Of a stretch of DNA of 64,000 bases, positions 1 to 64,000 are shown piece by piece. Positions within the stretch are counted from its first letter, which is position 1, and the number at the start of each line of letters is the position of its first letter. The stretch covers positions 38,126 through 102,125 of the forward strand of contig JACPID010000005.1 of assembly GCA_016188265.1 (NCBI GenBank), given 5' to 3'. Made by a program: the position numbers and the translations under genes. The stretch comes from Candidatus Woesearchaeota archaeon. Lineage in GTDB: Archaea > Nanobdellota > Nanobdellia > Woesearchaeales > ARS49. Below the pieces are notes generated by a model. The model was not told the origin of the DNA. It made no database searches and saw nothing but the letters and a program-made list of their open reading frames with translations.

Positions 1-1189
1 AATACTTACAGGGTGCTCATCATCAAAACCTAAACTTTCAGAAGTTCCAACTCGTTCAATAACAACAGAAGTGAGAGATACATTGTCATCAATGGATGCT
101 CTTTCTAAAAATGCTTATAGTATTGAGCAAATAATTGGTAAAGGAACAGATATTATTGATTCTAATTTTATTCACAAAGCTGGAGTTTCAAGTGTAGATG
201 ATGAAATATTATTTCGATTGGGTGTTTTAGGCTTGCACTCATATACAAGTACTGTTATTTCATATGTGGCTCATGAAGCAGGGCATAATATTTCTTCAGC
301 TCAAAAAAGAAAAAGCAATATTAAATTTGATTTTTCAAGGTCTTATCATGATATTTTATTTCCTGAAGTTATTTCAAACTTTGATTCATCTGTACTGAAA
401 AATTCGAAAACTCTTAATGATGATTTTTTATTTATTATAGAGTCAGGATTAAATGTTCAGGAAAACATATCTGAATTAGTTTATCATGAATCTTTTAGGA
501 AAAAACAGCTTTCTTATGATGAATCTTTGTTTTTTTTACAAAACAAGTTTTATGAAGCTGTCTATATTTTAAGAAATAAAAAAATAAAAAGCGAAACTCT
601 GCCAGATCCTGCAGCTTATATCGAACTGCTAAAACAAAAAGAAATTAAAATAAATCGCAACAAGCTTCTCGCTGAGGAATTAACTGCAGGATTTTTTTCA
701 TTTACTACTTGGGAAAGTGTTGTTTCAATTAAAGATTATTTGTTAAATAGTAAAAATAATCATAAACCTGAATTATGGAAGATCGGAGATAATGATTTAA
801 CGCCTCCAATTATAAGTCATTTTTGGGCTCCTGATGGAACTTATTATTCAATAACTTCAATAATTAATCCCTATTCCAAGCATTCTCTGATATTAAATTT
901 AGGCGCTGATCTTGATTTTATTCAAGATGGTCGTATGAATACTCGTCGTTTAGGCGGAGAGTATGTTCTTACTATTAATCGTGCAAAAATTAAGCCTTTT
1001 GGTTATGCTAATTTTGAAAAAAGTGGTAATTGGAAAGGGGATAGTACAGGTTTAGAAATTGAAATAAATAAATCAAATCATTTTTTTTCAGCAAGGGCTG
1101 AATGGAATTATTCAGATGTTATTGAAAACACAATCAAAGGAAAAGAAGAAGGGGTTTATGGAACATTTGGCTATAGGCTGGAATTTTAA
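1..1189 (+). CDS. hypothetical protein, 5'-truncated by the window edge (frame is open from nt 2; the track's 'M' at 71 is GTG)
   Basis: Long ORF with no upstream stop within the window; no recognisable motifs; ends GYRLEF. Confidence 0.4.
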   Translation, partial: ILTGCSSSKPKLSEVPTRSITTEVRDTLSSMDALSKNAYSIEQIIGKGTDIIDSNFIHKAGVSSVDDEILFRLGVLGLHSYTSTVISYVAHEAGHNISSAQKRKSNIKFDFSRSYHDILFPEVISNFDSSVLKNSKTLNDDFLFIIESGLNVQENISELVYHESFRKKQLSYDESLFFLQNKFYEAVYILRNKKIKSETLPDPAAYIELLKQKEIKINRNKLLAEELTAGFFSFTTWESVVSIKDYLLNSKNNHKPELWKIGDNDLTPPIISHFWAPDGTYYSITSIINPYSKHSLILNLGADLDFIQDGRMNTRRLGGEYVLTINRAKIKPFGYANFEKSGNWKGDSTGLEIEINKSNHFFSARAEWNYSDVIENTIKGKEEGVYGTFGYRLEF

Positions 1190-1271
1190 TATAAATATAT
1201 ATTAATAAATATATTAAAGATATAAATGTATATACACAAATTATTTAAATAATGAGTTACCTATTGAGAAA

Positions 1272-1409
1272 ATGTCAAAACAGTTATTATTGACATTACA
1301 TGAAGGAGTTCATAAAGAACTGAAAAAACTTGCAGAAAAAAAATACATGACTCTGCAAGAATACATTCGATACATATTAAGAGAACATGCGCTTAGAGAG
1401 AAAAAATGA
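1272..1409 (+). CDS. small ribbon-helix-helix (CopG/Arc-like) protein, 45 aa
   Basis: MSKQLLLTLHEGVHKELKKLAEKKYMTLQEYIRYILREHALREKK has a beta-strand followed by two helices, typical of RHH. It overlaps the next ORF by ATGA. It is absent from the ORF track because it is under 60 aa. Confidence 0.4.
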   Translation: MSKQLLLTLHEGVHKELKKLAEKKYMTLQEYIRYILREHALREKK

Positions 1410-1681
1410 ATCCGATTTTATTAGCAGCAATTTTAGGTTTTTTAGGAGGCTTAGTGAGAAGTTTAGTCGGGTTATCCAAGGCTATGGCTCAAAAGAAAAA
1501 AATAATGCCAGCTTATTGGACAGCTACTATCATAACATCAAGCATTATAGGTATTTTCACAGGAATAATATTTGATTTTGATCATAGATTAAGCCTACTG
1601 GCGGGCTATGCAGGGACAGATTTATTAGAAGGAATATACAAATCATTTGCAGTGTCAAAGATTTATGTAAGAACAAAATAA
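1406..1681 (+). CDS. small membrane protein (2 TM)
   Basis: Hydrophobic segments LLAAILGFLGGLV and IITSSIIGIFTGIIF; translationally coupled to the upstream RHH ORF. Confidence 0.4.
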   Translation: MNPILLAAILGFLGGLVRSLVGLSKAMAQKKKIMPAYWTATIITSSIIGIFTGIIFDFDHRLSLLAGYAGTDLLEGIYKSFAVSKIYVRTK

Positions 1682-1847
1682 AATCAATCAAGAGACTGTT
1701 AGTGCATAAAAGTTTAAATGTCGAAAATCAAAGATTTTCAGGATCCCAAAAATGCAAAACATTTTTGTGATGATCAAAAACTACACGCTACCTACTTCAG
1801 TAGGTAGTTTTTGACAAATAGTTTTGTAAGTGTGTTGAAGAAGCATT

Positions 1848-3140
1848 ATGGCTTTTTTTGAAGAAAAAGGAAAAATAGCGCTTAAAATTCCAGGTGGACG
1901 TTATAAGCAGGTATATTTTGCTTTTGGTTCTGTTAAAGCGTATTTAGAAAATACGCCTATAAAGCTTCATGGTGGGAAGTGCACTGAAAAAAAGATTTTG
2001 CAACCTGCTACAGTATCAATTTATATTGGTTCAAGCGCAGGAGCAATAAATGCAACAGTTCATGCATGCGGTTATAGTTTACAAGAAATGGAAGATTGCT
2101 TTTTTGGAAAATATGATAATACTCCTTTAAAAATGCCTACAAAACAGGATTTAAAAAGAAGGCCTAATAATCGTTGGAATATTTTAAAGCACCCGATAAA
2201 TCATTTTTTAGGACAGTATACAACTCAAGGAATAAAAGAACATGTTGAGAAATGGATATTAAGAGATATAACTTATTTCAGTGATCTTGATCCTGAATTG
2301 TATATTTTTGCTGTTGAAGCAAATAGGTCTCGAACAGTTGTTTTTGGAAAACAAGAATCAAAACAAATTAATGATCACCAATATAGAAATCATGCGACAA
2401 TAAGCCAGGCAATAGCTGCATCAACAGCATTGCCTGGATTATATCTTAATTACCCTATTTTTGATCCGGCTAGTAACAAAATAAGATATTACGAGGATGG
2501 TGATATTCGTGATTTTTTTGACACAGATGTTGCGCAAAATGCAAAATGTGATCTTGTGCTAATACCTTGTATTTATCTTCCAACAGATGAAGAAACATTT
2601 AGAGAATGTACAGAGCCTGGATTAAAAACTTTATTGCGTGCTTATTCTCATGTACTGGATCATTCATTAGATACTAGGCTGAAGAAAGCAATGTATAATC
2701 GTGCTGAAAAAAAGAATACATTATTAAATTTTAGAAAGGATGCTAATGAATTATTAAATCCCTTTGCAGGTTTATTTGAAACAATTGAGTCAAGCATTAA
2801 ATTACAGATATTAAAGCGCGTAGAGGGAGAAGATAATGCTGAATTAAGAAAAAATCTTGAGCTTTATGTTATGCCAGTTGTTCATGATGCAATTAAAGAT
2901 GTGAAAAAACAGGTTCCTGTTTTAAAAGATGCAATTGATGCTCTTGAAGAAAGATTAATTAAAAATTTAAATTATTTTCCACAAAACGTGATTTATGTTC
3001 TTCCAAAAGAAGGGAGTGAAGAAGCAAAAATATTAAATAAAATTGCTCCTTTTACACAAGATAAAAAAGATGTGAAATTTTGCATTGATCTTGGATATAA
3101 TAGGACAATAGAAGTGTTGAAAGAAAGAAAACTATTATGA
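1848..3140 (+). CDS. patatin-like phospholipase domain protein
   Basis: GGxR/K-like oxyanion motif (KIPGGRYK) about 30 aa before a GxSxG serine motif (IGSSAGAIN); later YEDGDI resembles the DG[GA] aspartate motif. Confidence 0.4.
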   Translation: MAFFEEKGKIALKIPGGRYKQVYFAFGSVKAYLENTPIKLHGGKCTEKKILQPATVSIYIGSSAGAINATVHACGYSLQEMEDCFFGKYDNTPLKMPTKQDLKRRPNNRWNILKHPINHFLGQYTTQGIKEHVEKWILRDITYFSDLDPELYIFAVEANRSRTVVFGKQESKQINDHQYRNHATISQAIAASTALPGLYLNYPIFDPASNKIRYYEDGDIRDFFDTDVAQNAKCDLVLIPCIYLPTDEETFRECTEPGLKTLLRAYSHVLDHSLDTRLKKAMYNRAEKKNTLLNFRKDANELLNPFAGLFETIESSIKLQILKRVEGEDNAELRKNLELYVMPVVHDAIKDVKKQVPVLKDAIDALEERLIKNLNYFPQNVIYVLPKEGSEEAKILNKIAPFTQDKKDVKFCIDLGYNRTIEVLKERKLL

Positions 3141-3820
3141 TTTCAATAATTCTAGTTGAACCAGAACAAGAAGGCAATGTTGGCGCTATTGCACGGGTAA
3201 TGAAAAATTTGGGTTTTAGCAAACTTATTCTCGTAAATCCAAAATGCAATCACTTGTCTGAAGAAGCCCGTAAAAGAGCGAAAAATGCGCAAGATGTATT
3301 AAAAAAAGCAAAAATTTGTTCATGGGCCAAAATTAATTTTGATTTTCTTATTGGAACAACTGCAAAAATAGGAACTGATTTCAACATTCCACGCTCGCCG
3401 CTAACTCCTAATGACTTAAGAAATGCACTGCAGCACAAAGGAAGAAATGTCGGATTAATATTTGGCAGGGAAAGCCATGGTTTAAACAACAAAGAAATTG
3501 AGAAATGTGATTTTGTTGTGAAAATACCAGCAAACTCAAGATATGAAACACTGAATATCAGTCATGCTGTTGCTATTATTTTGTATGAATTGCAAAAAAA
3601 AAATAAAATTACAGAAATACGCCCCATAGGCAATAAAGAAAGAACTTATTTATTTAATATGATAAATCAAACTCTTAACAAACTTAAATTTAATTCTGAA
3701 ACAAAAAAACAAACACAAAAACTAGTTTGGAAAAGAATTCTTGCAAAATCATTTCTTTCACAAAGAGAAGCTTATGCGTTATTTGGTTATTTTAGAAAAC
3801 TATTAGAAAAGTTAAAATAA
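3137..3820 (+). CDS. SPOUT (SpoU/TrmJ-like) RNA 2'-O-methyltransferase
   Basis: N-terminal VEPEQEGNVGAIARVMKNLGF and LIFGRESHGL...ISHAVAIILYEL match SpoU/TrmH-class motifs; ATGA overlap with the upstream gene. Confidence 0.6.
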   Translation: MISIILVEPEQEGNVGAIARVMKNLGFSKLILVNPKCNHLSEEARKRAKNAQDVLKKAKICSWAKINFDFLIGTTAKIGTDFNIPRSPLTPNDLRNALQHKGRNVGLIFGRESHGLNNKEIEKCDFVVKIPANSRYETLNISHAVAIILYELQKKNKITEIRPIGNKERTYLFNMINQTLNKLKFNSETKKQTQKLVWKRILAKSFLSQREAYALFGYFRKLLEKLK

Positions 3821-3833
3821 ATAATGGATATAG

Positions 3834-3873
3834 AAAAAGACAAAATTAAGTTATAGAAATAGTTTGTCTTTTT
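3834..3873 (+). terminator. hairpin (11-bp inverted repeat aaaaagacaaa/tttgtcttttt) after the SPOUT gene; a second hairpin lies at 3881-3917
   Basis: Perfect inverted repeats read directly from the sequence, followed by a T-rich stretch. Confidence 0.3.
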
Positions 3874-3986
3874 CAATATAATTGAGGATAATAATATAAT
3901 TTACTTATGTCCTCAATTAATAATCAAAAATATTTATAAATACTTGATTAGATGATTACATTTATGGTTTTGACATGTTGTGAGAG

Positions 3987-5834
3987 GTGGCAAATGTTAT
4001 GGTAGCCGTAGGGCCATTAAATTTTGGCAACTTATTTGGCTTGTATGCGCTTCTTACTATTGTGCCTCTGATTTTATTGTATTTAATTCGTCCAAAGCCT
4101 AAAATGATGACTATTCCTTCTTTGATGTTTTTTCTTAAAATGAGCGGCGCTAACAGAATAACTTCTTTTTTTAAGCAATTAACAAGAGACTGGCTTTTGT
4201 TTATTCAGCTTTTAATCTTGCTTTTACTAGCTCTTGCATTTACTGAACCGTTTACATATTACACGCATGATGTTTCTTCAGCAAATACTATTATTGTTTT
4301 AGATGTTAGCGCCAGCATGCAGGCAAAAGAAGGTTCACTTACAAGATTTGAAAAAGCAAAAAGTTTTGCAAAAGAATTATTAGGAGCTTCAAATACAATT
4401 GTTCTTGCAAAATATTATAGTGAAGTCGGTGTGCAGGATGTTAGTAGAAGTGATGCTGTTAAATATCTTAACACATTACAGCCTTATGAATCTCCAACCA
4501 GGCTTGGAGACGCTATATTAACTGCAGGAGGAATTCTTGAAAAAAAAGGAACTAGTGAAGGAAGAATTATTGTTATTTCTGATTTTTTAAATACTGAAGG
4601 CCAAGACGCAACAACTACGCGCGCTGTGCTTCAATCAAAAAACATGCTTATTGATTTTATTAATGTAGCAGAGCAGGGTGAAAAAGAAAATGTTGGCTTT
4701 ATTGATCTTTTTATTGATAGAGATTCAACAACAGCGTACATCAAGAATTTTGCTGGTAAAGAAAAAACAATAACTTTAACAGTCGGTAATCTTACTAAAA
4801 ACATTAATATGGCTGCCAAGGCTGTTGAGCCGTTTTCTTTCCAGACAGTTGGCGGAGTAACAAAACTGCAAATAACTCCCTTTGATGAGTTTCCAGTTGA
4901 TAATGAGTTATTTGTTAGCGCTCCTAAAACTCTTAAAGTTCCTGTTCAGTTTATATCAAATGATAAATCAGAATTTTTGTACCAAGCATTAGAAGCATCG
5001 AGAATAGCTCAGGTTGATGTTGCAGAACCTCCGATTGTTCCAAAAGGGGGTTATCAGATATTTATATTAAATAATGTTGATCCTAGAGAAATTCTTACAG
5101 GAACAATGGAGGAGTTGTCAAGAGAAGTTGAAAATGGCGCAAGCATTATAATAACTGCTCAGAAAAACATGAATGAAATTGATTACTCGCCAATTCTCCC
5201 ACTAACTTCAAAAGGATTGGGAAAGGCAAAAGATCTTTTAATTCAGCAAATTAATAGGTTTACAAAAAATATTGAGTTTGGAAGTGTTAAAGAGTTTATT
5301 CAATTATCTGAAGAGCATGGATTAACACCCATCATAAGCGCTGATAGTGATGTTATAGTTGGGCTTGCGAAAAAAGGAAGTGGAAAAATATTATATTATG
5401 GAATTCTTGAATCAGCAAATGAATTTCATTTTAGCCCAGGCTACCCTATTTTTTGGACTGAGATTATTAAATTTCTTACAGAAAAACAAGATTTAGAAAG
5501 TTTAAATGACAGGACAAAAAACACAATATTTCCAGGAGTTAAAATGCCAGTGGATTCTCCGCGTGGAAGGCTTCCTCCTGCACCTGCAGTTTTTTTAGAA
5601 AATCAAGGCTTATACCATTTGGGTGATGTAACTATTGCAGTAAATCTTCTTAATGAACAAGAAAGTGAAGTTTCTGTATTAGAAAAAGGAGAATATGAAT
5701 TAACTCCTAAAAGTTATGAATTAATGCCTGTAGAAGAAAAGCGTAAATTTGAAATTGATATGATTTTAATTATTTTAGGAAGTTTAATTTTGTTTTTTGA
5801 ATTAGTGTATGTTAAGCAAAGGGGTGATTTTTAG
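3987..5834 (+). CDS. BatA-like membrane protein with vWA domain
   Basis: Two N-terminal TM helices, a vWA MIDAS motif (IIVLDVSASM), and a C-terminal TM. GTG start at 3987 or ATG at 3999. Confidence 0.6.
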   Translation: MANVMVAVGPLNFGNLFGLYALLTIVPLILLYLIRPKPKMMTIPSLMFFLKMSGANRITSFFKQLTRDWLLFIQLLILLLLALAFTEPFTYYTHDVSSANTIIVLDVSASMQAKEGSLTRFEKAKSFAKELLGASNTIVLAKYYSEVGVQDVSRSDAVKYLNTLQPYESPTRLGDAILTAGGILEKKGTSEGRIIVISDFLNTEGQDATTTRAVLQSKNMLIDFINVAEQGEKENVGFIDLFIDRDSTTAYIKNFAGKEKTITLTVGNLTKNINMAAKAVEPFSFQTVGGVTKLQITPFDEFPVDNELFVSAPKTLKVPVQFISNDKSEFLYQALEASRIAQVDVAEPPIVPKGGYQIFILNNVDPREILTGTMEELSREVENGASIIITAQKNMNEIDYSPILPLTSKGLGKAKDLLIQQINRFTKNIEFGSVKEFIQLSEEHGLTPIISADSDVIVGLAKKGSGKILYYGILESANEFHFSPGYPIFWTEIIKFLTEKQDLESLNDRTKNTIFPGVKMPVDSPRGRLPPAPAVFLENQGLYHLGDVTIAVNLLNEQESEVSVLEKGEYELTPKSYELMPVEEKRKFEIDMILIILGSLILFFELVYVKQRGDF

Positions 5835-8269
5835 TGGCCTTTCACCACACGATTCAATTATTTTATGTTAAAGTTAATAATGCATTAAGTGTGAAATATT
5901 CTTGGATTTTACTGCTAATAATTCCTTTATTCTTTTTTTTCAGATGGCTTGTAAAAAAGGATTTTGTTAAATTAAAAGAAGAAGAACATATTGTAAGAAG
6001 GCGTTTAGTTCTTCAAAATGTTATAATTGCAACAAGAACTGTGATGTTCTTTTTTATTCTTCTTGCGCTTGCTGCGTATTATGCTGAAAAGCCTGTAGAA
6101 GTTAAAGGTGATCTTTTCTTAAAGATTTTAGTAGATAATTCAACAAGTATGGGTGTTTTTAAGCCAGTGTCTGAAAACTTGTTCACTGAATTAAAAAAAA
6201 ATATTAATGTTGAAATTGCTGAGATCGGAAAACCAGAGGAAAGCAATATAGGTGATGCTTTATTAAACAATCTTGCTCCTCAAGAAAGCATTCTTTTGAT
6301 AAGCGATGGCAATGCAAACTCAGGAATTCAATTAGGAGATGTTGTTTTATTTGCAACCACACTAAACAGCACTGTTAATGCATTAAAACTTGAACCTGAT
6401 AAAACAGATGTTAGTGTTTCAATTGCTGGCCCTGAAAAAACAACAGAAGATGTTGAAAGCACATTTACAGTTGTGTTAGAAAAAACAGGCCTTATTGACA
6501 GAGTTCCTTTAAAAGTAAAAATAGATGACAAAGTAGTATTAGAAACAGTTACAAGTGATTTACGCATTCAAGTTACAACAAAGCTTTCAGAGGGATTTCA
6601 CAGAATTAGTGCAGAAATAACTTTAACTGATTATTTTGAGAAAAACAATAAATTTTACAAAACAGTTCAGGTAGTGCCTCCGCCAAGAATTTTGTTTTAC
6701 ACAAAAAAAACAAATTCACCGCTTATTGAACTTTTAAAACAAGTTGTTCAAGTTGATGTTGTAATGTCGCTTCCTGACAATGCAGCTGATCTTAAGAAAT
6801 TATTAAATAAATATTATACTATTATAATAAATGATATACCTGCTAAGCATCTTAACAAGCATGTTAATACTTTGTTTGAGTATTTAAGCGATGGAAATGG
6901 CATGATTGTTTTTGGCGGATATGAAAGCTATAGCGAAGGGCTATATAGAGGGTCATCTTTTGAACAATTATTAATGCCTGTTTTTGTAGGAAAAGCAGGA
7001 AGAAAAGAAAGCGATACAAATGTTGTTCTTTTAATTGATATTTCTGCAAGCACTGGAGCAGCAATTGTTGAAGGCGGTCAAAAAGCTGTTGATATTGAAA
7101 AGGCGCTTGCGTTAGGAGTCATGAAAACATTGCGCCCAAATGTTCTTGTTGCTGTTTTTGCATTTAATACTCGGGCTATTCCAATAACGCCATTAACACG
7201 CTTGTTAGAAAAAAAAGCTGAAGTAGAAGATATGATCAGCCGTTTAGTTGATGTTGGAGGAACTGCAATAAGCTCTGGGTTGTTTGCAGCTAATGCAGTG
7301 CTTGACTCAGCTTCTGGCAGTAAAAACATAATAATTATTTCAGATGGAAAAACTCATGATGGCGGTGCGTGGAAAGATGCTGCTAAAAGATCAGCTCAAA
7401 AAGGAATAAAAATTTATACTGTTGGAGTTGGAGAAAAAACAAATGAAGAGGTAATGCTTGAACTTGCAAGAATTGGCAGAGGCATTTATTTTAGAGCAAA
7501 CCAATTGTCTCGTTTAAAAATATTATTCGGAGAAGTTGAAGAAACAGGAGCTGAACACCCTTCTCTTTCTTTGCTTGATAGCAATCATTTTATTACTCAA
7601 GATCTTGAAGATATAAGCGCCACTATTTACGGCTATAATGATGTTGTTCAAAAAACCTCAGCACAGCTTCTTGCTACAAGCAGTTCTGGTGATCCGTTGT
7701 TAGCAGTGTGGCGTGTTGGTTTGGGAAGAATTGCTGCATTTGCAACTGATGATGGCACTGTGTGGTCTGGAGATTTGATGAGCAAGAAAAATTCAAAATT
7801 ATTAATAAGATCCGCCAATTGGGCAATAGGCGAGCCAGATAGAAAAAATGAAGAAGCAAGAACATACAAGGATAGTAGAATAGGTGTTCCAACAATTATT
7901 CAAGTAAAATCACTTAAGCAGCCTATTTCAGAAAAATATACTTTTTATAAAACTGAAGAAAATACATATCAAGCAGCAGTTACTCCTGTAGAAACAGGCT
8001 TTTTATCAATTCTTGATGGAATTATTGCAAGCAATTATCCAGAAGAATACCAGCATCTTGGCATGAATCCTGAACTAGAAGGAGTGGTTCTTTCAACAGG
8101 CGGGAATGTATTTGATCAAGATGATATAGAAAGTATTCTTGATCATGTAAAATCGCATTCTAAAAGAGTTGTTACACAAAAGGTTATTATTCGCTGGCCA
8201 TTTATATTAATTGCACTCATAATTTTCCTTATGGAAATATTTATAAGGAGATATTTAAGAAATGTATAG
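5834..8269 (+). CDS. BatB-like membrane protein with two vWA-like domains
   Basis: N-terminal TM; DxSxS motifs at LVDNSTSMG and VVLLIDISASTG, with downstream T and D residues (ISDGKTHDG); C-terminal TM. GTG start overlaps the upstream stop. Confidence 0.55.
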   Translation: MAFHHTIQLFYVKVNNALSVKYSWILLLIIPLFFFFRWLVKKDFVKLKEEEHIVRRRLVLQNVIIATRTVMFFFILLALAAYYAEKPVEVKGDLFLKILVDNSTSMGVFKPVSENLFTELKKNINVEIAEIGKPEESNIGDALLNNLAPQESILLISDGNANSGIQLGDVVLFATTLNSTVNALKLEPDKTDVSVSIAGPEKTTEDVESTFTVVLEKTGLIDRVPLKVKIDDKVVLETVTSDLRIQVTTKLSEGFHRISAEITLTDYFEKNNKFYKTVQVVPPPRILFYTKKTNSPLIELLKQVVQVDVVMSLPDNAADLKKLLNKYYTIIINDIPAKHLNKHVNTLFEYLSDGNGMIVFGGYESYSEGLYRGSSFEQLLMPVFVGKAGRKESDTNVVLLIDISASTGAAIVEGGQKAVDIEKALALGVMKTLRPNVLVAVFAFNTRAIPITPLTRLLEKKAEVEDMISRLVDVGGTAISSGLFAANAVLDSASGSKNIIIISDGKTHDGGAWKDAAKRSAQKGIKIYTVGVGEKTNEEVMLELARIGRGIYFRANQLSRLKILFGEVEETGAEHPSLSLLDSNHFITQDLEDISATIYGYNDVVQKTSAQLLATSSSGDPLLAVWRVGLGRIAAFATDDGTVWSGDLMSKKNSKLLIRSANWAIGEPDRKNEEARTYKDSRIGVPTIIQVKSLKQPISEKYTFYKTEENTYQAAVTPVETGFLSILDGIIASNYPEEYQHLGMNPELEGVVLSTGGNVFDQDDIESILDHVKSHSKRVVTQKVIIRWPFILIALIIFLMEIFIRRYLRNV

Positions 8270-8279
8270 TAAATAGAAG

Positions 8280-8789
8280 ATGGCATTTATTACGAAAAAC
8301 GCAAATTTGTTTTTATTATTTTTAATAGTATTAGCTTCTATTGGTTTAGTTGCAGCAACTATTTTTTTTCAGTATAAATTTCAGAATGTAAATCAGAAAC
8401 TGCTTCAAAAAGCAGTTGAATTACAAGATATTAGTAAAGAACTTGAGCAAAAACGCACATTGTTAGAAGGCATTCAACTTGATTTAAGTAAAAAAGAAAA
8501 AAGAGAAGAAGAATTATCAAGTAAGTATGTAGAAGTTGAAGAAGAAAAACAAAAAGTTCAAGAAAAAGCTCAAAGTTTAGAGCAAAAAACAGATATTTTA
8601 GAAGGAAAAGTCGGAGATCTTCAAATAGTTAATCAAAGATTAGAAGCAGTCAATCAAGACCAGGCAAAAGCAATACTTTCTCTAAATAATGATGTTGGCA
8701 TATTAAAAACTCAGAATTTACAATATCAGGCTCAAATTGCAAGATTAGCAAGTGACTTAGCAACTTGCCAAAGCCAGCAAGGAGCTTAA
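8280..8789 (+). CDS. membrane-anchored coiled-coil protein
   Basis: One N-terminal TM followed by about 130 aa of heptad-rich K/E/Q sequence. Confidence 0.4.
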   Translation: MAFITKNANLFLLFLIVLASIGLVAATIFFQYKFQNVNQKLLQKAVELQDISKELEQKRTLLEGIQLDLSKKEKREEELSSKYVEVEEEKQKVQEKAQSLEQKTDILEGKVGDLQIVNQRLEAVNQDQAKAILSLNNDVGILKTQNLQYQAQIARLASDLATCQSQQGA

Positions 8790-8791
8790 TA

Positions 8792-9568
8792 ATGAAAAAA
8801 ATTGAACAAGCGCTAAGGGAATTAAAAAGTACAGTAACTCTTATGGCTTTGTTTAGCAGTATAATTGATTCTTTTGTTGTTTTTCTTGCATCATTTCTTT
8901 TATGCATAATACTTCTTATTCCTTGGTTTTACTCATTTATTCCTCTTTTTCTTTATGGAATCATCCATATATATTCAGAACTTAAAACAGCAAGGTTTTT
9001 GTATATAGAGAAAAAATTGCCTTTTTTATATGAACAGCTTCGAACAGTTGCAGATAATATTCGCAAAGAACATGAAGTTATTGAAGCGCTTAATGAAGAA
9101 GTTCTTATTAAGTTGCGTGCAGTTAAAAATTCTGTATTCTTAAGATTTGGCAAAATTACTAACAGAATCACAACTCTTGTTATTCTTTCATTTCTTATAA
9201 TTATTCTTTCAGCAATGAATATTCAATTATTTGATGTTCCTAAAGCACTTAAAAATGTTCAAAAACAAATTGAGCAGCCTGAGCCAGAAGAACAATACCA
9301 GCAATTAATAACTGGCGGTGAAGATATTATTTTTGGAAATAAATCTGTTGCAGAATTAGGATATCAAGAATTAGAAATTAAGCTTAATCCAATTCAGAGT
9401 GAGATTGATATTGATAAAATTAAAGAACCTGAAAAACTTTCTTTTGAATCAAAATACAGGCCTAAAGAGATTATTGCAACTACAGATATTAGTTATGAAG
9501 AAAACATACCTAAAGATTATCAAAATATTGTTAGGGATTATTTTAGCGGAATAACAACTGCAAGATAA
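8792..9568 (+). CDS. membrane protein (probable ATG start at 8792 with GGAG RBS; the track start at 8765 is TTG)
   Basis: Multiple hydrophobic helices; part of the Bat-like operon. Confidence 0.4.
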   Translation: MKKIEQALRELKSTVTLMALFSSIIDSFVVFLASFLLCIILLIPWFYSFIPLFLYGIIHIYSELKTARFLYIEKKLPFLYEQLRTVADNIRKEHEVIEALNEEVLIKLRAVKNSVFLRFGKITNRITTLVILSFLIIILSAMNIQLFDVPKALKNVQKQIEQPEPEEQYQQLITGGEDIIFGNKSVAELGYQELEIKLNPIQSEIDIDKIKEPEKLSFESKYRPKEIIATTDISYEENIPKDYQNIVRDYFSGITTAR

Positions 9569-9653
9569 ATTGTGTTATAATAAGATTTTATGCCAAAAGA
9601 TATAAATAATACAGCAAATAAAAAGATATGTAAATCATGAAAAGGAGGGATGA

Positions 9654-12155
9654 ATGATGCGTGTTGAAGATGCAAAAAAAGCGTTGGATAAAGTATTTTC
9701 AGAGATGCAGAAAGTAATAGTAGGCCAGGAAGAGCTGCTTGGTGAAATGCTTATATCATTATTGTGCAACAGCCATGCGCTCTTGGAAGGTTATCCTGGA
9801 CTGGCTAAAACATTGGCAGTTAAAACATTATCAGAATTAATGGAATTAAAATTCACTCGTGTACAAAACACTCCTGATTTAATGCCTTCAGATATCACAG
9901 GAACTTATATTATTGAAGAAACAGGTTCAGGCAAAAGAAATTTTAAATTTCAGCCAGGGCCTGTTTTCACAAACATTCTCCTTGCAGACGAGATTAACAG
10001 AGCAACACCAAAAACTCAGTCTGCTTTATTAGAAGCAATGCAGGAAAGGCAAGTTACTGTTGGAAACATGACTTACAAGCTTGAACATCCTTTTTTTGTT
10101 TTAGCCACACAAAACCCTATTGAGCAAGAAGGAAGCTTGGCTTTGAGCGAGTCTGTATTTGTCAATGGGCAATTAAGAACTGGCAAGGAATTATTTGAAA
10201 TTGCTAAAGATAAGTGCATTGCAGAGGATGAAAAAGGAATAAAGTTATATGATTTAAATGCTTGGACTTTTGCATTGAACACATCTGGGAAATTAGAAAA
10301 ACAAAAATGTATGTTGTATACACTGCCTTATAAAGATGAACTGATAGCATTAACAACAAAGACAGGTAAACGATTGATTGTTACAAAAAACCACCTGTTC
10401 TTAATTAACGAAAATGGAATTATTTCTTGGAAGAAAGCTGAAGAGTTAACAAAAAAAGATTACCTTGTTAATCCAAAAAAACTCCCCCCTATAACTCCTT
10501 TAAATGTTATTTCACACGATGAAGCAATTTTGAGGATGAAAAATAAACAAGTTCCAAGTGAAATAACATTTGATGAAGATTTCGCGTTTTGGATTGCATT
10601 TTTGCTATCTGATGGGTACATCGGAGAAAAATGTGTGGAAGCTGTGCAAAAGAATTACCCGGAAGCTCTTGATAGATTTGTTGAAATATCAAAGAAGTAT
10701 GGATTTAACCCGAATGTGTTTACTAATAGAGGTTGCAGGTATGCTAGAATTTATTCAAAACCTCTTGTTGAGTATTTAAGCATTCGCTTCGGGGTAACTG
10801 GAGGAAAAGATAAAGAAATTCCTTCTTGGTTCTTGAGATTCTCTTCAGAAATGACTAAAGAATTCTTGAAAACATTTATTTCTTTAGAGTCTTCACTCAG
10901 AGATAATAGAATAGTTTTCACACAAAAAAGTGAGAAAAATACCAGCATAATATCGTACATGTTATTGCGTGAAGGAATTATTTCTTGGATAAAACACGAC
11001 GGAAGAGTTTTTAGGCTTAAGATTCAAGGTGAAGACTTCCTGAAGTTTATTAAACAATTTGGTTGGATATCTAATGACAAAATAAGGATGATTGATTTAA
11101 ACAGAGCGATTAAGTCAAGTTTTAGGGTTGTTCCAGTTGATAGAAAAGCAATTTTAAGATCAGTTGAACTTCTAGGGCTTAATAGCTTCCATACATTAAG
11201 CGGACATAAAAGTATTACTTCAAGAACTTGGTATGGAAGTTATAAAGGAATAAAAGAAGGAGAGACTGTGATGTCTGTTGATTCATTAAGAGATTTTGTT
11301 AATGATTTAAGAAATGAATTAAACAGCAGATACACTCTGGATTTCTCGAATTTATTGGAAAGTGATCCTAGAACATTTGCTGCAGGCATAGGAATGCCTA
11401 TGACTGAAATTTCACAACATCTTGAGATCTCAAAAAATCAAGTTTGGAGATTATACAGCGAAAACCATTCTTCAAGTGCAGTGCAAATCAAAACCTTCCT
11501 TAAAGAACAACAAACAATTTGCTTAGAAGAAGCTGAAAAACTCCTTCACTATTGTGAAGCATTGCTTAGCGAAGATGTATATTACGATGGGATTAAATCT
11601 ATTGAGTATGTTGAGCCGCAAGGAATGGCTTTTGGTTTAACTGTTCCGGGTTTACAAAACTATCTTGCAGGTTTTGGCGGATGTGGAATAAATCATAATA
11701 CATATCCTTTACCAGAAGCGCAGAGTGATCGTTTTCTGCTTAAAATAAAAGTTACTTATCCAAGCACTCAAGAGGAAATAGAAATTGTTAATCGAGTTGC
11801 TGAAGGAGCAGAAAATCCTGAACTAAAAACAGTTCTTAAGAAACAAGATTTGCTTGCAATGCAGAATTTAACAAAAAAAATTCCTTTGGCAAATGATATT
11901 AAAAAATATGCTGTTGATCTGGTTGTAGCAACTAGAGCGAAAAAAGATTTAATTGAATATGGAGCTTCACCAAGAGCATCTATTGGTCTTGTTTTAGCTG
12001 CAAAAGCGCGAGCTCTTCTTAATGGAAGAAAATATGTCAGCAAAGATGATATTAAAAATATGGCTTTTCCAATTTTAAGGCATAGAATTGTTCCAACTTT
12101 TGAAGCTGAACGCCAAGGACTTAGTGTAGAAGATATTATTAAAAATCTACTATGA
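9654..12155 (+). CDS. MoxR-family AAA+ ATPase interrupted by an intein (extein about 311 aa)
   Basis: Walker A GYPGLAKT and LLADEINRA (Walker B/sensor) in the N-extein; TYPLPEAQSDRF plus the conserved MoxR C-terminal region (VSKDDIKN...ILRHRI) in the C-extein; strong AGGAGG RBS. Confidence 0.8.
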   Translation: MMRVEDAKKALDKVFSEMQKVIVGQEELLGEMLISLLCNSHALLEGYPGLAKTLAVKTLSELMELKFTRVQNTPDLMPSDITGTYIIEETGSGKRNFKFQPGPVFTNILLADEINRATPKTQSALLEAMQERQVTVGNMTYKLEHPFFVLATQNPIEQEGSLALSESVFVNGQLRTGKELFEIAKDKCIAEDEKGIKLYDLNAWTFALNTSGKLEKQKCMLYTLPYKDELIALTTKTGKRLIVTKNHLFLINENGIISWKKAEELTKKDYLVNPKKLPPITPLNVISHDEAILRMKNKQVPSEITFDEDFAFWIAFLLSDGYIGEKCVEAVQKNYPEALDRFVEISKKYGFNPNVFTNRGCRYARIYSKPLVEYLSIRFGVTGGKDKEIPSWFLRFSSEMTKEFLKTFISLESSLRDNRIVFTQKSEKNTSIISYMLLREGIISWIKHDGRVFRLKIQGEDFLKFIKQFGWISNDKIRMIDLNRAIKSSFRVVPVDRKAILRSVELLGLNSFHTLSGHKSITSRTWYGSYKGIKEGETVMSVDSLRDFVNDLRNELNSRYTLDFSNLLESDPRTFAAGIGMPMTEISQHLEISKNQVWRLYSENHSSSAVQIKTFLKEQQTICLEEAEKLLHYCEALLSEDVYYDGIKSIEYVEPQGMAFGLTVPGLQNYLAGFGGCGINHNTYPLPEAQSDRFLLKIKVTYPSTQEEIEIVNRVAEGAENPELKTVLKKQDLLAMQNLTKKIPLANDIKKYAVDLVVATRAKKDLIEYGASPRASIGLVLAAKARALLNGRKYVSKDDIKNMAFPILRHRIVPTFEAERQGLSVEDIIKNLL
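10134..11699 (+). mobile_element. intein (522 aa) with LAGLIDADG homing-endonuclease domain inside MoxR
   Basis: The host sequence NPIEQEG|TYPLPEA is split by the insert. The insert begins with Ser (SLALSESVFVNG, block A), has TxxH (IVTKNHLFL, block B), a LAGLIDADG-like block (FWIAFLLSDGYIGEK), and ends GINHN followed by a +1 Thr. Boundaries are in frame (10134 and 11699). Confidence 0.75.
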
Positions 12156-13024
12156 TTGACATATCATTCCTTAAACAGCTTGATCGTTTGAGCTTGGTAA
12201 TCAACAAAAGAATAACTTCACAATATACTGGAGAACGCGCAACAAAATATACTGGCCAAGGCTTAATCTTTAAAGATTACACTATTTATGCTCCTGGTGA
12301 AGATTTTCGCGCAATTGACTGGAAAGTATTTGGAAGAACTGATAAACTATTTATTAAAAGATTTGAAGAAGAGAGAAATCTAACAATACACATAATAATT
12401 GATTTTAGCGCAAGTATGGATTTTAAAACTAGCAAGTTTAAAAAATCAGAATATGCAGCCATGCTTGCAATTGGATTTGCGTATATGGCTTTAAAGAATA
12501 ATGAAAGATTTGTTGTTTCTACTTTTGCAGAAGGTCTTGACATGTTCAGGCCTAGAAGAGGCAAAAGGCAATTAATGATTTTACTAGACCATTTGAATAA
12601 AAGAACAGCTCAGGGAATTACTAATTTTGAAAAATCAATTTCACAATATAAAGCATTAATTAATACAAAAAGCATGATTGTAGTGATTTCCGATTTTCTC
12701 TATGATGTAGAACAAGTTAAAAATACTTTAGCTAAATTTAAGAATCATAAAGTAAAGCTTATTCAAGTTCTTGACCCTATGGAAGTTGATTTGAATGTTG
12801 AAGGTGATTTTCGTTTAAGAGATCTTGAGACTAAAGAACAATTAAGAACATATATTTCTGGTTTTATGAGAAAAGAGTATGGGAAAAAATTAAGCCAGCA
12901 CCAGATTAATATCAATAATGCAGTAGATCAAATAGGCGCTGAATTTTATTCTTTTTCAACAGAAAAACCTATTTTTGATGCTTTTTATGAAGTCAGCCAG
13001 CACCAACACATGCATTTAGGTTAA
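12152..13024 (+). CDS. DUF58 protein (MoxR partner, vWA-like)
   Basis: FKDYTIYAPGEDFRAIDWKVFGRTDKLFIKRFEEE and IIDFSASMDF are DUF58 hallmarks; ATGA overlap with moxR. Confidence 0.7.
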   Translation: MIDISFLKQLDRLSLVINKRITSQYTGERATKYTGQGLIFKDYTIYAPGEDFRAIDWKVFGRTDKLFIKRFEEERNLTIHIIIDFSASMDFKTSKFKKSEYAAMLAIGFAYMALKNNERFVVSTFAEGLDMFRPRRGKRQLMILLDHLNKRTAQGITNFEKSISQYKALINTKSMIVVISDFLYDVEQVKNTLAKFKNHKVKLIQVLDPMEVDLNVEGDFRLRDLETKEQLRTYISGFMRKEYGKKLSQHQININNAVDQIGAEFYSFSTEKPIFDAFYEVSQHQHMHLG

Positions 13025-13059
13025 TTCAAATCAATTTAATCACCAATTTATTCTTGTTT

Positions 13060-13809
13060 TCAGGATGAAGATGCACATTCTTGCCTTTTTGCAAATCCAT
13101 AAACTGGGCGATTTGTTTGCTTATAGTTACAGCAATTGATGATCCTGTTTTGATTACATATTTTGTTTTTGCAGGATCGATACCCAATAGTGCTAGGCCC
13201 TCTTCTTCCAATTTCAGGACCGTTTTTCACAATAAATCCTGCTTTTTGCATATTTTCCTGCACAGTTCTTGCACAAGAGTATGTTGTCAAAACTCCTCCT
13301 TTGTTCATTATTTTGTAAACAGATCTGAAACATTTTTCTGTCCAAAGTCCAGGCTCTACGCTTGGCGAAAACGGGTCGTAAAAGCAAATATCAATTCTTT
13401 CTTGAATCTTTTTTATTTGTTTTCTTGCATCACCAAAAATTAATTGAAGTTTTAATTTATCTTGTATTAGTGGATTTTGATTAATTAATTTTTTTATTAA
13501 ATTATAATGCCTGAATTGGTCTGGCAAGTCCTGAATTTTATTCAAAAGTGTTTTATCAATTTCAAGCCCATAAATAATTAACTTTTTTTCATTAATTCCT
13601 AATACATCAAGCAAGCACGCTGTTTTGTATCCAAAACCAAAACAAAAATCCAGAATAACTAATTTGTCTTTCTTAAGCAGTTCAGTTGTTAATGCAGGCT
13701 TAACAAATTTAAGAAGAGCTTCCTGCCTTGCTCCTGCTATAGAATGATAGTGCCCTTTAGAATCATGCTTCAAAGTATAACTGCCGTCTAATGTTTGTAT
13801 AAGCTGCAT
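13060..13809 (-). CDS. MnmC2/DUF752-like SAM-dependent tRNA methyltransferase; the C-terminal tail looks like read-through
   Basis: ILDFCFGFGY, FGDAR and FYDPFSPSVEPGLWT match DUF752 (F-D-G-F-S-P...E-L-W). The last ~40 aa are Cys-rich low complexity and overlap the ORF at 13026-13211 in another frame. Confidence 0.5.
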   Translation of the reverse strand: MQLIQTLDGSYTLKHDSKGHYHSIAGARQEALLKFVKPALTTELLKKDKLVILDFCFGFGYKTACLLDVLGINEKKLIIYGLEIDKTLLNKIQDLPDQFRHYNLIKKLINQNPLIQDKLKLQLIFGDARKQIKKIQERIDICFYDPFSPSVEPGLWTEKCFRSVYKIMNKGGVLTTYSCARTVQENMQKAGFIVKNGPEIGRRGPSTIGYRSCKNKICNQNRIINCCNYKQTNRPVYGFAKRQECASSS

Positions 13810-13853
13810 AAAAAAAGAAAAATAAAAAGATTATTTAAGCATAACGCTAAAAT

Positions 13854-14054
13854 TCATCTAATTTTATTCAAAGGATTTTTTGTTTGAGGAATAAAATTTT
13901 CAAACAAAGCAGAATCTTCATAATAACGTCTGCCTCTGCCACCTAAAGAAAATTGGCCACTAACACTGCTTGCTTCAACCAAAACCAATCCAACCAATGC
14001 AACAATAGCAACTAATGCCAATAAAACAAGTCCAAAACCTTTTTCATTATTCAT
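13854..14054 (-). CDS. small pilin/archaellin-like protein with class III (type IV prepilin-like) signal peptide
   Basis: MNNEKGF|GLVLLALVAIVALVGLVLVEA has a [KR]G[FA] prepilin-peptidase-type site followed by a hydrophobic helix. Confidence 0.45.
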   Translation of the reverse strand: MNNEKGFGLVLLALVAIVALVGLVLVEASSVSGQFSLGGRGRRYYEDSALFENFIPQTKNPLNKIR

Positions 14055-14198
14055 TTAAAATCACCTCATTTTAACAGTAAAAAGGCATTATTCTATATAA
14101 AATATTCTGGCAAATTCAAGATAAATCACTGAAACAAAATTCAAGAAAAGCTAATCAAAACAGATAAAGAGAAATTTTCCACTACTAAATTTGTTAAT

Positions 14199-14552
14199 GA
14201 TTTTAATTTAGGCATTGGAGAGGCAGAAGCATTAGCATTTGCTTTCAGGGAAAAAACAATATTAGCAACAGATGATTGGCTTGCAATAAAAACTTGCAAA
14301 ATATTGAATGTAAGATTTATAACCGCAATTCATTGTTTAATTTATTTATATAAAAAAGGAAAATTAACTAAAGAGATTGCTTTAGAAAAGCTCAAAAATC
14401 TTGAAAAATATGGAAGATATAATATAGATATATTAAAAGATGCTAAAGAACTTCATACATCAATAAGCGAGGTTATAGATATGCTTGCTGAATTTGGAAT
14501 CAAATCACCAATAATCTATGATGATTATTTAGAATCATTAAATAATATATAA
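14199..14552 (+). pseudogene. C-terminal remnant of a DUF3368 (PIN-like) protein lacking its N-terminal half
   Basis: GEAEALAFAFREKTILATDDWLAIKTCKIL... matches the DUF3368 C-terminal consensus (GEAEAIALA...DD..AR). The frame opens at a stop at 14196 with no in-frame ATG, and the upstream 140 nt has stops in all frames. Confidence 0.5.
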
Positions 14553-14562
14553 AGTAAATTAT

Positions 14563-16083
14563 TTACCGTAATTGCTGGAATTTTTTTATTCCATGAATAA
14601 GTTCAAATAATGTTTGTCTTAAATCAGAGATTTTCACTCTTTTTTGATCAGTTGTGTTGCAGTCGCGTATAGTAGCACTGTCTTTTTTTAAAGAATCAAA
14701 ATCAACAGTTATACAATAAGGAGTTCCTATTTCATCCATTCTTGCATATCTTTTGCCTATGCTTCCACTTTGATCATATTGAACTGTATAGCATGTGCGG
14801 AGATCTTCATAAATCTCTTTTGCTTTCTGCAATAATTCAGGTTTGTTGCTAAGCAAAGGAAACACTCCTGCTTTAATCGGAGCAAGCGCTGGATGAAGAT
14901 TTAGCACAACATTTTCTCTTTTTTTATCATACATGTATGCATCAAATAATACAACTAAAAATGCGCGATCAACTCCTTGGCTTGGTTCTGCAACAACATG
15001 AGGAATGTACTTTTCTTTAGTTTCTTCGTCAAAAAGCATTAAATCTTTCCCTGAATATTTCATGTGCTGTTTTAAATCATAATCTCCCCTGTTAGCTATG
15101 CCTGTAAGTTCTTTGAAACCAAAAGGAAATTCATATTCCAAATCCCATGTATCTGTTGCATAATGGCTTTTTTCATCTGGCAAGTGCTGGCGTATTCTGA
15201 ACTTTTTCGGATTAACACCCAAAGAAATAAACCATTGATGCTCTTTAGCCAGCCAATAAGCATGCCAAGGCAAAGCTATTATTTTTTTATCAAGAACTTC
15301 TTTTATACTCATTTCTTTTGGTTTTTGATTTTTTTGCTGCATTTCTGCTGAATAAACAAAAAGAGAATGAGTAAGAACTTCTTTAATATAAAAGCACTCT
15401 TTTGCTTGTTTTGGATGAATAAAATACTCTATTTCCATTTGTTCAAATTCTCTGCATCGAAATAAGAAATTTCTTGGCGCGATTTCATTTCTAAAAGCTC
15501 TGCCTATTTGCGCAATGCCAAAAGGAGGTTTTAATCGCATAGTTTCTGCAACGTGCTTAAAATTTGTAAAAATTACTTGAGCAGTTTCTGGCCTTAAATA
15601 AGCTATATTTTCAGCAGTTTGTTTTGGACCAACATAAGTTTGCAACATCATGTTAAATGGAGCAGCTTCACTAAGTTCTGATTTACATTTATAGCATACT
15701 ATTTTATTTTGCTTAATTAGTTTTGTAAAATCTTCTGCATGCAAGCCTTCTGTTTTTATTTTCAAAATTTCTTCAATTAAATGATCTGCTCTGTAGCGTT
15801 CATGGCATTTTTTGCACTCTACAAGAACATCTGTAAAAGAAGCAACATGTCCTGAAGCTTCCCATATTTTTTTATGATTGACTACACTCCCATCTATGCC
15901 TACAACATCAGAACGATCATGAACATGAGTTTTCCACCAAGAATTTTTTATATTATTTTTTAGTTCAACTCCTAAAGGCCCATAATCAAAAAACCCGCTT
16001 AATCCATTATAAATTTCTGCACTTGGAAAAACAAAACCTTTTCTTTTGCAAAATGCAGCTATTTCTTCAATTGTAATAGTCAT
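14563..16083 (-). CDS. glyS: glycyl-tRNA synthetase (archaeal/eukaryotic-type class II)
   Basis: N-terminal GFVFPSAEIYNGLSGFFDYGPLG and the overall class II motif order; length 506 aa. Confidence 0.8.
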   Translation of the reverse strand: MTITIEEIAAFCKRKGFVFPSAEIYNGLSGFFDYGPLGVELKNNIKNSWWKTHVHDRSDVVGIDGSVVNHKKIWEASGHVASFTDVLVECKKCHERYRADHLIEEILKIKTEGLHAEDFTKLIKQNKIVCYKCKSELSEAAPFNMMLQTYVGPKQTAENIAYLRPETAQVIFTNFKHVAETMRLKPPFGIAQIGRAFRNEIAPRNFLFRCREFEQMEIEYFIHPKQAKECFYIKEVLTHSLFVYSAEMQQKNQKPKEMSIKEVLDKKIIALPWHAYWLAKEHQWFISLGVNPKKFRIRQHLPDEKSHYATDTWDLEYEFPFGFKELTGIANRGDYDLKQHMKYSGKDLMLFDEETKEKYIPHVVAEPSQGVDRAFLVVLFDAYMYDKKRENVVLNLHPALAPIKAGVFPLLSNKPELLQKAKEIYEDLRTCYTVQYDQSGSIGKRYARMDEIGTPYCITVDFDSLKKDSATIRDCNTTDQKRVKISDLRQTLFELIHGIKKFQQLR

Positions 16084-16158
16084 AAAGATTGATCAAGAAT
16101 AACTGATTTATAAACATTATTCTTTCATTGCGCTTATTTAACTGGTGGTTCTTGACAA

Positions 16159-16635
16159 TTATTTTAGTCTGTGAAAAAAACCTTTTTTTTCAGCATCACT
16201 CAATACTTGATATCTTTCAAGCAACCAAGCACGTACTTGTTTTTCATGCTTTTTCCAGTCATATTCTTTTAATGCTTTCACAACAGCTTCAGGTACAAAA
16301 TATCCTCCAAAACCAGCTGTATTTAATTCATACAAATCTCCTTGTTTTAGTGTTTCATAATAAAAAGCTAATTCTTGCACGTGGTGAAAAGCATTTGCAT
16401 TTATCCTGAAAAAAACATTATCAATTACATTTGCTTCAAAAAAATGATTTGGATTAAATAAAGGCAAAACACAAATAATTTCTATGCTTAAAGGTTGAGT
16501 AATCTCTGAATCTAAAGGAATATCTATGCCTGCATTAAATTTTGAATTGTAATGCTTAACTGTATTTATAATTTGGTCTTTTGTATCTCCTAAAAAAGTC
16601 CAGCATAATAAATTATAAAAATAATAATTATTCAT
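16159..16635 (-). CDS. hypothetical protein (probable ATG at 16635; the track start is TTG)
   Basis: ORF only; no recognised motifs. Confidence 0.3.
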   Translation of the reverse strand: MNNYYFYNLLCWTFLGDTKDQIINTVKHYNSKFNAGIDIPLDSEITQPLSIEIICVLPLFNPNHFFEANVIDNVFFRINANAFHHVQELAFYYETLKQGDLYELNTAGFGGYFVPEAVVKALKEYDWKKHEKQVRAWLLERYQVLSDAEKKGFFHRLK

Positions 16636-17134
16636 TTTTCTCCAATATAATACTATACGTAAAAACAATTGAAAATATAAATATTTGTATTACAGGGCAC
16701 TGACGCAGTGGTTTCGCTACATTTATTAAAGTGCTAAAATTACTTATGATTATGCATGATTTAAGAAAGGATTTAATTATTATGGGTGTTGCAATCGCTG
16801 TTTTGCTTGGGTCAGGGAATTTATCATCGTCGGACTTAGGTTTTTTTGTTTTTTTATACGTTTTTCAAATACGCAAAATTATGAATTCTGCGTATTATAA
16901 AAACGCAAGATTTAGAATATGGGTTGTACTTTAATAATTGATATGAGCTTAGTTCAATTGTTAAAAAATCAGCATCAGGGTTCAATACAGACAATGACTG
17001 AACCCTAAAGAAAAACATCAGAACCGAAAAATCTGGTTTTGAAAATCAAAAACAAAAAGTTGCATAACTCCAAAATTTAAAGCCTACATGCCTTAAAACA
17101 AGAATTCAAAAAGAACAGGGTTCAATGCTCAAAA

Positions 17135-17205
17135 TGCGCCGACCGGGAATTGAACCCGGATCTCAACCTTGGCAAGGTTGTGTTCTACCGTTGAACCATC
17201 AGCGC
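17135..17205 (-). tRNA. tRNA-Gly (anticodon GCC), 71 nt, CCA not encoded
   Basis: Cloverleaf read from the reverse complement: GCGCTGA acceptor, GTTC/GAAC D-arm, CAACC-TTGCCAA-GGTTG anticodon arm, CCGGG-TTCAATT-CCCGG T-arm, discriminator A. Confidence 0.85.
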
Positions 17206-17306
17206 AGAACTTTACGAGTTCCCTGCGTTCACTCAGTAAAGTTTTTAATTGTGAAGATATTTTACGGTATTATTAAAACTTTTGCTGGCAAAAGAGGTTT
17301 ATCATT

Positions 17307-17981
17307 ATGAAAACAGTTATTGTTAGTGTTGGCGGTTCATTGATTGTTCCTAGAAGTATTGATGTTAGTTTTTTAAAAAAGTTAAGGTTATTAGTTTTAA
17401 GACATAAACAAATTCAGTTTTTGTTTGTTACAGGCGGTGGGAGTACAGCTCGTAATTATATAAATTCTGCATCAAAAGTTACAAAGCTGAAAACAGAAGA
17501 TAAAGATTGGCTTGGCATTCATGCAACAAGGCTTAATGCACATTTGTTTAAGACAATTTTTCATGATTTAGCTTATAATAGAGTTTTAAAAAACTATAAA
17601 GAGATTGTTAAAACAAATAAGAGAATAATTATAGCTTCTGGTTGGCGTCCTGGGCATAGCACTGATTATGATGCTGTTCAGTTTGCATTGTTGTACAAGA
17701 ATAGTGTGATTGTGAATTTAACTAATATAGACTATGTGTACAATAAAGATCCAAATAAGTATAGTGCTGCAAAACCATTAAAAGATTTGTTGTGGAAGGA
17801 TTACTTCAAACTCATGCCTAAAAATTGGGAGCCTGGAATGCATGTTCCTTTTGATATTCATGCTTCAAAACTTGCAGCTAAAAACAAACTTACTGTTATT
17901 CAGATAAATGGAAATAAATTAAATGAGTTTCAAAAATATTTAGAAAATAAGAAATTCATTGGTACGGTGATTCGTCCATGA
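17307..17981 (+). CDS. pyrH: UMP kinase (archaeal type)
   Basis: VSVGGSLIVP, FVTGGGSTARNYI, SGWRPGHSTDYDAV and TNIDYVYNKDP match the archaeal amino-acid-kinase/UMPK motifs. Confidence 0.75.
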   Translation: MKTVIVSVGGSLIVPRSIDVSFLKKLRLLVLRHKQIQFLFVTGGGSTARNYINSASKVTKLKTEDKDWLGIHATRLNAHLFKTIFHDLAYNRVLKNYKEIVKTNKRIIIASGWRPGHSTDYDAVQFALLYKNSVIVNLTNIDYVYNKDPNKYSAAKPLKDLLWKDYFKLMPKNWEPGMHVPFDIHASKLAAKNKLTVIQINGNKLNEFQKYLENKKFIGTVIRP

Positions 17982-19921
17982 AGAGAATTTTATTTTTTAT
18001 CATTTTATTTATTCCACTTTCATTTGCAGTTACTGAAATACAGGTTGATTTTTCCTCTGGCATTAGTTTAGAAAAAGAACAATATTTTTCAGAAATTAAT
18101 TCAGTTGTAGCTGATTTATTTCTTTTTCCAAGAGAAGAATTTGGTCAGGAAGTGCTTTCTTTGAAAACAGGCGGAAAACAGGGACTGGATGAAATAAATT
18201 ATAAGTGGGATGTTCCAAAACAAAATGTTCTGGCATACTCTTATACTTCAGTTGTGAGAACAAATCATGATTTAAGAAAAGTTTTTTCTAAAATTAATTA
18301 TCCTTATCCTAAACTTTCAGGTTCTATAGAATACTTTACTCAGCCTTCTGAACATATTGATTCGCAATATGAAACAATTAAAGATTTGGCTCAAAAAATC
18401 CGTGAACAAGAAACTGATTCTTGGAAAATTGTTAATAAAATTGGTTTATGGGTTAAAGGATCTGTAAAGTATAATCTTAGTACTTTAACTGAAGATGTAG
18501 TTCAACGTGCAAGTTGGGTTTTGCAGAATAAGTATGGTGTTTGTGATGAAATAACAACTCTATTTATCGCTCTTGTTCGTTCATTAGGCATTCCTGCAAG
18601 GTTTGTGCATGGTGTAGCGCAAACAGACGGTAATGGTTTATTTGGTTCTCATGGATGGGCTGAAGTGTATTTTCCAAATCATGGTTGGGTTCCTTTTGAT
18701 GTAACATTTGGACAGTTCGGATGGATTGATGAAACTCATGTAAGATTAATGCATACGCTTGACCCGGGAGATCCCGGGGTTAAAGTTGAATGGAGGGGAA
18801 AAAATGTTGAAGCTAAACTTGGAAAGCTTGCTTTAAATGCTAAATTCTTAAGACATGATAAAGAAGAACATGCTCTTTTGGATTATTCTATTTCTCCGCA
18901 ATTTTCTCTTGTAAAGCACGGAGGTTATAATTTAATTATTGTTAGTATTAAAAACCCCCAGTCATTTTATGTAACTGAATCTTTTACGCTTTCTTCAGTT
19001 AAAGAACTTGATATTTTAGGGCTTCAAGAACAGTGGGCTATTCTCGCCCCTGGAGAAGAAACTCGATTATTTTATATTATAAAAATAATTGACAATCTGC
19101 CTGAAAAATTCCAGTACACTGTCCCTATTGTTGTAACTTCAGGCAGAGATCAATTAAAAAAATCAATATTTAAAATAACTCCTTCAGGAGTTGCTGAAAA
19201 TTTAAGAAGTATTGAAAACACAATTATTTTATTGCGTCAAGAAAATTTAAAGCAGTATTCTTCACAAGTACTTCTTTTTTGTACACCAAAACAAGAACTT
19301 CTTTTTGAAAATGATGTTCCTGAAATAGAGTGTACTTTAGAAAATAAAGGAAATTTAATTTTAAATAATGTAGAAGTATGTGCAATAAATAAATGCAGTG
19401 AAATTGATATTTCACCAAAAAATAAGATAACTGTTATTTTAAAACTTAATTTACAGCATCCGGGCAGACAAGATGTGCTTGTAACTGCAAATAATGATCT
19501 TATTTCAAAAAATAGCATGGTTTCACTGGAAAAATATGATGATACTATTTTGGAAATTGAAGAAGTTTCTTTTCCTGAAAAAATAGTTAGTGAAACAAGT
19601 TTAAAATTAAAATTAGTTCAGAAATCATATTCATCGCCTGCAAAAGTGTCCTTGATTGTAAGAACCCCTAAAAGAAAGATAATTAGTGAAATTAAAGAAT
19701 TTTTATATGAACAAGAATTAGAAGTTTCAATCAAACCTGAGGATTTTGCTTATGGAAAAAATGATTTGAAAATAGAGCTTGATTATAAAACACTTTTAGG
19801 TGAAGATAAGAATGATTTAAAAATATTGTCAGTTGAACGTGGAGCAGGAGGTTTTTTAAAATCATTATTATTAAACATTCAAGAGTTTTTTACTAAAGTA
19901 TGGGAAGTTATTTGGCAATAA
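17978..19921 (+). CDS. secreted transglutaminase-like domain protein
   Basis: Signal peptide; Cys-His-Asp core YGVCDEITTLF...GSHGWAEVYFPNHGWVPFD. Confidence 0.65.
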   Translation: MKRILFFIILFIPLSFAVTEIQVDFSSGISLEKEQYFSEINSVVADLFLFPREEFGQEVLSLKTGGKQGLDEINYKWDVPKQNVLAYSYTSVVRTNHDLRKVFSKINYPYPKLSGSIEYFTQPSEHIDSQYETIKDLAQKIREQETDSWKIVNKIGLWVKGSVKYNLSTLTEDVVQRASWVLQNKYGVCDEITTLFIALVRSLGIPARFVHGVAQTDGNGLFGSHGWAEVYFPNHGWVPFDVTFGQFGWIDETHVRLMHTLDPGDPGVKVEWRGKNVEAKLGKLALNAKFLRHDKEEHALLDYSISPQFSLVKHGGYNLIIVSIKNPQSFYVTESFTLSSVKELDILGLQEQWAILAPGEETRLFYIIKIIDNLPEKFQYTVPIVVTSGRDQLKKSIFKITPSGVAENLRSIENTIILLRQENLKQYSSQVLLFCTPKQELLFENDVPEIECTLENKGNLILNNVEVCAINKCSEIDISPKNKITVILKLNLQHPGRQDVLVTANNDLISKNSMVSLEKYDDTILEIEEVSFPEKIVSETSLKLKLVQKSYSSPAKVSLIVRTPKRKIISEIKEFLYEQELEVSIKPEDFAYGKNDLKIELDYKTLLGEDKNDLKILSVERGAGGFLKSLLLNIQEFFTKVWEVIWQ

Positions 19922-19952
19922 ACTTTTATATACCCAATACATTGCATGATTT

Positions 19953-20126
19953 ATGAGCGGAAAAAATATTGAAAAAGACGATCCTTTTCAAGCTATTATT
20001 GAACAGCTTAAAGAGTATGATGAAGGTACTGAATTAGTTTCTCCTGTACATGAGTATTCCTGCTTTTGTGGCAAAGAAAAGGAAGATCACTGGAAAAATG
20101 AAAATTCAAACAATAATAAAGAATAG
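19953..20126 (+). CDS. small hypothetical protein (57 aa)
   Basis: ATG ORF in an intergenic gap, with a Cys pair near the C-terminus (HEYSCFC). Confidence 0.25.
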   Translation: MSGKNIEKDDPFQAIIEQLKEYDEGTELVSPVHEYSCFCGKEKEDHWKNENSNNNKE

Positions 20127-20150
20127 AGCTTTCTGTTTTTTTATGACAAT

Positions 20151-20390
20151 TTAGTAAACTTCTAATTTTGGTTTAGGTTTATCTTCAGGTTCTGTTGGTT
20201 TAGTATTATCCAAATTATCAAATAATCCTCCAAATACCCCTGTAACATTAGAAGAATCTGAAGGTTGATCATCAAACATGTTTCTATTTGATTGAGGATC
20301 TTGTGTTCGTTGAACAATTTGAGATAATAATTGAATAACTTTCTTCAAGTCATCATGGGTATCTTTTTGAGTGTCAACAGTTATTCGCAT
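20151..20390 (-). CDS. small acidic hypothetical protein
   Basis: ORF only. Confidence 0.3.
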   Translation of the reverse strand: MRITVDTQKDTHDDLKKVIQLLSQIVQRTQDPQSNRNMFDDQPSDSSNVTGVFGGLFDNLDNTKPTEPEDKPKPKLEVY

Positions 20391-20437
20391 AATACCACCT
20401 TTTTATTAAATATTATTTTAGCGGTATAAATAGTTTG

Positions 20438-21370
20438 CTATTTGAAGTGTTTATTTAAAAAAATTGATGTTTCTAGCATGACATAAGGCAGTGCAAGTAT
20501 TGCTGTATAATGTCCTGTTAGGAGAATTCCTGTTTTTGGACCGCCTATTGAGTTGTATAATTCAAATTGTTGTTTAGTTGGAACACATTGATCAAATAAT
20601 GCTATGAATAAAAGAGCATTGTCAGTGTCAATGTATTTAGCAAGTACTTTTGGATCAGATTTTATATTTTCAATTAATTCCTGCTGAAATTCTTCTAATG
20701 TTTTTTTTTTAGTTCTTTGCTCTCTATAACAAGCTATTGATGATTCTTTGCTTGTTGTTAAAATAGCAGGTATATCAGAGCCTGCAATGCTAATAACAGA
20801 ACACTTAATTCTATTATCTATGCTTGCAAGCATAGCAGTATTTATGCCTCCCATGCTTATGCCAAAGGCGCCTATTTTATTTGCATCAGTATTTGGTTGT
20901 TTTTCAAGCCAATCTATAACTCTGCGAGTATTTTGCAAATATTTAAGAGTTGTATTTTCAATATCTTTCCCGGCAGAGTATTCACTCAACAATTTTTTTG
21001 GACGTTTCATAATAACTGACGAAATGTCTTGATAAGCAAAAAATTTAGCAAAAATTTTTGAAATATCATAATTTCCTGCAAGCACTGGTGAGATAATCAT
21101 AATTGGTGTTTTCTTTTTGCTTTTTGCTTTGTAATAATAAAATTCAGTCAAGTCATCATTAATTTCAAAATTGCAGTTGTAACGAGTAAAATATTTGTTT
21201 TCTTCTCTAATAGTTTGATTTATGTTGAAATTAATTTTTTTGTAATCATAATATGTTTCAATTTCAAGAGATATATTTTGAGGCTTAATATGTGCTGGAT
21301 TTTTAGGAATAGTAACGCATCCTGACAAAGCAATTGTAATAGCTGCTGCTTTGATTATTTTCTCTAGCAT
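20438..21370 (-). CDS. alpha/beta-hydrolase (esterase/lipase-like) lipoprotein
   Basis: Lipobox-like signal IALSGC; nucleophile elbow GISMGG (GxSxG). Confidence 0.55.
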   Translation of the reverse strand: MLEKIIKAAAITIALSGCVTIPKNPAHIKPQNISLEIETYYDYKKINFNINQTIREENKYFTRYNCNFEINDDLTEFYYYKAKSKKKTPIMIISPVLAGNYDISKIFAKFFAYQDISSVIMKRPKKLLSEYSAGKDIENTTLKYLQNTRRVIDWLEKQPNTDANKIGAFGISMGGINTAMLASIDNRIKCSVISIAGSDIPAILTTSKESSIACYREQRTKKKTLEEFQQELIENIKSDPKVLAKYIDTDNALLFIALFDQCVPTKQQFELYNSIGGPKTGILLTGHYTAILALPYVMLETSIFLNKHFK

Positions 21371-21374
21371 AAAT

Positions 21375-23267
21375 TCACTCCATATGAAGTTCTTTTATTG
21401 CTTTTACAACATCCTTTGCGCTCACACTGCAGTATTCTAACATTTCACTTATTTTTCTAGAACTTTTAGGCCATCTTTTAATGTATAATTGTTTTAGTTT
21501 CCAGTTTTTATTAGCAGCAATAACTGCTATTTCACAAGCTAAACCTCCGAAATAATTGTCTTCTAGTGTTACTACTTTTTTAGATTTATCAGCTTCGCTT
21601 ATAATTCCTTGTGAATCAATTGGTTTTAATGAATACGCATCAATAACACTTACGGGAAGCCCTTGTTTTTCAAGCTCTTGAGCAGCTTCTAATGCAATAT
21701 GAATTGTGTAGCCGTGAGAAATAATAAGTCCGTGTTCTCCTTTTCTTAAAATTTTACTTCCGCCTATTTTAAATTTTTCTTTTAACTTATATAATAAAGG
21801 CATATCTGGCCTATAATTTCTTTGATAAGTTGGACCATTATGTTTTGCGCACTCTTCTGTTAGCCAGTATGACGAAACAGCATCAGATGGGCTTACGACC
21901 ACTAATCCGGGCATTGAAAGAGCATATGACAAATCTGCCAGCCCCATTTGTGATGGTCCATCAGAGTGCGGGCTTAGGCCTGTGTGTGATCCAACTACAT
22001 GAATTGGAAGCCTTGACTGTAGTGCAATATTCCATTGAGTAAAGCAGGTTTCTAAAAAACGAGCAAAAGTATTAACAAACACGATTTTGCCTTGAGATGC
22101 AAGACCAGCGCCTACACCCATCATGTTTTGTTCTGCAATTGCACATTCTACAAATCTATCAGGATATTTTTTTCTAAAAAATTCAGTCATTGTTGAATTA
22201 CTAACTTCTGCATCACAAACAACAATATTTTTATCTTTTCCCAACTCTCTTAATGCATAACCATAGGCTTTTCTTGCAGAAATTTTTTTTGTTTCTTTAT
22301 ATGCAGAATCCCAATCTGTAAATTTTGGCAGAAAAAGATTTGCCTTTAGTTTTGTTGGTTCAAGCAAGATTTTTGTTGATGCTAAATTATTATGTTCTTG
22401 AAATTGTTTTTTTTGTTGTTCAAATATTTCCAATAATGCTTTTTGCGCATCTTCTTTTAGTAATGTTTTACCATGCCAGTTTCCTTCTTGAAGTTTTTTC
22501 ACACCCCATCCTTTTACTGTATGGGCAAGAATTGCTGTTGGTTTTTTGATTTGTTTTTTTAGTATTTTGAGAATATCCAAAATTTTATGCCCGTTTATTT
22601 CATAAATTTTCCAGTGTTTTGCTTCTAATTCCTTTTTGTAATTGTATTTTACTAAATCTTTGGTTTTTGCTGACTGCCCCCACTCATTAATATTAAGAAA
22701 TAATGTTATTGGAAGCTTGTAAGTATTTGCAAATCTTAGCGCTTCATCAATTTGTCCTTCTCTAAATTCGCTATCTCCGCATATAACAAAAATATTTCTT
22801 TTTATCTTGTCAAAACAATCAGCAAGTGCTATGCCGTTGGCAATTGATAATCCTTGACCTAGCGCTCCTGTAGCGCAAGGAAATGGAAGCCTTGCTATTT
22901 TTCCATCAGGCAGTTCTGTATAAGGTGAGGGATGACCGTCAAGTACACTGTTTAAATCTCTGAGAGCTTCCAAATTTTCTGGAGATAATTTTTTAATAGA
23001 ACTGTTTTCCAAATAATGCATTCCTTGAACTGCCCATGCACTGTACAAAACTGGCACTGCATGGCCTTCTGAAAGTATAATTACATCATTTGTTTTCCTG
23101 TCAAAGGGGTTTAAAGGATTGAAATTTTTTGTTGTTATTAAAGTTGCAATAATATGCACTAAAGAAAGCGCAGAGCTTGGATGACCTGTTGCAGCCTCAG
23201 TTGTGCTTCTAACAATAAGCTCAGCATACTTATTTACTTTTTCAGTGATAATTTCCTCTTTTTTCAT
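21375..23267 (-). CDS. tkt: transketolase (fused N- and C-terminal halves)
   Basis: TPP-binding GHPSSALS, GDSEF...EGQIDEA, GALGQGLS, and pyrimidine-binding and C-terminal domains all within 630 aa. Confidence 0.8.
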   Translation of the reverse strand: MKKEEIITEKVNKYAELIVRSTTEAATGHPSSALSLVHIIATLITTKNFNPLNPFDRKTNDVIILSEGHAVPVLYSAWAVQGMHYLENSSIKKLSPENLEALRDLNSVLDGHPSPYTELPDGKIARLPFPCATGALGQGLSIANGIALADCFDKIKRNIFVICGDSEFREGQIDEALRFANTYKLPITLFLNINEWGQSAKTKDLVKYNYKKELEAKHWKIYEINGHKILDILKILKKQIKKPTAILAHTVKGWGVKKLQEGNWHGKTLLKEDAQKALLEIFEQQKKQFQEHNNLASTKILLEPTKLKANLFLPKFTDWDSAYKETKKISARKAYGYALRELGKDKNIVVCDAEVSNSTMTEFFRKKYPDRFVECAIAEQNMMGVGAGLASQGKIVFVNTFARFLETCFTQWNIALQSRLPIHVVGSHTGLSPHSDGPSQMGLADLSYALSMPGLVVVSPSDAVSSYWLTEECAKHNGPTYQRNYRPDMPLLYKLKEKFKIGGSKILRKGEHGLIISHGYTIHIALEAAQELEKQGLPVSVIDAYSLKPIDSQGIISEADKSKKVVTLEDNYFGGLACEIAVIAANKNWKLKQLYIKRWPKSSRKISEMLEYCSVSAKDVVKAIKELHME

Positions 23268-23399
23268 AAATCCTTTTTGTAGAAATTTTTACATATATAA
23301 ATCTAGCTTTTAGTACCGGTATTTCCTAAACAAACAAAATGCATTTGGAAATACTGAACTTATAGTTAGAATTATAAATACTGCTTTATTTATGAGATC

Positions 23400-23882
23400 A
23401 TGCAAGGTTCAACAAAAATAGTTCCAGTATATTGTAGTTCTTTTCAAAACCAAGATGAACAGATTTTAACTAGATTAAACATTGTCAGAGACATTAACAT
23501 AGAAAGCTTGATTTCATTTAAAAGAATTTTATTTGATAGAGAATTTAGAAAAAAAGAATCTGATAAAATAATAACTGATTTGCAGGATATTATTTCAAAA
23601 ACTGAAACAACATTAGATTATGAATGTGATGTAAGGTTTAATTTTTTTGGCCAGTATGGCAGAGATAAAAACCAGCCTACTGATAGAATAAAATCAGTTT
23701 GGTTTATTCCAAAAAATACATCATTAGGATTTGGTGAAATATTTTTAGTAGAAAATTATAATAAAAAAGAAAAGTTAGTTCCTAGACAAATTAAAATTGA
23801 ATATGGATTTTACAAAAATGCATCATTAAAACATCTTATTACAATGTATGAGGCTATAGATTCTTTTAATCCGGAAAATTAA
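23400..23882 (+). CDS. hypothetical protein
   Basis: ORF only. Confidence 0.3.
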   Translation: MQGSTKIVPVYCSSFQNQDEQILTRLNIVRDINIESLISFKRILFDREFRKKESDKIITDLQDIISKTETTLDYECDVRFNFFGQYGRDKNQPTDRIKSVWFIPKNTSLGFGEIFLVENYNKKEKLVPRQIKIEYGFYKNASLKHLITMYEAIDSFNPEN

Positions 23883-24208
23883 GTAAGCAATTGTTTTAAT
23901 CTTTCTAAAGATTGTTGTTTTAGAATATCTCTATGTTCAAATAAGTTCATTGTGTTAACATTTGATTCAATCACGTCATAAAGTGACTTAGCTTGATCGC
24001 CTTCAAAAGTTAATAGAGCTCTTTGGCCTTCAAAAACTGTAAGTTTATAATAATTATCAGTTTGTTTTCCTTCGACTACCATAGTAAATGATTTTAAACC
24101 AGTAACATATCTTCTGACATCTTTGTTACACTCGCTAGAAGTCCACATATTCGGGCGCTGTTTTTCTAAAATTCTAGCAATTGATTCCAATAATGGTTTT
24201 GTTTGCAT
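23879..24208 (-). CDS. hypothetical protein
   Basis: ORF only. Confidence 0.3.
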   Translation of the reverse strand: MQTKPLLESIARILEKQRPNMWTSSECNKDVRRYVTGLKSFTMVVEGKQTDNYYKLTVFEGQRALLTFEGDQAKSLYDVIESNVNTMNLFEHRDILKQQSLERLKQLLT

Positions 24209-24285
24209 TTTAAGATAATATTATAAAACCAGTACTTAAATGTTTCTATTTTTTAATCACTGGTCAGTAGGCATAAATACATTAA

Positions 24286-24359
24286 CTGGGATCGGGGAGA
24301 TTCGAACTCCCGACCACACGCACCCCAAGCGTGCATTCTACCAAGCTGAACTACGACCC
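24286..24359 (-). tRNA. tRNA-Pro (anticodon GGG), 74 nt
   Basis: Reverse complement GGGGTCG-TA-GTTC...GAAT-G-CACGC-TTGGGGT-GCGTG-TGGTC-GGGAG-TTCGAAT-CTCCC-CGATCCC-A; TATA-like TTTTTAAGG about 30 nt upstream on the minus strand. Confidence 0.8.
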
Positions 24360-24439
24360 CGAATTAATACAGTAATACCTGGTTGTACCTTAAAAAGTTT
24401 TACAGAAAATCACTTGAACTTACATAAATAATATTTCTA

Positions 24440-24721
24440 TTAAACTTTTTCAAGAGTTATTTCAATAGAGCTTATATTTCTTTTCTTGCCTTCTCTGTTT
24501 GTTACTTCTTCAGAATTTATAACTACATTTTTTACTTTAACTTTTCCTTCTAGAAATCGTTTGGATGCAACCATTGAAGCATCAACTGCACTGTTTATTA
24601 AATTTCCACGTGCTTTAACAACAACTTCAGAGGCGTTTTTTGTTGCAAATTGCATAACTATTGCTGTAATATAATTCATAAAAGGTTTATTACCAACAAG
24701 AATTGCATTATCTTCAGTCAT
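24440..24721 (-). CDS. albA: Alba (Sso10b-family DNA/RNA-binding protein)
   Basis: ILVGNKPFMNYITAIV...VVVKARGNLINSAVDA...RNISSIEITLEKV aligns with Alba. Confidence 0.8.
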   Translation of the reverse strand: MTEDNAILVGNKPFMNYITAIVMQFATKNASEVVVKARGNLINSAVDASMVASKRFLEGKVKVKNVVINSEEVTNREGKKRNISSIEITLEKV

Positions 24722-24728
24722 TGTAACT

Positions 24729-24926
24729 TTATTGCCAACTTTCTTTGCGCTTCATCATACGAGTAACATAACCTGCAACTGTATTTCTTAATTTTTTACT
24801 ATATCCTTCCAAGTATAATTCAACTAATTTCTTATTTGGATCAAAATCTTCTTTAAATTCTTGACCATAAAGTTTTAGCAATTGCATTGTTAATCTTTTG
24901 ATAAGTTGTGTTTTAACACGTCCCAT
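24729..24926 (-). CDS. rps17e: ribosomal protein eS17
   Basis: MGRVKTQLIKR...KKLRNTVAGYVTRMMKRK. Confidence 0.8.
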   Translation of the reverse strand: MGRVKTQLIKRLTMQLLKLYGQEFKEDFDPNKKLVELYLEGYSKKLRNTVAGYVTRMMKRKESWQ

Positions 24927-25024
24927 ATACCTAGTAAATTAGCATTATTTTATAATATTTTCGCTCATCTGAACTGCTTGATGAGGCGAAATGTTTTTAA
25001 ACAAGCAGCTTCATTCAAATTATT

Positions 25025-25591
25025 ATGGGATTATATCAACACATTGCTAAAATCTGGAAACAACCTAATAAAAATCTTGGACAAGTTTGGCACGAAAGAT
25101 TGATTAGGTGGAGAAGAGAGCCAACAACATTGCGCTTAGACAGGCCTACACGTTTAGATCGTGCAAGATCACTTGGTTATAAAGCAAAACAAGGTGTTTT
25201 TGTTGTCAGGCAACGTGTAGTTCGTGGAGGCCATATAAGGCCTAGGCCTCTTTCCAGAAAGCCTAAAAAAATGACCATTCGTTTAGCATTAAGAAAAAAT
25301 TATCAGTTAATAGCTGAAGAAAGAGCAAATAAGCACTATCCTAATTGTGAAGTTTTAAACTCGTATAATGTTGGTAGTGATGGAACATATTATTGGTATG
25401 AAATTATATTAATTGATCGTGACCATCCAGCAGTTAAAGCAGATAATGTTTTATCTTTAATTGCTAAACAAAAAGGGCGTGTTTTCAGAGGATTAACATC
25501 TGCAGGTAAACGCTCCAGAGGACTTTATTGGAAGGGTAAAGGTGTAGAAAAAGCAAGGCCAAGTAGACGCGCAAATAAAAGATTGCAGTAA
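25025..25591 (+). CDS. rpl15e: ribosomal protein eL15
   Basis: MGLYQHIAKIWKQP...RLDRPTRLDRARSLGYKAKQG is typical of L15e. Confidence 0.85.
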   Translation: MGLYQHIAKIWKQPNKNLGQVWHERLIRWRREPTTLRLDRPTRLDRARSLGYKAKQGVFVVRQRVVRGGHIRPRPLSRKPKKMTIRLALRKNYQLIAEERANKHYPNCEVLNSYNVGSDGTYYWYEIILIDRDHPAVKADNVLSLIAKQKGRVFRGLTSAGKRSRGLYWKGKGVEKARPSRRANKRLQ

Positions 25592-25592
25592 A

Positions 25593-25820
25593 ATGGCAAA
25601 AAAAAAGAAAAAAATTGTTAATAAAAAAGCAGAACCACAAAAAGTAAAAGAAGAACCTGTATTAGCACCTCCTACTAAGGAGCTTGAAGAAGAAAAAGAA
25701 GTTGATGAAGAAGAAGAGTTTTATGACAAAGAGCTTTCTGAATTTTATAAAGATGAAGAAGATCCAGATGAAGAAGGGGATTATACTCCTGAAGAAGCTT
25801 TTGAAGACGACGAATACTAA
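25593..25820 (+). CDS. small K-rich N-terminus, highly acidic C-terminus, unknown function
   Basis: Low-complexity E/D-rich ORF immediately after rpl15e. Confidence 0.3.
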   Translation: MAKKKKKIVNKKAEPQKVKEEPVLAPPTKELEEEKEVDEEEEFYDKELSEFYKDEEDPDEEGDYTPEEAFEDDEY

Positions 25821-25875
25821 AAAATATTTTTAGCACACAATACTTAAAAACAAAAGCTATTTCTTCTAAATTATT

Positions 25876-26868
25876 ATGCCTCTCTTGCCTTTTGAAAAAA
25901 TAAAACGCAATGTTTTAGTTTTATGTGAAAGCAAAACTGATCCTAAGCATGGATGTTTTCCTGAAAACTTTTCTGTTGAAACACTTCTAAATTATGGGGT
26001 TATTAATTTAAACAAGTATAAAGGCCCAACTTCACATCAAGTATCAGATATTGTTAAAAAAGTTTTAAATGTTCAAAAAGCAGGGCATGGTGGAAGTTTA
26101 GACCCTCATGTTACAGGTGTTTTACCAATTGCGCTTGGTCGTGCAACAAAAGTTGTCGAGTTCATTCTTAAAGCTGGAAAAGAATATGTTTGCTTAATGC
26201 ATTTACACAAAAAAGTTTCTAAAGATATTATTCTTACTGCTTTTAAAGGCATGATTGGAGAGATAACACAATTGCCTCCTAGAAAAAGTGCAGTTGTTAG
26301 GAGTTGGAGAAAACGTAATATTTACTACACAGAAATATTAGAAATCAACGGACAAGATGTTCTTTTAAAAATAGGATGCCAAGCAGGTACGTATATTAGA
26401 AAATATATTCATGATTTTGGAATATTAATAGGAATTGGTGCGCATATGGCTGAGTTAATAAGAACAAAAGCAGGCCCTTTTAATTATGCTAACTGGGTGA
26501 CAATTCAGGATTTAGAAGATGCTTATTATTTTTGGAAAGAAGAACATAATGAGAAACTAATAAGAAATTGCATTAAACCAGTGGAGTTTGCAGTTTCTCA
26601 TCTGCCAAAAGTTTGGGTTTTTGATTCTAGTGTTAATACATTATGTCATGGCGCTAGTCTTAAAATTCCAGGAATTTCGAAAATTCATTCTGGAATTCAA
26701 AAACAAGAAATTGTAGCAGTCATGACTCTTAAAGATGAACTAATAGCAGTAGGCATTGCTCAAATATCAAGTGAACAAATAATGTCTGAAAAAAAAGGAG
26801 TTGCTATAAAAACTCAAAAGGTTTTCATGCAGCCAGGAACTTATTTAAAACAGCAAACAAGCAGTTAA
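25876..26868 (+). CDS. cbf5: H/ACA RNP pseudouridine synthase Cbf5 (TruB family, PUA domain)
   Basis: GHGGSLDPHVTGVLPIALGRATK TruB catalytic motif; C-terminal PUA-like region. Confidence 0.85.
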   Translation: MPLLPFEKIKRNVLVLCESKTDPKHGCFPENFSVETLLNYGVINLNKYKGPTSHQVSDIVKKVLNVQKAGHGGSLDPHVTGVLPIALGRATKVVEFILKAGKEYVCLMHLHKKVSKDIILTAFKGMIGEITQLPPRKSAVVRSWRKRNIYYTEILEINGQDVLLKIGCQAGTYIRKYIHDFGILIGIGAHMAELIRTKAGPFNYANWVTIQDLEDAYYFWKEEHNEKLIRNCIKPVEFAVSHLPKVWVFDSSVNTLCHGASLKIPGISKIHSGIQKQEIVAVMTLKDELIAVGIAQISSEQIMSEKKGVAIKTQKVFMQPGTYLKQQTSS

Positions 26869-26936
26869 CTTTATAAACCCTTATAATTTCTCACTGTTAA
26901 CACACTTGTAAAAATAATATTAGGGGGTATATAAGT

Positions 26937-28214
26937 ATGGCAAAAGAAAAACCACATATTAATCTTGTAATTGTAGGACATGTTGATCATGGTAAATCTA
27001 CCACTGTTGGCAGGCTTTTATTTGATTCAGGAAATATTCCAGAGCAAGAAATGAGAAAGTTAAAAGAACTTGCTCAAGAGCTTGGTAAAGGAGGATTTGA
27101 ATTTGCATTTGTCATGGACCAGCTTGCTGAAGAAAGAAAACGTGGAGTTACTATTGATTTAGCTCATAAAAAATTTAATACACCTAAATATGAATTTACA
27201 ATTATTGATGCTCCAGGTCATAAAGATTTTATTAAAAACATGATTACAGGAGCAAGCCAAGCTGATGCTGCAGTCATTGTTGTAGGAAGCGAAGGTGTTC
27301 AAGCACAAACTAGAGAGCATGTTTTCTTATGCAAAACATTAGGAGTTAAACAAGTTATTGTTGCAGTTAATAAAATGGACTTAAGCAAATATGATCAAGC
27401 TAAATTTGAAGCTCTTAAAAAAGACGTTTCAATATTATTAAAAACATATGGCTACCCAGCTGATCAAATAACTTTTGTTCCTTTAGCGTCATTCTTGGGA
27501 GATAATGTTGTAAAGAGAAGTGCAAACATGCCTTGGTATAAAGGACCAACACTTCTTGAATCTCTGGATACTTTAAGTGTTCCAGAAAAACTAACTGCAT
27601 TTCCTTTAAGATTGCCTTTACAAGATGTTTACAACATTAAAGGAATTGGTGTTGTTCCAGTTGGAAGAGTTGAAACTGGAGTTATGAAAGTTGGAGATAA
27701 AATTACTGTTGTTCCAGCAAGAGAAGGCAAAGGGATTAGCGGTGAAGTTAAGTCAATAGAAATGCATCATGAAGCAATTCAGCAAGCAGAAGCTGGAGAT
27801 AATGTGGGATTTAATGTTCGTGGCATTGAACAAAAAGATATTGCAAAAGGAGATGTTGTTGGGCATTCAAATAAAGTGCCTCCTGTTGCAAAAGAGTTTA
27901 CTGCACGAATTGTTGTAATCAATCATCCAACAGTCATTACACAAGGTTACACGCCAGTTTTCCATATTCATACAGCACAAGTTGCATGCCAGTTTGTTGA
28001 GCTTGTTCAAAAAATTGATCCAGCAACTGGAACAGTGCTTGCTGAACATCCTGACTTTATTAAGAATGGAGATACAGCAATTGTCAAAGTAAGGCCAGTA
28101 CAGCCTGTTGTTATTGAAAAGCAGCAAGATAATCCAAAACTATCAAGATTTGCAATTCGCGATAGTGGTCAAACAGTTGCAGCAGGCATGTGTGTAGATT
28201 TAGTGCTTAAATAA
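26937..28214 (+). CDS. tuf: translation elongation factor aEF-1alpha
   Basis: [14 protein letters not shown] and NKMD GTPase motifs plus the archaeal EF1A C-terminal domains. Confidence 0.95.
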
Positions 28215-28266
28215 ATTTATTTTATTTTTTTTGTTTATCTCGCCTCCAATACCAAAAAATACAAAA

Positions 28267-28578
28267 ATGCCAAAAGCTAGAATAAAGCTTGCAAGTATAG
28301 ATATTGACAAGCTAAATCAGACTTGTGATTATATTAAAGATATTGCTGAGAAAACAGGTGTTGATATTAAAGGCCCTATTCCTTTGCCAACAAAAAAGCT
28401 CAAGGTAACAACTCGAAGATGTCCTTGTGGTGATGGCAAAGCTTCTTGGGAGCGTTTTGAAATGCGCGTTCATAAAAGACTAATTGATCTTGGTGTTGAT
28501 GAAAGAGCATTGCGTCAAGTTATGAAAGTTCCAATACCTCAAGGCCTTAACATTGAAATAGAAATGATTGATTCTTGA
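28267..28578 (+). CDS. rps10: ribosomal protein uS10
   Basis: ARIKLASIDIDKL...TRRCPCGDGKASWERFEMRVHKRLIDL; in the conserved tuf-rps10 arrangement. Confidence 0.85.
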   Translation: MPKARIKLASIDIDKLNQTCDYIKDIAEKTGVDIKGPIPLPTKKLKVTTRRCPCGDGKASWERFEMRVHKRLIDLGVDERALRQVMKVPIPQGLNIEIEMIDS

Positions 28579-29837
28579 TTATGAAGTACTTAAGTAGAAT
28601 TTTATTTGCAGGAATTCTAGCCATTATTGGTTGTGTTTCTCCTTATTTAAAAACAACAAATAGTAAACAATCGTTTTTTTCAGCAGGTTTTGCAAAGCAA
28701 GAATTTCCTGTTCATATTGGAAAACCTCTTGCAGGTTATAGATCACGAAAAGAGAATTGCACAAGTGTTCATGATCCTGTATGTGCGCGTGCAATGGTTA
28801 TTTCAGGTAAAAAAAATATCGGCCTTGTTTCTTGTGATTTGCTTTTAATAACTAATGATTTAAGAGAAAAAGTTTTAGAAAAAACAAAATTTTTAGGTTT
28901 GGATGATATTGTTCTTGGAGCAACTCACACACATTCATCCATAGGAGGTTATTGGGATAATAGCATTGGTGAATTGGCTGTTATGTCTAAATATAGCAGG
29001 CATCAAGAAGCTGAAATAGTTGACACAATTAGTTCTGCATTAAAAAAAGCAAGTAAGTGTTTACAGCCTGCAGAAATTGGTGCGGGACAATCAAGTGTTG
29101 ACTTAACAAAAAATCGCCATATTGAAAATGGTGAAGAGGCTATTGATTTAGGAGTTATTGCATTTAAAGACCAGACAGGAAAAACTATTGGTTACATAAC
29201 AACTTATGGAACTCACCCTACAATATTGGGCGCTTGTAATACCGAAGCATCAGCAGACTATCCTGGAGCTTTATCAAAATATTTAGAAATTGATGGAAAA
29301 ATTAATCTTTTTTTTTCAGGCGCTTTAGGGGATCAAGAGCCTGAAAGAATAAAGCCAAATCATAAGTTTGAAAGAATTGATCATTTTGGCAGAACACTGG
29401 CATATGAAGTGATTGAAGTAGAAAAAAAACTTGAGTTTAGCTCTGATTTAACACTTTCACTAACAACAAATAAAACAGCACTTCCTTTTTACGATTTTCT
29501 TTTAATTCCCAATGTATTATTTCCTTTGGAGATTTTCTGTGATGTTGGCATAGGATTGAAATATGTTCCAAGAGAAACAATATTACAGCTTGTCAAATTT
29601 AATAATACTTATCTTGCAGCCACGCCTTGTGATCTTGGGGTTAATGCAGGTAAAAAAATTAAAGAAACTTTTTCAGAAAATGTTTTTCCACTATCTCATT
29701 GCAATGACTATATTGGCTATGTTTTAACATCAAAAGATTACAAGCATTTTGGTTATGCAAATATACTCTCTTTTTATGGAGAAAACATAAGTGATTATTT
29801 TGCAGAAGAATTTATAGGTATGAATAACAATAAATAA
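28575..29837 (+). CDS. secreted/lipobox hydrolase-like protein (possible neutral-ceramidase-like N-terminal domain)
   Basis: Signal AIIGC; the GATHTHSSIGGY motif resembles the ceramidase THTHS motif. The assignment is weak. Confidence 0.3.
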   Translation: MIMKYLSRILFAGILAIIGCVSPYLKTTNSKQSFFSAGFAKQEFPVHIGKPLAGYRSRKENCTSVHDPVCARAMVISGKKNIGLVSCDLLLITNDLREKVLEKTKFLGLDDIVLGATHTHSSIGGYWDNSIGELAVMSKYSRHQEAEIVDTISSALKKASKCLQPAEIGAGQSSVDLTKNRHIENGEEAIDLGVIAFKDQTGKTIGYITTYGTHPTILGACNTEASADYPGALSKYLEIDGKINLFFSGALGDQEPERIKPNHKFERIDHFGRTLAYEVIEVEKKLEFSSDLTLSLTTNKTALPFYDFLLIPNVLFPLEIFCDVGIGLKYVPRETILQLVKFNNTYLAATPCDLGVNAGKKIKETFSENVFPLSHCNDYIGYVLTSKDYKHFGYANILSFYGENISDYFAEEFIGMNNNK

Positions 29838-30301
29838 TTTGTTAATAATGAAGCAATAATGCCAATTATTATTCCTCCAAGTGCATCGCTTGGATAGTGC
29901 ACTCCTGCAAAAATTCTGGAAATACCAACAAGCAATGCAATTAGTAATGCAATAATTCCTTGTTTTTTATTATAAAAAAAAAGTGCGGTTCCAAGAGCAA
30001 AGGCTCTTAATGTATGCCCGCTTGGAAAGCTTGAAGAATCACTGGGAATAACTAAAAGATTTACTTGGTTTTCTAGAAAAGGCCTTTTTACGTAAATAAA
30101 TAAATTAATTATTTGATCAATAAAAATTGCAAGCATCAATGCAGTAAATGCGTGAATTAAGCATTTTTTGTTTTTTGTTAGTATAATCATTAATGCAATT
30201 ATTAAAATGCCAAAATGTGTTATGAAAATAAAGAAATTATCTAAAACAGCATATTGTTTTGCCCATTGGTTTAGTAAAGAAAACAAGTAAATGTCTATCA
30301 T
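29795..30301 (-). CDS. PAP2-family phosphatase (membrane)
   Basis: KRP (YVKRPFL), PSGH (FPSGHT), and SR...H...D (SRIFAGVHYPSD) motifs. Confidence 0.7.
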   Translation of the reverse strand: MIDIYLFSLLNQWAKQYAVLDNFFIFITHFGILIIALMIILTKNKKCLIHAFTALMLAIFIDQIINLFIYVKRPFLENQVNLLVIPSDSSSFPSGHTLRAFALGTALFFYNKKQGIIALLIALLVGISRIFAGVHYPSDALGGIIIGIIASLLTNYLLLFIPINSSAK

Positions 30302-30337
30302 TCGAAAGGTTTATAATATCATTTTTATAAAAATCTT

Positions 30338-31297
30338 ATGATGCTTAACATTATTCATTTATTGCCTGATCAAATTAAAGAAGGTTTACAACTAGGAAAA
30401 TACATAAAATTAGATCTTCCAATTAATCATATTATCTTCACAGGAATGGGCGGAAGCGGATTGCCTGGAGAAGTGCTAAACGCCCTTATTAAAAATATGC
30501 CTTCAACAGTTATTAATGACTACCATCTGCCATTATGGGCTGATAAAAATACACTTATTGTTTGTTTTTCTTATTCAGGCAACACTGAAGAAACTATTTC
30601 TTGTTTTAAAGAAGCTTTGAAAAAAAACTTTCAAACAATTATTGTTACAACTGGCGGGAGAATTAAGCTTATAGCAGATGAAGCTGATGTTCGCAATAAA
30701 ATCATGATTCCAAGAGGCATTCCTTCACGTCAAGCCATTGGTTATTTTGTTTTTGCATTAATAACTGTTTTTCAAAATCATAAGCTGATTAATATAACAA
30801 AAAATGAAATAGATACTCTTATTGAAACACTGAAAAAGCCCGGTTTTGATGAGCAAGCAGAAAAACTGGCAGAACAGCTTAAAAATAAAATTCCAATAAT
30901 TTATACAACCAAACAGTATCAAAGTGTAGCTTTGCGCTGGAAGCAGAGTTTTAATGAAAATTCAAAATCGCATTCTTTTTTTAATATTTTGCCTGAAATG
31001 AACCACAATGAAATAATGGGTTATAGAAAAACCAATAAAGATTTTCACATTATCTTCTTAATAGATGAATCTGAAGATAAGCAGATAATTCAAAGAGTAG
31101 AACTTTCAAAAGATATTATTAAACAAGCTGGAAATACTGTTACTGAAATTAAGCTGAAAGGTTCGTCGCACTTGATAAAAGTATTCACTGCAATTTTTTT
31201 AGGAGATCTTACTTCAGTATATCTTGCAAAACATTATGCGATTGATCCTCTTGAAACTAATCTTATTGAACAATTAAAAAAGAGGCTGAAATCATGA
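30338..31297 (+). CDS. bifunctional phosphoglucose/phosphomannose isomerase (SIS-domain, archaeal PGI/PMI type)
   Basis: GMGGSGLPGEVL SIS motif and a length of about 320 aa. Confidence 0.5.
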   Translation: MMLNIIHLLPDQIKEGLQLGKYIKLDLPINHIIFTGMGGSGLPGEVLNALIKNMPSTVINDYHLPLWADKNTLIVCFSYSGNTEETISCFKEALKKNFQTIIVTTGGRIKLIADEADVRNKIMIPRGIPSRQAIGYFVFALITVFQNHKLINITKNEIDTLIETLKKPGFDEQAEKLAEQLKNKIPIIYTTKQYQSVALRWKQSFNENSKSHSFFNILPEMNHNEIMGYRKTNKDFHIIFLIDESEDKQIIQRVELSKDIIKQAGNTVTEIKLKGSSHLIKVFTAIFLGDLTSVYLAKHYAIDPLETNLIEQLKKRLKS

Positions 31298-32226
31298 TGA
31301 TTAAAAGACAAAGGCAATTATTAGTTGATTTTGTACAAAGTGCAAAAGGTTTTGAACATATTGGCAAATTAAAGTTAATTCTTATTGCTGCAGGTGTTAA
31401 ACCAGCAACATATGTTGCGCTTAAAATAAACAAAGAAAATCTAGGGGAACTTACTCATTTTAGGACTCATTTGAAAAAATCAGGTTTATTATTTGCAGAA
31501 AGCACTCCTAAATCTTATGAAGTTATTAAGAAAATCAAAGACGGAGTTGTTGAGTGGGAATTAGGAGGCACTTGGTATGGATTTGATATTTTTCAAAATA
31601 AAAGATCGCAGGATTTATTTAAAGAATACCAGCAAACAGTTAGGCAGAATCATGAAAAAGCAGATGAAATGGGCGGGAAAGCCTATGGTTATCCTGATTG
31701 TTGTATTAAGCAATATGTTAAGGAGCACAATCTCAGATTTCTAAAGAAAAACTATACGTATTACAAGTATTATTTTTCTATAAGAGAACGTGAACGTTCA
31801 TTTCCTTTTCTAACACATACCCCTTGCAGTAAAGCGTGTAAGAGCTGTAAACAATGGAATAAGCATCATCAAGTTCTTTTGAAAAAAATAGCTCCAAAAT
31901 TTTTAAAAGAATATACTAAAAAAAGAAAAATAAAAACAGAGTGTATTGTGGATAATGAATCAGATGTTTATGAAAATAAATTGCAGGAAACAAAATCTCT
32001 TTGGCCGAAAAAAGATGGTTATGAATTTTCTTTTATAACAAGAAAAGCAATTGAAGGCCAGCATTATCTTATTGCTTATTTAACTAAAAAGAAATTTGAA
32101 AGAGGAGCTGTTGTTGATTCAATACTTACACTTCAGTACAGGTTTGCAGATGTTAAAATAAGTAAAGCAAAAAAATCATTGCCTTTTTTAGAACATAGAA
32201 GATATTTGCCTTTGCTTAAAAAATAA
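31294..32226 (+). CDS. conserved hypothetical protein with Cys motifs (YGYPDCC, CSKACKSCK)
   Basis: ORF coupled by ATGA to its neighbours; possible metal-binding Cys clusters. Confidence 0.35.
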   Translation: MMIKRQRQLLVDFVQSAKGFEHIGKLKLILIAAGVKPATYVALKINKENLGELTHFRTHLKKSGLLFAESTPKSYEVIKKIKDGVVEWELGGTWYGFDIFQNKRSQDLFKEYQQTVRQNHEKADEMGGKAYGYPDCCIKQYVKEHNLRFLKKNYTYYKYYFSIRERERSFPFLTHTPCSKACKSCKQWNKHHQVLLKKIAPKFLKEYTKKRKIKTECIVDNESDVYENKLQETKSLWPKKDGYEFSFITRKAIEGQHYLIAYLTKKKFERGAVVDSILTLQYRFADVKISKAKKSLPFLEHRRYLPLLKK

Positions 32227-33165
32227 ATGAGCTCTATTGTTGTTATTGGCGGAGGAACTGGAAGTTATACTGTATTAAGGGGCCTTAAAAAGTATACAGA
32301 CCAGCTTACTGCAATTGTTTCTATGTTTGACAGCGGAGGAAGCACTGGAAAATTAAGAGATGAATTTGGCTATCTTCCTCCTGGGGATATTAGAAGATGT
32401 TTGATTGCTTTAAGCCCTGAATCTACAGATAATTTGTTTTTAAGAAGGCTATTTGAGCACCGTTTTGGCAATGGAGAAGGATTAAAAGGGCATAGTTTTG
32501 GGAATTTGTTTCTTACTGCACTAAGAGACATAACTGGCAGTGATTTAGAAGCTATTAAGCAGGCTGCAAGAATTCTTAATATCAAAGGAAAAGTTCTTCC
32601 AGTTACTTTGAATAATTGCACTCTTTGCGCTGAATTAGAAGATGGGCAGATTGTTAAAGGAGAAACAAATATTGATATTCCAAAACACAATCCTTCATTG
32701 AGAATAAAAAGAGTTTTTCATGAGCCTGCAGCGCTTGCTCATCATGAATGTATTGAATCAATTAAAAATGCTAAAGCGATTATAATAGGTCCAGGTGATT
32801 TATATACATCAATAGTTTCAACACTTTCTGTTGAAGGAATATCAGAAGCAATTCAAGAAAGCAGTGCGAAAAAAATATATATTTGCAATATAATGACTAA
32901 ACATGGTGAAACAACGGGTTTTAGAGTGTCAGATCATGTCAGCATAGTTAATGAGTATATGCCTATTGATTATGTGCTTTGCAATAATAAAAGAGGAAAT
33001 CCTATGTTAATGAAAAAGTATGAGGAAGAAAATGCATTTTTTGTTGAGATTGATTATGAAAATCTTAAAAGCTTCAACATTATTGAGCGCAATTTAATAA
33101 CAGAGCCAATATTGTTGCGTCATGATTCTGTAAAACTTGCAAAAACAGTTATGGAGCTGCTATGA
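32227..33165 (+). CDS. UPF0052 (YvcK/CofD-like) family protein
   Basis: VVIGGGTGSYTVLRGLK...AIVSMFDSGGSTGKLRDEFGYLPPGDIRRCLIAL matches YvcK/CofD. Confidence 0.7.
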   Translation: MSSIVVIGGGTGSYTVLRGLKKYTDQLTAIVSMFDSGGSTGKLRDEFGYLPPGDIRRCLIALSPESTDNLFLRRLFEHRFGNGEGLKGHSFGNLFLTALRDITGSDLEAIKQAARILNIKGKVLPVTLNNCTLCAELEDGQIVKGETNIDIPKHNPSLRIKRVFHEPAALAHHECIESIKNAKAIIIGPGDLYTSIVSTLSVEGISEAIQESSAKKIYICNIMTKHGETTGFRVSDHVSIVNEYMPIDYVLCNNKRGNPMLMKKYEEENAFFVEIDYENLKSFNIIERNLITEPILLRHDSVKLAKTVMELL

Positions 33166-33851
33166 AGACATTAGTATTTGATGCTGGGCCAATAATTAGT
33201 TTTACTACAAATAATTTATTGCATTTATTTCCAAAATTAAAAGAAGCATATGGGGGAAAGTTTGTTATTACTTCTGCTGTAAAAAAAGAATTAATTGATA
33301 AACCTTTAATTACAAAAAAATTTAAATTTGAAGCTCTTCAAGTTGAAAAAATTATTGATGAAAACATACTTAGTGTTGTTAAAGATAAAACTGTTGAAAA
33401 AAAAGGAGAAAAATTGCTTGCACTTGCTAACAAGTGTTTTAATGCACAAAACACTCCTGTGAAAGCATTTCAGCAGGGTGAAATAGAAAGCTTGGCATAT
33501 GCCTGTGATAACAATGCAGAAGCTATTGTTATTGATGAATTTCTTACAAGAGCTCTTATTGAAAATCCAGATGCAATAAAAGAAGTCATGGAAAAAAGAT
33601 TGCATACTAAAGTTGATGTTGATGAAAATGCTCTTAAAGAGTTTCAAACACAAATCTGCAAGATAAAAATAATAAGAAGCATTGAATTGGTTACTATTGC
33701 ATTTGAAAAAGGACTCTTAAACGAGTATGTTGTGAATCTTCCAAAAGCAAAAAAAACACTTCTTGAAAGTTTATTATGGGGTCTTAAATTAAATGGTTGT
33801 TCTGTTACAGAAAACGAAATAAAAGAAATAATTAAGTTAGAAAAAATGTAG
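33162..33851 (+). CDS. PIN-like (DUF3368-related) protein
   Basis: N-terminal LVFDAGPIISF and C-terminal QGEIESLAYACDNNAEAIVIDEFLTRAL fit the DUF3368 pattern; ATGA overlap with the upstream gene. Confidence 0.5.
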   Translation: MKTLVFDAGPIISFTTNNLLHLFPKLKEAYGGKFVITSAVKKELIDKPLITKKFKFEALQVEKIIDENILSVVKDKTVEKKGEKLLALANKCFNAQNTPVKAFQQGEIESLAYACDNNAEAIVIDEFLTRALIENPDAIKEVMEKRLHTKVDVDENALKEFQTQICKIKIIRSIELVTIAFEKGLLNEYVVNLPKAKKTLLESLLWGLKLNGCSVTENEIKEIIKLEKM

Positions 33852-33886
33852 TCAATACATTATTAAGAACTGCTTCTTTTAGAGTC

Positions 33887-34186
33887 TCAACTAAATTGTT
33901 TTATTATTTCTAGTGATTTTTTCTGTGTATCATATTGAATATTTCCTAATATTCCGTGATCTGCCAATATGTCTAACATATCTCGCACACTCAGTTCATT
34001 AAGTTCAGCAGCCTCTCTAAGTGTTATTTTTCCTTCAGAATATAGTTTAATTGTATATTCTTGTACTCCGAGATGCAATAGTTGTCTTAGTGCTGTAGAT
34101 TCATCAACTTTTTCTTTTTTAGTGCGAAATTTTATTGCTCGCACCAATCTTGCCGGCAAACGTGTGGTTTTTGCTATTGATTTCAT
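33887..34186 (-). CDS. UPF0175-family small protein (antitoxin-like partner of DUF3368)
   Basis: LYSEGKITLREAAELNELSVRDMLDILADHGIL is the UPF0175 signature. Confidence 0.65.
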   Translation of the reverse strand: MKSIAKTTRLPARLVRAIKFRTKKEKVDESTALRQLLHLGVQEYTIKLYSEGKITLREAAELNELSVRDMLDILADHGILGNIQYDTQKKSLEIIKQFS

Positions 34187-34192
34187 TTTTCA

Positions 34193-34684
34193 TCACTTTA
34201 TTTCATTCATGCATGATTCATATTCTTGGCAACTAATATTTTGTTGTAAGTTTTTTATTGTTGTAATTGCTTTTTCTTTGCTTATTTTTTTCTGCATATA
34301 CATTAAAACTATAAGTGATCCTGGAGTTACTGCTTTTTTGTTAATGTTTTGCAGTAATCTCAAAAACTTTTGGTCATCGCTTGACAACAAATCATATTTT
34401 ACTTGAGTGCTTATTCGATACACATCTTGTTCTCCACCCATCAGCCCTAATTCTAGTATTTCTTTTTCTACTTTTGGTTCTTTTTTTGTTTTAATAATCT
34501 TTATCTTATTTTTTTCAACATTCTTTTTAATTATTAACGCATCAGGTTTTCCTTCTGCTTTATCTATGCATTCTTCTTTAACGCAAGTTGGTATTAACAC
34601 CTCAAAAGCATTCACTATGTGTTCTTTTGCTCCTGCTTTTGTTATCTTAATTAAACTATCTGTATCAAACAACAATACTGTCAT
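34193..34684 (-). CDS. DUF3368 PIN-like protein (toxin-like)
   Basis: MTVLLFDTDSLIKITKAG...LIPTCVKEE matches the N-terminal DUF3368 motif; the C-terminal GGEQDV...LLSSDD region also fits. Confidence 0.6.
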   Translation of the reverse strand: MTVLLFDTDSLIKITKAGAKEHIVNAFEVLIPTCVKEECIDKAEGKPDALIIKKNVEKNKIKIIKTKKEPKVEKEILELGLMGGEQDVYRISTQVKYDLLSSDDQKFLRLLQNINKKAVTPGSLIVLMYMQKKISKEKAITTIKNLQQNISCQEYESCMNEIK

Positions 34685-34792
34685 ACGTAATATAATAATG
34701 TACACATATATAAATGTTCACAAAATCTCTTTTTCTTTGCTTCATTTTTTACAATAAAGTACATTTAGTGAACCAAGCATTTAAATATTCAT

Positions 34793-35020
34793 ATGATTAT
34801 TCATATGATAAAAGAGGGATTTTTATTGAAGAGAAAGCTTCAGAAAACAAATAAAGACCAGTACATACTTACAATTCCTAAAGCATTAGTTGAAGTTCTA
34901 AACTGGAAAGATAAAGAAGTAATAGAATTTATTTTTGATGCAGATAAAATAGTCTTGCACAATAATCATTCAAACAATAAATTTTCTAGTTCTAAAAGAG
35001 GCGGTAAAAATCAAACTTAA
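34793..35020 (+). CDS. AbrB/SpoVT-like small DNA-binding protein
   Basis: YILTIPKALVEVLNWKDKEVIEF fits the swapped-hairpin beta motif. Confidence 0.4.
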   Translation: MIIHMIKEGFLLKRKLQKTNKDQYILTIPKALVEVLNWKDKEVIEFIFDADKIVLHNNHSNNKFSSSKRGGKNQT

Positions 35021-35027
35021 AACTACC

Positions 35028-38000
35028 TTGCTGCTTGTTTTATTGGCTGTTGTTATTTCATCAATTATTTTTGTTTATGCTGTTAATTTTGGAGATTCAA
35101 GCCCTGACACTGGCGAAGCAGACGGAGGAGCAAACAGAGGAACATTTGCTGTAGGAACAGGAACATTTACAGATACTAGATCTGATAATGATATTTATTT
35201 TGGCATTGAAAGAGCTATTGGAACTGCAGCAGCAGCTAATCAGACAGTAGAGTTTAACATTAGTATATTAAGCACTAATTCTTCTATTAGAATTACTGAA
35301 ATTAATCTAAGCGTTAAGTATTGTCATGCTAGAAGGGTTAGTAATATTTGTAATAGTGGAGCAGGATCTGCTCCTCAAGGAACTAATGGGTCTATGAGTA
35401 TTTTTATTTTTAACTCTACTGCTTTTGAAAAAATTGGAAGTCTTAATTCTACAACAACTGCTACTGAAATAGAAATAAGAGCTAATGCTTCTGGGAGAAA
35501 TAATTATGGCATTTACAATAATTCTCAAGGATATGTTAATATTAGCTTTGAGTTTGCATGGAGTGGTGCAGGAAGAAGCGCTTTTTTAAATGATCATACT
35601 AATTTAACGATTTCTTATGACAGGGCTCCTGTTGTTAATTTAGTTTCTCCTGTAAATAATAGTTTAGTAAATCCTGGTGAGATAAACTTTACTTGTAGTG
35701 CTACAGATGATTTTGGTTTAGCTAATATAACTTTATTTCATAATTTAAATGGTAGTTTTGTTGCTAATCAAACAAACACGAGTTTTGGAGGAACAAGCAA
35801 TTCAACAACTTTTACTTTAACAAATGTTTCTGAAAGAGTGAATGGTTTGTGGAATTGTTTTGCTTTTGATAATGCTAATTTATCAAGTTTTGCTGGTTCA
35901 AATTTTACAATAGATACTAGTTTCTTGAATATTAGTGTTGTTGGATGTAATCCTAGCAACACTGATATTAACCAAAGTACTATTTGTAATGCTACAATAA
36001 CAGATAATACTGGAGTTAGTGTTGTTCAAGCTAATGTAACAATGCCTAATGGCACTATTCTAGTTCAGACTCTTTCTAATACAACCAGTAACTATTTTTT
36101 TAATTTTACAGATACTAACTTAACTGGAAGGTATAATATTACTTGGATTGCTAATGATTCTTTAAATAATAACAAAACTGATGTAACGGGTTTTTTTACA
36201 GCTGGCAATGTAGTTCCTAATGTAACGCTCATTAATCCAGTTAATGGTTTTAATACAAGTGTGATTAATCAAACCTTTACTTTTAATGTTACAGATGATT
36301 TTGATAGTTCAGTGTCTTGTTCATTGATATTTAATGATATTACTAATCAAACTAATTCGTCTGTTGGTGTTAATGCTAATAGAACATTTGTTCTTAATAA
36401 TATTGTTGATGGCCAGAATAATTGGAGTGTTTCTTGTGCTGATAGTGGTGGAAAATCAGATCAGCCGGGAAATAGAAGAATTAATATTGATACAAAATCT
36501 CCGGAATTTATTAGTTTAACAACAGTTCCTGATGATGCTGATGGTCTTGATAACGGTGTTGATATTCTTGTTAGGGCTAATGTTACTGATAATACAACTG
36601 CTGTTAATAATAGTCTTGTTTTTTTAGATTTTAAAAGATCAACTCAAACTAAATTCACTCAAAAGCAAATGACTTTTAATTCTAGCACAGGATTTTTTGA
36701 AGCAATATTCAATCAAAATCAAGCAGCAACTTATAATTTAAGAATTAATGCAACAGATATAGTTAGAAATTCAGGCATAAGCAATACTATTGATATTACT
36801 TTAGATACTGAACGTACTTGGGTTGATAGGCCAACTCAGTTGGTATTGCCCGCACCTAATTTTAATCTTAATGGAAGCGATCTTTATACAGTAAATAATA
36901 CTGGTGATTTTAATCAACAATTTACTTTAGCCTCAAATTATTCACTTACATTCTTTAATGAAAGTGCAACTTTTATTTTAACAGCTAAAGAAATAAAAAC
37001 AATAAATGTTACAGCAACTGCCACTGATCAAACATTCACTAGATTTACACTTAACACAAGCACGAATAATGCAGAGCCTCTTTCTAGAACAACTAAAGCA
37101 ACAATTGTTGTTGCTCCTAATCAGCCAATACTTGTTGCAGAAATTACATCTGCACCAGATGTTGTAACACAAGGACAAATTGGCGTAAGCCTTATTGCTG
37201 AGCTAGAAAATGTTGGTGAAGGCAATGCAACAGATGTTGTTTTTAGTTTTGATTTACCTAGTGACTGGTTGATAAGAGCAGGTAATCAAAGCTCAAATAT
37301 AGGCAATATGACTTCAGGAGATCTTGCTACATTAGTTTTAGAAGTTAACATATCTAACAATGCTGTAGTTGCTAATCAGACAATTGTTGCTAATGCTACT
37401 GGAAATAATCAAACAGGAAGTAATATCGCTCCTTTAGGATTAATTTTTGAAGATACTAAAATAGTTGAAGTAAGAGGAAAACCTGGAATTCTCGGAGCAG
37501 GTGGTGCAGCAGCAGGAGCAGCTGCAGCAGCAGGAGCAGCAGCTGCAGCAGCAGGTGGCCAGCCTTTTCCTACGCCTCCTCTTGTTAGAAGTTTGTTTAC
37601 TGAAGAGTTTTTAGAAACAGAAGAAGTAGTTCACTTGACTAGAGGGGAAGAAACAAGTTTTCCTTTAAAAATTACTAATGTTTTTGGCAACACTACATTG
37701 TTTGATGTTAAATTAAGTATTCAAGGATTTTTAGCTCAATACTTAGATCATACTCCTGAAAAGCTTGATGATATTAAGTATGGTTTTAGCAAGTCATTTA
37801 TTATTAATGTTGCTAGTCCTGCTTATAGAAAAAGAGGGGTTCATAATTTAGTATTTAACATTAAAGGTTTTGCTACTGGCAGGTTTATTATTGATAGAAA
37901 TGGAACTCCTGAAGAAATTAATGCAGTTATTGATTTTACTGAAAAAAGAAATGTTACACTTTATATTCATGAAATCAATCCATTAATAGCAGAACAAGCA

Positions 38001-38984
38001 TATAATACATCAATAAAAAAATTTATTGAATTAAAAGAAGCTGGTTTTCCTGCTAAAAAAGCTTCAAAACTATTTGAAAAAATAAACAATTCTTATTTTA
38101 GTTTTGATTATTTGCAAGTTAAAATATTAAGTGAAGAGCTTCAAGAATTGCATAAAACTGCATTTAGTGCTAATAACATAATTAAAGAACTGCAAGAAAA
38201 GATTAAAAAATCTGAGCAAGCGGGCCTTGATGTTAGTTCTACACAAAAACTTGTTGATTTAGCTCTTATTGCTTTTGAAAGAGAAGATTTTATTTTAGCT
38301 AAAAAAAGAGCTGAAGAAGGACGGCTTATTGAGTTTTTAGAAGTTAAAGGGGCATTTAATATTGTTAGGTTTGTAGAACGATTTTGGTGGGCAATTATAC
38401 TGGTGATATTATTTGTTAGTGTAAGCAGTTATGTTGTTTATAGAAGAATGCTTGTTCAAATTATTAATCAGCGTATTGAAAATCTTATGATCGAAGAAGT
38501 TAACATTGTTAGTTTAATTAAAGAAGTTAAAGAGCAGTGTTTTATTAAAAAAGAAATGTCTCTTGAAAGATATCATAAGTTGATGTATAATTATGAAAAA
38601 AGAATAGAACAAATTAAAACTATTATTTCTCAATTAAGAACAAAAAGAATTGGAATGTTAAGCATTCAAGATGAGCTGGCTGCGTTGATGGAAGAAAAGA
38701 AGAGAATTGAGCAATTAATAAAAGATACTCAGGAAATGTATTATGTTAAGAAGACCGTTAATTATTCTGATTATCTTTCAAGAATTGATGAATATAATGT
38801 TCGTAAATCAGAGATTGAAAAAGAGCTTGCAATTCTGGAAGCAAAAAGCATAAGAGACATTCAACAAGAGTTAGAAATGCATAAGCACATAGAACATCCT
38901 GATTGGGAGAAAAAGATCGCAGTATGGAAATTAAAATTTAGAAAATATTTGGAGAATATTATTCGTTACGTGCATAGAATATGA
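35028..38984 (+). CDS. giant surface glycoprotein (1318 aa): N-terminal signal anchor, about 1100-aa sequon-rich ectodomain, Ala/Gly linker, TM, cytoplasmic coiled-coil tail
   Basis: Dozens of N-x-S/T sequons, an AGGAAAGAAAAAGAAAAAAGG linker, a TM (WWAIILVILFVSVSSYVVY), then a conserved tail. It starts with TTG; there is no in-frame ATG after the upstream stop at 34950. Confidence 0.6.
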   Translation: MLLVLLAVVISSIIFVYAVNFGDSSPDTGEADGGANRGTFAVGTGTFTDTRSDNDIYFGIERAIGTAAAANQTVEFNISILSTNSSIRITEINLSVKYCHARRVSNICNSGAGSAPQGTNGSMSIFIFNSTAFEKIGSLNSTTTATEIEIRANASGRNNYGIYNNSQGYVNISFEFAWSGAGRSAFLNDHTNLTISYDRAPVVNLVSPVNNSLVNPGEINFTCSATDDFGLANITLFHNLNGSFVANQTNTSFGGTSNSTTFTLTNVSERVNGLWNCFAFDNANLSSFAGSNFTIDTSFLNISVVGCNPSNTDINQSTICNATITDNTGVSVVQANVTMPNGTILVQTLSNTTSNYFFNFTDTNLTGRYNITWIANDSLNNNKTDVTGFFTAGNVVPNVTLINPVNGFNTSVINQTFTFNVTDDFDSSVSCSLIFNDITNQTNSSVGVNANRTFVLNNIVDGQNNWSVSCADSGGKSDQPGNRRINIDTKSPEFISLTTVPDDADGLDNGVDILVRANVTDNTTAVNNSLVFLDFKRSTQTKFTQKQMTFNSSTGFFEAIFNQNQAATYNLRINATDIVRNSGISNTIDITLDTERTWVDRPTQLVLPAPNFNLNGSDLYTVNNTGDFNQQFTLASNYSLTFFNESATFILTAKEIKTINVTATATDQTFTRFTLNTSTNNAEPLSRTTKATIVVAPNQPILVAEITSAPDVVTQGQIGVSLIAELENVGEGNATDVVFSFDLPSDWLIRAGNQSSNIGNMTSGDLATLVLEVNISNNAVVANQTIVANATGNNQTGSNIAPLGLIFEDTKIVEVRGKPGILGAGGAAAGAAAAAGAAAAAAGGQPFPTPPLVRSLFTEEFLETEEVVHLTRGEETSFPLKITNVFGNTTLFDVKLSIQGFLAQYLDHTPEKLDDIKYGFSKSFIINVASPAYRKRGVHNLVFNIKGFATGRFIIDRNGTPEEINAVIDFTEKRNVTLYIHEINPLIAEQAYNTSIKKFIELKEAGFPAKKASKLFEKINNSYFSFDYLQVKILSEELQELHKTAFSANNIIKELQEKIKKSEQAGLDVSSTQKLVDLALIAFEREDFILAKKRAEEGRLIEFLEVKGAFNIVRFVERFWWAIILVILFVSVSSYVVYRRMLVQIINQRIENLMIEEVNIVSLIKEVKEQCFIKKEMSLERYHKLMYNYEKRIEQIKTIISQLRTKRIGMLSIQDELAALMEEKKRIEQLIKDTQEMYYVKKTVNYSDYLSRIDEYNVRKSEIEKELAILEAKSIRDIQQELEMHKHIEHPDWEKKIAVWKLKFRKYLENIIRYVHRI
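37493..37557 (+). repeat. GCA/GCT-rich simple-sequence repeat encoding the poly-Ala/Gly linker
   Basis: The stretch gcagcagcaggagcagctgcagcagcagga... stands out against AT-rich flanks. Confidence 0.6.
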
Positions 38985-40252
38985 AAAAATCAATAATAAC
39001 AATATGTTGCACAGTATTTTTTTTAGTTATGTTTACTGTATTTGCTCAAGAAGATATTGCTGAAGCTGAGCTGACGCAAAAGTATACTGGAATTAATGAA
39101 ATAGGTGCTGAAGAATATTTAGAAAATTCTGAGAAAATAATTCAAGCCATGGGAAATGCTAATTTAAGTATAGATAAAATGAAGGTTTTGCTTCAGGAAG
39201 TTGATGAAGCGTTTAATCAAAAAAAGTATGCTGAAGTAAAAGCAGGGTATTTTAATATAAAACAGCATTATGAAAGCGCTTTTGCTGCTCGTGAACGTTT
39301 TAAAATAGTGGATGAGTTGATTAAAACTGCTGAACAAAAATGGAGAGATCCGAAACAAGCAAAAAACATGCGGGCATTAGCGCAGGCAGCTTTTGAAAGA
39401 GAAGATTATGTTGAAGCTGTGGATAGGGCTGTACAAGCGCAAACAATTGTTGTATCAGAAGCTAAAGCAGTAAGCTGGAGATATATTTTTTATTATTATT
39501 GGTGGGCTTTTTTACTTGCAACAACAATCTTAATTATTATTTTAATAATTCTTTACTATCGCAAAAAATTAATCTTGCTAAGCCAGAGAATTGAAGACTT
39601 ATCTAAAGAAGAGCTGAATATTATGAATTTGATTCAAGAAAATCAGCAGAGTTATTATGAAAAAAAAGAAATATCCCCTTCACAATATCATAAAGCAATG
39701 TATGAGTACGAAAAAAGGCTTAATCAGATTAGAAGAGAGCTGGCAGGGTTGAGAACAAAACGCATAAAATTAGTTGGAATTAAAAAAGAACTTGAAAATC
39801 TTGAGAGAGAAAAAAAGCATTTGTTAGGATTGATAAATAAAGTTCAAGAACAGTTTTATGTTAAGAAAACATTAAGTTATAACAAGTACAGATTTAAAAT
39901 AGAAGAGTTTTATAATCGTCTGGCAGAAGTTGAGGAGAGTTTTGCTTTATTAAGTGGGAAAAAAGAAAATGAGCTGGATAAAAACTTGCATAATTACTTA
40001 ATAAATAGGAGAAAGCCCGTTAAAAAAAGCAAGTTAGTTGAAATGCTTATTTTACCTGAGAAGGATATGGCAAAGTATAAGAAGTTTAACAAGTTAAGAA
40101 CAGTATACGAAACAGAAGGTAAAAAGCAATTATCAAAAAAAATTACAAAAATACAATCATTAAAAGAATTAAAGCCTTCTGAAAAAGTTAAAAGCGAGGG
40201 ATCTAAAGAAAACAGATTAAAAAAATTAAGCATTATTTACAAAAATGGCTGA
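38981..40252 (+). CDS. paralog of the C-terminal module of the giant protein (signal peptide, short ectodomain, TM, coiled-coil tail)
   Basis: AQAAFEREDYVEA...WWAFLL(TM)...RIEDLSKEELNIMNLI...SQYHKAMYEYEKRLNQI...LRTKRIKL...YVKKTLSY aligns with residues about 1090-1260 of the giant protein. Confidence 0.55.
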   Translation: MKKSIITICCTVFFLVMFTVFAQEDIAEAELTQKYTGINEIGAEEYLENSEKIIQAMGNANLSIDKMKVLLQEVDEAFNQKKYAEVKAGYFNIKQHYESAFAARERFKIVDELIKTAEQKWRDPKQAKNMRALAQAAFEREDYVEAVDRAVQAQTIVVSEAKAVSWRYIFYYYWWAFLLATTILIIILIILYYRKKLILLSQRIEDLSKEELNIMNLIQENQQSYYEKKEISPSQYHKAMYEYEKRLNQIRRELAGLRTKRIKLVGIKKELENLEREKKHLLGLINKVQEQFYVKKTLSYNKYRFKIEEFYNRLAEVEESFALLSGKKENELDKNLHNYLINRRKPVKKSKLVEMLILPEKDMAKYKKFNKLRTVYETEGKKQLSKKITKIQSLKELKPSEKVKSEGSKENRLKKLSIIYKNG

Positions 40253-41003
40253 AACTATTGGTTTTATTGCAATCAAAGGAGGTGTTGGAAAAACTACTTG
40301 CACTGCAAACATAGGAGCGAGTCTGGCGTATAAATTTAATAAAAAGGTTTTATTGGTTGATGCTAATTTTACAGCTCCAAATCTTGGTTTTTATTTTGAT
40401 ATTTTTGATACTAAAAAAACCATTCATGATGTTTTGCAAAATAAAGTAAAAATCGAAGATGCTATAGTTGAGTATAATGAAAAAATTCATATTATTCCAG
40501 GAGCGCTTTGCCAAGGCGCTATCAAAAAACCCCTTGTACTTGATGCTGTGCTGAAAAAAGTAAAAGATGCGTATGATATTATATTGATTGATTCTTCGCC
40601 AAATATAGAAAATGAGATTTTATTCACTATTAATGCCAGTGATGTTGTTTATACTGTAACTACTCCTGATTTTCCAACATTAAGCACAACATTGCGCTTG
40701 CTTAAATTAACTCATCAAAAAAAGAATTATGTTAATGGATTGATATTAAATAAAGTAAAGTACAAAAAATATGAGTTAGAAAAAAGAGAAATTGAAAAAA
40801 CTGCAGAAGCTCCTGTTATTGGGGTTATTCCTAATGATTGGAAAGTTGAAGAATCACTGAGCATTCCAAAACCATTGCCATTGTACGCTCCTAAAAGCAA
40901 TGCTGCTGTTGCTTTTAATTCAATTGCTGCAATGATTATTGATGAAGATTACAAAGATCCAAGATTTTTAGCCAGGTTGAAAAATTTATTTATGAGAAGA
41001 TGA
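40245..41003 (+). CDS. ParA/MinD-family ATPase
   Basis: Deviant Walker A AIKGGVGKTT, LLVDAN (Walker A'), and ILIDSSP (Walker B). Confidence 0.75.
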   Translation: MAETIGFIAIKGGVGKTTCTANIGASLAYKFNKKVLLVDANFTAPNLGFYFDIFDTKKTIHDVLQNKVKIEDAIVEYNEKIHIIPGALCQGAIKKPLVLDAVLKKVKDAYDIILIDSSPNIENEILFTINASDVVYTVTTPDFPTLSTTLRLLKLTHQKKNYVNGLILNKVKYKKYELEKREIEKTAEAPVIGVIPNDWKVEESLSIPKPLPLYAPKSNAAVAFNSIAAMIIDEDYKDPRFLARLKNLFMRR

Positions 41004-42511
41004 ATGGAAAAAATATAGAGCAACAAACAAAAGAAGCATTGTTAAAAAAGAGAAGTAAGTTTAAGTTTATTAGGAAAGTATTTGATAAGAAATTAAAGCT
41101 TGACAAAGCAACAGCAAAAACTAAAATAGTGCCTAAAGAAAATACCTCTAAAATAATTATTCAAAAAAGTTCTACACAAAAAACAGAACAACAAACAAAA
41201 GAAGCATTGTTAAAAAAACGTAGTCAAAATAAATTACGTCTTATACTAAAAAATGCGTACTTAACAAGCAAAAGCATATTCAACACTTTTAAAAAAACCA
41301 TCCAACAACACTTAAGAAACAGAGCATTAAAAAATAAGGAAGCAAAGCTAAATCAACTAAAAAAATGGACAGAAAAATATTATGAAGAAGAAATTCCAAT
41401 AAAAAAAGAACATCATACTTATATTGCAATAACATTAATAGTTATTCTTGCAGCATTAAGCTTTGTTGCAATTCAATCAAATTCTGCATTAATAGGCGAG
41501 TATATCTCTTCTATAACTGCGGCAGTTATTAATGTTCAACCAGCGCAAATTGCAAAAACAACCAGAGATCCTTTATTATTGGGAATGGTTGAAAATGAAA
41601 CATCAGAAATCATAATTACAGAAGCAATGGCTGAAGAAGCTCTGCTGAAAGCTAATAAAACAATTCTTGAACTGAAGGTGTTGAATTTTAGCACGCAGTA
41701 CATGCTGGATGCTTATTTAGAAGCTAAAAAAGCCTTTGATGGAAAAAATGTAGCTGAACTTTCTGAAAAAATCAAGTCAATAAAAAATGAGACTGAAAAG
41801 CAAGCATTTCTTAATGCATTAAACACAACTTTCACTAGTGAAGAAATTAAAAGGCTTGCTGCTGGCGATGAAAAAATTAGAGAAAACTATACAAGAACAT
41901 TGATTTATACTTCTTTAATAGAACAAAGAAAAGAATTAACTTTTGAAATAAATGATGAAATAACCTTGTTAGAAGAAGTTCTTTCAGGGCTTAATAGAAC
42001 AGAATATAATTTTACAGAAGTGGATTTAATGCACGCTGAAATAAAAGAAAAATTTGAAAAAGAACAGCTGGACGAGATTAAGCCTATAATTGAAGAAGCT
42101 TACAGAAAAATTGAAGAAGTACAATTAGAATCTGCACGTTTAAGGGCTTTTTTTAAAGCTGCAAGGCAAAATATTGGAAGCTTTATCAAAAGACACTGGC
42201 TTGCAATTATAATAACTTCAGTTATTCTAAGTTTTATTGCATGGATAACTTATAATGAAGTAATGATAACTATTTTAAGAAAAAGAATTAGTGATATGAG
42301 AATAGAGCAAAATGTTTTGAAAGATTTAACAAAAAAAATTCAAAAAAATTATTTTGGTGAAGGCAGTATTCCTAAAAGTGTTTATGAAATTAGAAAGCTT
42401 AAGTATGAAGAAAGAAATTTGCAAATAAAAGAACAGCTTCCTGTTGTTGAAGCTAATTTAGAAAAAAAAGAAAATAAAAGATTTTATCTTTTGCATTTTT
42501 GGAGGAAATAA
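41000..42511 (+). CDS. coiled-coil membrane protein sharing the TM + tail module
   Basis: An internal TM and a C-terminal WLAIIITSVIL(TM)...RISDMRIEQNVLKDL...YFGEGSIPKSVYEIRKLKYEERNLQI homologous to the tails of 35028 and 38981. Confidence 0.5.
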   Translation: MNGKNIEQQTKEALLKKRSKFKFIRKVFDKKLKLDKATAKTKIVPKENTSKIIIQKSSTQKTEQQTKEALLKKRSQNKLRLILKNAYLTSKSIFNTFKKTIQQHLRNRALKNKEAKLNQLKKWTEKYYEEEIPIKKEHHTYIAITLIVILAALSFVAIQSNSALIGEYISSITAAVINVQPAQIAKTTRDPLLLGMVENETSEIIITEAMAEEALLKANKTILELKVLNFSTQYMLDAYLEAKKAFDGKNVAELSEKIKSIKNETEKQAFLNALNTTFTSEEIKRLAAGDEKIRENYTRTLIYTSLIEQRKELTFEINDEITLLEEVLSGLNRTEYNFTEVDLMHAEIKEKFEKEQLDEIKPIIEEAYRKIEEVQLESARLRAFFKAARQNIGSFIKRHWLAIIITSVILSFIAWITYNEVMITILRKRISDMRIEQNVLKDLTKKIQKNYFGEGSIPKSVYEIRKLKYEERNLQIKEQLPVVEANLEKKENKRFYLLHFWRK

Positions 42512-43075
42512 ATGATTGCAATAGAAACTGTTCAGGCTTTTAGAATAAAAGATATTATAGCTCTTTTCTCATTAGCTTTGCTTTTAACTTTTATTACACT
42601 AATTTTACAGTATTTTGAGATTTATTTTTTGTTTTATTTTATAATGTTTTTATTATCTTTTTTCTTAACAATTACAGTATTTCTAGTTAGAAAAGCTGGA
42701 AGCGCAACATTATTTTTTATTATTACTTCTTTAATCTCATATTATTTTCCACTGTTAGGTATTCTATCAGAACTGAATAAGTTTCTTGTTCTTACAAGCA
42801 TAGGTATAATATTTGAATTGTTTTTTTTGGTATTAAAACTTGAAATTAAAAACATACCTATTGATGTTGTTTTTGGAGCTGGTTTTTCTATTGCAAGTTT
42901 TCCCTGGCTTATTTTGTTTTTAACAAAAATAGAATACACTTACCAACTTTTAATAAAAACTTTAAATGTTAGTTTAAGCGCATTTTTTATAGCATTAATT
43001 GCCAGTTGTTTAGCATTTCTTTTATGGTATGAAATTAAGAAAACAAAGATTATTTTAAGATATGAATTTTTATAA
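42512..43075 (+). CDS. polytopic membrane protein (about 5-6 TM)
   Basis: Hydrophobic throughout. Confidence 0.45.
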   Translation: MIAIETVQAFRIKDIIALFSLALLLTFITLILQYFEIYFLFYFIMFLLSFFLTITVFLVRKAGSATLFFIITSLISYYFPLLGILSELNKFLVLTSIGIIFELFFLVLKLEIKNIPIDVVFGAGFSIASFPWLILFLTKIEYTYQLLIKTLNVSLSAFFIALIASCLAFLLWYEIKKTKIILRYEFL

Positions 43076-44164
43076 CTAACCGCCTCCGACTTGGCCAAAT
43101 ACTTCTTGTTCTGGATATACAACAATTCCTTGATCTGTAATTTTCATCGCTACAACCTTTTTCTCAAACTTAGCTCCTCTGATTTTTAATATTTCAATTG
43201 CACTTTCCCTTACTGTTCCTCTTTGAACATTATATAAAATAATAACTCCGTCTGCTAAGAATTCCTCAACACCAGCAGTTGTTAATCTATTTAATCCATA
43301 AGTTCTTTCAGATACTAAAAAACTTGTGACATTGCTTTCTTCCAATAAATTAAATAATTGCTCAATATAAATCCTATAATTTTCTTCTTTGCCATAAAAT
43401 GCACTTGAAATAGCTGTCAAAGAATCAATAATTACTCTATCAGGAGTAAATCCTTTTGGAAATATTAAAGGCTTGATATCAATTAATAGCTCGCCTTTGG
43501 CTCTTTCAAGCATTGCAGTTACTTGCCTTGTTATGTCAAAAGGATTAACTTTCTGAAGAACCAGCAATCCTTTTTTTTCAAGTTCTTCAACATTAAACCC
43601 AAAATCTTTCATATGTTTTTTTAATCGTTCAGGGCTTTCTTCAAAAGTCATGTATAAGCATTTTTCACCTTTGTTTGCTGCATAATTACAAATTTGCAAT
43701 CCCATTATTGTTTTTCCAGTTCCAGGCCCTCCGCATAAAAGTGATGATGTCCCTCTAGGAAATCCTTTATCTAGAAGATCATCAAAACCAGTTACACCTG
43801 TTAATGCCCATTCTTTTGTATCACTTTTTTTTTCTTTTATTGCTTCAGCAACAGTAAACTCAATTCTTTTAGCTGGCGCTTCTAAAAATGGCGCTGGTTT
43901 TATTTTTCTAGCATGATAAAAACTTCTTAAATCTTTAAAAAGCTCATTTTCAGAGTTGGCTTTATAAAAGTCATGGCGCCTTTCTTTTCTACTAGTTAAT
44001 ATGCCTAAATTTGCAAATTTTTTAAGTTCTTTGCTTGCTGTAGCAGGGGCTATTTTAATTAATCTAGCAACTTCCCTAACATTAAACTCTCTGCTAGCTT
44101 CTTCTATAAAAACCCGAAGAATGTTTAATTCTTTAAACACATGTTTGTTTATAGTTTCAAACAT
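43076..44164 (-). CDS. wHTH-fused KaiC/RecA-superfamily ATPase (intact P-loop)
   Basis: N-terminal HTH region (REVARLIKIAPATASKELKKF), then GFDDLLDKGFPRGTSSLLCGGPGTGKT Walker A, and VIIDSLT Walker B-like. Confidence 0.7.
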   Translation of the reverse strand: MFETINKHVFKELNILRVFIEEASREFNVREVARLIKIAPATASKELKKFANLGILTSRKERRHDFYKANSENELFKDLRSFYHARKIKPAPFLEAPAKRIEFTVAEAIKEKKSDTKEWALTGVTGFDDLLDKGFPRGTSSLLCGGPGTGKTIMGLQICNYAANKGEKCLYMTFEESPERLKKHMKDFGFNVEELEKKGLLVLQKVNPFDITRQVTAMLERAKGELLIDIKPLIFPKGFTPDRVIIDSLTAISSAFYGKEENYRIYIEQLFNLLEESNVTSFLVSERTYGLNRLTTAGVEEFLADGVIILYNVQRGTVRESAIEILKIRGAKFEKKVVAMKITDQGIVVYPEQEVFGQVGGG

Positions 44165-44223
44165 ATGTTTAATAATATGAACATAAGTTTAAAAAGATTT
44201 CTATAGCGTAGAATTGAATAATA

Positions 44224-44784
44224 TCACACTGTAATTAATTTGTCACAAAATTGAGAAATAGTTGCTATTAATAATTTAGAAGCATCATCTTCAACAAATA
44301 TAAATAATCCAGCAACACTGCTTGTTCTAATTTGGTTGTTTATTATATAATGTAAGAATTTTGCAGTTAATTCAAGATCATTATAAATAAACAAAGTAGA
44401 TACAGAATCAAAAAGCAAAAAACTAAAATCACCACAATTTAAAGCAGAGGATATTGCAAGAGATAGTTCAGTTAATGACTGAGGCCCTTTTACAAAAGAG
44501 CAATTAACATGTGACAAATCTGTTAAACCAGAATGTTTGCTTATACAATCAATAAAAAACAATTTAGAAATATCTATTTTATTTTGTTTCAAAATGTTTT
44601 TTAAAAAAAAACAAGGAGTATTTAGAGTTACATAAATGCCTTTTAATTTAAGTTTTTCAACTAAAAACTTGATTATTGAAATAGTTGTTTGTTTGTAATT
44701 TTCAGCAGAGGTTGCAATACCATAAACTTTGTTTTTAGAAAATTCATTTAATTCTTTAGTTAAATTCTTGCTATTGTTGTTCAT
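44224..44784 (-). CDS. KaiC-like RecA-fold protein lacking the Walker A P-loop (paralog 1)
   Basis: Retains the KaiC-like blocks FIDCISK, LLFDSVSTLFIYND, FLHYIIN and LFIFVED but has no GxxxxGK[ST]. Confidence 0.5.
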   Translation of the reverse strand: MNNNSKNLTKELNEFSKNKVYGIATSAENYKQTTISIIKFLVEKLKLKGIYVTLNTPCFFLKNILKQNKIDISKLFFIDCISKHSGLTDLSHVNCSFVKGPQSLTELSLAISSALNCGDFSFLLFDSVSTLFIYNDLELTAKFLHYIINNQIRTSSVAGLFIFVEDDASKLLIATISQFCDKLITV

Positions 44785-45345
44785 TTATAATTTGATGCAT
44801 TTATCAGAAAACTGTGAAGTTACTGACATTAGCGCTTCTGAATTTTTTTCATCAACATATAAAAAAAAACCAGCAATATTTAAAGTTCTGATTTGGCTGT
44901 TAATCAAGTAATGTAAGAATTTACCGGTTGTATTTACATCATTATATATTAAAAATGTTGATACAGAATCAAAAAGCAAAAAATCAAATTTTTTTGTATT
45001 AAGCGCAGAAGATATTGCAAGAGATAAATCTGTCAAGCTCTGCGGATTTGAAAAAGAAACTGAAAGATTTGAATTAGGGTTTTCAAATTGCTTGCTAACA
45101 CAATCAATAAAATGCAGATTAGATAGATTAATTTTTCTTTCTTTAAGCTGTTCATGTAATGTTGAACAGGGGGTATTAAGTGAAACATACACTCCTTTAA
45201 AGCCTAAATTATTTATAAAATGTTCAAGTAAAACAAAGATTACCGTATGATAATAATTAGCATCTGTAAGTATCTCATATACTTTTTTTGAATCAATGTC
45301 TTTTAACTCTTTTAATATTTGTTTTTTAATCATTGATACTTCCAT
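44785..45345 (-). CDS. KaiC-like RecA-fold protein lacking the P-loop (paralog 2; probable ATG at 45345, the track start is GTG at 45396)
   Basis: FIDCVSK, LLFDSVSTFLIYND, FLHYLIN; in tandem with paralog 1 and directly abutting it. Confidence 0.5.
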   Translation of the reverse strand: MEVSMIKKQILKELKDIDSKKVYEILTDANYYHTVIFVLLEHFINNLGFKGVYVSLNTPCSTLHEQLKERKINLSNLHFIDCVSKQFENPNSNLSVSFSNPQSLTDLSLAISSALNTKKFDFLLFDSVSTFLIYNDVNTTGKFLHYLINSQIRTLNIAGFFLYVDEKNSEALMSVTSQFSDKCIKL

Positions 45346-45370
45346 AAAAACCCCCCTTGCTTGTTGTTTT

Positions 45371-45423
45371 AGTACGCGCCATAATTTGTAGTACACTCTT
45401 AATGGCGCGTACTATTTAGAAAA
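45371..45423. promoter_or_regulatory. perfect 12-bp inverted repeat (agtacgcgccat ... atggcgcgtact, 29-nt spacer) upstream of the KaiC-like operon, in the divergent region
   Basis: Read directly; the GC-rich palindrome is conspicuous in AT-rich DNA. It sits between the minus-strand KaiC-like operon and the plus-strand RHH genes. Confidence 0.45.
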
Positions 45424-45691
45424 CGAAACTATTGTCTCATTATTTATTTCGTTTTCTATTTGTTCAAAAAAAAATAATTATTTTCAACAATTACGAAAAA
45501 AACAGGTAAATTAATAAACTTTTCTCATTTCAAATAACATGTTATTTTAAAAATCTCTTAAATATGTCTTAGAAATATCTTATATAAATCATAAAAGAAT
45601 CATATACGTTATAAGTATATCGCTTATTGAACATGAATGCAATACTCAGATATCACAAAGTTTATATATTAGATAAAAAAATATAAAGTCA

Positions 45692-45865
45692 ATGAAAAGA
45701 ATTTTAGTAAGCATTCCCGAAGGAACTTGGGGGTTAATAGAAAAATATTTTAAAGGCAAAATTGGTGAAAAAGAATCAGAAATAATAAGAAACATAGTTA
45801 TCGCATATTTAAGTGAAAAAGGCTATCTTAAAAACAATGTCAAAAACAAACTCCATCAAAATTAA
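45692..45865 (+). CDS. small RHH/CopG-like protein (57 aa), tandem copy 1
   Basis: MKRILVSIPEGTWGLIEKYFKGKIGEKESEIIRNIVIAYLSEKGYL; not in the ORF track because it is under 60 aa. Confidence 0.45.
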   Translation: MKRILVSIPEGTWGLIEKYFKGKIGEKESEIIRNIVIAYLSEKGYLKNNVKNKLHQN

Positions 45866-45965
45866 TAAATGATCAATTCTTTTTCTGAAGATATCTCATA
45901 ATATGTATTTAAGTCATATAAAAGTATCATAAGATTTATATATAAGCAATACTGTAAAATAAGTG

Positions 45966-46133
45966 ATGAAGCGAATATTAGTGAGCATTCCTGACGGTAC
46001 TTGGAGAATTATCAAAAAGCATCTGATGGGTAAAATTGGTGAAAAAGAATCAGAAATAATAAGAAACATAGTGCTAGCATACTTAAGTGAAAAAGATTTC
46101 CTTAAAAAAAATAATAATAATAACAATCATTAA
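45966..46133 (+). CDS. small RHH/CopG-like protein (55 aa), tandem copy 2
   Basis: MKRILVSIPDGTWRIIKKHLMGKIGEKESEIIRNIVLAYLSEKDFL; about 80% identical to copy 1, with a similar upstream region. Confidence 0.45.
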   Translation: MKRILVSIPDGTWRIIKKHLMGKIGEKESEIIRNIVLAYLSEKDFLKKNNNNNNH

Positions 46134-46141
46134 AAGATAAC

Positions 46142-46540
46142 ATGCACACTGCACAACTTATTCAGTACTTGTTTGAAATAAGCACAATTATATTACTTTT
46201 ACTTCCAATTGCTATATTGCTAAATCTTTTAAAAAAATCAAAAGGTGATATTCCAAGATCTTTCACATGGTTGACTCTTGGTTTTACTCCATTTTTAGCT
46301 TTTAATTTAATAGACAGCTTAGCGGTGTTTGGCATAGAATTATTGCCTGATGAAGGAACATTAAGCAATGTTTTACTATATCACAGTGTAATACTAATAA
46401 CTATTATAACTGTAGCAGCTTTCTTTTTATGGTTCGACAGAAAATATGTTCAGCCAATTTATTCATTCACAAAAACACAGGATAAAAAAGTAAAAAAAAA
46501 AATTTTCTCCCCCCCCCCAAAAAAAAAACTTTTTTTTTGA
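46142..46540 (+). CDS. small membrane protein (3 TM) whose 3' end runs through homopolymer tracts
   Basis: Three hydrophobic helices; the C-terminus KKVKKKIFSPPPKKKLFF is encoded by A11-C10-A10-T9. Confidence 0.4.
   Translation: MHTAQLIQYLFEISTIILLLLPIAILLNLLKKSKGDIPRSFTWLTLGFTPFLAFNLIDSLAVFGIELLPDEGTLSNVLLYHSVILITIITVAAFFLWFDRKYVQPIYSFTKTQDKKVKKKIFSPPPKKKLFF
46492..46538 (+). repeat. consecutive homopolymer tracts A(11) ttttct C(10) A(10) c T(9)
   Basis: Read directly from 46491-46540. Confidence 0.9.
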
Positions 46541-46679
46541 ATTTTCTGAACAAACAAAGTAAAATGCTAAAGTTATCCGGTTGCGTAGATGCTGAAATAG
46601 CCAACTCTGATGCAATCCTTTCTTATAAGCTAAATTGAAAAAAATTTATAAACTTCATTATATATTAAGGAGTGTATAA

Positions 46680-47237
46680 ATGAAAGAAGTTCAAAAAATA
46701 AAAAAAGAGTTGAGCAATCTGCCTGTTGGAAGTATTGTTCTTTTGGAAACAAGCGCAGAAAATATTTTAACAGTAAGCATTCACTCAATTAAATCATTAA
46801 TAGAACAAGGTTACAATGTTATTATTTTGTCTGTAAGCAGGCCTTGTTTTAATCTTATGAATATCTACGAGAAAAGCAGGATAAACACAGAAAATGTTTT
46901 TATTCTAGACTGTATTTGTAAAAGTCAAGGAATTAAAAGTGAAGAAAAGAAAAATGTAATTCATTTGAAAAGTGTTTCTGCACTAACTGAAATATCTCTT
47001 GCAATTAATGAATGCATTACTAGAATTCCTGGCAAAAAACTAGTTTTTATTGATTCTATAACAACAATGCTGATTTATAATGACCAAAATATATTTTCAA
47101 GATTCTTGCATTACTTATTGACAAAGTTAAGAATTCAAAAAATAAGCGGTTTAATGCTTTCCTTAGAAACAGAAGCTGATAAAGAAGTAATGGCTCAAAT
47201 TGCGCAGCTTTGTGATAGAATAATAAAAATAAAATAA
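46680..47237 (+). CDS. KaiC-like RecA-fold protein lacking the P-loop (paralog 3)
   Basis: FILDCICK, LVFIDSITTMLIYND, FLHYLLT, LMLSLETE; the same architecture as paralogs 1 and 2. Confidence 0.5.
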   Translation: MKEVQKIKKELSNLPVGSIVLLETSAENILTVSIHSIKSLIEQGYNVIILSVSRPCFNLMNIYEKSRINTENVFILDCICKSQGIKSEEKKNVIHLKSVSALTEISLAINECITRIPGKKLVFIDSITTMLIYNDQNIFSRFLHYLLTKLRIQKISGLMLSLETEADKEVMAQIAQLCDRIIKIK

Positions 47238-47248
47238 AATTTTTTAAA

Positions 47249-47352
47249 AGATCTCCTGCATGTCAAAAACTGCTAATCCTATCTACAGACTGAAGTTTAT
47301 AGCGTACATCATAGCAGTTTTTGACATGTAAACTTAACTATTTCTGGAGATA
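47249..47352 (+). other. large structured element: 17-bp perfect stem (catgtcaaaaactgcta / tagcagtttttgacatg) with a 36-nt loop, flanked by an imperfect outer stem; a terminator or small RNA
   Basis: Inverted repeats read directly; located between the paralog 3 stop and the tRNA promoter. Confidence 0.4.
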
Positions 47353-47502
47353 TTCTAAAAACCAGTGAATTGCCAGATTTTGCAATACTAATCTGTTTTT
47401 CCAGACCAAAAACCTTTCTTGAACAACCGAGAATGAACCTCCCTTACTTGAACTGTACGTTGCAAAAGTTTTTAAAACGAAAACAACCACTTCTAAAAAA
47501 GC

Positions 47503-47676
47503 GGGCCTGTAGCTTAGCTTGGTGGAGCAACGGTCTTATATGACGTTGTTTCGCACAACGATCGAAGCTAGCCGTAGGTCGGGGGTTCAAAATGGTTTGT
47601 GGTTAGTGGTTCGTGGTTTGAGGACTGCAAACTACCCACTACAAACTATAAACCATAGAAAGTCCCCTCAGGCCCA
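47503..47676 (+). tRNA. tRNA with two introns (29 nt at 37/38 and about 71 nt in the T-loop); mature 74 nt, anticodon UAU (putative tRNA-Ile)
   Basis: Exons: GGGCCTG-TA-GCTT-AGCTTGGTG-GAGC-A-ACGGT-CTTATA | intron 47541-47569 | A-GCCGT-AGGTC-GGGGG-TTCAAA(A) | intron about 47593-47663 | CCCCT-CAGGCCC-A. All stems pair and the acceptor is a perfect 7 bp. TATA-like tttttaaaa lies about 30 nt upstream. Confidence 0.6.
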
Positions 47677-47777
47677 CTTTTTTTATTCTATAGAAAATAA
47701 CACTAATTTTCATAATTTTTGTTATTTCCTATATTCGACAAACTTTACTATTAATATATGATTATTAAAGTTTGTCG

Positions 47778-48791
47778 CTATAATTCTTCTTCTGGTGGTG
47801 TTAATTCTTCTTCTGAAATTTCTTCAGGCTCTTCTTTTTTTTTATTTATTGCTTCTCTGACTCTTGGATGCAACTCTTCAGGCCCTAAGTCTTCCTTTTC
47901 ATGGAAAGTTTTTCTGTGAATATAATAACCTATTCCTACAATCATTATTATTAAAGCAAGAATAATCATTACAACAGACATGATTGGAAGCCCAAAAATA
48001 TTTTTTTTGTAAACATCAACTAGTTCTGGTTTTTTGTTAGGGCATTTTTCTCTTTCTGATTCAAAAATTTGCCGCCACGAATCTATGCTGCAAGTTAAAA
48101 TATCTTTATCAAGGATGTTTTCAAGTTCTGTTGTTTTTTGAATCTCACTTGAAAATTTTATTAGTGAAAATTGTGAATCACAGTATTGTTGTTGTCCTAA
48201 TCTTGCTAATGTTTTTTTAGCTAGATTGTTACATTCTTCAGGCGTCATTTCTTTTTTTTCAGCAACAGGAGGCTTTTCCGGAGGCTGTGGTGGAAGTTCT
48301 AGCGGTTTTATAAGTTCAGGTGTTGGTGCAATTTCAGGTAGTTTTACTTCAGGTAATTTTTCTTCTTTTGGTTTTTCAGGCTGTACTTTTATAGGTTGGG
48401 TGTATTTAAGATCTAAGGTGTTTTCACAATAGTTTTTAATACAGCTTTCAAAACAATTTGAAAAGTGTTGTTCTGTTCTAAACGGTCCTGTTGCAAGACA
48501 ACTTCTAGTGCATTCTTGATTTGATTTTATTTTTTTTGATTGCGGGCTTTCACAATGAGTGCATGCTAGAGTGCAAAGTTTTCCAACTCCTAATTTATCA
48601 AGCTCAGGATTTCTTAATTTAACAACTGATTCAATACCATTAAAACAATTGCATGCATTGTCATTGCGCCAGTTATTAAGTTTTGAATCTTCCCATGAAC
48701 TTACTTTATCAAATACTTCATGGCTTGCAAATACAATATTTATTGTTATAAGAAAAACAATGAGCGTGCTTATTTTTTTCATTAATAACAC
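47778..48791 (-). CDS. secreted Cys-rich, Pro-rich protein with C-terminal TM anchor and acidic tail
   Basis: Signal peptide, about 14 Cys in the N-terminal domain, PEKPKEEKLPEVKLPEIAPTPELIKPLELPPQPPEKPP linker, and TM LPIMSVVMIILALIIMIVGIGYY. Confidence 0.45.
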   Translation of the reverse strand: MLLMKKISTLIVFLITINIVFASHEVFDKVSSWEDSKLNNWRNDNACNCFNGIESVVKLRNPELDKLGVGKLCTLACTHCESPQSKKIKSNQECTRSCLATGPFRTEQHFSNCFESCIKNYCENTLDLKYTQPIKVQPEKPKEEKLPEVKLPEIAPTPELIKPLELPPQPPEKPPVAEKKEMTPEECNNLAKKTLARLGQQQYCDSQFSLIKFSSEIQKTTELENILDKDILTCSIDSWRQIFESEREKCPNKKPELVDVYKKNIFGLPIMSVVMIILALIIMIVGIGYYIHRKTFHEKEDLGPEELHPRVREAINKKKEEPEEISEEELTPPEEEL

Positions 48792-48914
48792 CTTTTTTAA
48801 TGTCTACTGTTAATTTGGCTTTTTAAAAATTTGTATAGTTGACTTATTCTTTGCCTAAAAGGGCTTTTGTATTGTTAGAAAGTTTTTTAAATAATAAGTA
48901 TTATTATAGATGTA

Positions 48915-50921
48915 ATGAAGCATTCAAGAAAGTTAAGCAAGCGCAATGTTAAAAGTTTAAATTTTTCTTGGAAAAGATCACACTTGTATTTTCTTGCAGT
49001 TGTTGTTGTAGCTTCACTTGTTCTTGTTCTTCCATTACAACCACAATCTAATACTTTAACAGGTTCTCAGACTATTGATACTACTGCTAGAACTGAAACT
49101 GTAGATTGTTCTATTGCTCCGACAAGTGTAAAACAAAACTGTATGAGCAGGCATGGTACTCCACAATTTCAAAGTTTACCTGTTAGCGAGGGTGTTTGTC
49201 AACGTCAAATCACACACCAGACTGTACTTTATCAATGTAAGTATAGAGCAGTAGCTACTACAGCAACATGGACTTGTCCAAACATTGATATGATGCGTAC
49301 TTATTGCTCGCCTGATTTGTACAGAGCAAATAATCCTGGCATAAATGCAGATTTATGGAATGCACTTTTAAGTAAAACAAGATACTGGTGTGATTCAAAC
49401 TATCCACAATCTACTGTTGGAACTTATGTTTGTGATATGCCTGAAGAAATTTGGAACGTAGCTGGTGGAGCACAAAAATGCAGTACTGATGCTTGGTCTG
49501 GAGGAGGCGCATTCTACATATCACAACCATTATCTGTTCAATATACTGAGACTGGTCAGAAATATGCTTGTATGTTTTATGTTCCAGAGCTTATTGTTGA
49601 TAAAGCTGAACAAGCCAGTTCTGCTTATGGACGTTTGTTATTTAGTTGGCGTGAAGCTGATGGCCATCAAGTAACTTTGAAATTTTTAAGCGGAGGAACA
49701 GTATTTCACCAATCGTCTCTTGGAACTTCACAAGTTTTGTTAAGAGGAGAAACAACCTTTCCATTACCAGCTACTCAAACAATAACTGTTCAGGCATGTG
49801 ATCAATATAATGATTGCAGTAATCTGCAAAATATTCAAATCCAGCAAGTAACAGCTCCAGCGCCTAGTCCAGCACCTACACCGCCACCATCTGCACCTGC
49901 TTGCCCTGATGGTATGTATTTGGCAAGTGCAAGTAAGTGTTGTCCTATTGGCACTGCTTTAACACCTGAAGGAACATGTCAAGCTCCTACATCAGCACCG
50001 CCAGCTCCTGCACCTGCTGAAACTTGTCCTAATCCTGCAACTCAATATTTAGTTGCTCCAGGCCAGTGTTGTCCTAAAGGAACTATTTTTGATGGTACAA
50101 ATTGCAGACCGCCGCCAACTGCACCGCCTGCACCAGCTCCAATTATTGTTCAAGCTCCATCACCTGCACCAACATATTATCAGCCTTATGTTCCTACAAG
50201 CGGAGGTGCACGTTGGCAGCCCAAAGTACAGCAAACAATTTCTAGTCCTATTCCTCAAGTTCCAGCAAGACCTCCAAGTATTGAACTGCCTCAAGTTGTT
50301 GAAAAACCTCCTGAATGGGGAGACTGCTTATACCAGCTTGTTTTAATTGAAGGCAAGCCTCAAAAAGGTTATTATCAAGTCAGTACTACTGGAGAAAGCA
50401 AAGAGTGTAGTTTGCTGCCAAAATATGATTCTTTCACAAAATCATTAACTACTGATTTTAAAAAAGAAGAATCTAGCGGATTGCTTGATCGTGTTAAAAA
50501 TGTTCAGTTAGGTAAAGAAGGTTTAGGAATTATAACTTTTGAAGGCGTTATGGATGTTAGAAATCTTGATTTTGATAAAAATGTTGATGTTCAAAAAAGT
50601 TCAGTTATTATAAGAGATGTTCCTCAATTAAGCAGATCTGCTGTTGTCAGATTAGTAAGCCTTGATTTAGAAGAGCCTTTAGTACTTAAAGATGAAAGTC
50701 CTTGTGTTACTTGCAACATATTATCTTATGAAGATGGTGTTCTTGAATTTAGTGTTCCGCGTTCAGGAAGATATGATGTTGTTGAAAGATCTCAAGTATT
50801 TCCTGAAAAAACAAATTGGTTAATGATTATTTTAGCAATTCTTTTGATTTTATTAATTGTCGGCGGAGCTGTTTATTATTACCAGTACGTTTATAAGAAA
50901 AAACAAAAAGAAAAAAGTTAA
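48915..50921 (+). CDS. surface protein with Cys-rich domain, Pro/Ala linkers, repeated CCP-G-T motifs, C-terminal TM anchor
   Basis: Signal anchor; repeats KCCPIGTALTPEGTCQ and QCCPKGTIFDGTNCR separated by APAPSPAPTPPP-type linkers; TM WLMIILAILLILLIVGGAVYYY. Confidence 0.45.
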   Translation: MKHSRKLSKRNVKSLNFSWKRSHLYFLAVVVVASLVLVLPLQPQSNTLTGSQTIDTTARTETVDCSIAPTSVKQNCMSRHGTPQFQSLPVSEGVCQRQITHQTVLYQCKYRAVATTATWTCPNIDMMRTYCSPDLYRANNPGINADLWNALLSKTRYWCDSNYPQSTVGTYVCDMPEEIWNVAGGAQKCSTDAWSGGGAFYISQPLSVQYTETGQKYACMFYVPELIVDKAEQASSAYGRLLFSWREADGHQVTLKFLSGGTVFHQSSLGTSQVLLRGETTFPLPATQTITVQACDQYNDCSNLQNIQIQQVTAPAPSPAPTPPPSAPACPDGMYLASASKCCPIGTALTPEGTCQAPTSAPPAPAPAETCPNPATQYLVAPGQCCPKGTIFDGTNCRPPPTAPPAPAPIIVQAPSPAPTYYQPYVPTSGGARWQPKVQQTISSPIPQVPARPPSIELPQVVEKPPEWGDCLYQLVLIEGKPQKGYYQVSTTGESKECSLLPKYDSFTKSLTTDFKKEESSGLLDRVKNVQLGKEGLGIITFEGVMDVRNLDFDKNVDVQKSSVIIRDVPQLSRSAVVRLVSLDLEEPLVLKDESPCVTCNILSYEDGVLEFSVPRSGRYDVVERSQVFPEKTNWLMIILAILLILLIVGGAVYYYQYVYKKKQKEKS

Positions 50922-50963
50922 TTTAGAACTCTCAACTGTCCAAATACTATTAATAGTGTTTTT

Positions 50964-51377
50964 TCATTTTAACAATTTTTCTATTTTCTTTATTATTTTT
51001 TCAGCAAATTCAATTGCTAATTTAGCTTCAGATTCATCACAATTCTCACCATAATATTTTATAGAATTTCTTATTTTTCTCAATCTATCAAACTCAGCAA
51101 TATCACTCTCACTAAATCCTCTACCCATAAGATAAACTATTGAAGCTTCATGAGAAAATGATTTAAATCCATTTAAATACAATAAAGAATCTGCTGCTTC
51201 TCTCATTGCTTCATAAGCATTTTCAAGAACATATTTTGGTTTTTCTTTTCTAAAAATATTCTTAGCTAAGTTAATTCTTTCTACACTATCGATAAATGCT
51301 GCTTTGGATAAATTTATATCTGGACTTTGTTTTTTAACTTCACCTTTTTTTAAAAAAAATTCAAATTCTTTCACCAA
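50964..51377 (-). CDS. HEPN-domain protein
   Basis: ...NAYEAMREAADSLLYLNGFKSFSHEASI... and a RNSIKY (R-x4-Y) motif; the gene overlaps the upstream MNT by 7 nt. Confidence 0.55.
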   Translation of the reverse strand: MVKEFEFFLKKGEVKKQSPDINLSKAAFIDSVERINLAKNIFRKEKPKYVLENAYEAMREAADSLLYLNGFKSFSHEASIVYLMGRGFSESDIAEFDRLRKIRNSIKYYGENCDESEAKLAIEFAEKIIKKIEKLLK

Positions 51378-51889
51378 TATCCCCCCATGATGATTCCATT
51401 ATAAAGATTATGCTGAAATTCTTGACTTATTTTTTTAATTTCTATTTCATGAATATTTATTCTCTTCTTTAAAAATTTTTCATATTTTAAAATGTCAAGA
51501 TTTATATTTTTATTTGTTATTATTGCTATATCAACATCTGATTTTTCTATATCTTCCCCTCTTGAGAAACTGCCAAACAAAATTATAATTTTAGGATTGT
51601 TATACTGTTTAGTTAAATAATCAATAATACTTGAACTATATATTTTTTTTATATTATTTACTCGTTTTAATCTTATAAAAGTAACATTATCTCTATTAGC
51701 CATAACTACCGTCATAATCTTGCCCTTTTTTTTGATTATTAACCCAAGTTCTGCTAATTGATCAGTAGTAGATACTATAGTAGGCATTGATAGTTTAAGT
51801 TTTCTTGATAATTCTCTGAGATGAAATTGTGTAGTTGGATTATCAAAAAACAATTCTAGAATTTTTTCATTGGTAGATTTTTCTAACAT
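51371..51889 (-). CDS. wHTH plus minimal nucleotidyltransferase (MNT) domain protein
   Basis: GSFSRGEDIEKSDVDIAI (GSx9-13DxD); N-terminal HTH LRELSRKLKLSMPTIVSTTDQLAELGLI. Confidence 0.65.
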   Translation of the reverse strand: MLEKSTNEKILELFFDNPTTQFHLRELSRKLKLSMPTIVSTTDQLAELGLIIKKKGKIMTVVMANRDNVTFIRLKRVNNIKKIYSSSIIDYLTKQYNNPKIIILFGSFSRGEDIEKSDVDIAIITNKNINLDILKYEKFLKKRINIHEIEIKKISQEFQHNLYNGIIMGGYW

Positions 51890-51982
51890 CTGATAGATAA
51901 AAATAACATTTGGTATTTAAATCTATCTCTAAATTTCTTACATAAATTCTTGCATTTTCATTAAAGATTACTTGAAGTTAAT

Positions 51983-52705
51983 TTAGAAACTTCTTCCATA
52001 GCTTACAAATGTAAGCCACTCATTTTTTTTGTCTGTATTATGCTCGTATCTGTATTCAAAACGTAATGATTCAAAGTTTATTCTTAATGTTGTCTTGAGT
52101 GCGTGTTCATAATCTCCTTTTAAGACAGATGTGTCTGGTTTATAATTAAATCTTAAAGTTCCTGTCCAGTGCGGTTTTGATAAATTTTCTGCAACAGGTT
52201 TATACATTGTTGATATTGATGGAGCAATAGTAGAATCTTCAGGAGGCTCGATTAAATAATAATGAACATCTTTAAAATATTCATGAATGTTTTTTTCAAG
52301 TTTTTTTGGAACAATCTCATAAGCTTCAAAGCCTTTATCAACAAATTTGCCAATATCGCCTCGTTCATAAATAAATGCTTGATGAAATGCTCTTGTTATT
52401 TCTACTTTTTCTCTAGTATTTAAACGAGTACTTTTGTAAGGATCATCCCGTAGTGTTCTGAGAATAGAATCTTGAGAGTAACGTTCGTAATCATAAATTA
52501 ATCCAAATCTGGAATCAAAATATAGTCTTTGTCTTCTAAATTCAGGCATCTCATCATAAATGTATTGAACTTTTTCTCCATTTATTATTCTTCTAGCATG
52601 CTGGTGTAATGGTTCTTGTTTTTTTTGCGCATTGGAGCACCCTGCAAGTAGCATAAATATTTCTATTAACTTAATTGTTTTTTTTGCTATTTTAGTTATT
52701 TTCAT
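51983..52705 (-). CDS. lipoprotein (lipobox LLAGC), unknown function
   Basis: K-rich n-region, hydrophobic core, then the LAGCS lipobox. Confidence 0.45.
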   Translation of the reverse strand: MKITKIAKKTIKLIEIFMLLAGCSNAQKKQEPLHQHARRIINGEKVQYIYDEMPEFRRQRLYFDSRFGLIYDYERYSQDSILRTLRDDPYKSTRLNTREKVEITRAFHQAFIYERGDIGKFVDKGFEAYEIVPKKLEKNIHEYFKDVHYYLIEPPEDSTIAPSISTMYKPVAENLSKPHWTGTLRFNYKPDTSVLKGDYEHALKTTLRINFESLRFEYRYEHNTDKKNEWLTFVSYGRSF

Positions 52706-53360
52706 TTTGGTTGGGTAATAATCCTAATTGTTTTAGTTTTCTGTATAATGTTTCAAATCTTAATCCAATTCTGCGGGCTGTTTGAGATATATTTTGTTTA
52801 TTTTCTTCAAGAGCTTTTCTAAGATATGTTTTTTCAAAATATTCTTCTGCTTCTTTTAAAGAAAGTTCAGAGTCTGGCAGTTCTTTTACTATATCTTTTG
52901 AAATACCTGGTGCGTTTTCGTATAATTTTTTGAATTTATTAGGATGTATTGCTTCTTTATACTGTTCTAAAGTTTTTTCTATTAATCCTTTAATAGCAAT
53001 TTCTTTGATATAATCTGCTTTCAGTAATTCTTTTCTATATGTTTCTACATCAATTTTTAATTCTTTAATAAGTCTGTGAAGTGTTTCGCGTTCAATTTGA
53101 GCAATTCTAGAAACTTCACTGACATTTCCAAAATGTAATCTTAATAGTTTTGACAAATAAAATTTTTTAAATGATTTTTTACATATTTTAAAAGAAATTC
53201 TTGTATCTATTATGAAGTCTAAAACAGGGGCTTTTTTTAGTTTATCAGAAATATCGCTTTTTATTTCACTAACAGTTATTCCAAGAATTTTATGCATGGC
53301 TTGATCTAGTAAAGGTTTTATCTTAAATTCCAAAGCCTGCTCAAAAACTTCTTTCTTCAT
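52692..53360 (-). CDS. protein with two Fis-type (HTH_8) DNA-binding domains
   Basis: FGNVSEVSRIAQIERETLHRLIKEL and NISQTARRIGLRFETLYRKLKQLGL both match the Fis/NtrC C-terminal HTH consensus. Confidence 0.55.
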   Translation of the reverse strand: MKKEVFEQALEFKIKPLLDQAMHKILGITVSEIKSDISDKLKKAPVLDFIIDTRISFKICKKSFKKFYLSKLLRLHFGNVSEVSRIAQIERETLHRLIKELKIDVETYRKELLKADYIKEIAIKGLIEKTLEQYKEAIHPNKFKKLYENAPGISKDIVKELPDSELSLKEAEEYFEKTYLRKALEENKQNISQTARRIGLRFETLYRKLKQLGLLPNQNENN

Positions 53361-53368
53361 TATGATTT

Positions 53369-53953
53369 TTATAACTTCTTTTTTATCTTAATGTAAACAA
53401 TATATATTGTTATTAAAATAATTGTTGTTATAATTGTTAGAATGCCAAAATATTCTTTGATAAAACTTAATATTTCTTTCCCTTTCCAGCCAAGCAAGCC
53501 TGCAATTAAGAAAAATCTCAATCCTCTGCCAATTAAAGAAGCTATTGTAAATCGTTTTAATTCAATATTGAAAACTCCTGCTGAAATAGTAAATACTTTG
53601 TAAGGTATTGGAGTAAATGCTGATATGAAAATTGCCCATGCATCATATTTGTGGAAATAATTGTGAACTTGGTCTATTTTTTCTTGTTTTACAAATCTTT
53701 GCAATACTTTAATTTTACCAACATAACCTATCAAGTACCCAAATAAGCCTCCTAAAGTTGAACCTATTGTGCATACTAATGCATACCAAATCCAAGAATG
53801 TGGTTCTGAAAGCACTAAAGATATAAGCAATAAATCCGGAGGAATTGGAAAAAAACTAGATTCAATAAAAGCAAGAATAAATAAACCAGTAGCTCCTAAA
53901 TATGAAAAAGTACGTAATGTTTCATCAATTAAATTTTGAAAAATTGCCATCAT
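53369..53953 (-). CDS. DedA/TVP38-family membrane protein
   Basis: The ESSFFPIPPD hallmark and multiple TM helices. Confidence 0.65.
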   Translation of the reverse strand: MMAIFQNLIDETLRTFSYLGATGLFILAFIESSFFPIPPDLLLISLVLSEPHSWIWYALVCTIGSTLGGLFGYLIGYVGKIKVLQRFVKQEKIDQVHNYFHKYDAWAIFISAFTPIPYKVFTISAGVFNIELKRFTIASLIGRGLRFFLIAGLLGWKGKEILSFIKEYFGILTIITTIILITIYIVYIKIKKKL

Positions 53954-54615
53954 AATTTTCCTAACTCTGAATGTTCATATTCTTTTACTAGTGTAGACCA
54001 TATAAAATAAAGTTCTTTTCTTAATATATCTTCACTGCTATTATTTGTAATAATATATGGATTATAGCCTTTTTCTTCTAGTTCTTTAACTTTCCTAATT
54101 TTTTCATAGTCTGGTAATTGTGATTGCAATCTTTTGGTTATATCTTCATCGCTTAATTCAGGATTTCTTTTTTTTATTCTTTTAAATTGAACTTCTGGAC
54201 GCACGCTGATAAGAACAATTCTATTATCAACAAAATCCATCCAGTTTTTTTCAATAAATAAAGCAGCATTTAGGCAGTGCATTCCTGGTTTTTTGAATTT
54301 TTCTAGAAAATAATCCTTAATGTATGGATAAACTGTTTGCTCTAATTTTTCTCTTTTTAATGGATCTGAAAAAACAAGATCGCCTAATTTAGTCGTATTA
54401 ATTTTTTGATCATGTTGCAAAATGCTGTTGCTGAAAATATTCAAAACTGATGAATAGGCCGGTGATTTTGGAGTACAATACGTGTTTTTCGCGATATAAT
54501 CTAAGTCGTGATGGTGAAAACTCATATTACTTTCTTTTGCAAATTTTTCAAGAATAGAAACAGCAGTATTTTTTCCTGAAGCAATTCCTCCTGTTATGCC
54601 AAATTTAAAAACCAT
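53950..54615 (-). CDS. P-loop kinase, dephospho-CoA kinase (CoaE)-like
   Basis: GITGGIASGKNT Walker A at the extreme N-terminus with CoaE-like spacing. Confidence 0.5.
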   Translation of the reverse strand: MVFKFGITGGIASGKNTAVSILEKFAKESNMSFHHHDLDYIAKNTYCTPKSPAYSSVLNIFSNSILQHDQKINTTKLGDLVFSDPLKREKLEQTVYPYIKDYFLEKFKKPGMHCLNAALFIEKNWMDFVDNRIVLISVRPEVQFKRIKKRNPELSDEDITKRLQSQLPDYEKIRKVKELEEKGYNPYIITNNSSEDILRKELYFIWSTLVKEYEHSELGKL

Positions 54616-54678
54616 GATAGATCACTAAATTCTATATTATTTATAATAATAGTATTTTTATATGATAATTTTTAAATT

Positions 54679-55944
54679 ATGCGTATGAAAGTTATTACAG
54701 ACTTACACATTCACAGCAGGTATGCAAGAGCTTGTTCTAAAGATTTGTCAATAAAAACATTGTCAAAATATGCTAAAATTAAAGGAGTTGATATTCTTGG
54801 AACAGGAGATTTTCAGCATCCTGAATGGATTAAAGAATTAAAAAAAGAATTAACAGAAGTTTCTCAAGGAATATTTGAATCTAAGGATAAAATGAAGTTC
54901 ATGCTTACAACAGAAATATCATTAATGTATTCTCAAGAAGGCAAAGGCAGAAGAATTCATCTTGTAACCTTAGCGCCTAGTTTTGAAGTTGTTGACCAAA
55001 TAATAGACACGCTTAGTAAAAAAGGAAGGCTAGATTACGATGGCAGGCCTATTTTTGGAATGAGCTGCATTGATTATGTTGATATGATGATGAAAATTAG
55101 TAAAGATATTGAAATAATTCCAGGACATGCATGGACTCCTTGGTTTGGAGTTTTTGGAAGCAAGTCTGGTTTTGATTCATTAAAAGAATGTTTTCAGGAA
55201 AAAACAAAACATATTCATGCTATAGAAACTGGAATTTCATCAACTCCTGATATGAATTGGAGGTTATCTAAATTAGATAATATTTCTATTGTTAGTTTTT
55301 CTGATTTGCACAGTTACTGGCCTCATAGGTTAGGCAGAGAAGCTACTGTTTTTGATATTGATAATTTAAGTTACAATGAGCTACTTGAAAGAATAAGAAA
55401 TAATGAAAAATTTGAAACTATTGAGTTTTTTCCAGAAGAAGGCAAGTATCATTATGATGGCCATAGAAACTGCGGAGTTGTTGCTTCACCTGCAGAATGT
55501 AAAAAATTAAAAGGTATCTGTCCTAATTGCAAAAAACCATTAACTATTGGAGTAGCTCATAGAATTGAAGAGCTTGCTGACAGACCTGAAGGTTATAAAC
55601 CTAAAAACGCAAAACCATTTACAAGGCTTATTCCTCTTTTAGAATTAATAAGCGCTTCAATAGGTACTGGTGTTTCTTCAAAAAAAACCTTTGAAGTTTA
55701 CTATAAACTAATTAAAGCGTTTAGCAACGAGTACAATATATTGTTAAATGTAAAAGAACATGAATTAGAAAATGTTGTTGATAAAAAAATTATTGATTTA
55801 ATAATTAAAAACAGAAGCGGAAAAATAAACTTTATTCCGGGCTATGATGGTGTTTATGGGCATCCAGTATTTGAGGGAGTTGAAGTTAATAAAAAAGAAA
55901 TAAAACCAGTTAAAAAAGAACAAAAATCATTAGAAGAATTTTAA
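54679..55944 (+). CDS. PHP-domain metal-dependent phosphoesterase with C-terminal Cys-cluster
   Basis: The DLHIHS motif at the N-terminus; CPNCKK zinc-ribbon-like region. Confidence 0.5.
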   Translation: MRMKVITDLHIHSRYARACSKDLSIKTLSKYAKIKGVDILGTGDFQHPEWIKELKKELTEVSQGIFESKDKMKFMLTTEISLMYSQEGKGRRIHLVTLAPSFEVVDQIIDTLSKKGRLDYDGRPIFGMSCIDYVDMMMKISKDIEIIPGHAWTPWFGVFGSKSGFDSLKECFQEKTKHIHAIETGISSTPDMNWRLSKLDNISIVSFSDLHSYWPHRLGREATVFDIDNLSYNELLERIRNNEKFETIEFFPEEGKYHYDGHRNCGVVASPAECKKLKGICPNCKKPLTIGVAHRIEELADRPEGYKPKNAKPFTRLIPLLELISASIGTGVSSKKTFEVYYKLIKAFSNEYNILLNVKEHELENVVDKKIIDLIIKNRSGKINFIPGYDGVYGHPVFEGVEVNKKEIKPVKKEQKSLEEF

Positions 55945-55947
55945 TTA

Positions 55948-56445
55948 CTATACTACAGGCGTTTCATAACTGACTGCTTTCACATTTTTTTGAAACGTAT
56001 CTTCTATTTTTTCAACAATATTATTTGAAGAAGTTAATAATGGATAAGCAATAGCTAATTTAATTGCAGGGGGTTGTGCTTCATCATCTGGAAGTGTTGG
56101 TTGAATAATAACAAAACCTATAACTCTTTTGTCTTCCTTTGTTGCGTATTCTTCTTTTATGGCATAAATATTTCCCAAGTCTTGAATTAAGTAACGTTCA
56201 AGTCGTGAAAAGAACTGGCTCGGTTTATTGGTTTTTAATTCACTTCTACTATCACAAACTGGAAGATGGTTTTTAATATTGTCTGCTAAAATGCATGGAA
56301 AAGTATGTTCACCACTTTCATTAATCACAATCGGTCCAATTGGCGCCAGTCCATATCTGTATAAGATATATTGGTCAACCATTGAAATAACTTCACTTCT
56401 ATCTTCAGAGTTCAGAGGAGTTATTTCAATTTTATCTTCGATCAT
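55948..56445 (-). CDS. hypothetical protein
   Basis: ORF only; it occupies the position of eIF6 in the conserved cluster but does not resemble it. Confidence 0.3.
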   Translation of the reverse strand: MIEDKIEITPLNSEDRSEVISMVDQYILYRYGLAPIGPIVINESGEHTFPCILADNIKNHLPVCDSRSELKTNKPSQFFSRLERYLIQDLGNIYAIKEEYATKEDKRVIGFVIIQPTLPDDEAQPPAIKLAIAYPLLTSSNNIVEKIEDTFQKNVKAVSYETPVV

Positions 56446-56921
56446 TTTTTCTTTTCAGATTCTTTTTGTAATTTTTCTAATTCTTTTTTAATTTTTACTT
56501 CGCCTTTTTTAACTGCTTTGTCTTTTGTTTTTTCTTTTATTACTTCTTTAACTTGCTGTTCTATGTTTTCTGCTTTTTTATCTTCAGATACTTGTATTTT
56601 TGCAGTGGTTTTCTTTGGCTCTGCTTTTGGTTTTTCCTTTTTATCTTCAACAACTTTTACACCAACTAAATTAGCTTTTACATTGCCATCTTCTGCCTTA
56701 ATTGCTGTAATCTTAATCCATGACGGAGGGTTTTTAATGCCCTTTGACCATAATTCTTCATTTAGTTCTTTTCCAATTAATACTACTTTGTCTCTTGCTT
56801 TCATGTGCCGTGAAAGAAATCTTTTAACTGCTATTACTGCTTTTTTTGCTCGTTTGTATTTTGGTACTTTAAGCCATTCTTTTCTGAGTGGAATTGTGTA
56901 TGTTCTTTCAAGTGTTGCCAT
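56442..56921 (-). CDS. rpl31e: ribosomal protein eL31 with a long K/E-rich C-terminal extension
   Basis: ERTYTIPLRKEWLKVPKYKRAKKAVIAVKRFLSRH; about 70 extra lysine-rich residues. Confidence 0.75.
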   Translation of the reverse strand: MATLERTYTIPLRKEWLKVPKYKRAKKAVIAVKRFLSRHMKARDKVVLIGKELNEELWSKGIKNPPSWIKITAIKAEDGNVKANLVGVKVVEDKKEKPKAEPKKTTAKIQVSEDKKAENIEQQVKEVIKEKTKDKAVKKGEVKIKKELEKLQKESEKKK

Positions 56922-56932
56922 TTTTTCTCACC

Positions 56933-57106
56933 TTATGCTTTAATCTTTGTTCTTCTCCAGGATCGTTTAATTACAGTATGTCTTCCAGGATGTATTTTCC
57001 TTCCTTTGCCATATTTTTTTGGAACTGTCCAGACGGGCGCCCATCTAGTTTGCCTGCCTTTTTTGCTTAATCTTTTCTTTCTTGATAAGTGTTTATATCT
57101 TGCCAT
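56933..57106 (-). CDS. rpl39e: ribosomal protein eL39 (57 aa)
   Basis: The reverse-strand translation MARYKHLSRKKRLSKKGRQTRWAPVWTVPKKYGKGRKIHPGRHTVIKRSWRRTKIKA matches L39e; absent from the ORF track (under 60 aa). Confidence 0.75.
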   Translation of the reverse strand: MARYKHLSRKKRLSKKGRQTRWAPVWTVPKKYGKGRKIHPGRHTVIKRSWRRTKIKA

Positions 57107-57112
57107 TTTTTT

Positions 57113-57373
57113 TTAAAATGTTATTTTTGTTTTTCTTTTTCCAGCATCAATCAATTTAAGCAGTTCTTTAAATTGATCATCACTTATAATTGTTATATTT
57201 TGCTTTTCTATTACTTGTGCTATTATTGCCAATGATTTTATTGCAATATCAGGATGTGCAATCTTAAGATTGCTATACCGCACAAGTGCTTCTTTGCTTA
57301 AGTGCGGCTTGATAAATGCTTCAAGTGCGTTTATTTGTTTTTGAATACTTTGTTGTTCTTCAAGATCGCTCAT
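57113..57373 (-). CDS. PDCD5/TFAR19-like dsDNA-binding protein
   Basis: Its size and its position between rps19e and rpl39e match the conserved archaeal cluster; helical K/E-rich sequence. Confidence 0.5.
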   Translation of the reverse strand: MSDLEEQQSIQKQINALEAFIKPHLSKEALVRYSNLKIAHPDIAIKSLAIIAQVIEKQNITIISDDQFKELLKLIDAGKRKTKITF

Positions 57374-57795
57374 CTTTTTTTAAGCTGATTGCTTGCTTTA
57401 TCAAGTAAAGATAATCCTTTAGGCGATATTATTCTTCCTTTATGTGTTTCTTTTTTCTTTTGCACTGCAAGTCCTGCTTTTTCTAGTTGTTGTAATATTT
57501 TTCGTGCAATACTTCCGCTTCCAGCATAACGGTGCTCTGGCTTATGCCCTCTGTTTTTATTTCCGCCATATTTTTTACGAAGTTTTGAAACACCAATTGG
57601 TCCAACTTCATTTAATCTTCTAAGTATTGCAGCTGATCTAACATACCACCAGTCTTTTCTTGTGGGAGGTTTTTCTTTAAAATGTCCTGTTTTTGCAAAG
57701 CTTCCCCATTCAGGCTGCTGAATTTCTTTGAAATTTTTTAGTTCTTCAGCTACTTTTTCTATAAGCTGAGTTTTTGATACATCTGTTATTCCCAT
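57370..57795 (-). CDS. rps19e: ribosomal protein eS19
   Basis: PEWGSFAKTGHFKEKPP...WWYVRSAAILRRL...GGNKNRGHKPEHRYAGSGSIARKILQQLE. Confidence 0.8.
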   Translation of the reverse strand: MGITDVSKTQLIEKVAEELKNFKEIQQPEWGSFAKTGHFKEKPPTRKDWWYVRSAAILRRLNEVGPIGVSKLRKKYGGNKNRGHKPEHRYAGSGSIARKILQQLEKAGLAVQKKKETHKGRIISPKGLSLLDKASNQLKKR

Positions 57796-57884
57796 TATAT
57801 TCGGAAGAATAGTATCTTATTTAAAAAGATTTCGTCGAATAATATACCTCAACAATTAAAAACTTTTGTATATTTAGCAATAAA

Positions 57885-58661
57885 ATGAAGATAATAAGTA
57901 TTCCTTGTTCAGAGGGAGGGCTAATGCCTGGCAGAGGCAGTGAAAAGGCTCCTGAGAAAATTGTTCCTCTGCTTAAACAGTTTTATGCAAATGAAGAAGG
58001 CCAAACTCATTCATGGAGTGAAGAAAAAATAACGGTTGTTAAAAATAATATTCAAGAAACATTTTCAAACATTAAAAAAAATATTCCAGATGATAAATTC
58101 ATTGTAATCGGAGGCGATCATTCCATTACTTATCCTGTTTTTGCTAAATTTCTGCAAGCAAATCCAAATTCAGCTATTATTATTTTTGATGCTCATCCTG
58201 ATATGATGCAATCATTTGAAGTGCCAACTCATGAAAATTGGTTGCGCATGTTAGTTGAAGAAAATAAAATTAAGCCAGAACAATTATTTTTAGTTGGCTT
58301 AAGAAATTGGGATAAAGAAGAGTACAATTTTCTTTTTAAACATAAAATTCAAATTTATCCTATGAATATAATTTCTCAAGACGGTATTATAGACGTTTGT
58401 GATCATTTGATGAGTAAAGTAAAAGAATTTCCAGCATTGTATGTTTCAATTGATATTGATGTATTAGACTGCGCTTTTGCACCTGGAACAGGATACCCTG
58501 AGCCCGGAGGATTAACTACAAGAGAATTACTTTATTTTTTACAACGATTAAAAAAATTAAAGAATTTTCATTCTTGCGATTTAGTGGAAGTTAACCCAGA
58601 TAAAGATATGAATGATCTAACTTCAAAAACTGCTGCTAAAATAGTCTTTGAACTATTATAA
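57885..58661 (+). CDS. arginase/agmatinase-family ureohydrolase
   Basis: GGDHS, DAHPD and SIDIDVLDCAFAPGTGYPEPGGL motifs. Confidence 0.6.
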   Translation: MKIISIPCSEGGLMPGRGSEKAPEKIVPLLKQFYANEEGQTHSWSEEKITVVKNNIQETFSNIKKNIPDDKFIVIGGDHSITYPVFAKFLQANPNSAIIIFDAHPDMMQSFEVPTHENWLRMLVEENKIKPEQLFLVGLRNWDKEEYNFLFKHKIQIYPMNIISQDGIIDVCDHLMSKVKEFPALYVSIDIDVLDCAFAPGTGYPEPGGLTTRELLYFLQRLKKLKNFHSCDLVEVNPDKDMNDLTSKTAAKIVFELL

Positions 58662-58742
58662 ACACAAAATAATTTTTCATAGAAACATTTATATACAACC
58701 TATTTCATCTTAGTTGTTATTCATTCTTGAAGGGTTTAATTT

Positions 58743-59381
58743 ATGAATAAAGAAGCACTGCTTAAAACAGGAACAACTACTGTTGGACTTGTATGCAAAG
58801 ACGGTATTGTACTTGCAGCAGATAAGAGAGCAAGTACAGATATGATTTCAAGTAAGAAAGAAGTAAAAATTGTTGAAATTACAGATAATGCTGCAATTAC
58901 AACTGCAGGATTAGTTTCTGATATTCAATTATTAACCAAACTTGTTAAAGCAGAAGTTAAGCTTAAAGATTTGCAAGTTAATAGAAAAGCAACAATCTCT
59001 GAAATTGCAAATTTATTGGGAGGTTTGATGTATTCAAATATAAGAAAATTTTCCACTATTCCGGGAATTGTTGGATTTTTGCTTGGAGGAAAAGATGATG
59101 AAGGAAATCATCTTTATGACTTAGGGCCTGATGGTTCTGTCACAAAACATGATGATTATTCTTCAGAAGGTTCAGGAAGCGTGTTTGCACTTGGTGTTTT
59201 AGAAAGCACTTATAAAAAAGGCTTAAGTGTTGATGAAGGAGTAAAGCTTGCAGTTAAATCAATCAATACTGCTATTCAAAGAGATTATCATTCAGGAAAT
59301 GGTGTTGATGTTATTACTATTACAGAAAAAGGCATTCAATGGGTTGTTAGAAAAGAATTAAATCCAGTTCTTGAAGCCTGA
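58743..59381 (+). CDS. psmB: proteasome beta subunit
   Basis: Propeptide, then TTTVGLVCKDGIVLAADKRAS with the catalytic Thr at the processing site. Confidence 0.85.
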   Translation: MNKEALLKTGTTTVGLVCKDGIVLAADKRASTDMISSKKEVKIVEITDNAAITTAGLVSDIQLLTKLVKAEVKLKDLQVNRKATISEIANLLGGLMYSNIRKFSTIPGIVGFLLGGKDDEGNHLYDLGPDGSVTKHDDYSSEGSGSVFALGVLESTYKKGLSVDEGVKLAVKSINTAIQRDYHSGNGVDVITITEKGIQWVVRKELNPVLEA

Positions 59382-59423
59382 TTAAATCATGTTCTAGTAT
59401 TAAATTATTTTTTTAGAAGAAAT

Positions 59424-61319
59424 ATGGTATCACAAATCATTAAAGAAATACTAAAGCAGTTACCAGCAGAAAAAATATCAGATACAGCTTTTGAAGCTGC
59501 GAACATTGTCTTGTATACAAAATATAAAGATTATTTTCTTGATAATGAAGGCACTATTAGGAATGTTGTTGCTGAGTTTAAGAAAAGAGTAGAATTAAGG
59601 CCTGATCCTAGTATTGTTGAAGATCCTGAAAAAGCTGAAAAGAAAATCAAAGAAATAATTCCTGAAGAAGCAGGCGTCACAAGTGTACATTTTGATGTTC
59701 CAAGAAGTATTGTTGTTATTGAAGCAGAAAAACCAGGACTTGCTATTGGAAAACAAGGAGCATTACTGCGTGAGATAAGAGAAAAGGTTTTATGGGTTCC
59801 CTTTATTAGAAGAACACCGCCTATTCGTTCTATTTTAATTGAAAACATCAGAGAAGTATTATATCGTGCCAGTACTGAAAGAAAAAAATTTTTGGATAAA
59901 GTAGGGCATAGAATTTATGACGGTTGGATGCGTGAAAAGAAAAATGAATGGGTTAGGCTTACATTTTTAGGAGGTGGACGCCAAGTTGGAAGAAGTTGTT
60001 TGTTCTTGCAAACTCCTGAATCAAGAATTTTAATGGATTGTGGAATTAATGTAGCAGCATTAGGGCAAGAACAGTTTCCATATCTAGATGCTCCTGAATT
60101 AGATATCAAACAATTAGATGCAGTCATTGTAACACATAGCCATGTAGATCATTCTGGATTTGTTCCATATCTTTTCAAGTTCGGTTATGATGGCCCTGTG
60201 TATTGCACTGCACCCACTAGAGACGTTATGAGTTTGCTTCTTCTTGACTATGTTAAAATTATGAAAGGAGAAAATAAAGAAGCAATTTTTGATACTGATG
60301 ATATAAAAAATATGGTTAAAAACACTATCTGCGTAAACTGGGAAGAAGTTACAGATATAACTCCAGATGTACGCATGACTCTATATAACAGCGGCCACAT
60401 ATTAGGTTCTTCAATGGTTCATTTACATATAGGCAATGGACTTCATAATTTTCTTTATACTGGAGATATGAAATTTGGACGCTCTCAACTATTAGAACCT
60501 GCACATACTCAATTTCCAAGGCTAGAAACAGTTGCTATTGAAAGTACTTATGGTGGAAGAACAAACATTCTGCCCCCTACAAAAGAACAAGATGAAATAT
60601 TAGCAAGCATTATTAAAGAAACTGTTGCTAAAGGCGGCAAAGTTCTTATGCCTGTACTTGGCAGTGGAAGAGCCCAAGATGTTATGGTAATGGTAGAACA
60701 GTTAATTAGAAATAAAGATCTTGATCCAATACCAGTGTATGTTGATGGAATGGTATGGGATGTTACAGCAATTCACACAGCTTATCCTGAATTCTTGAAT
60801 AGAGAATTAAGAAAGCTTATTTTCCACAAAGATCAAAATCCGTTTTTATCAGAAATATTCAAACGTATTGGAAGCCAAAAAGAACGAATGCAAGTTATTG
60901 AAGAATCAGGGCCTTGCATTATTCTTGCGACTAGCGGCATGTTAGTTGGAGGGCCATCAGTTGAATACTTAAAGCATTTAGCAGATAATCCTAGAAACAC
61001 ATTAATATTTAGCTGTTATCAAGGCGAGGGAAGCCTTGGACAAAGAATACAACAAGGAGAAAGAGAGATTATTCAAAAGACAGGTAATAGGCAAGAAGTT
61101 ATTCCAATAAAAATGAATGTTGAAAGAATTGAGATAAGTGATCATTCAGATAGAAAACAATTAATGAATTTTATGTTTAAATGCACTCCGAAACCAAAAA
61201 AAGTAATTGTTAATCATGGAGAGAATACTAGAGTTCTTGATTTAGCATCGAGCATTCACAAACAAAACAGAATAGAAACAGTAGCTCCAAGAAATTTAGA
61301 AACTTTAAGATTAAAATAA
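59424..61319 (+). CDS. aCPSF1 (KH-domain beta-CASP metallo-beta-lactamase RNase)
   Basis: N-terminal KH region, the HSHVDHSG MBL motif, beta-CASP motifs; 631 aa. Confidence 0.85.
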   Translation: MVSQIIKEILKQLPAEKISDTAFEAANIVLYTKYKDYFLDNEGTIRNVVAEFKKRVELRPDPSIVEDPEKAEKKIKEIIPEEAGVTSVHFDVPRSIVVIEAEKPGLAIGKQGALLREIREKVLWVPFIRRTPPIRSILIENIREVLYRASTERKKFLDKVGHRIYDGWMREKKNEWVRLTFLGGGRQVGRSCLFLQTPESRILMDCGINVAALGQEQFPYLDAPELDIKQLDAVIVTHSHVDHSGFVPYLFKFGYDGPVYCTAPTRDVMSLLLLDYVKIMKGENKEAIFDTDDIKNMVKNTICVNWEEVTDITPDVRMTLYNSGHILGSSMVHLHIGNGLHNFLYTGDMKFGRSQLLEPAHTQFPRLETVAIESTYGGRTNILPPTKEQDEILASIIKETVAKGGKVLMPVLGSGRAQDVMVMVEQLIRNKDLDPIPVYVDGMVWDVTAIHTAYPEFLNRELRKLIFHKDQNPFLSEIFKRIGSQKERMQVIEESGPCIILATSGMLVGGPSVEYLKHLADNPRNTLIFSCYQGEGSLGQRIQQGEREIIQKTGNRQEVIPIKMNVERIEISDHSDRKQLMNFMFKCTPKPKKVIVNHGENTRVLDLASSIHKQNRIETVAPRNLETLRLK

Positions 61320-61373
61320 TTCATTCGATTATAATCGAAAGATTTATATAATTCACTCGATTATACTCTAGTA

Positions 61374-62657
61374 ATGAAAGATCTTCTTTTCGAATGGAAC
61401 CCTTGGTGGACAGAACAGTATTCATTTAAAGGAATTGCCAGAACCAAACTTAGTGACGTTCTTCCATGGATCCACAGAAAAGAAATCGTATCCATAGTAG
61501 GAGTGCGAAGAGCAGGAAAGACTACTTTACTGTTTGAAATCATCAGCCACTTAATCAAAGAAAACAAAATAAGTCCAAAGAACATTCTTTTCATCAAAGC
61601 AGATGACGACCGAGTTACCAAAAATGGAATTATAGATCAAGCTCTCGACGAGTACCACAAATGGATCAATCCCTCTTCTAAAATCTTTATGTTCATCGAC
61701 GAAATACAAGAAATAACCAACTGGCAAAAAACCCTCAAGAGAATATACGACCTTCAACCAGACCTCAAAATATTCATCTCCGGAAGCAACGCATCACTCC
61801 TAAAAGAAGATCTGGGTTCTTCTCTTGCGGGAAGATTTGCTTCATTTGAAGTCTTTCCATTTAGCTTTTCTGAATACCTCCGAGCAAAAGGAATAAAAAT
61901 AGAAAACAACACGTTAGTTAAACACAAAAACACCATACGACATCTTCTCTTAGAATACATCAGTACAAGCGCTTTTCCTGAAGTCATCCTAGAAGCAAAC
62001 GAAAAAATGAAAAAAGAACTCATAACCTTCTATTTTGATTCAATATTTTACAGAGATGTCATCAAAAGAAAAGAAATACGAAACCCCGCCAAACTCGAAA
62101 AACTCATAAAATACTTCCTACAAAACATATCTAGTCCCGCCAACTTCACCAAAATCGCAAAACTACTCGATCTAACAACAGACAGCGTCGTCGAATACAC
62201 AAAAGCACTAGAAGACGCATACCTTATATTCCAAATAAACCTCCTTGAATTTTCCTATAAAAAACAAATAATAAATCCTAAAAAAATCTACTGTATTGAC
62301 ACGGGAATACGAAATATTATAGGCTTCAAATTCTCAGAAGACATAGGAAAATTATACGAAAACACTGTTTTCATTCAACTGAAAAGAACAATAAAAGAAA
62401 TCCACTATTGGAAAAATAAATACGAATGCGACTTCATCACAAAAGAAGGCAAAAAACTAAGCGCAATACAAGTCTGTTACGATATTACCAACGCTAAAGA
62501 AAGAGAACTAAAAGGACTCTTAGAAGCAATGCAACAATTCAAACTAACCACAGGGCATATCATAACAGAAAACTACGAAACAGAAGAAAAAATAGAAGGC
62601 AAAAAAATAAAATACACCCCTTTGTGGAAATGGCTGATAACAAGTGATAAAAAATGA
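61374..62657 (+). CDS. COG1373-type AAA+ ATPase (AAA_14 / DUF4143)
   Basis: N-terminal NPWW motif and Walker A GVRRAGKTT; codon usage is clearly C-ending, unlike the rest of the window. Confidence 0.65.
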   Translation: MKDLLFEWNPWWTEQYSFKGIARTKLSDVLPWIHRKEIVSIVGVRRAGKTTLLFEIISHLIKENKISPKNILFIKADDDRVTKNGIIDQALDEYHKWINPSSKIFMFIDEIQEITNWQKTLKRIYDLQPDLKIFISGSNASLLKEDLGSSLAGRFASFEVFPFSFSEYLRAKGIKIENNTLVKHKNTIRHLLLEYISTSAFPEVILEANEKMKKELITFYFDSIFYRDVIKRKEIRNPAKLEKLIKYFLQNISSPANFTKIAKLLDLTTDSVVEYTKALEDAYLIFQINLLEFSYKKQIINPKKIYCIDTGIRNIIGFKFSEDIGKLYENTVFIQLKRTIKEIHYWKNKYECDFITKEGKKLSAIQVCYDITNAKERELKGLLEAMQQFKLTTGHIITENYETEEKIEGKKIKYTPLWKWLITSDKK

Positions 62658-63766
62658 CTCAAATACTTCACTCTCTTTCCGAGAAGAACATACAGTCCCT
62701 TTGCGGAAATGTGATCTATCAAAGGGGAAAAGAATATTTCATAGATAAAAGAGTTAGGAGGATCCGCTTTGACGGCAATACAGTTATCGCAGAAGTTGTT
62801 GGCAACGACGTTTATGAAGTCGAGATCAGCGGTTTGAATAGCGTAAAAAAACTTCAGGAATTGAACTGTTCCTGCTCCTGTCCCTATGAAGGCCTGTGCA
62901 AACATGTTGTTGCAGTTCTCATCCATCTTTACAAGAATAAGACCAAACGCGGCGTAAAAAATATTGGTCTTGATTCTGTTACAAAAGACGAGCTTGTACA
63001 GATTATCAGCACTCTTATCAAAGAAAGCCCATCGCTTGCAAACCGGATTAACATTCTTACTCAGACAAGGATCCTCAATCAAAAAGAAATAGATAAAAAA
63101 CTACGATCTCTTTTCTCAGACTCAATTGACTACAAATCGATGAACTCCTTCATAAAGGAACTGAACAGTTTGAAACGAGTCATTCTCCTCGCAGCCAAAC
63201 AAGACTACAAAAGAGCAAGATCGATAGCTGAACAGATCATTACGCACATTTTAAACCCGAACAATTACGTTGATGATTCAAGCGGGAAACTAGGTGATTA
63301 TCTCTACGAGTTGCTAGAGCTTACTACCACGTTAGTCAAAACTGACCAAGAACGCGAGGAATTCACCAACACATTTTTCCCCATATACATCAACGAAGAC
63401 ACAGGATACGGCGATACACTGGGAGAGATACTTATCAAAATTAATAAACAAAACCTTACTTTTCTTGAAACATATTGTCTCCGACATCTTAATCAAATAA
63501 AAACATCCAAAACCAAAAATAAAAAACAGAACCTGTACAGAATCGTCTCGTTATTGTTAGGCATCTATGACGAGACAAACGACCCAGACAAATACATTGA
63601 ATTATGCAAACAAAATCTCTCCGAATACGACAATATGCATCTTGTCGATAAACTCATCGAACTTGGAAGAACTAAGGAAGCACTCCAAACCTGTCTCGAG
63701 ATAAAAAAGACCAGAAAAGTATCTCCCTATATTCTCAAGAAGATTGAGGAACTGAAAAACAGCTAA
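62654..63766 (+). CDS. SWIM zinc-finger domain protein
   Basis: CSCSCPYEGLCKHVVAV matches CxCxnCxH; ATGA-coupled to the ATPase; the same atypical codon usage. Confidence 0.55.
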   Translation: MTQILHSLSEKNIQSLCGNVIYQRGKEYFIDKRVRRIRFDGNTVIAEVVGNDVYEVEISGLNSVKKLQELNCSCSCPYEGLCKHVVAVLIHLYKNKTKRGVKNIGLDSVTKDELVQIISTLIKESPSLANRINILTQTRILNQKEIDKKLRSLFSDSIDYKSMNSFIKELNSLKRVILLAAKQDYKRARSIAEQIITHILNPNNYVDDSSGKLGDYLYELLELTTTLVKTDQEREEFTNTFFPIYINEDTGYGDTLGEILIKINKQNLTFLETYCLRHLNQIKTSKTKNKKQNLYRIVSLLLGIYDETNDPDKYIELCKQNLSEYDNMHLVDKLIELGRTKEALQTCLEIKKTRKVSPYILKKIEELKNS

Positions 63767-64000
63767 AAAACCATTGGAGAAATCTGCAGATACTTCAAAC
63801 TCTTAGCACAAAAAGGAGTACATTGGTTAAAAAAAAAGCAAAAAACCTAATACAACTCAAAGAAATACTAAACAAATATGTTCTAGTAAAAAACGCAAAA
63901 GTCTAGGAAACGGTCAACATCAACTAAAGGTAGCTTTTTTTTTCGAAAGTTTTAAATATACATACGTATAATAATGTATAATAATGTTGAAGCTTGTGTT

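What the first reader, a model, noticed from the sequence alone, without database searches (positions are those of the whole stretch)
43076..47352. Cluster of one wHTH-KaiC ATPase, three P-loop-less KaiC-like paralogs, two tandem RHH proteins and a palindromic operator
A minus-strand operon encodes paralog 2, paralog 1 and a winged-HTH-fused KaiC/RecA-family ATPase with an intact P-loop. Diverging from a perfect 12-bp palindrome at 45371-45423, the plus strand encodes two near-identical RHH proteins, a 3-TM protein and a third P-loop-less KaiC-like protein. The three roughly 185-aa paralogs keep the KaiC-like core blocks (FIDC, LFDSVST, FLHYL) but have no Walker A, so they are probably non-catalytic partners of the single active ATPase. 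KaiC-like ATPases are proposed signal-transduction hubs in archaea (ArlH in the archaellum; KaiC-based switches). I do not recognise this exact combination (HTH fusion, inactivated paralogs, RHH regulators, membrane protein) as a named system. It sits directly beside the ParA/surface-protein module, so it might control surface-structure deployment or host attachment in a DPANN-like symbiont, or act as a conflict system.
Basis: partly seen in the sequence, partly recalled or inferred. Interest (0 to 1): 0.8.

Follow-up and report, generated by a model that had tools for sequence, protein, structure and literature searches.

The report
KaiC ATPase with inactive paralogs
A tiny groundwater archaeon (Woesearchaeota) carries one working KaiC-type ATPase fused to a DNA-binding domain plus three copies that have lost their ATP-binding loop, and in at least eight other lineages this set sits beside genes for a giant cell-surface protein, so it is most likely a known type of archaeal signalling module in a context I found no description of.

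Summary
All seven genes are at the stated coordinates. The three ~186-aa paralogs have a confident RecA/KaiC fold (AF2 pLDDT 93; best PDB match is the archaeal KaiC-like PH0284) and no Walker A. The 362-aa protein is an intact KaiC ATPase with an N-terminal winged helix.

P-loop-less KaiC domains ("iKaiC") are a published concept, and this family is Pfam DUF7504, with about 900 clusters at E<=1e-30. Pairing with an active KaiC is conserved: 45 of 65 GTDB loci have a KaiC within 3 kb.

In relatives of this KaiC clade, across at least 8 lineages, the order KaiC, iKaiC(s), small DNA-binding protein, giant surface protein, p503, TM187 recurs. The neighbouring "surface-protein module" (35028-43075) therefore belongs to the same system. 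One relative fuses iKaiC to a histidine kinase, and two fuse it to a membrane anchor.

Three elements are not conserved parts: the two RHH genes (a promiscuous ~50-aa CopG family found in unrelated contexts), the 13-bp inverted repeat, and MinD. There is no defence signal.

Verdict: a KaiC/iKaiC signalling module linked to a giant surface protein. It is a new variant of a known kind and of moderate interest.

The parts
34793..35020 (+). 75-aa AbrB/SpoVT (MazE-type) small DNA-binding protein immediately upstream of the giant surface-protein gene
   Evidence: Pfam PF04014 E=3.4e-6, 27.3 bits against a gathering score of 24.7. Relatives carry a non-homologous small RHH-like or wHTH protein at the same position.
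35028..38984 (+). Giant (1318-aa) membrane-anchored surface protein 'p1318'. It has an N-terminal TM segment, Ig-like repeats rich in N-x-S/T sequons, a C-terminal TM segment and a cytoplasmic helical tail.
   Evidence: Big_7 hit; sequence; hydrophobic segments. Homologues lie next to KaiC in L091, L102, L104, L105, L106, L110, L112 and L116.
38981..40252 (+). 'p423': paralog of the C-terminal part of p1318 (signal peptide, helical ectodomain, TM segment, cytoplasmic tail)
   Evidence: phmmer against p1318 E=3.3e-45; hydrophobic segments.
40245..41003 (+). MinD/ParA-family ATPase
   Evidence: NCBIfam archaeal MinD TIGR01969 E=2.6e-50, below its cutoff. Pfam AAA_31, CbiA and ParA above their cutoffs. 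No homologue found in the related loci.
41000..42511 (+). 'p503': two-TM protein with a helical ectodomain and a cytoplasmic tail
   Evidence: Homologues adjacent to KaiC in L101, L106, L112 and L116.
42512..43075 (+). 'TM187': polytopic membrane protein whose stop codon abuts the KaiC stop codon (convergent genes)
   Evidence: Homologue at the same operon position in L116, E=2.1e-32. Fused to the p503 homologue in L112, E=9e-8. No Pfam or NCBIfam hit.
43076..44164 (-). wHTH-KaiC: single-domain KaiC-family ATPase with intact Walker A, EE pair and Walker B, and an N-terminal winged helix-turn-helix
   Evidence: PF06745 E=1.6e-54; motif positions. wHTH: NCBIfam ArsR-type E=5e-6 and PADLOC PDC-M05A E=3.4e-12.
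44224..44784 (-). iKaiC paralog 1 (DUF7504): KaiC fold, no P-loop
   Evidence: AF2 pLDDT 93.2. Foldseek best match PH0284 (2dr3), TM 0.74, E=1e-7, then FlaH, KaiC and RecA. PF24336 above its cutoff.
44785..45345 (-). iKaiC paralog 2; its stop codon abuts the start codon of paralog 1
   Evidence: 49% identical to paralog 1; PF24336 at 29.9 bits; called as 186 aa in three other assemblies.
45370..45414 (.). Perfect 13-nt inverted repeat (TAGTACGCGCCAT, 19-nt spacer), 25 nt upstream of the paralog-2 start codon; candidate operator or 5'-UTR hairpin
   Evidence: It occurs nowhere else in the window.
45417..45458 (.). Second perfect 12-nt inverted repeat (TAGAAAACGAAA, 18-nt spacer)
45692..45865 (+). 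RHH1: 57-aa CopG-family ribbon-helix-helix protein
   Evidence: AF2 pLDDT 85.9. The best fold matches are the NikR RHH domain, Arc, ParD2 and PrpA, none statistically significant. PF01402 hits 2 of 21 family members. Sources name the family CopG.
45966..46133 (+). RHH2: tandem paralog of RHH1
   Evidence: 73% identical to RHH1; the DNA duplication is 77% identical.
46142..46540 (+). 3-TM small membrane protein with a Lys-rich cytoplasmic C-terminus; it starts 9 nt after RHH2 and lies upstream of paralog 3
   Evidence: Hydrophobic segments. It is positionally analogous to the small TM proteins that accompany iKaiC in 57 of 76 loci, but homology is not demonstrated.
46680..47237 (+). iKaiC paralog 3 (DUF7504)
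   Evidence: PF24336 E=9.7e-8 and DUF7090 E=3.7e-6. Among the loci fetched, its strongest matches include the TM-protein-linked iKaiC genes of L091 (4819-5403) and L094.
47261..47326 (.). Perfect 15-nt-arm inverted repeat, 24 nt after the stop codon of paralog 3 (possible 3' hairpin)

Best explanation
This is a KaiC-centred signalling and regulatory module of a Woesearchaeota (DPANN) genome, and it is genetically coupled to an operon for a giant surface protein.

Shown:
- One catalytically competent single-domain KaiC ATPase carries an N-terminal wHTH.
- Three paralogs keep the KaiC fold but have lost the P-loop and the catalytic glutamates.
- This pairing, and its adjacency to the giant-protein, p503 and TM187 genes, is conserved in diverged relatives.
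- In relatives the iKaiC domain is fused to a histidine kinase or to a membrane anchor, or is followed by a small membrane protein.

Inferred:
- The iKaiC proteins are non-catalytic adaptor or input subunits that bind the KaiC oligomer, or mix into it. They relay information from membrane partners: the 3-TM protein, and possibly the cytoplasmic tails of p1318, p423 and p503.
- The nucleotide or oligomeric state of KaiC then sets an output. In this genome the output includes DNA binding by the fused wHTH, plausibly at the 13-bp inverted repeat over its own promoter region. It may also include control of expression or assembly of the surface-protein complex.
- The two RHH proteins and the AbrB-like protein are local, interchangeable transcription factors of their own downstream cassettes.
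For: - Fold and loss of catalytic motifs. None of 84 family members in GTDB loci has a Walker A. 73 of 74 adjacent KaiC partners do.
- Conserved pairing: a KaiC lies within 3 kb in 45 of 65 loci with enough flank, and 22 loci have two. iKaiC lies directly downstream of the window-type KaiC in L102/103, L105, L110 and L116, and several iKaiC paralogs accompany one KaiC in L091.
- Link to surface proteins: p1318, p503 or TM187 homologues flank KaiC in L091, L101, L102, L104, L105, L106, L110, L112 and L116. The KaiC ATPase domains of these loci are only 51-79% identical to each other, apart from L102 and L105 at 97%.
- Signalling character: iKaiC-HisKA-HATPase_c fusion followed by a REC protein in L110. 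iKaiC fused to a 2-TM anchor in L102 and L105. Two-domain KaiC with Cache/HAMP proteins next to P0005.
- Independent wHTH-KaiC fusions (P0208, P0210, P0240), and a stand-alone wHTH in L102, L105 and L011.
- Literature: iKaiC domains occur in archaeal response regulators (PMC5847659). KaiC-family and MinD-like ATPases associate with archaeal surface-filament loci (PMC4858521). The KaiC-like CirA lowers transcription of neighbouring, oppositely oriented archaellum genes (PMC10983859).
Against: - There are no experimental data for any protein of this clade.
- Physical interaction between KaiC and iKaiC is inferred only from gene adjacency.
- The link to the surface proteins is synteny only. It is absent in some relatives (L011, L107, L113).
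- The more common iKaiC neighbourhood (two short KaiC genes, iKaiC, a small TM protein, putative pilin-like proteins) is different, and none of its accessory families is detectable in this window.
- The window's 3-TM protein is not demonstrably homologous to the usual small TM partner (hhalign probability 1.5%).
- The palindrome, the RHH pair and MinD are not conserved in relatives.
- The wHTH is missing from most close homologues.
Confidence: 0.55

Rival explanations
1. Assembly or export platform rather than signalling. KaiC and the iKaiC proteins would form a cytoplasmic ring that docks on the coiled-coil tails of p1318, p423 and p503 and drives or scaffolds insertion, glycosylation-coupled export or positioning of the giant surface protein. 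This would resemble ArlH in the archaellum motor, with MinD providing localisation.
For: - KaiC is co-directional with the giant gene in L091, L104 and L106, and overlaps it in L091.
- All three surface-module proteins have a TM segment followed by a long cytoplasmic helical tail.
- A MinD gene is embedded in the operon here.
- FlaH/ArlH is among the best structural matches of the paralog.
Against: - Fusions of KaiC to wHTH and of iKaiC to a histidine kinase, and neighbouring REC, Cache and HAMP proteins, point to information transfer rather than mechanical work.
- MinD is not conserved in the related loci.
- No secretion ATPase or platform protein lies in the cluster.
- ArlH membership fails: 35.7 bits against a cutoff of 215.
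Confidence: 0.22
2. Two unrelated units lie side by side by chance. The minus-strand KaiC, iK1 and iK2 operon belongs to the surface-protein system. RHH1, RHH2, the 3-TM gene and iK3 form a separately acquired cassette with its own regulators, and the inverted repeats only mark the junction.
For: - The RHH family is promiscuous and associated with mobile elements.
- iK3 is only 33% identical to iK1. Among the loci fetched, its strongest matches include the TM-protein-linked iKaiC genes of L091 and L094.
- Contigs from three independent Logan assemblies all break at 45431, between the two units.
- Strong hairpins bracket the segment from 45460 to 47260, and a tRNA gene follows it.
Against: - Relatives such as L091 also hold several iKaiC paralogs of both subclades, with small TM proteins, around one KaiC.
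- No integrase, transposase or direct repeats flank the segment.
- Even if separately acquired, iK3 is of the family that pairs with KaiC.
Confidence: 0.15
3. It is a defence or conflict system, or a toxin-antitoxin module, in which the RHH proteins are antitoxins and KaiC/iKaiC act as NTPase sensor and effector.
For: - The wHTH matches the HTH of the candidate defence family PDC-M05A, E=3.4e-12.
- HEPN-MNT and other TA-like genes are nearby.
- The RHH family occurs next to R-M genes elsewhere.
Against: - PADLOC gives no hit for any iKaiC or membrane protein, and only weak hits to the KaiC ATPase region (mad8, E=3.1e-5). The PDC-M05A match covers only the HTH.
- No nuclease, toxin or other effector domain is present.
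- Synteny with surface proteins is conserved across lineages whose KaiC domains are 51-79% identical. That is unlike the patchy distribution of defence islands.
Confidence: 0.04

Closest known systems
Archaeal KaiC-like signalling hubs with inactivated KaiC domains (iKaiC, including DUF835 and MEDS). Proposed by Makarova, Galperin and Koonin, mBio 2017. I could not read that paper here; the concept is cited in PMC5847659.
   Same: An active KaiC-family ATPase is encoded with KaiC-fold proteins that lack the catalytic motifs. Fusions to wHTH, histidine kinase, REC and membrane segments occur in relatives. A regulatory role is predicted rather than demonstrated.
   Different: Here the iKaiC is a stand-alone ~185-aa protein of family DUF7504, present in three paralogous copies. 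The partner KaiC belongs to a well-conserved DPANN clade. The module is syntenic with a giant surface-protein operon, a link I found in none of the papers I could search.
CirA of Haloferax volcanii, a KaiC-like regulator next to the archaellum genes (PMC10983859)
   Same: A single KaiC-like ATPase is encoded beside genes for a cell-surface structure and transcribed in the opposite direction. Its loss changes transcription of those genes.
   Different: CirA has no fused wHTH and no reported P-loop-less partners. Its target is the archaellum, not a giant surface protein. Sequence relatedness is at family level only.
ArlH/FlaH of the archaellum motor (PDB 4yds)
   Same: It is a single-domain KaiC-like protein that works as a nucleotide-dependent partner of a surface-organelle machine. 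It is among the best structural matches of paralog 1.
   Different: ArlH keeps Walker A and binds ATP. No ArlI or ArlJ gene lies in this cluster. The NCBIfam ArlH score is far below its cutoff.
Elp4/5/6 and Rad51-paralog complexes (RecA-fold subunits with degenerate ATP sites). This comparison rests on my own knowledge, not on a paper read here.
   Same: Several paralogous RecA-fold proteins without a canonical P-loop act as non-catalytic subunits beside an active enzyme. iK3 gives weak Elp5 and Elp4 Pfam hits, E=0.016 and E=1.
   Different: There is no evidence that the three paralogs here form a ring, and the biological context is unrelated.
Cyanobacterial KaiABC clock
   Same: The same ATPase family (NCBIfam KaiC E=4.6e-43, well below its cutoff).
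   Different: This is a single-domain KaiC, not a double-domain one. No KaiA or KaiB lies in the cluster. There is no basis for an oscillator.

Membership tests
KaiC/RecA-superfamily ATPase (PF06745): the 362-aa protein | Profile score above the gathering threshold over the full domain | tested here: met
   185.2 bits against 26.6, covering profile positions 3-230 of 231.
KaiC/RecA-superfamily ATPase (PF06745): the 362-aa protein | Walker A, catalytic Glu pair and Walker B | tested here: met
   GGPGTGKT at 145-152, FEES at 174-177, VIIDS at 244-248.
KaiC/RecA-superfamily ATPase (PF06745): the 362-aa protein | Hexamer formation, ATPase activity and autophosphorylation | not testable with these tools
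   Needs biochemistry.
Inactivated KaiC (iKaiC): the three ~185-aa paralogs | RecA/KaiC fold | tested here: met
   AF2 pLDDT 93.2 and pTM 0.89. Foldseek: PH0284 TM 0.74, then FlaH, KaiC and RecA. Family profile against PDB sequences: KaiC E=4.8e-6.
Inactivated KaiC (iKaiC): the three ~185-aa paralogs | Loss of the Walker A motif and catalytic glutamates | tested here: met
   Alignment with the active KaiC. None of 84 family members has GxxxxGK[ST].
Inactivated KaiC (iKaiC): the three ~185-aa paralogs | Genomic association with active KaiC or signalling domains | tested here: met
   45 of 65 loci have a KaiC within 3 kb. Histidine-kinase fusion and REC neighbour in L110. Cache/HAMP neighbours.
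Inactivated KaiC (iKaiC): the three ~185-aa paralogs | No nucleotide binding or hydrolysis | not testable with these tools
   Inferred from the missing motifs only.
Pfam DUF7504 (PF24336) | Score at or above the gathering threshold of 27 bits | tested here: met
   30.3, 29.9 and 33.1 bits.
Ribbon-helix-helix / CopG family: the 57-aa and 55-aa proteins | RHH fold (N-terminal strand followed by two helices) | tested here: inconclusive
   The model has an extended N-terminus and two helices, pLDDT 85.9. The best matches are NikR, Arc, ParD2 and PrpA, but with E>=0.9. No Pfam hit for the window proteins. PF01402 hits 2 of 21 relatives, best E=2.5e-5.
Ribbon-helix-helix / CopG family: the 57-aa and 55-aa proteins | Sequence-specific DNA binding at the locus | not testable with these tools
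   Needs EMSA or footprinting.
Cyanobacterial-type KaiABC oscillator | Double-domain KaiC together with KaiB (and KaiA) | tested here: not met
   There is a single KaiC domain. No KaiB or KaiA hit among the cluster proteins.
ArlH / archaellum | ArlH equivalog score and neighbouring ArlI/ArlJ genes | tested here: not met
   35.7 bits against a cutoff of 215. No T2SSE or T2SSF gene in the neighbourhood.
GvpD (gas-vesicle regulator) | PF07088 score above its threshold | tested here: not met
   19.2 bits against 24.
Known anti-phage defence systems (PADLOC) | Match of the core proteins to a defence-system model | tested here: not met
   The strongest hit, PDC-M05A, covers only the HTH segment of KaiC. 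Hits to the ATPase region are weak (mad8 E=3.1e-5). The iKaiC and membrane proteins give none.

The most novel reading that the evidence does not exclude
The three P-loop-less paralogs and the single active KaiC might assemble into a mixed ring that docks on the cytoplasmic coiled-coil tails of a giant, heavily glycosylated DPANN surface protein and on small membrane partners. Contact of the surface protein with a host cell would then be converted, through the KaiC nucleotide state, into wHTH-mediated transcription. That would be an outside-in host-contact sensing device specific to episymbiotic archaea.
Probability: 0.12. Interest if true: 0.8.

Novelty: new variant of a known kind. Interest (0 to 1): 0.5.

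Why it matters
KaiC-family ATPases have been proposed as the main archaeal signalling hubs, yet almost none has a defined input, partner or output. This clade offers a compact and conserved test case. It has one active KaiC and dedicated inactive paralogs. Relatives carry fusions to a histidine kinase, a membrane anchor or a wHTH that name plausible inputs and outputs. It also has a candidate target, a giant surface protein of DPANN archaea, organisms whose lifestyle depends on cell-surface contact. If the link holds, it gives a concrete handle on how genome-reduced symbiotic archaea regulate their surface. It also gives Pfam DUF7504 a first functional context.

Tried and rejected
- The Makarova et al. 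2017 mBio paper is not held in the library. The iKaiC concept is therefore cited through PMC5847659 and from my own knowledge.
- 'DUF7504' appears in no held paper.
- Rfam finds nothing in the intergenic regions, either at gathering scores or at E<=1. The inverted repeats are not a known RNA family.
- The half-site TAGTACGCGCCAT has no other copy in the window with up to 2 mismatches. No regulon can be inferred from it.
- Profiles of the accessory families of the common iKaiC neighbourhood find nothing in the window, even at E<=1. These families are the small TM protein, the putative pilin-like proteins and the giant proteins.
- hhalign of the small-TM family against the window's 3-TM protein gives probability 1.5%. 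I do not claim homology.
- The 'pilin-like' label for those accessory proteins rests on N-terminal motifs read by eye. Pfam Class_IIIsignal gives only E=0.2.
- I guessed that the cytoplasmic tails carry SHOCT-like motifs. A Pfam scan of the tails at E<=10 did not support it, so I dropped the idea.
- Neither TM187 nor p503 matches any Pfam or NCBIfam family at significance.
- The defence hypothesis found no support in PADLOC.
- The exact iK3 protein is not on record in the contig index. The sequence to the right of the Logan contig break could therefore not be compared across assemblies.
- The first attempt to seed the genome scan with the 26-sequence alignment failed for lack of a conserved stretch. 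A 9-sequence alignment worked.

Full report
**Source and gene content**

The window comes from a Candidatus Woesearchaeota MAG. The NCBI locus tags are HYV79_01730 and HYV79_01735, on a 109,812-bp contig. Identical genes occur in three Logan assemblies of groundwater runs.

The minus-strand operon runs iK2 (44785-45345), iK1 (44224-44784), wHTH-KaiC (43076-44164). The iK2 stop codon abuts the iK1 start codon. A GGGGGG motif precedes the iK2 ATG at 45345. The 203-aa GTG extension is therefore not the real gene, and other gene callers also give 186 aa. On the plus strand lie RHH1 (45692-45865), RHH2 (45966-46133), a 3-TM protein (46142-46540, starting 9 nt after RHH2) and iK3 (46680-47237).

**The proteins**

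The 362-aa protein matches Pfam KaiC over the whole domain (E=1.6e-54). It has Walker A GGPGTGKT (145-152), the catalytic EE pair (175-176) and Walker B VIIDS. Its first ~85 residues are a winged helix: NCBIfam ArsR-type E=5e-6, PADLOC PDC-M05A E=3.4e-12 and several weak Pfam wHTH hits. This wHTH is homologous to the N-terminal HTH of the MNT protein at 51371-51889.

The three ~186-aa paralogs are 49% (iK1 vs iK2) and 33% (iK1 vs iK3) identical. Each passes the Pfam threshold for DUF7504 and gives sub-threshold KaiC and DUF835 hits. Aligned with the active domain, the P-loop is replaced by TSAENYKQT or similar, and the EE pair by NTP or SRP. A Walker-B-like D-S is kept.

An AF2 model of iK1, built from a 26-sequence family alignment, is confident (pLDDT 93.2, pTM 0.89). 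Its best PDB matches are the archaeal KaiC-like PH0284 (TM 0.74), then FlaH, KaiC and RecA. The family profile also finds KaiC and FlaH by sequence.

**The family and its usual neighbourhood**

The family is large: 907 clusters (at 50% identity) at E<=1e-30 and 2560 at E<=1e-10.

I fetched 80 loci from GTDB species representatives: Woesearchaeota and Nanoarchaeia, plus MAGs labelled Methanosarcinales, Methanocellales, Archaeoglobus and Iainarchaeum. I annotated them with my own profiles:

| Measure | Result |
|---|---|
| iKaiC members with a Walker A | 0 of 84 |
| Loci (with enough upstream sequence) with a KaiC gene within 3 kb | 45 of 65 |
| Loci with two tandem KaiC genes of ~235 aa | 22 |
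| Adjacent KaiC genes with a Walker A | 73 of 74 |
| Loci with a ~140-aa multi-TM protein right after iKaiC | 57 of 76 |

The partner KaiC is usually divergently oriented. The small TM protein ends in a K-[VIE]-[YF]-G-F motif followed by a Lys-rich tail. In many loci it is followed by small proteins whose N-termini look like class III signal peptides, and by 900-1400-aa surface proteins. The pilin-like reading is by eye only; Pfam gives E=0.2.

So pairing of an iKaiC with an active KaiC and a small membrane protein is a conserved theme. None of the accessory families of this common neighbourhood is detectable in the window.

**The window's own type of locus**

The closest relatives of iK1 and iK2 and of the window's KaiC reveal a second, better-matching neighbourhood.

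The KaiC ATPase domain is 51-70% identical to many DPANN proteins whose N-terminal extensions vary. Most are Lys-rich. Some (P0208, P0210, P0240) carry a different wHTH.

- L091 has one such KaiC with four iKaiC paralogs and many small TM proteins. The KaiC gene overlaps the start of a homologue of the window's 1318-aa protein.
- In metagenome loci of this KaiC clade, iKaiC follows KaiC directly in L102/103, L105 and L110.
- Homologues of p1318, p503 or TM187 flank KaiC in L101, L102, L104, L105, L106, L110 and L112.
- L116 (from P0240) shows the whole set in one direction: wHTH-KaiC, iKaiC, a 52-aa RHH-like protein, p1318 fragments, p503 and a TM187 homologue at E=2.1e-32.

The KaiC domains of these loci are 51-79% identical to each other, apart from one near-duplicate pair (L102 and L105, 97%). 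The synteny therefore spans at least 8 lineages. Both convergent order (window, L101, L112) and co-directional order occur.

The unit is therefore larger than the finding. It includes 34793-43075. The parts are:
- an AbrB/MazE-type 75-aa protein (PF04014);
- the giant Ig-repeat protein, rich in N-x-S/T sequons, with a C-terminal TM segment and a cytoplasmic helical tail;
- its paralog p423 (E=3.3e-45);
- a MinD-family ATPase;
- p503 and TM187.

MinD has no homologue in the related loci.

**Signalling character**

- In L110 the iKaiC domain is fused to HisKA and HATPase_c and is followed by a REC protein.
- In L102 and L105 it is fused to a C-terminal 2-TM anchor, a fused version of the iKaiC plus small-TM gene pair.
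- Next to P0005 lie a two-domain KaiC and Cache/HAMP proteins.
- A small DNA-binding protein sits just upstream of the giant gene in each well-covered locus, but its fold differs: RHH-like in L106, L110 and L116; wHTH in L102 and L105; AbrB-like in the window. A homologous stand-alone wHTH also lies in L011, which has no giant gene.

This is the pattern of interchangeable local regulators.

**RHH pair and inverted repeats**

RHH1 and RHH2 are 73% identical. They arose by a tandem duplication that is 77% identical at the DNA level.

They belong to a ~50-aa CopG-named family that is 53-83% identical across Woesearchaeota and Diapherotrites. Three homologues I looked up sit beside a transposase, an R-M methylase with MamI-type nucleases, or an integrase, each followed by unrelated small ORFs. 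No homologue occurs in any of the ~100 iKaiC/KaiC loci. The RHH fold is likely but only weakly supported. I read these proteins as regulators of their own downstream cassette (here the 3-TM gene and iK3), not as defining parts of the system.

The 13-nt perfect inverted repeat (45370-45414) and the adjacent 12-nt one (45417-45458) are real and unusual. About 0.36 perfect 13-nt repeats are expected per window. The pair folds with z = -6.3 on the + strand and -6.1 on the - strand. They lie 25-113 nt upstream of the iK2 start codon.

They occur only once, and no close relative exists in which to test conservation. L116 instead has five 13-bp tandem repeats upstream of its wHTH-KaiC. Operator and 5'-UTR hairpin both remain possible.

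**Comparison with known systems**

Inactivated KaiC domains (iKaiC, including DUF835 and MEDS) are described as parts of archaeal response regulators, and KaiC ATPases as signalling hubs (PMC5847659, citing Makarova et al. 2017, which I could not read). KaiC-family and MinD-like ATPases are known to associate with archaeal type IV pilus and archaellum loci (PMC4858521). The KaiC-like CirA lowers transcription of the adjacent, oppositely oriented archaellum genes in Haloferax (PMC10983859).

The present cluster fits this kind. Membership in the KaiABC clock, ArlH, GvpD or any PADLOC defence system fails on tested features.

The new elements are:
- the stand-alone DUF7504 paralogs in triplicate;
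- the conserved DPANN KaiC clade;
- its synteny with a giant surface protein, p503 and TM187, which no paper I could search describes.

**Mechanism**

My preferred reading (about 0.55) is a signalling module. The iKaiC proteins act as non-catalytic adaptors between membrane partners and the KaiC oligomer. The KaiC state sets a transcriptional output through the wHTH and possibly an assembly output for the surface-protein complex.

Rival readings:
- An assembly-platform role like that of ArlH is the main rival (about 0.22).
- The plus-strand cassette may have been acquired separately (about 0.15). Points in favour are the promiscuous RHH family, the contig break shared by three assemblies at 45431, the bracketing hairpins and the adjacent tRNA gene.
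- A defence role is unlikely (about 0.04).

**Verdict**

This is a new variant of a known kind, with interest about 0.5.

Noticed in passing
window 47503-47677 (+): A tRNA-Ile(UAU) gene interrupted by two introns: 29 nt at the canonical 37/38 position (47541-47569) and 71 nt in the T-loop (47593-47663). ARAGORN and Rfam miss it. After manual removal of both introns, ARAGORN calls a 75-nt tRNA-Ile(tat). The region shows as a local GC peak of 52%.
   Followed up: partly
window 47261-47326 and 47736-47777: A perfect 15-nt-arm inverted repeat (36-nt loop) lies 24 nt after the iK3 stop codon. A perfect 12-nt one lies just before 47778. Four of the five independent perfect inverted repeats of 12 nt or more in the 64-kb window lie between 45370 and 47777.
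   Followed up: no
window 45431 (= position 1 of L001, L002, L003): Contigs from three independent Logan assemblies (SRR12113420, SRR12113422, SRR12113424) all end at exactly this base, inside the loop of the second inverted repeat. The exact RHH1 and RHH2 proteins are recorded only on the NCBI contig. This may reflect population microdiversity or an assembly break in AT-rich sequence. It remains unexplained.
   Followed up: partly
window 50964-51889 (-): A HEPN (137 aa) and HTH-MNT (172 aa) pair. The N-terminal HTH of the MNT protein is homologous to the wHTH fused to the KaiC ATPase (phmmer E=1.5e-6), which suggests domain shuffling within this genome.
   Followed up: no
L004/L005, L011, L091/L093: A nitroreductase gene lies directly upstream of an iKaiC gene in three unrelated loci, often with overlapping stop and start codons.
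   Followed up: no
L110 740-2386; L102 9725-10591; L105 9234-10232: iKaiC is fused to HisKA and HATPase_c and followed by a REC protein in L110. It is fused to a C-terminal two-TM anchor in L102 and L105.
   Followed up: partly
L116 9870-9935: Five tandem copies of the 13-bp unit GTGATAGTTTAAT lie about 70 nt upstream of a wHTH-KaiC gene. This is a candidate operator array, different from the window's palindrome.
   Followed up: no
L091, L094, L011 and the cluster-1 proteins of L011-L090: The small (100-140 aa) multi-TM proteins encoded next to iKaiC genes share a C-terminal K-[VIE]-[YF]-G-F motif followed by a Lys-rich tail. This could be a docking peptide for iKaiC. The window's 3-TM protein ends in QPIYSF plus a Lys-rich tail, but homology is not significant.
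   Followed up: partly
window 38981-40252, 41000-42511, 35028-38984: p423, p503 and the C-terminus of p1318 are paralogous. All three have a TM segment followed by a long charged cytoplasmic tail. Read by eye, the tails carry repeated Y-x-x-K-x-[IM]-S-x-x-x-Y-like motifs. No Pfam family matches the tails.
   Followed up: partly

What the first reader, a model, noticed from the sequence alone, without database searches (positions are those of the whole stretch)
47503..47676. tRNA gene with two introns and a UAU anticodon
A perfect cloverleaf is recovered only if a 29-nt segment at canonical position 37/38 and an approximately 71-nt segment inside the T-loop (around 59/60) are removed. Both inserts have internal helices. 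Multi-intron tRNAs with non-canonical intron positions are a hallmark of some archaeal lineages. The mature anticodon reads UAU (Ile). This would fit lineages that lack agmatidine-modified tRNA-Ile2(CAU), as I recall for Nanoarchaeum and Korarchaeum. The six-frame ORF at 47519-47761 is therefore an artefact.
Basis: partly seen in the sequence, partly recalled or inferred. Interest (0 to 1): 0.6.

Follow-up and report, generated by a model that had tools for sequence, protein, structure and literature searches.

The report
Two-intron archaeal isoleucine tRNA gene
This is a real isoleucine tRNA gene (anticodon UAU) from a Woesearchaeota (DPANN) archaeon, interrupted by two protein-spliced introns; the arrangement is common in these archaea and its parts are already described, so it is correct but ordinary.

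Summary
Removing 47541-47569 (29 nt, position 37/38) and 47592-47662 (71 nt, T-loop 59/60) from 47503-47676 gives a perfect 74-nt tRNA-Ile(UAU). ARAGORN and Rfam miss the unspliced gene. The window comes from a Candidatus Woesearchaeota (DPANN) genome assembled from a metagenome. A scan of GTDB species genomes found 119 loci with this D-arm and UAU loop, mostly DPANN. Of 107 genes I could parse (106 of those loci plus the window gene), 103 have the 37/38 intron. Twenty-two, the window included, also have an insert at exactly 59/60. All spliced products are 74 nt and 77-92% identical to the window's, while the inserts align no better than shuffled sequence. Both junctions form bulge-helix-bulge (BHB) motifs. 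In the window both are relaxed: one mismatch in each central helix, and the outer helix of the second is one nt out of register. An archaeal TATA box lies at -33 to -26 and a T-run follows the gene. AUA is 32% of Ile codons here. Every element is already described for DPANN archaea (Fujishima 2011): tRNA-Ile(UAU) with a 37/38 intron, no TiaS, and 59/60 relaxed-BHB introns. Verdict: real, a new member of a known kind, low interest. Absence of TiaS and of tRNA-Ile(CAU) cannot be tested from 64 kb.

The parts
47470..47477 (+). TATA-box-like element TTTTAAAA, at -33 to -26 from the first tRNA base (archaeal promoter)
   Evidence: Read directly. Across 118 family members, TATA-like hexamers pile up at -35 to -28 and AT content peaks at 82-86% at -32 to -27.
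47503..47540 (+). Exon 1: acceptor 5' strand, D-arm, anticodon stem 5' strand and loop nt 32-37 (CTTATA). The anticodon TAT is 47537-47539.
   Evidence: ARAGORN cloverleaf of the spliced sequence; the mature sequence as a whole is 77-92% identical to the parsed homologues.
47541..47569 (+). Intron 1, 29 nt, canonical position 37/38. hBHBh' motif with one A35.G mismatch in the central helix; 6-bp internal hairpin.
   Evidence: 103 of 107 parsed genes have an intron here. 11 of 103 share the GAAG variant that gives the same mismatch.
47570..47591 (+). Exon 2: nt 38, anticodon stem 3' strand, variable loop, T-stem 5' strand and T-loop nt 54-59 (TTCAAA)
   Evidence: This stretch runs straight on into exon 3 in the 85 parsed homologues that lack the T-loop insert.
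47592..47662 (+). Intron 2, 71 nt, T-loop position 59/60. Relaxed BHB: T-stem, 3-nt bulge AGT, helix TTC/GAA, A.A mismatch with an AAA bulge, then a long hairpin built from 7-nt repeats.
   Evidence: 21 other genes have an 18-105 nt insert at the same place, with a conserved ...GAA-NN|T 3' junction.
47663..47676 (+). Exon 3: T-loop nt 60, T-stem 3' strand, acceptor 3' strand and discriminator A73. CCA is not encoded.
47678..47684 (+). Run of 7 T, two bases after the discriminator: likely archaeal transcription termination signal
   Evidence: Read directly. Its function is inferred.

Best explanation
A functional, chromosomally encoded tRNA-Ile(UAU) gene of a Woesearchaeota (DPANN) archaeon, interrupted by two protein-spliced (BHB-type) introns. 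Inferred pathway: transcription starts from a TATA/BRE promoter about 30 bp upstream and stops at the oligo-T run. The ends are trimmed and CCA is added, since it is not encoded. The archaeal splicing endonuclease (EndA) cuts in the 3-nt bulges of the two BHB motifs, one formed by the anticodon loop with intron 1 and one by the T-loop with intron 2. RtcB-type ligase then joins the three exons into a 74-nt tRNA. That tRNA reads the AUA isoleucine codon by direct U34-A pairing. Most archaea instead use an agmatidine-modified tRNA-Ile2(CAU) made by TiaS. Shown here: the gene anatomy, the BHB-like junction structures, the promoter-like and terminator-like signals, conservation of exons against divergence of introns, and heavy AUA use. 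Inferred: actual splicing, charging by IleRS, the state of U34, and absence of TiaS.
For: The spliced product is a perfect cloverleaf tRNA-Ile(tat), and shuffled controls gave 0 of 21,024. 119 genome loci carry this D-arm and UAU loop, mostly DPANN. The window proteins are deposited as Candidatus Woesearchaeota. All 107 parsed spliced products (window included) are 74 nt, and the homologues are 77-92% identical to the window's, while both introns align no better than shuffled sequence. 103 of 107 have the 37/38 intron and 22 of 107 also have a 59/60 insert. For the 59/60 insert, central-helix pairs 1-3 hold in 95-100% of genes, and outer-helix pairs hold in 59-77% against 34-43% in a permuted control, so pairing is kept while sequence changes. 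The T-arm plus intron 2 folds as T-stem, 2-3-nt bulge, UUC/GAA helix, AAA bulge and hairpin at -39 kcal/mol, z = -6.0. Only the 37/38 placement gives U33 and R37. Four intron-less homologues have a contiguous CTTATAC loop, and unsplit homologues have TTCRAAT T-loops. TATA-like hexamers peak at -35 to -28 across the family, and the window has TTTTAAAA at -33 to -26. AUA is 32% of Ile codons, 27.6 per 1000. Literature: ARMAN archaea have tRNA-Ile(UAU) with a 37/38 intron, and relaxed-BHB 59/60 introns that EndA cleaves in vitro (PMC3239211).
Against: Neither BHB in the window is strict. Both have a purine-purine mismatch at the fourth central-helix pair (A35.G and A57.A), and the outer helix of intron 2 is one nt out of strict register. 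The unconstrained MFE of the whole precursor (-77.5 kcal/mol) pairs exon 1 with intron 1 instead of forming the cloverleaf, and the cloverleaf conformer scores -69.5. No expression or splicing data were available. No EndA, RtcB or IleRS gene lies in the window, so the enzyme's specificity is unknown. CTTATA was part of the search pattern, so its conservation in the family is circular.
Confidence: 0.9

Rival explanations
1. A tRNA pseudogene. The 37/38 intron is genuine, but the 71-nt heptad-repeat hairpin in the T-loop is a recent unspliceable insertion (for example a slippage-expanded palindrome) that has inactivated the gene.
For: The intron 2 BHB is relaxed: an A.A mismatch and an outer helix one nt out of register. 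The insert is an unusual hairpin built from 7-nt tandem repeats and found nowhere else in the window. No close relative carrying the same insert was found.
Against: The insert sits at exactly the 59/60 site used by 21 other genes and has the family's conserved 3' junction (GAA-AG|T) next to the T-stem. 7 of the 22 two-intron genes (window included) lack the fourth central-helix pair and 8 of 22 lack the first outer-helix pair in register, so relaxed motifs are normal in this family. The exons show no decay: 21 of 21 stem pairs, U33, A37, TTCAAAT and A73. The promoter-like and terminator-like signals are intact. AUA is heavily used. Relaxed 59/60 motifs are cleaved by DPANN EndA in vitro (PMC3239211).
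Confidence: 0.06
2. The splice sites are placed differently, so the mature tRNA has another anticodon (UAC-Val, UGC-Ala or AGC-Ala) rather than UAU.
For: Sliding the 29-nt deletion within the anticodon loop keeps all 21 stem pairs, and ARAGORN calls some of these products as tRNAs.
Against: All these alternatives place T at position 37, and some also lose U33. They would put the cleavage sites inside the BHB central helix instead of in its 3-nt bulges. The 3' end of the intron varies among homologues (TAAG, TAGG, GAAG, TGAG...), so it cannot encode a conserved anticodon. Intron-less homologues carry a contiguous CTTATAC loop.
Confidence: 0.02
3. The region is protein-coding (the 80-aa ORF at 47519-47761) and the tRNA-like fold is coincidental.
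For: An ORF of 80 codons exists on the + strand.
Against: It has a TTG start, no Pfam family, and half of it lies in a 58% GC structured RNA with the rest in an AT-rich spacer. More than 100 homologous loci conserve the tRNA exons but not the inserts, the opposite of what a coding frame would show. Shuffles gave 0 of 21,024.
Confidence: 0.01

Closest known systems
ARMAN (Micrarchaeota/Parvarchaeota) tRNA-Ile(UAU) with a 37/38 intron, and ARMAN-2 tRNAs with 59/60 T-loop introns (Fujishima et al. 2011, PMC3239211)
   Same: The superphylum (DPANN), the anticodon UAU, a BHB intron at 37/38, and non-canonical introns at 59/60 with a relaxed BHB. In ARMAN the UAU tRNA goes with loss of TiaS and of tRNA-Ile(CAU).
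   Different: In ARMAN-2 the 59/60 introns were described in tRNA-Cys and tRNA-Pro, not in tRNA-Ile(UAU), and they are short (13 nt for Cys). Here both introns lie in one tRNA-Ile(UAU) gene of a Woesearchaeon, and the T-loop intron is 71 nt. The endonuclease type of this genome is unknown.
tRNA-Ile(UAU) of Nanoarchaeum equitans and Korarchaeum cryptofilum (PMC6000648)
   Same: Archaeal AUA decoder with a UAU anticodon. The Korarchaeum gene has one intron.
   Different: No T-loop intron is reported for those genes. That survey found UAU in only 2 of 167 genomes and read them as species-specific gains, whereas the scan here found it in more than 100 species-level genomes, mostly DPANN.
Multi-intron archaeal tRNA genes of Thermoproteales and other TACK archaea (Sugahara 2007/2008 and Marck & Grosjean 2003, as cited in PMC4090602)
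   Same: Several BHB-type introns per gene, non-canonical positions, relaxed hBH/HBh' motifs.
   Different: A different lineage, and a different way of giving the endonuclease broad specificity (L1/CSL loop in TACK against L3 in DPANN, PMC5829648).
[quoted passage not shown]
   Same: The same isoacceptor, an anticodon-loop intron that pairs with the anticodon, and in C. merolae also a T-arm intron. There the T-arm intron blocks Psi55 formation by Pus4 until it is removed.
   Different: Those are eukaryotic genes processed by the Sen complex. No evidence here for intron-dependent modification in archaea.

Membership tests
tRNA (cloverleaf, Rfam RF00005 type) | 7-bp acceptor, 4-bp D, 5-bp anticodon and 5-bp T stems; U8, A14, G18G19, U33, purine 37, T-loop TTCRANY; a discriminator base | tested here: met
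   ARAGORN on the spliced sequence gives all 21 stem pairs, loop CTTATAA, T-loop TTCAAAT and A73. The unspliced gene is missed by ARAGORN and by Rfam.
Archaeal tRNA-Ile(UAU) (AUA decoder of TiaS-less archaea) | Anticodon UAU in the mature tRNA | tested here: met
   TAT at 47537-47539. Only the 37/38 (or 38/39) splice placement gives U33 and R37, and BHB geometry places the cuts there.
Archaeal tRNA-Ile(UAU) (AUA decoder of TiaS-less archaea) | Sequence homology to other archaeal tRNA-Ile(UAU) genes | tested here: met
   77-92% identity of the 74-nt product to the parsed genes from DPANN genomes. One Asgard gene (L054) also carries the UAU loop and an insert after CTTATA (read by eye).
Archaeal tRNA-Ile(UAU) (AUA decoder of TiaS-less archaea) | The genome lacks tiaS and tRNA-Ile2(CAU) | not testable with these tools
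   Only 64 kb is available. No Pfam hit to TiaS among the 50 window ORFs scanned, which include every ORF of 300 aa or more, and no CAU tRNA in the window. This says nothing about the rest of the genome.
Archaeal tRNA-Ile(UAU) (AUA decoder of TiaS-less archaea) | Charged with isoleucine and decodes AUA | not testable with these tools
   A35, U36, A37 and A73 are present and AUA is 32% of Ile codons. Aminoacylation needs an experiment.
BHB-type (EndA-spliced) archaeal tRNA intron, canonical 37/38 | hBHBh': two 3-nt bulges separated by a 4-bp helix and flanked by helices, with the splice sites in the bulges | tested here: met
   Anticodon stem; 3' bulge C-T-A38; central helix C32:G, U33:A, U34:A, A35.G (one mismatch); 5' bulge U36-A37-U; outer helix G:C, A:U and then 6 bp. 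The family keeps these central pairs in 85-98% of 103 genes.
BHB-type archaeal tRNA intron, non-canonical 59/60 | A BHB, or relaxed hBH/HBh', motif whose bulges hold the 59/60 splice sites | tested here: met
   Relaxed form: T-stem; 3' bulge A-G-U60; central helix U54:A, U55:A, C56:G, A57.A; AAA on the 5' side; a 13-bp outer helix one nt out of strict register. The strict hBHBh' form is not met in the window. 6 of 22 family members meet it.
BHB-type archaeal tRNA intron | A cognate splicing endonuclease with broad (relaxed-BHB) specificity, and RtcB ligase, in the genome | not testable with these tools
   Neither gene is in the window. DPANN EndAs usually carry the L3 loop linked to disrupted tRNA genes (PMC5829648).
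Intron-encoded box C/D guide RNA (as in the euryarchaeal tRNA-Trp intron) | C box RUGAUGA and D box CUGA within the intron | tested here: not met
   Neither intron contains TGATGA or CTGA (sequence). No Rfam family at E of 10 or less apart from chance miRNA-hairpin hits far below their thresholds.
Self-splicing group I intron in a tRNA gene | A P1-P9 ribozyme core of over 200 nt, inserted in the anticodon loop | tested here: not met
   The inserts are 29 and 71 nt, and there is no Intron_gpI hit in the permissive Rfam scan.

The most novel reading that the evidence does not exclude
The 37/38 intron is kept in 103 of 107 parsed archaeal tRNA-Ile(UAU) genes, against roughly 20% of neighbouring Glu, Gly and Val tRNAs in the same loci (a noisy ARAGORN baseline). 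It may be retained because it is needed for an intron-dependent modification of the UAU anticodon, as for Psi34/Psi36 in eukaryotic tRNA-Ile(UAU). On this reading DPANN archaea use a eukaryote-like AUA decoding system, and the added T-loop intron imposes an order of maturation by keeping the T-loop from being modified or used until it is spliced out.
Probability: 0.15. Interest if true: 0.6.

Novelty: new member of a known kind. Interest (0 to 1): 0.22.

Why it matters
For this locus the value is mostly practical. Standard tRNA finders (ARAGORN, the Rfam tRNA model) miss the gene completely. An annotation relying on those two tools would lack an AUA decoder for a codon that makes up a third of isoleucine codons, and could report a spurious 80-aa ORF in its place. 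More broadly, the scan shows that tRNA-Ile(UAU) is a widespread DPANN trait found in more than 100 species-level genomes, not a rarity of two archaea as a 2018 survey of cultured genomes suggested. Its anticodon-loop intron is almost always retained. That supports the view that DPANN archaea replaced the agmatidine/TiaS system, and it raises a testable question about intron-dependent anticodon modification.

Tried and rejected
(1) My first homologue parser was off by one at the acceptor start and found almost nothing; fixed. (2) My first regex scan for hidden intron-containing tRNAs missed even the known genes because of greedy partitioning. The redo recovers the target and the two known tRNAs, plus a few false hits inside coding regions, so I see no further hidden tRNAs in the window. 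(3) The permissive Rfam scan of 47400-47800 gave only chance miRNA or snoRNA hairpin hits far below their thresholds. (4) The search for the heptad repeat elsewhere in the window found only chance-level matches. (5) The metagenome scan for close relatives gave one locus (L121), a one-intron gene resembling L021, so nothing was learned about the heptad hairpin. (6) Exact-protein look-ups of neighbours found Logan contigs of the same population, but they end before the tRNA. (7) Unconstrained folding of the whole precursor does not reproduce the cloverleaf; I treat this as a limit of MFE prediction and list it as a caveat. (8) I do not count conservation of CTTATA in the family, because it was part of the search pattern. 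(9) I could not test for TiaS in the lineage, because no TiaS sequence was available to use as a query.

Full report
OBSERVATION. The sequence at 47503-47676 (+) reads GGGCCTG-TA-GCTT-AGCTTGGTG-GAGC-A-ACGGT-CTTATA | 29 nt | A-GCCGT-AGGTC-GGGGG-TTCAAA | 71 nt | T-CCCCT-CAGGCCC-A. ARAGORN and the Rfam tRNA model find only two tRNAs in the window (Gly-GCC at 17134-17206 and Pro-GGG at 24287-24360) and nothing here, even with a permissive Rfam scan. After removing 47541-47569 and 47592-47662, ARAGORN reports a 74-nt tRNA-Ile(tat) with all stems paired, T-loop TTCAAAT and discriminator A. With only the T-loop insert removed it reports a 29-nt anticodon-loop intron. With the T-loop insert left in it reports nothing.

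CHANCE. A reader who may delete any two segments has many degrees of freedom. I deleted every possible pair of 29-nt and 71-nt segments. From 8 shuffles of the region, 0 of 21,024 products were called as tRNA, against 262 of 2,628 from the real sequence. The real calls form a neighbourhood around the proposed sites. Both inserts lie in loops, so sliding a deletion does not break any stem. Stem pairing alone therefore does not fix the splice sites or the anticodon, and alternative loops would read TAC, TGC or AGC. Only the 37/38 (or 38/39) placement gives both U33 and a purine at position 37.

ORGANISM. The window is about 31% GC and encodes archaeal proteins: aEF-1alpha, Cbf5, aCPSF1/FttA, L15e, GlyRS, CofD and KaiC-like ATPases. 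Four of its proteins are deposited at NCBI as MBI2564657, MBI2564669, MBI2564672 and MBI2564711 from a Candidatus Woesearchaeota archaeon, on a 109,812-bp contig. This is a DPANN genome assembled from a metagenome.

RELATIVES. I scanned one genome per GTDB species with a degenerate pattern covering the D-arm, the anticodon stem and the CTTATA loop. Most are Woese-, Nano-, Aenigmat-, Undin- or Micrarchaeota, and one is the Asgard Sigynarchaeum. I could parse 107 genes as a full cloverleaf (106 of those loci plus the window gene). Of these, 81 have an insert only at 37/38, 22 (the window included) have that insert plus a second one of 18-105 nt between TTCAAA and the last T-loop base, and 4 have no intron. 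Twelve further sequences were truncated or more complex. All 107 spliced products are exactly 74 nt, and the homologues are 77-92% identical to the window's. Intron 1 and intron 2 align to the window's introns no better than shuffled sequence: 0.33-0.65 against a shuffled mean of 0.49, and 0.17-0.61 against 0.39. Conserved exons with diverged inserts are the signature of real introns. The two-intron state clusters by exon similarity: 14 of 22 nearest neighbours are also two-intron, against a background of 0.21. The closest gene (L063, 92% identical, Woesearchaeota) also has two introns.

BHB MOTIFS. I scored the canonical hBHBh' register: the exon stem, a 3-nt bulge made of the last two intron bases and the first exon base, a 4-bp central helix between loop bases 1-4 and intron bases -3 to -6, a 3-nt bulge, and an outer helix starting at i2:i-7. 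At 37/38 (n = 103) the four central pairs form in 98, 94, 94 and 85% of genes. These columns barely vary, so they say little about covariation. At 59/60 (n = 22) the central pairs form in 95, 100, 100 and 68% of genes. The four outer-helix pairs form in 64, 77, 77 and 59%, against 34-43% when the 3' half is taken from another gene. Pairing is thus kept while the sequences differ. In the window, intron 1 has the anticodon stem, bulge C-T-A38, central helix C32:G, U33:A, U34:A with an A35.G mismatch, bulge U36-A37-U, and an outer helix of G:C, A:U and then 6 bp. Eleven of 103 genes share the GAAG ending that gives this mismatch. Intron 2 has the T-stem, bulge A-G-U60, central helix U54:A, U55:A, C56:G with an A57.A mismatch, three A on the 5' side, and a 13-bp helix that is one nt out of the strict register. 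RNAfold predicts this architecture for the T-arm plus intron 2 at -39 kcal/mol, z = -6.0. Both motifs are therefore present but relaxed. Relaxed 59/60 motifs are cut in vitro by the ARMAN-2 epsilon2 endonuclease (PMC3239211), and DPANN EndAs generally carry the L3 insert that goes with disrupted tRNA genes (PMC5829648). Caveat: the unconstrained MFE of the whole 174-nt precursor (-77.5 kcal/mol) pairs exon 1 with intron 1, and the cloverleaf conformer scores -69.5.

EXPRESSION SIGNALS AND NEED. TTTTAAAA lies at -33 to -26. In the family, TATA-like hexamers peak at -35 to -28 and AT content peaks at 82-86% at -32 to -27. Seven T follow two bases after A73, and CCA is not encoded. In 31 window ORFs (14,075 codons) AUA is 27.6 per 1000, which is 32% of Ile codons and more frequent than AUG. 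The cell needs an AUA decoder.

OVERLAPPING ORF. The ORF at 47519-47761 starts with TTG inside the D-loop, runs through both introns into the AT-rich spacer, and matches no Pfam family. The family conserves the exons and not the inserts, which is incompatible with a coding frame. It is an artefact.

COMPARISON WITH WHAT IS KNOWN. tRNA-Ile(UAU) was reported for Nanoarchaeum and Korarchaeum, only 2 of 167 genomes in a 2018 survey (PMC6000648). It was also reported for three ARMAN lineages, which lack TiaS and tRNA-Ile(CAU) and whose Ile(UAU) gene has a 25-nt 37/38 intron. The same paper describes 59/60 introns with relaxed BHB motifs in ARMAN-2 tRNA-Cys and tRNA-Pro (PMC3239211). Multi-intron tRNA genes are well known in archaea (PMC4090602). 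The red alga C. merolae has a tRNA-Ile(UAU) gene with D-, anticodon- and T-arm introns (PMC9602550). Every element is thus described, and the combination recurs in about a fifth of the retrieved DPANN genes. The window gene is a new member of a known kind.

WHAT REMAINS OPEN. Absence of TiaS and of tRNA-Ile(CAU) in this genome cannot be tested from 64 kb: none is in the window, which proves nothing. Splicing, charging and the modification state of U34 are all inferred. One pattern seems worth a follow-up. The 37/38 intron is present in 103 of 107 parsed Ile(UAU) genes but in only about 20% (16 of 78) of the Glu, Gly and Val tRNAs found by ARAGORN in the same loci (this baseline is noisy). In yeast the intron of tRNA-Ile(UAU) is required for Psi34/Psi36 formation (PMC4090602, PMC11408192). 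An analogous dependence in archaea is not excluded and is not shown.

Noticed in passing
window 47593-47653: The 71-nt T-loop intron is a hairpin whose arms are themselves tandem 7-nt repeats: TGGTTNG x3.7 on the 5' arm and ACTACAA-like x4.3 on the 3' arm. The motif occurs nowhere else in the window above chance. How both arms of a hairpin expand in step is unexplained.
   Followed up: partly
L023, L035, L061 (Aenigmatarchaeota); L096: These tRNA-Ile(UAU) genes could not be parsed with two inserts. L096 appears to have an insert between the T-stem and T-loop (53/54). The three Aenigmatarchaeota genes seem to have at least three inserts, including one near the anticodon-stem 3' strand or the variable loop.
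   Followed up: no
L054 (Candidatus Sigynarchaeum springense, Asgard): An Asgard genome also carries a tRNA-Ile(UAU) gene with an insert of about 28 nt after CTTATA (read by eye; the parser missed it because its T-loop is ATCGAAT). The UAU decoder is therefore not confined to DPANN and Korarchaeota.
   Followed up: no
L088; also L005, L008, L011, L024 and others: L088 is deposited as 'Candidatus Paceibacterota bacterium' yet carries an archaeal-type intron-containing tRNA-Ile(UAU). Many 'binchicken' MAGs labelled 'uncultured Methanosarcinales' carry DPANN-like versions. These are probably taxonomic mislabels or contaminated bins.
   Followed up: no
119 homologous loci: Other tRNAs that ARAGORN finds often in the same 8-kb loci as tRNA-Ile(UAU) are Glu(UUC) 38, Gly(GCC) 25, Ser(UGA) 16 and Val(UAC) 15. 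The window gene stands alone; its nearest tRNA is 23 kb away.
   Followed up: no
window 13060-13809 (-): This ORF has a PF05430 (Methyltransf_30) domain (E = 2.9e-28). From my own knowledge this is the methyltransferase domain of MnmC-type enzymes that modify wobble U34. It could bear on how U34-containing tRNAs are modified in this organism.
   Followed up: no
window 9654-12155 (+): A MoxR-type AAA ATPase interrupted by an intein with a LAGLIDADG homing-endonuclease domain. It sits within a BatA/VWA/DUF58 gene cluster (3987-13024).
   Followed up: no
window 43076-47237: Just upstream of the tRNA there is one full KaiC-like ATPase with an N-terminal HTH (43076-44164, -) and three short DUF7504/KaiC-related paralogues (44224-44784, 44785-45396 and 46680-47237).
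   Followed up: no
window 50964-51889 (-): An adjacent HEPN-domain ORF and nucleotidyltransferase-domain ORF, which looks like a HEPN/MNT toxin-antitoxin pair.
   Followed up: no
L122-L124 (Logan assemblies SRR12113383, SRR12113422, SRR12113424): Contigs from other runs encode proteins identical to the window's but end on either side of the 45.4-48.9 kb stretch that holds the tRNA, so independent assemblies break around this locus.
   Followed up: no

What the first reader, a model, noticed from the sequence alone, without database searches (positions are those of the whole stretch)
61321..64000. Compositionally distinct island (C-ending codons) encoding a COG1373 AAA ATPase and a SWIM zinc-finger protein
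Immediately after the aCPSF1 stop, codon usage switches from A/T-ending to C-ending (gac, acc, ctc, atc, tac) and the GC content is visibly higher. A 16-bp perfect palindrome (ttcgattataatcgaa, about 61325-61340) sits at the boundary. The two coupled genes are a DUF4143/AAA_14-type ATPase with the NPWW motif and a SWIM (CxCxnCxH) protein. This looks like a recent horizontal acquisition of a two-gene module of unknown role. The window ends before the far boundary.
Basis: seen in the sequence. Interest (0 to 1): 0.55.

Follow-up and report, generated by a model that had tools for sequence, protein, structure and literature searches.

The report
Imported ATPase–SWIM candidate defence gene pair
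A small archaeon recently picked up a 2.6-kb piece of foreign DNA carrying two candidate antiviral genes; this is an ordinary kind of event, but it shows that the palindrome at its edge is the ATPase gene's own conserved control switch and not an insertion scar.

Summary
The ORFs at 61374-62657 and 62654-63766 have C-ending codon fractions of 0.29-0.30, against 0.04-0.13 in the 53 other ORFs (z about +10). Their synonymous-codon fit is 7-9 SD worse than native genes. The bias is strand-asymmetric (A+C-rich), continues through the non-coding tail, and stops at a T9 run and the next promoter (about 63944). The far boundary of this segment therefore lies inside the window. A differently composed PIN-like/UPF0175-like pair follows.

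- **Gene 1** is an AAA_14+DUF4143 (COG1373, PADLOC PDC-S01) ATPase with a STAND/Orc-Cdc6-like fold, a winged helix and a nuclease-like C-terminus.
- **Gene 2** is a short SWIM plus TPR-like protein (PDC-S62-like). Its start overlaps the ATPase stop (ATGA).

The 16-bp palindrome is not a boundary mark. It is one of two operator-like sites bracketing the BRE/TATA of the ATPase's leaderless promoter. This cassette is 86% conserved in nine orthologous loci, against 47% at third codon positions. Paralogs carry different palindromes, which suggests autoregulation.

The ATPase is normally solo, so the SWIM pairing is lineage-specific. Both families sit in defence neighbourhoods elsewhere, but neither has validated activity. 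Verdict: a recently acquired candidate-defence operon; the transfer itself is ordinary, and the operator cassette is the useful new detail.

The parts
61324..61339 (+). Distal operator-like palindrome O1 (TTCGATTATAATCGAA). Its right half overlaps the BRE-like CGAAAGA (61336-61342).
   Evidence: It is perfect in the window. It is conserved with 0-2 mismatches at the same position upstream of the ATPase orthologs in L003, L004/5, L006/7, L008, L010, L011, L014 and L017. DNA upstream of it is unrelated among the loci (about 31% identity).
61343..61350 (+). TATA box (TTTATATA) of the ATPase promoter. Its centre lies about 27 nt upstream of the ATG, which implies a leaderless mRNA.
   Evidence: These columns are invariant or nearly invariant in the nine-locus alignment. 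The spacing is read directly from the sequence. The leaderless inference rests on the established TATA-to-start spacing of archaeal promoters.
61356..61371 (+). Proximal operator-like site O2 (CTCGATTATACTCTAG). Its left half is intact and its right half degenerate. It starts 32 nt after O1 and lies between the TATA box and the start codon.
   Evidence: A second copy of the palindrome sits at this position in all the orthologous loci; it is perfect in L011. A 30-nt direct repeat with 32-nt spacing covers both copies (family D3).
61374..62657 (+). ATPase gene (427 aa). Domain order: NPWW N-terminal motif, AAA+ core (Walker A G43-R45-G48-K49, Walker B D109-E110), helical lid, winged helix (about residues 238-307), and a PD-(D/E)XK-like C-terminal domain (E329, E351, D353, Q366).
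   Evidence: Pfam AAA_14 1.2e-35 and DUF4143 6.2e-23. PADLOC PDC-S01 1.2e-110 over 19-423. AF2 model with pLDDT 91.2 and pTM 0.90. Foldseek hits to CED-4, Apaf-1, Avs5, RFC and Orc1/Cdc6. Conserved residues. C3 0.29, z +10.3.
62654..63766 (+). SWIM gene (370 aa). It has an N-terminal SWIM zinc finger (C74, C76, C82, H84) and a TPR-like helical solenoid with invariant DY and DDS-G motifs. Its start codon overlaps the ATPase stop codon (ATGA).
   Evidence: Pfam SWIM 6.2e-08. PADLOC PDC-S62 4.7e-17, covering profile positions 8-345 of 566. Invariant columns. ZSWIM8 SWIM and TPR/PPR hits. TPR-like fold hits. C3 0.30, z +10.5.
63767..63943 (+). A-rich 3' non-coding tail of the segment, ending in a T9 run (63935-63943) that is the likely operon terminator. 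It contains an A9GC...GCT9 inverted repeat (63829-63839 and 63933-63943).
   Evidence: The non-coding stretch 63767-63983, which includes this tail, has A+C 0.62 and AT skew +0.30, the same asymmetry as the two genes. Inverted repeat I19. Sequence read. Rfam finds nothing in 61000-64000. Calling the oligo-T run a terminator is an inference from general archaeal biology.
63944..64000 (+). Start of the next, differently composed module. It has its own BRE/TATA-like promoter (CGAAAG-TTTTAAATATA, 63944-63960) and the first codons (ATG at 63984) of a 159-aa PIN-like (DUF3368) gene. This is followed, beyond the window, by a 103-aa UPF0175-like gene.
   Evidence: Contig L001 extends the window by about 870 nt. 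GC is 0.40 and 0.44 with positive GC skew and G3 of 0.23-0.28. DUF3368 appears only as a precomputed hit. My own hmmscan gave no hit for the 159-aa protein, and the UPF0175 hit is below cutoff (E 0.0018).

Best explanation
Window 61320 to about 63943 is a recently acquired 2.6-kb piece of foreign DNA whose composition has not yet drifted towards the host's. It sits immediately after the aCPSF1 stop codon of a Woesearchaeota (DPANN archaeon) genome, at the start of a mosaic variable region.

What it encodes. It is a single operon.
1. The first gene is a self-contained PDC-S01/COG1373 unit. The protein has a STAND/Orc-Cdc6-like AAA+ ATPase, a winged helix and a PD-(D/E)XK-like domain. It brings its own leaderless promoter.
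2. In that promoter, two copies of a 16-bp palindrome bracket the BRE/TATA box. One overlaps the BRE and the other lies between the TATA box and the transcription start.
3. The second gene is translationally coupled to the first and encodes a SWIM zinc-finger protein with a TPR-like solenoid.

Proposed mechanism (inferred).
1. A dimer of the ATPase binds the two operators through its winged helix and represses its own operon, blocking TFB/TBP binding and RNA polymerase recruitment.
2. On a trigger such as foreign nucleic acid or a viral protein, ATP-dependent oligomerisation of the STAND-like core activates the nuclease-like domain, as in other NTPase-nuclease conflict systems.
3. The SWIM-TPR protein is a lineage-specific accessory that supplies a sensor or adaptor surface in trans.

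Shown: the composition anomaly, the domain content, the cassette conservation, the lack of SWIM linkage in orthologs, and the defence-type neighbourhoods.

Inferred: autoregulation, nuclease activity, defence function and the role of the SWIM protein.
For: Foreign origin:
- C3 z is about +10 and synonymous-codon fit z is -7.4 and -9.3, with aCPSF1 at -0.2.
- The asymmetry extends into non-coding DNA and ends at the T9 run and next promoter, so it reflects mutational history and not translational selection.
- Orthologs elsewhere have host-like usage.
- The junction is reproduced in a second assembly.

Self-contained unit:
- The cassette plus ORF is the only part conserved across nine loci.
- Identity is 86% in the cassette, 47% at third codon positions and 28-31% in the flanks.
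- Each locus has a different neighbourhood.

Autoregulation:
- The operator positions relative to BRE, TATA and the start are read from the sequence.
- The model contains a winged helix, and the fold resembles Orc1/Cdc6 and STAND proteins.
- Paralogs with a different putative recognition helix carry different palindromes around their own TATA boxes. L003b has TTAGTTTC-N6-GAAACTAA three times. The L014 paralog has TGCATA...TATGCA.

Defence-type role:
- PADLOC PDC-S01 at 1e-110 and PDC-S62 at 5e-17.
- ATPase orthologs lie next to AbiEii, HEPN/NTase, VapB-like and Fic genes.
- SWIM relatives lie inside a BREX-like locus (PglX-like methyltransferase, MNT/HepT, BrxL), next to PIF1 and AAA_15/21 genes, and next to HNH, ParB and AbiE genes plus another AAA_14-DUF4143 gene.
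- PDC-S01 is described as an ATPase fused to a PD-(D/E)XK domain and is enriched in Archaea and DPANN (PMC12988326).

Operon: the ATGA overlap and the shared codon bias.
Against: - No experiment links PDC-S01 or PDC-S62 to defence. The one PDC-S01 representative tested in E. coli against T4, T5 and T7 was not among the protective candidates (10.1101/2024.09.26.614923).
- The canonical (D/E)xK of the nuclease motif is Q366-V-C368 in this clade, so catalysis is uncertain.
- Operator binding by the ATPase itself is untested. Another factor could bind the palindromes.
- The ATPase-SWIM operon was seen only in this organism's population, so functional coupling rests on the gene overlap and one convergent adjacency (L013).
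- No donor, empty site, integrase or target duplication was found.
- The SWIM model is only moderately confident (pLDDT 71.7, with a poor N-terminus).
Confidence: 0.6

Rival explanations
1. The ATPase unit is a selfish, addiction-like or homing-like element and not a host defence. The gene plus its operator cassette spreads for its own benefit, and the nuclease-like domain and sequence-specific winged helix serve its maintenance or insertion. The SWIM gene is a passenger.
For: - Homology among the nine loci begins exactly at the cassette and ends at the stop codon, and every neighbourhood is different, including insertions between housekeeping genes.
- Tandem paralog pairs occur in L003 and L014.
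- The heterologous defence test of a PDC-S01 representative was negative.
- The insertion lies within 2-4 nt of the aCPSF1 stop codon.
Against: - There are no terminal inverted repeats, target-site duplications or transposase/integrase genes, and the palindrome does not recur downstream of the gene.
- The ortholog clade is absent from viral contigs.
- Orthologs are 48-79% identical and have taken on their hosts' codon usage, which indicates long residence and not rapid spread.
Confidence: 0.17
2. The ATPase is primarily a DNA-binding regulator or chromatin factor, an Orc1/Cdc6-like AAA+ protein with a winged helix. It controls its own promoter and possibly other promoters, and the nuclease-like domain is degenerate. 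On this view the pair has a regulatory function and not a conflict-related one.
For: - Foldseek finds similarity to Orc1/Cdc6 and RFC.
- The promoter palindromes are conserved.
- The ExK motif is replaced by QxC.
- Several orthologs sit among housekeeping genes.
Against: - The palindrome has no other good match in the 64-kb window, so no regulon is visible.
- E329, E351 and D353 remain invariant or nearly so, which argues for a functional active site.
- The patchy, multi-copy, variable-context distribution and the PADLOC 'embedded in defence systems' origin fit conflict systems better.
Confidence: 0.12
3. The compositional anomaly does not reflect transfer. It could arise in place from strand inversion, local mutation bias or selection for particular codons, or it could be an assembly chimera.
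For: - Native minus-strand genes in the window are A3-rich and T3-poor; for example, 56442-56921 has A3 0.65 and T3 0.18. An inverted native gene would therefore share part of the AT asymmetry.
- The source is a metagenome-assembled genome.
Against: - Native genes on either strand never exceed C3 of 0.13, so inversion cannot produce 0.29-0.30.
- The bias covers non-coding DNA and switches abruptly at gene-unit borders.
- The downstream pair has a third composition.
- An independent Logan contig spans aCPSF1, ATPase, SWIM and the PIN-like gene with 1 mismatch in 4107 nt.
Confidence: 0.05

Closest known systems
PADLOC PDC-S01 (COG1373; Pfam AAA_14 + DUF4143), a single-gene phage-defence candidate
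   Same: - Full-length HMM match (1.2e-110, covering 9-408 of 412 profile positions).
- The same AAA_14 + DUF4143 architecture.
- Enriched in Archaea and DPANN, and described as an ATPase fused to a PD-(D/E)XK domain (PMC12988326; PMC3424549).
- Orthologs sit next to TA and Abi genes.
   Different: - Here it is the first gene of a two-gene operon with a SWIM protein, whereas PDC-S01 is defined as a single gene.
- To my knowledge, the conserved dual-palindrome leaderless promoter cassette has not been described for the family.
- Defence activity is unproven for the family, and one heterologous test was negative.
PADLOC PDC-S62 / prokaryotic 'SWIM zinc finger family protein' (COG4715-like, from memory)
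   Same: - N-terminal SWIM CxCx5CxH finger followed by a helical solenoid with conserved DY and DDS-G motifs.
- Relatives are embedded in defence loci such as a BREX-like locus, and sit next to MNT/HepT and PIF1 genes.
   Different: - This is a short form (370 aa). It matches only positions 8-345 of the 566-position PDC-S62 profile and lacks the C-terminal roughly 200 residues of most relatives.
- Only 5 cluster representatives, including the query itself, score below 1e-30 among 1.8 billion.
STAND NTPases used in immunity (Apaf-1/CED-4, bacterial Avs) and Orc1/Cdc6-type AAA+ winged-helix proteins
   Same: - The predicted fold of the ATPase (P-loop core, helical lid, winged helix) gives top Foldseek hits to CED-4, Apaf-1, EfAvs5, RFC and Orc1/Cdc6.
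- An effector-like nuclease domain is fused to the NTPase, as in Avs proteins.
   Different: - Only 10-16% sequence identity with TM-scores of 0.3-0.44.
- There is no C-terminal TPR or WD40 sensor array in the ATPase itself. A TPR-like solenoid is encoded by the separate, coupled SWIM gene.
- STAND-specific motifs were not examined.
Archaeal autorepressors whose operators overlap the BRE/TATA box or the transcription start (for example MDR1, LrpA, Phr, Lrs14; from general knowledge)
   Same: Palindromic sites overlap the BRE and lie between the TATA box and the start of the regulator's own leaderless gene.
   Different: The presumed regulator is a 427-aa ATPase-nuclease and not a small dedicated transcription factor. 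Binding is inferred, not shown.
Classical genomic or defence islands (integrase-bearing, tRNA-targeted integrative elements)
   Same: Compositionally foreign DNA, a mosaic of small conflict-type modules, and variable content between relatives.
   Different: No integrase, tRNA target or flanking direct repeats were found in the 3.5 kb that could be examined. The insertion abuts a housekeeping gene's stop codon.

Membership tests
PDC-S01 / COG1373 (AAA_14 + DUF4143) | Full-length match to the family HMMs above threshold | tested here: met
   PADLOC PDLC04787 at 1.2e-110 over residues 19-423. Pfam AAA_14 at 122.7 bits (cutoff 27) and DUF4143 at 81.7 bits (cutoff 28.1).
PDC-S01 / COG1373 (AAA_14 + DUF4143) | Intact P-loop NTPase motifs (Walker A and B) | tested here: met
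   G43, R45, R46, G48, K49, T50 and D109, E110 are invariant in 46 homologs.
PDC-S01 / COG1373 (AAA_14 + DUF4143) | PD-(D/E)XK catalytic signature in the DUF4143 domain | tested here: inconclusive
   E329 and D353 are invariant and E351 nearly so. However, the (D/E)xK position reads Q366-V-C368 in the whole ortholog clade, while distant paralogs have E-V...K. The fold class comes from the literature (PMC3424549).
PDC-S01 / COG1373 (AAA_14 + DUF4143) | Single-gene system | tested here: not met
   Here the gene is translationally coupled (ATGA overlap) to a SWIM gene with the same codon bias. The eight other ortholog loci are solo.
PDC-S01 / COG1373 (AAA_14 + DUF4143) | Anti-phage or anti-virus activity | not testable with these tools
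   The family is a candidate only (PMC12988326). One representative did not protect E. coli against T4, T5 or T7.
SWIM zinc finger (PF04434) | CxCxnCxH zinc-binding signature and an HMM match above the gathering score | tested here: met
   C74-S-C76-x5-C82-K-H84, invariant in 13 relatives. Score 32.4 bits against a cutoff of 19.6. The profile also hits the ZSWIM8 SWIM domain.
PADLOC PDC-S62 | Full-length match to the candidate's HMM | tested here: inconclusive
   E-value 4.7e-17, but only profile positions 8-345 of 566 are covered. The C-terminal third of the long-form relatives is absent.
STAND NTPases | NTPase, helical lid and winged-helix core | tested here: met
   AF2 model with pLDDT 91. 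Foldseek hits to CED-4, Apaf-1 and EfAvs5 with probability 1.00 and query TM-scores up to 0.44. A weak Pfam nSTAND3 hit lies below cutoff.
STAND NTPases | C-terminal repeat (TPR, WD40 or LRR) sensor in the same polypeptide | tested here: not met
   The ATPase ends with the nuclease-like domain. TPR-like repeats occur only in the separate SWIM protein.
Integrative genomic island | Integrase or recombinase gene, tRNA or other att target, and flanking direct repeats | tested here: not met
   The only tRNA genes are at 17134 and 24287. No boundary-flanking repeats were found in L001. No integrase lies in 61320-64870. DNA beyond that could not be obtained.
Autoregulated archaeal promoter (operator overlapping BRE/TATA/TSS) | Conserved palindromic sites positioned over the BRE and between the TATA box and the start of the regulator's own gene | tested here: met
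   O1 at 61324-61339 overlaps the BRE. O2 at 61356-61371 lies between the TATA box (61343-61350) and the ATG (61374). The cassette is 86% conserved across nine loci.
Autoregulated archaeal promoter (operator overlapping BRE/TATA/TSS) | The gene product binds the operator and represses transcription | not testable with these tools
   Support is indirect only: a winged helix in the model, and paralog-specific palindromes that co-vary with a different helix sequence.
DUF3368 (PIN-like) / UPF0175 toxin-antitoxin pair (downstream module) | HMM matches above threshold to both partners | tested here: not met
   My hmmscan found nothing for the 159-aa protein. UPF0175 scored 18.4 bits against a cutoff of 27.9. 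DUF3368 appears only as a precomputed hit.

The most novel reading that the evidence does not exclude
The operon is a split STAND-like immune sensor. The PDC-S01 protein supplies the NTPase, winged helix and nuclease effector, and keeps itself repressed by sitting on its own dual operator. The SWIM-TPR protein supplies, in trans, the repeat-type sensor that classical STAND proteins carry in cis. Engagement of an invader by the SWIM-TPR partner would release the ATPase from the operator, which simultaneously induces the operon and arms the nuclease. More generally, every PDC-S01 paralog would have its own private operator. That would give this very common but uncharacterised family a defined DNA ligand and an experimentally tractable on/off switch.
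Probability: 0.15. Interest if true: 0.65.

Novelty: new variant of a known kind. Interest (0 to 1): 0.38.

Why it matters
PDC-S01 (COG1373) is reported as the fourth most common candidate defence gene in prokaryotes. It is especially enriched in Archaea and in DPANN lineages that lack CRISPR and restriction-modification systems, yet nothing is known about how it works (PMC12988326).

- **A testable handle.** The conserved dual-palindrome promoter cassette gives a concrete hypothesis: sequence-specific self-operator binding by the winged helix, with autorepression. It also gives a defined DNA ligand for biochemistry and structural work.
- **A candidate partner.** The lineage-specific coupling to a SWIM-TPR protein suggests a partner for interaction studies.
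- **A caveat for genome scanning.** A palindrome at a compositional boundary can belong to the imported gene's promoter and need not be an integration site.
- **An ordinary event.** The transfer itself is routine for variable regions of archaeal genomes.

Tried and rejected
- **Palindrome as att site or boundary repeat.** Rejected. It does not recur at the right end of the segment, and it travels with the gene in all the orthologs.
- **Codon bias intrinsic to the gene family.** Rejected. Orthologs have C3 of 0.05-0.21 that tracks their hosts.
- **Simple inversion of native DNA.** Rejected. Native minus-strand genes have C3 of at most 0.13.
- **Conserved ATPase-SWIM operon.** Not found in any other locus.
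- **Viral origin.** There are no matches to the cassette or the SWIM family in IMG/VR. Only three distant (28-29% identity) bacterial-type ATPase relatives were found, and they have bacterial-style promoters.
- **Empty-site search through the exact aCPSF1 protein.** Not on record.
- **Donor search.** The two closest ATPase homologs (78-79% identity) are on 1.6-1.8-kb contigs with balanced C3 and G3, so no donor was identified.
- **Metagenome scan for the cassette.** It returned only 4 loci, 2 of them new orthologs.
- **Word-indexed searches for SWIM relatives.** These were nearly empty, so the structure prediction had a 4-sequence alignment and only moderate confidence.
- **PDB sequence search for the ATPase.** No hit.
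- **Rfam on 61000-64000.** Nothing found.
- **A first alignment too diverse for locus finding.** The call failed.
- **Literature search with 'AAA_14'.** It returned only noise.


Full report
**1. The observation**

I called 55 non-overlapping ORFs of at least 100 aa across the window and tabulated third-position composition.
- Fifty-three ORFs have C3 of 0.04-0.13 (mean 0.081, sd 0.021).
- The last two, 61374-62657 and 62654-63766, have C3 of 0.29 and 0.30 (z = +10.3 and +10.5).
- Their synonymous-codon log-likelihood under the pooled native usage is 7.4 and 9.3 SD below the native mean. The adjacent aCPSF1/FttA gene (59424-61319; Pfam Beta-Casp, KH_TffA, RMMBL) is at -0.2 SD.
- Bulk GC rises only from about 0.31 to 0.35-0.38.

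The signal is really a strand-asymmetric shift from T3 to C3, with G3 staying low.
- Third-position GC skew is -0.63 and -0.37, and third-position A+C is 0.75 and 0.61.
- The 217-nt non-coding stretch after the SWIM gene shares the asymmetry (A+C 0.62).
- The asymmetry stops at a T9 run (63935-63943), which is directly followed by a new BRE/TATA-like promoter and the ATG (63984) of the next gene.

A perfect 16-mer palindrome is not rare in this AT-rich window: 6 are observed against about 2.9 expected.

**2. Extending the window**

The exact proteins are on record in Logan contigs.
- L001 (4977 bp, SRR12113422) overlaps window 59894-64000 with one mismatch and adds about 870 nt.
- That extra DNA carries a 159-aa gene (precomputed hit DUF3368, PIN-like) and an overlapping 103-aa gene (weak UPF0175 hit). 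They have GC 0.40 and 0.44, G3 of 0.23-0.28 and positive GC skew.
- So at least two differently composed foreign modules lie side by side after aCPSF1, which makes this a mosaic variable region.
- NCBI names both window proteins as coming from 'Candidatus Woesearchaeota archaeon'.

**3. The ATPase**

- *Family matches.* Pfam gives AAA_14 plus DUF4143. PADLOC gives PDC-S01 at 1.2e-110 over the full length.
- *Conserved residues.* The NPWW motif, Walker A (GxRRxGKT), Walker B (DE), and E329, E351 and D353 are invariant or nearly invariant in 46 homologs. The canonical (D/E)xK position is Q366-V-C368 throughout this clade.
- *Structure.* A 46-sequence AF2 model is confident (pLDDT 91.2, pTM 0.90). 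Foldseek places it with CED-4, Apaf-1, EfAvs5, RFC, RuvB and Orc1/Cdc6. That corresponds to an AAA+/STAND-like core, a lid and a winged helix (about residues 238-307), followed by the α/β nuclease-like domain.
- *Literature.* DUF4143 is classed as a PD-(D/E)XK fold of unknown function (PMC3424549). PDC-S01 is described as the fourth most common candidate defence gene, an ATPase fused to a PD-(D/E)XK domain, enriched in Archaea and DPANN, and unvalidated (PMC12988326). A representative tested in E. coli was not among the protective candidates (10.1101/2024.09.26.614923).

**4. The palindrome is a promoter element that travels with the gene**

The ATPase has thousands of homologs, and the closest are 66-79% identical. 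The named ones are mostly Woesearchaeota, Nanoarchaeota and Thermoplasmatota. I obtained DNA for eight other distinct orthologous loci: L003a, L004/5/16, L006/7, L008, L010, L011, L014 and L017.

All of them carry the same roughly 50-nt cassette immediately before the ATG:

[TTCGATyATAATCGAA] AG-n-TTTATA(T/A)A n5-6 [yTCGATTATAATCGAa] n2-6 ATG

Mean pairwise identity over 36 pairs is as follows.

| Region | Identity |
|---|---|
| Cassette (44 nt) | 86% |
| Whole CDS | 70% |
| Third codon positions | 47% |
| Further upstream | 31% |
| Downstream of the stop codon | 28% |

The conserved unit is therefore exactly 'cassette + ORF'.

In the window the elements lie as follows.
- O1 (61324-61339) overlaps the BRE-like CGAAAGA.
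- The TATA box is at 61343-61350.
- O2 (61356-61371) fills the space between the TATA box and the ATG (61374). That ATG sits where transcription should start, which implies a leaderless mRNA.
- O1 and O2 start 32 nt apart, about three helical turns.

Operators in these positions are the classical arrangement for archaeal repressors that block TFB/TBP binding or polymerase recruitment (general knowledge).

Paralogous AAA_14-DUF4143 genes show the same design with different sequences.
- L003b has three TTAGTTTC-N6-GAAACTAA palindromes interleaved with TATA boxes.
- The L014 paralog has TGCATA...TATGCA spanning its TATA box.
- Their putative recognition helices also differ from the conserved 'TTDSVxEYT' of the ortholog clade.

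This co-variation, although it rests on only three families, points to autoregulation by the protein's own winged helix. Binding itself is not shown.

**5. Evidence for transfer**

- In the other loci the ATPase has taken on its host's codon usage: C3 of 0.05-0.21, with G3 similar to or higher than C3. The bias here is therefore specific to this copy.
- Every locus has a different neighbourhood. Examples are a site between a Fic gene and Sec61β/NAC, a site beside SSB and RFC genes, sites beside AbiEii, HEPN/NTase, KaiC and FtsY genes, and tandem paralog pairs.
- No native gene on either strand approaches the observed C3, which rules out simple inversion.
- A second assembly reproduces the junction, which argues against a chimera.
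- No donor was identified.
- The extreme A+C richness, which includes non-coding DNA, suggests a donor replicon with a strongly asymmetric mutation regime. That is an inference only.
- No integrase, tRNA target or flanking repeats were found. The cassette begins within 2-4 nt of the aCPSF1 stop codon.

**6. The SWIM protein**

- *Family matches.* Pfam SWIM is above threshold. PADLOC PDC-S62 scores 4.7e-17 but covers only positions 8-345 of a 566-position profile, and there are weak hits to the SWIM N-terminus of DpdE.
- *Rarity.* An exhaustive phmmer search of 1.84 billion representatives found 1699 relatives at E up to 1e-3 but only 5 below 1e-30, counting the query itself. The best non-self hit is 47% identical. 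Most relatives are 500-650 aa.
- *Conserved features.* The family shares the CxCx5CxH finger plus invariant DY and DDS-G motifs. The profile also hits the ZSWIM8 SWIM domain and TPR/PPR repeats.
- *Structure.* The AF2 model, built on a 4-sequence alignment, is moderate (pLDDT 71.7). Its confident helical part resembles TPR solenoids only weakly.
- *Genomic contexts:*
  - L013 (a Methanobacteriota/Euryarchaeota MAG) has the SWIM gene in a low-GC patch beside HNH, ParB and AbiEii/AbiEi genes and a convergent, distantly related AAA_14-DUF4143 gene.
  - L012 has no informative neighbours.
  - L018/19 has a long-form SWIM gene directly between a PglX-like Eco57I/N6-methyltransferase and MNT/HepT plus BrxL genes.
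  - L020 has it beside WYL, PIF1, DUF433/DUF5615 and AAA_15/21 genes.
  - L009 has it just after an NTP_transf_2 gene.

The family therefore sits in defence islands, but the operon with a PDC-S01 gene was seen only here. In the window the two genes overlap by ATGA and share the same foreign codon bias, so they arrived together. The ATPase's short C-terminal extension (…ITSDKK), compared with orthologs ending at …PLWKWLL(x), spans the junction.

**7. Interpretation**

The best-supported reading is a recently imported, self-regulated candidate-defence operon at the start of a mosaic variable region of a DPANN genome. I propose that the PDC-S01 protein represses its own leaderless promoter through the two operators. 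I further propose that it acts as an ATP-dependent, STAND-like nuclease effector, with the SWIM-TPR protein as a lineage-specific accessory sensor or adaptor.

My confidence by component:
- Transfer: about 0.85.
- Operator function of the palindromes: about 0.6.
- A defence or conflict role: about 0.45.
- A functional SWIM partnership: about 0.3.

The rivals are a selfish or addiction-type gene, a purely regulatory Orc/Cdc6-like factor, and a non-transfer artefact. They are listed separately with the tests that would decide between them.

**8. Novelty and score**

Horizontal acquisition of small conflict genes is ordinary, and both gene families are already catalogued as candidates. Two things are new here. 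The other is the unusual operon coupling with a short SWIM-TPR protein. I rate this a new variant of a known kind, with interest 0.38.

Noticed in passing
window 63984-64000, continuing in L001 4091-4878: The next two genes overlap each other: a 159-aa gene (precomputed hit DUF3368, PIN-like) and a 103-aa gene (weak UPF0175 hit). They have a third composition, with GC 0.40-0.44, G3 0.23-0.28 and positive GC skew. This looks like a separately acquired toxin-antitoxin-like pair, with the putative toxin first.
   Followed up: partly
window 61307-61336 and 61339-61368: A 30-nt direct repeat (87% identical, 32-nt spacing) covers both operator copies. Its first copy extends into the last 13 nt of aCPSF1 (AAGATTAAAATAA against the BRE/TATA AAGATTTATATAA). 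The C-terminal codons and stop codon of aCPSF1 might therefore derive from a duplicated promoter unit of the insert, or this may be chance in AT-rich DNA.
   Followed up: no
window 63829-63839 and 63933-63943: A perfect 11-nt inverted repeat, A9GC ... GCT9, encloses 93 nt of the A-rich 3' tail. The T9 arm is the probable terminator. Rfam finds nothing there.
   Followed up: partly
window 63944-63960: The promoter of the downstream gene (CGAAAG-TTTTAAATATA, about 24 nt before its ATG) resembles the BRE/TATA core of the ATPase cassette. The core is therefore a generic consensus for leaderless promoters. Only the palindromes are specific to the ATPase.
   Followed up: no
L003 10001-12631; L014 6256-9121: AAA_14-DUF4143 genes occur as tandem pairs of distant paralogs (27-33% identity). 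Each has its own distinct palindromes around its TATA box.
   Followed up: partly
L018 2254-9909 (also L019): A long-form SWIM protein (574 aa) is embedded in a BREX-like locus. It sits 7 nt after a 1246-aa PglX-like Eco57I/N6-methyltransferase gene and is followed by MNT/HepT and BrxL genes.
   Followed up: no
window, minus-strand ORFs such as 56442-56921, 52692-53360 and 57370-57795: Native minus-strand genes are markedly A3-rich and T3-poor (A3 0.55-0.65), whereas plus-strand genes have A3 roughly equal to T3. This indicates a replication- or transcription-linked strand asymmetry in the host genome.
   Followed up: no
L017 2718-3957: An AbiEii gene and the ORF after it have A3 of 0.53-0.56 and C3 of 0.11-0.15, on a contig whose other genes have C3 of 0.01-0.05. 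They lie on the opposite strand from their neighbours, so this may be strand bias and not transfer.
   Followed up: no
L013 230-2990: In a 55% GC Methanobacteriota contig, the HNH, ParB-like and SWIM genes form a low-GC patch (0.39-0.44). This is a foreign island carrying the SWIM relative, next to host-like AAA_14-DUF4143 and AbiE genes.
   Followed up: partly
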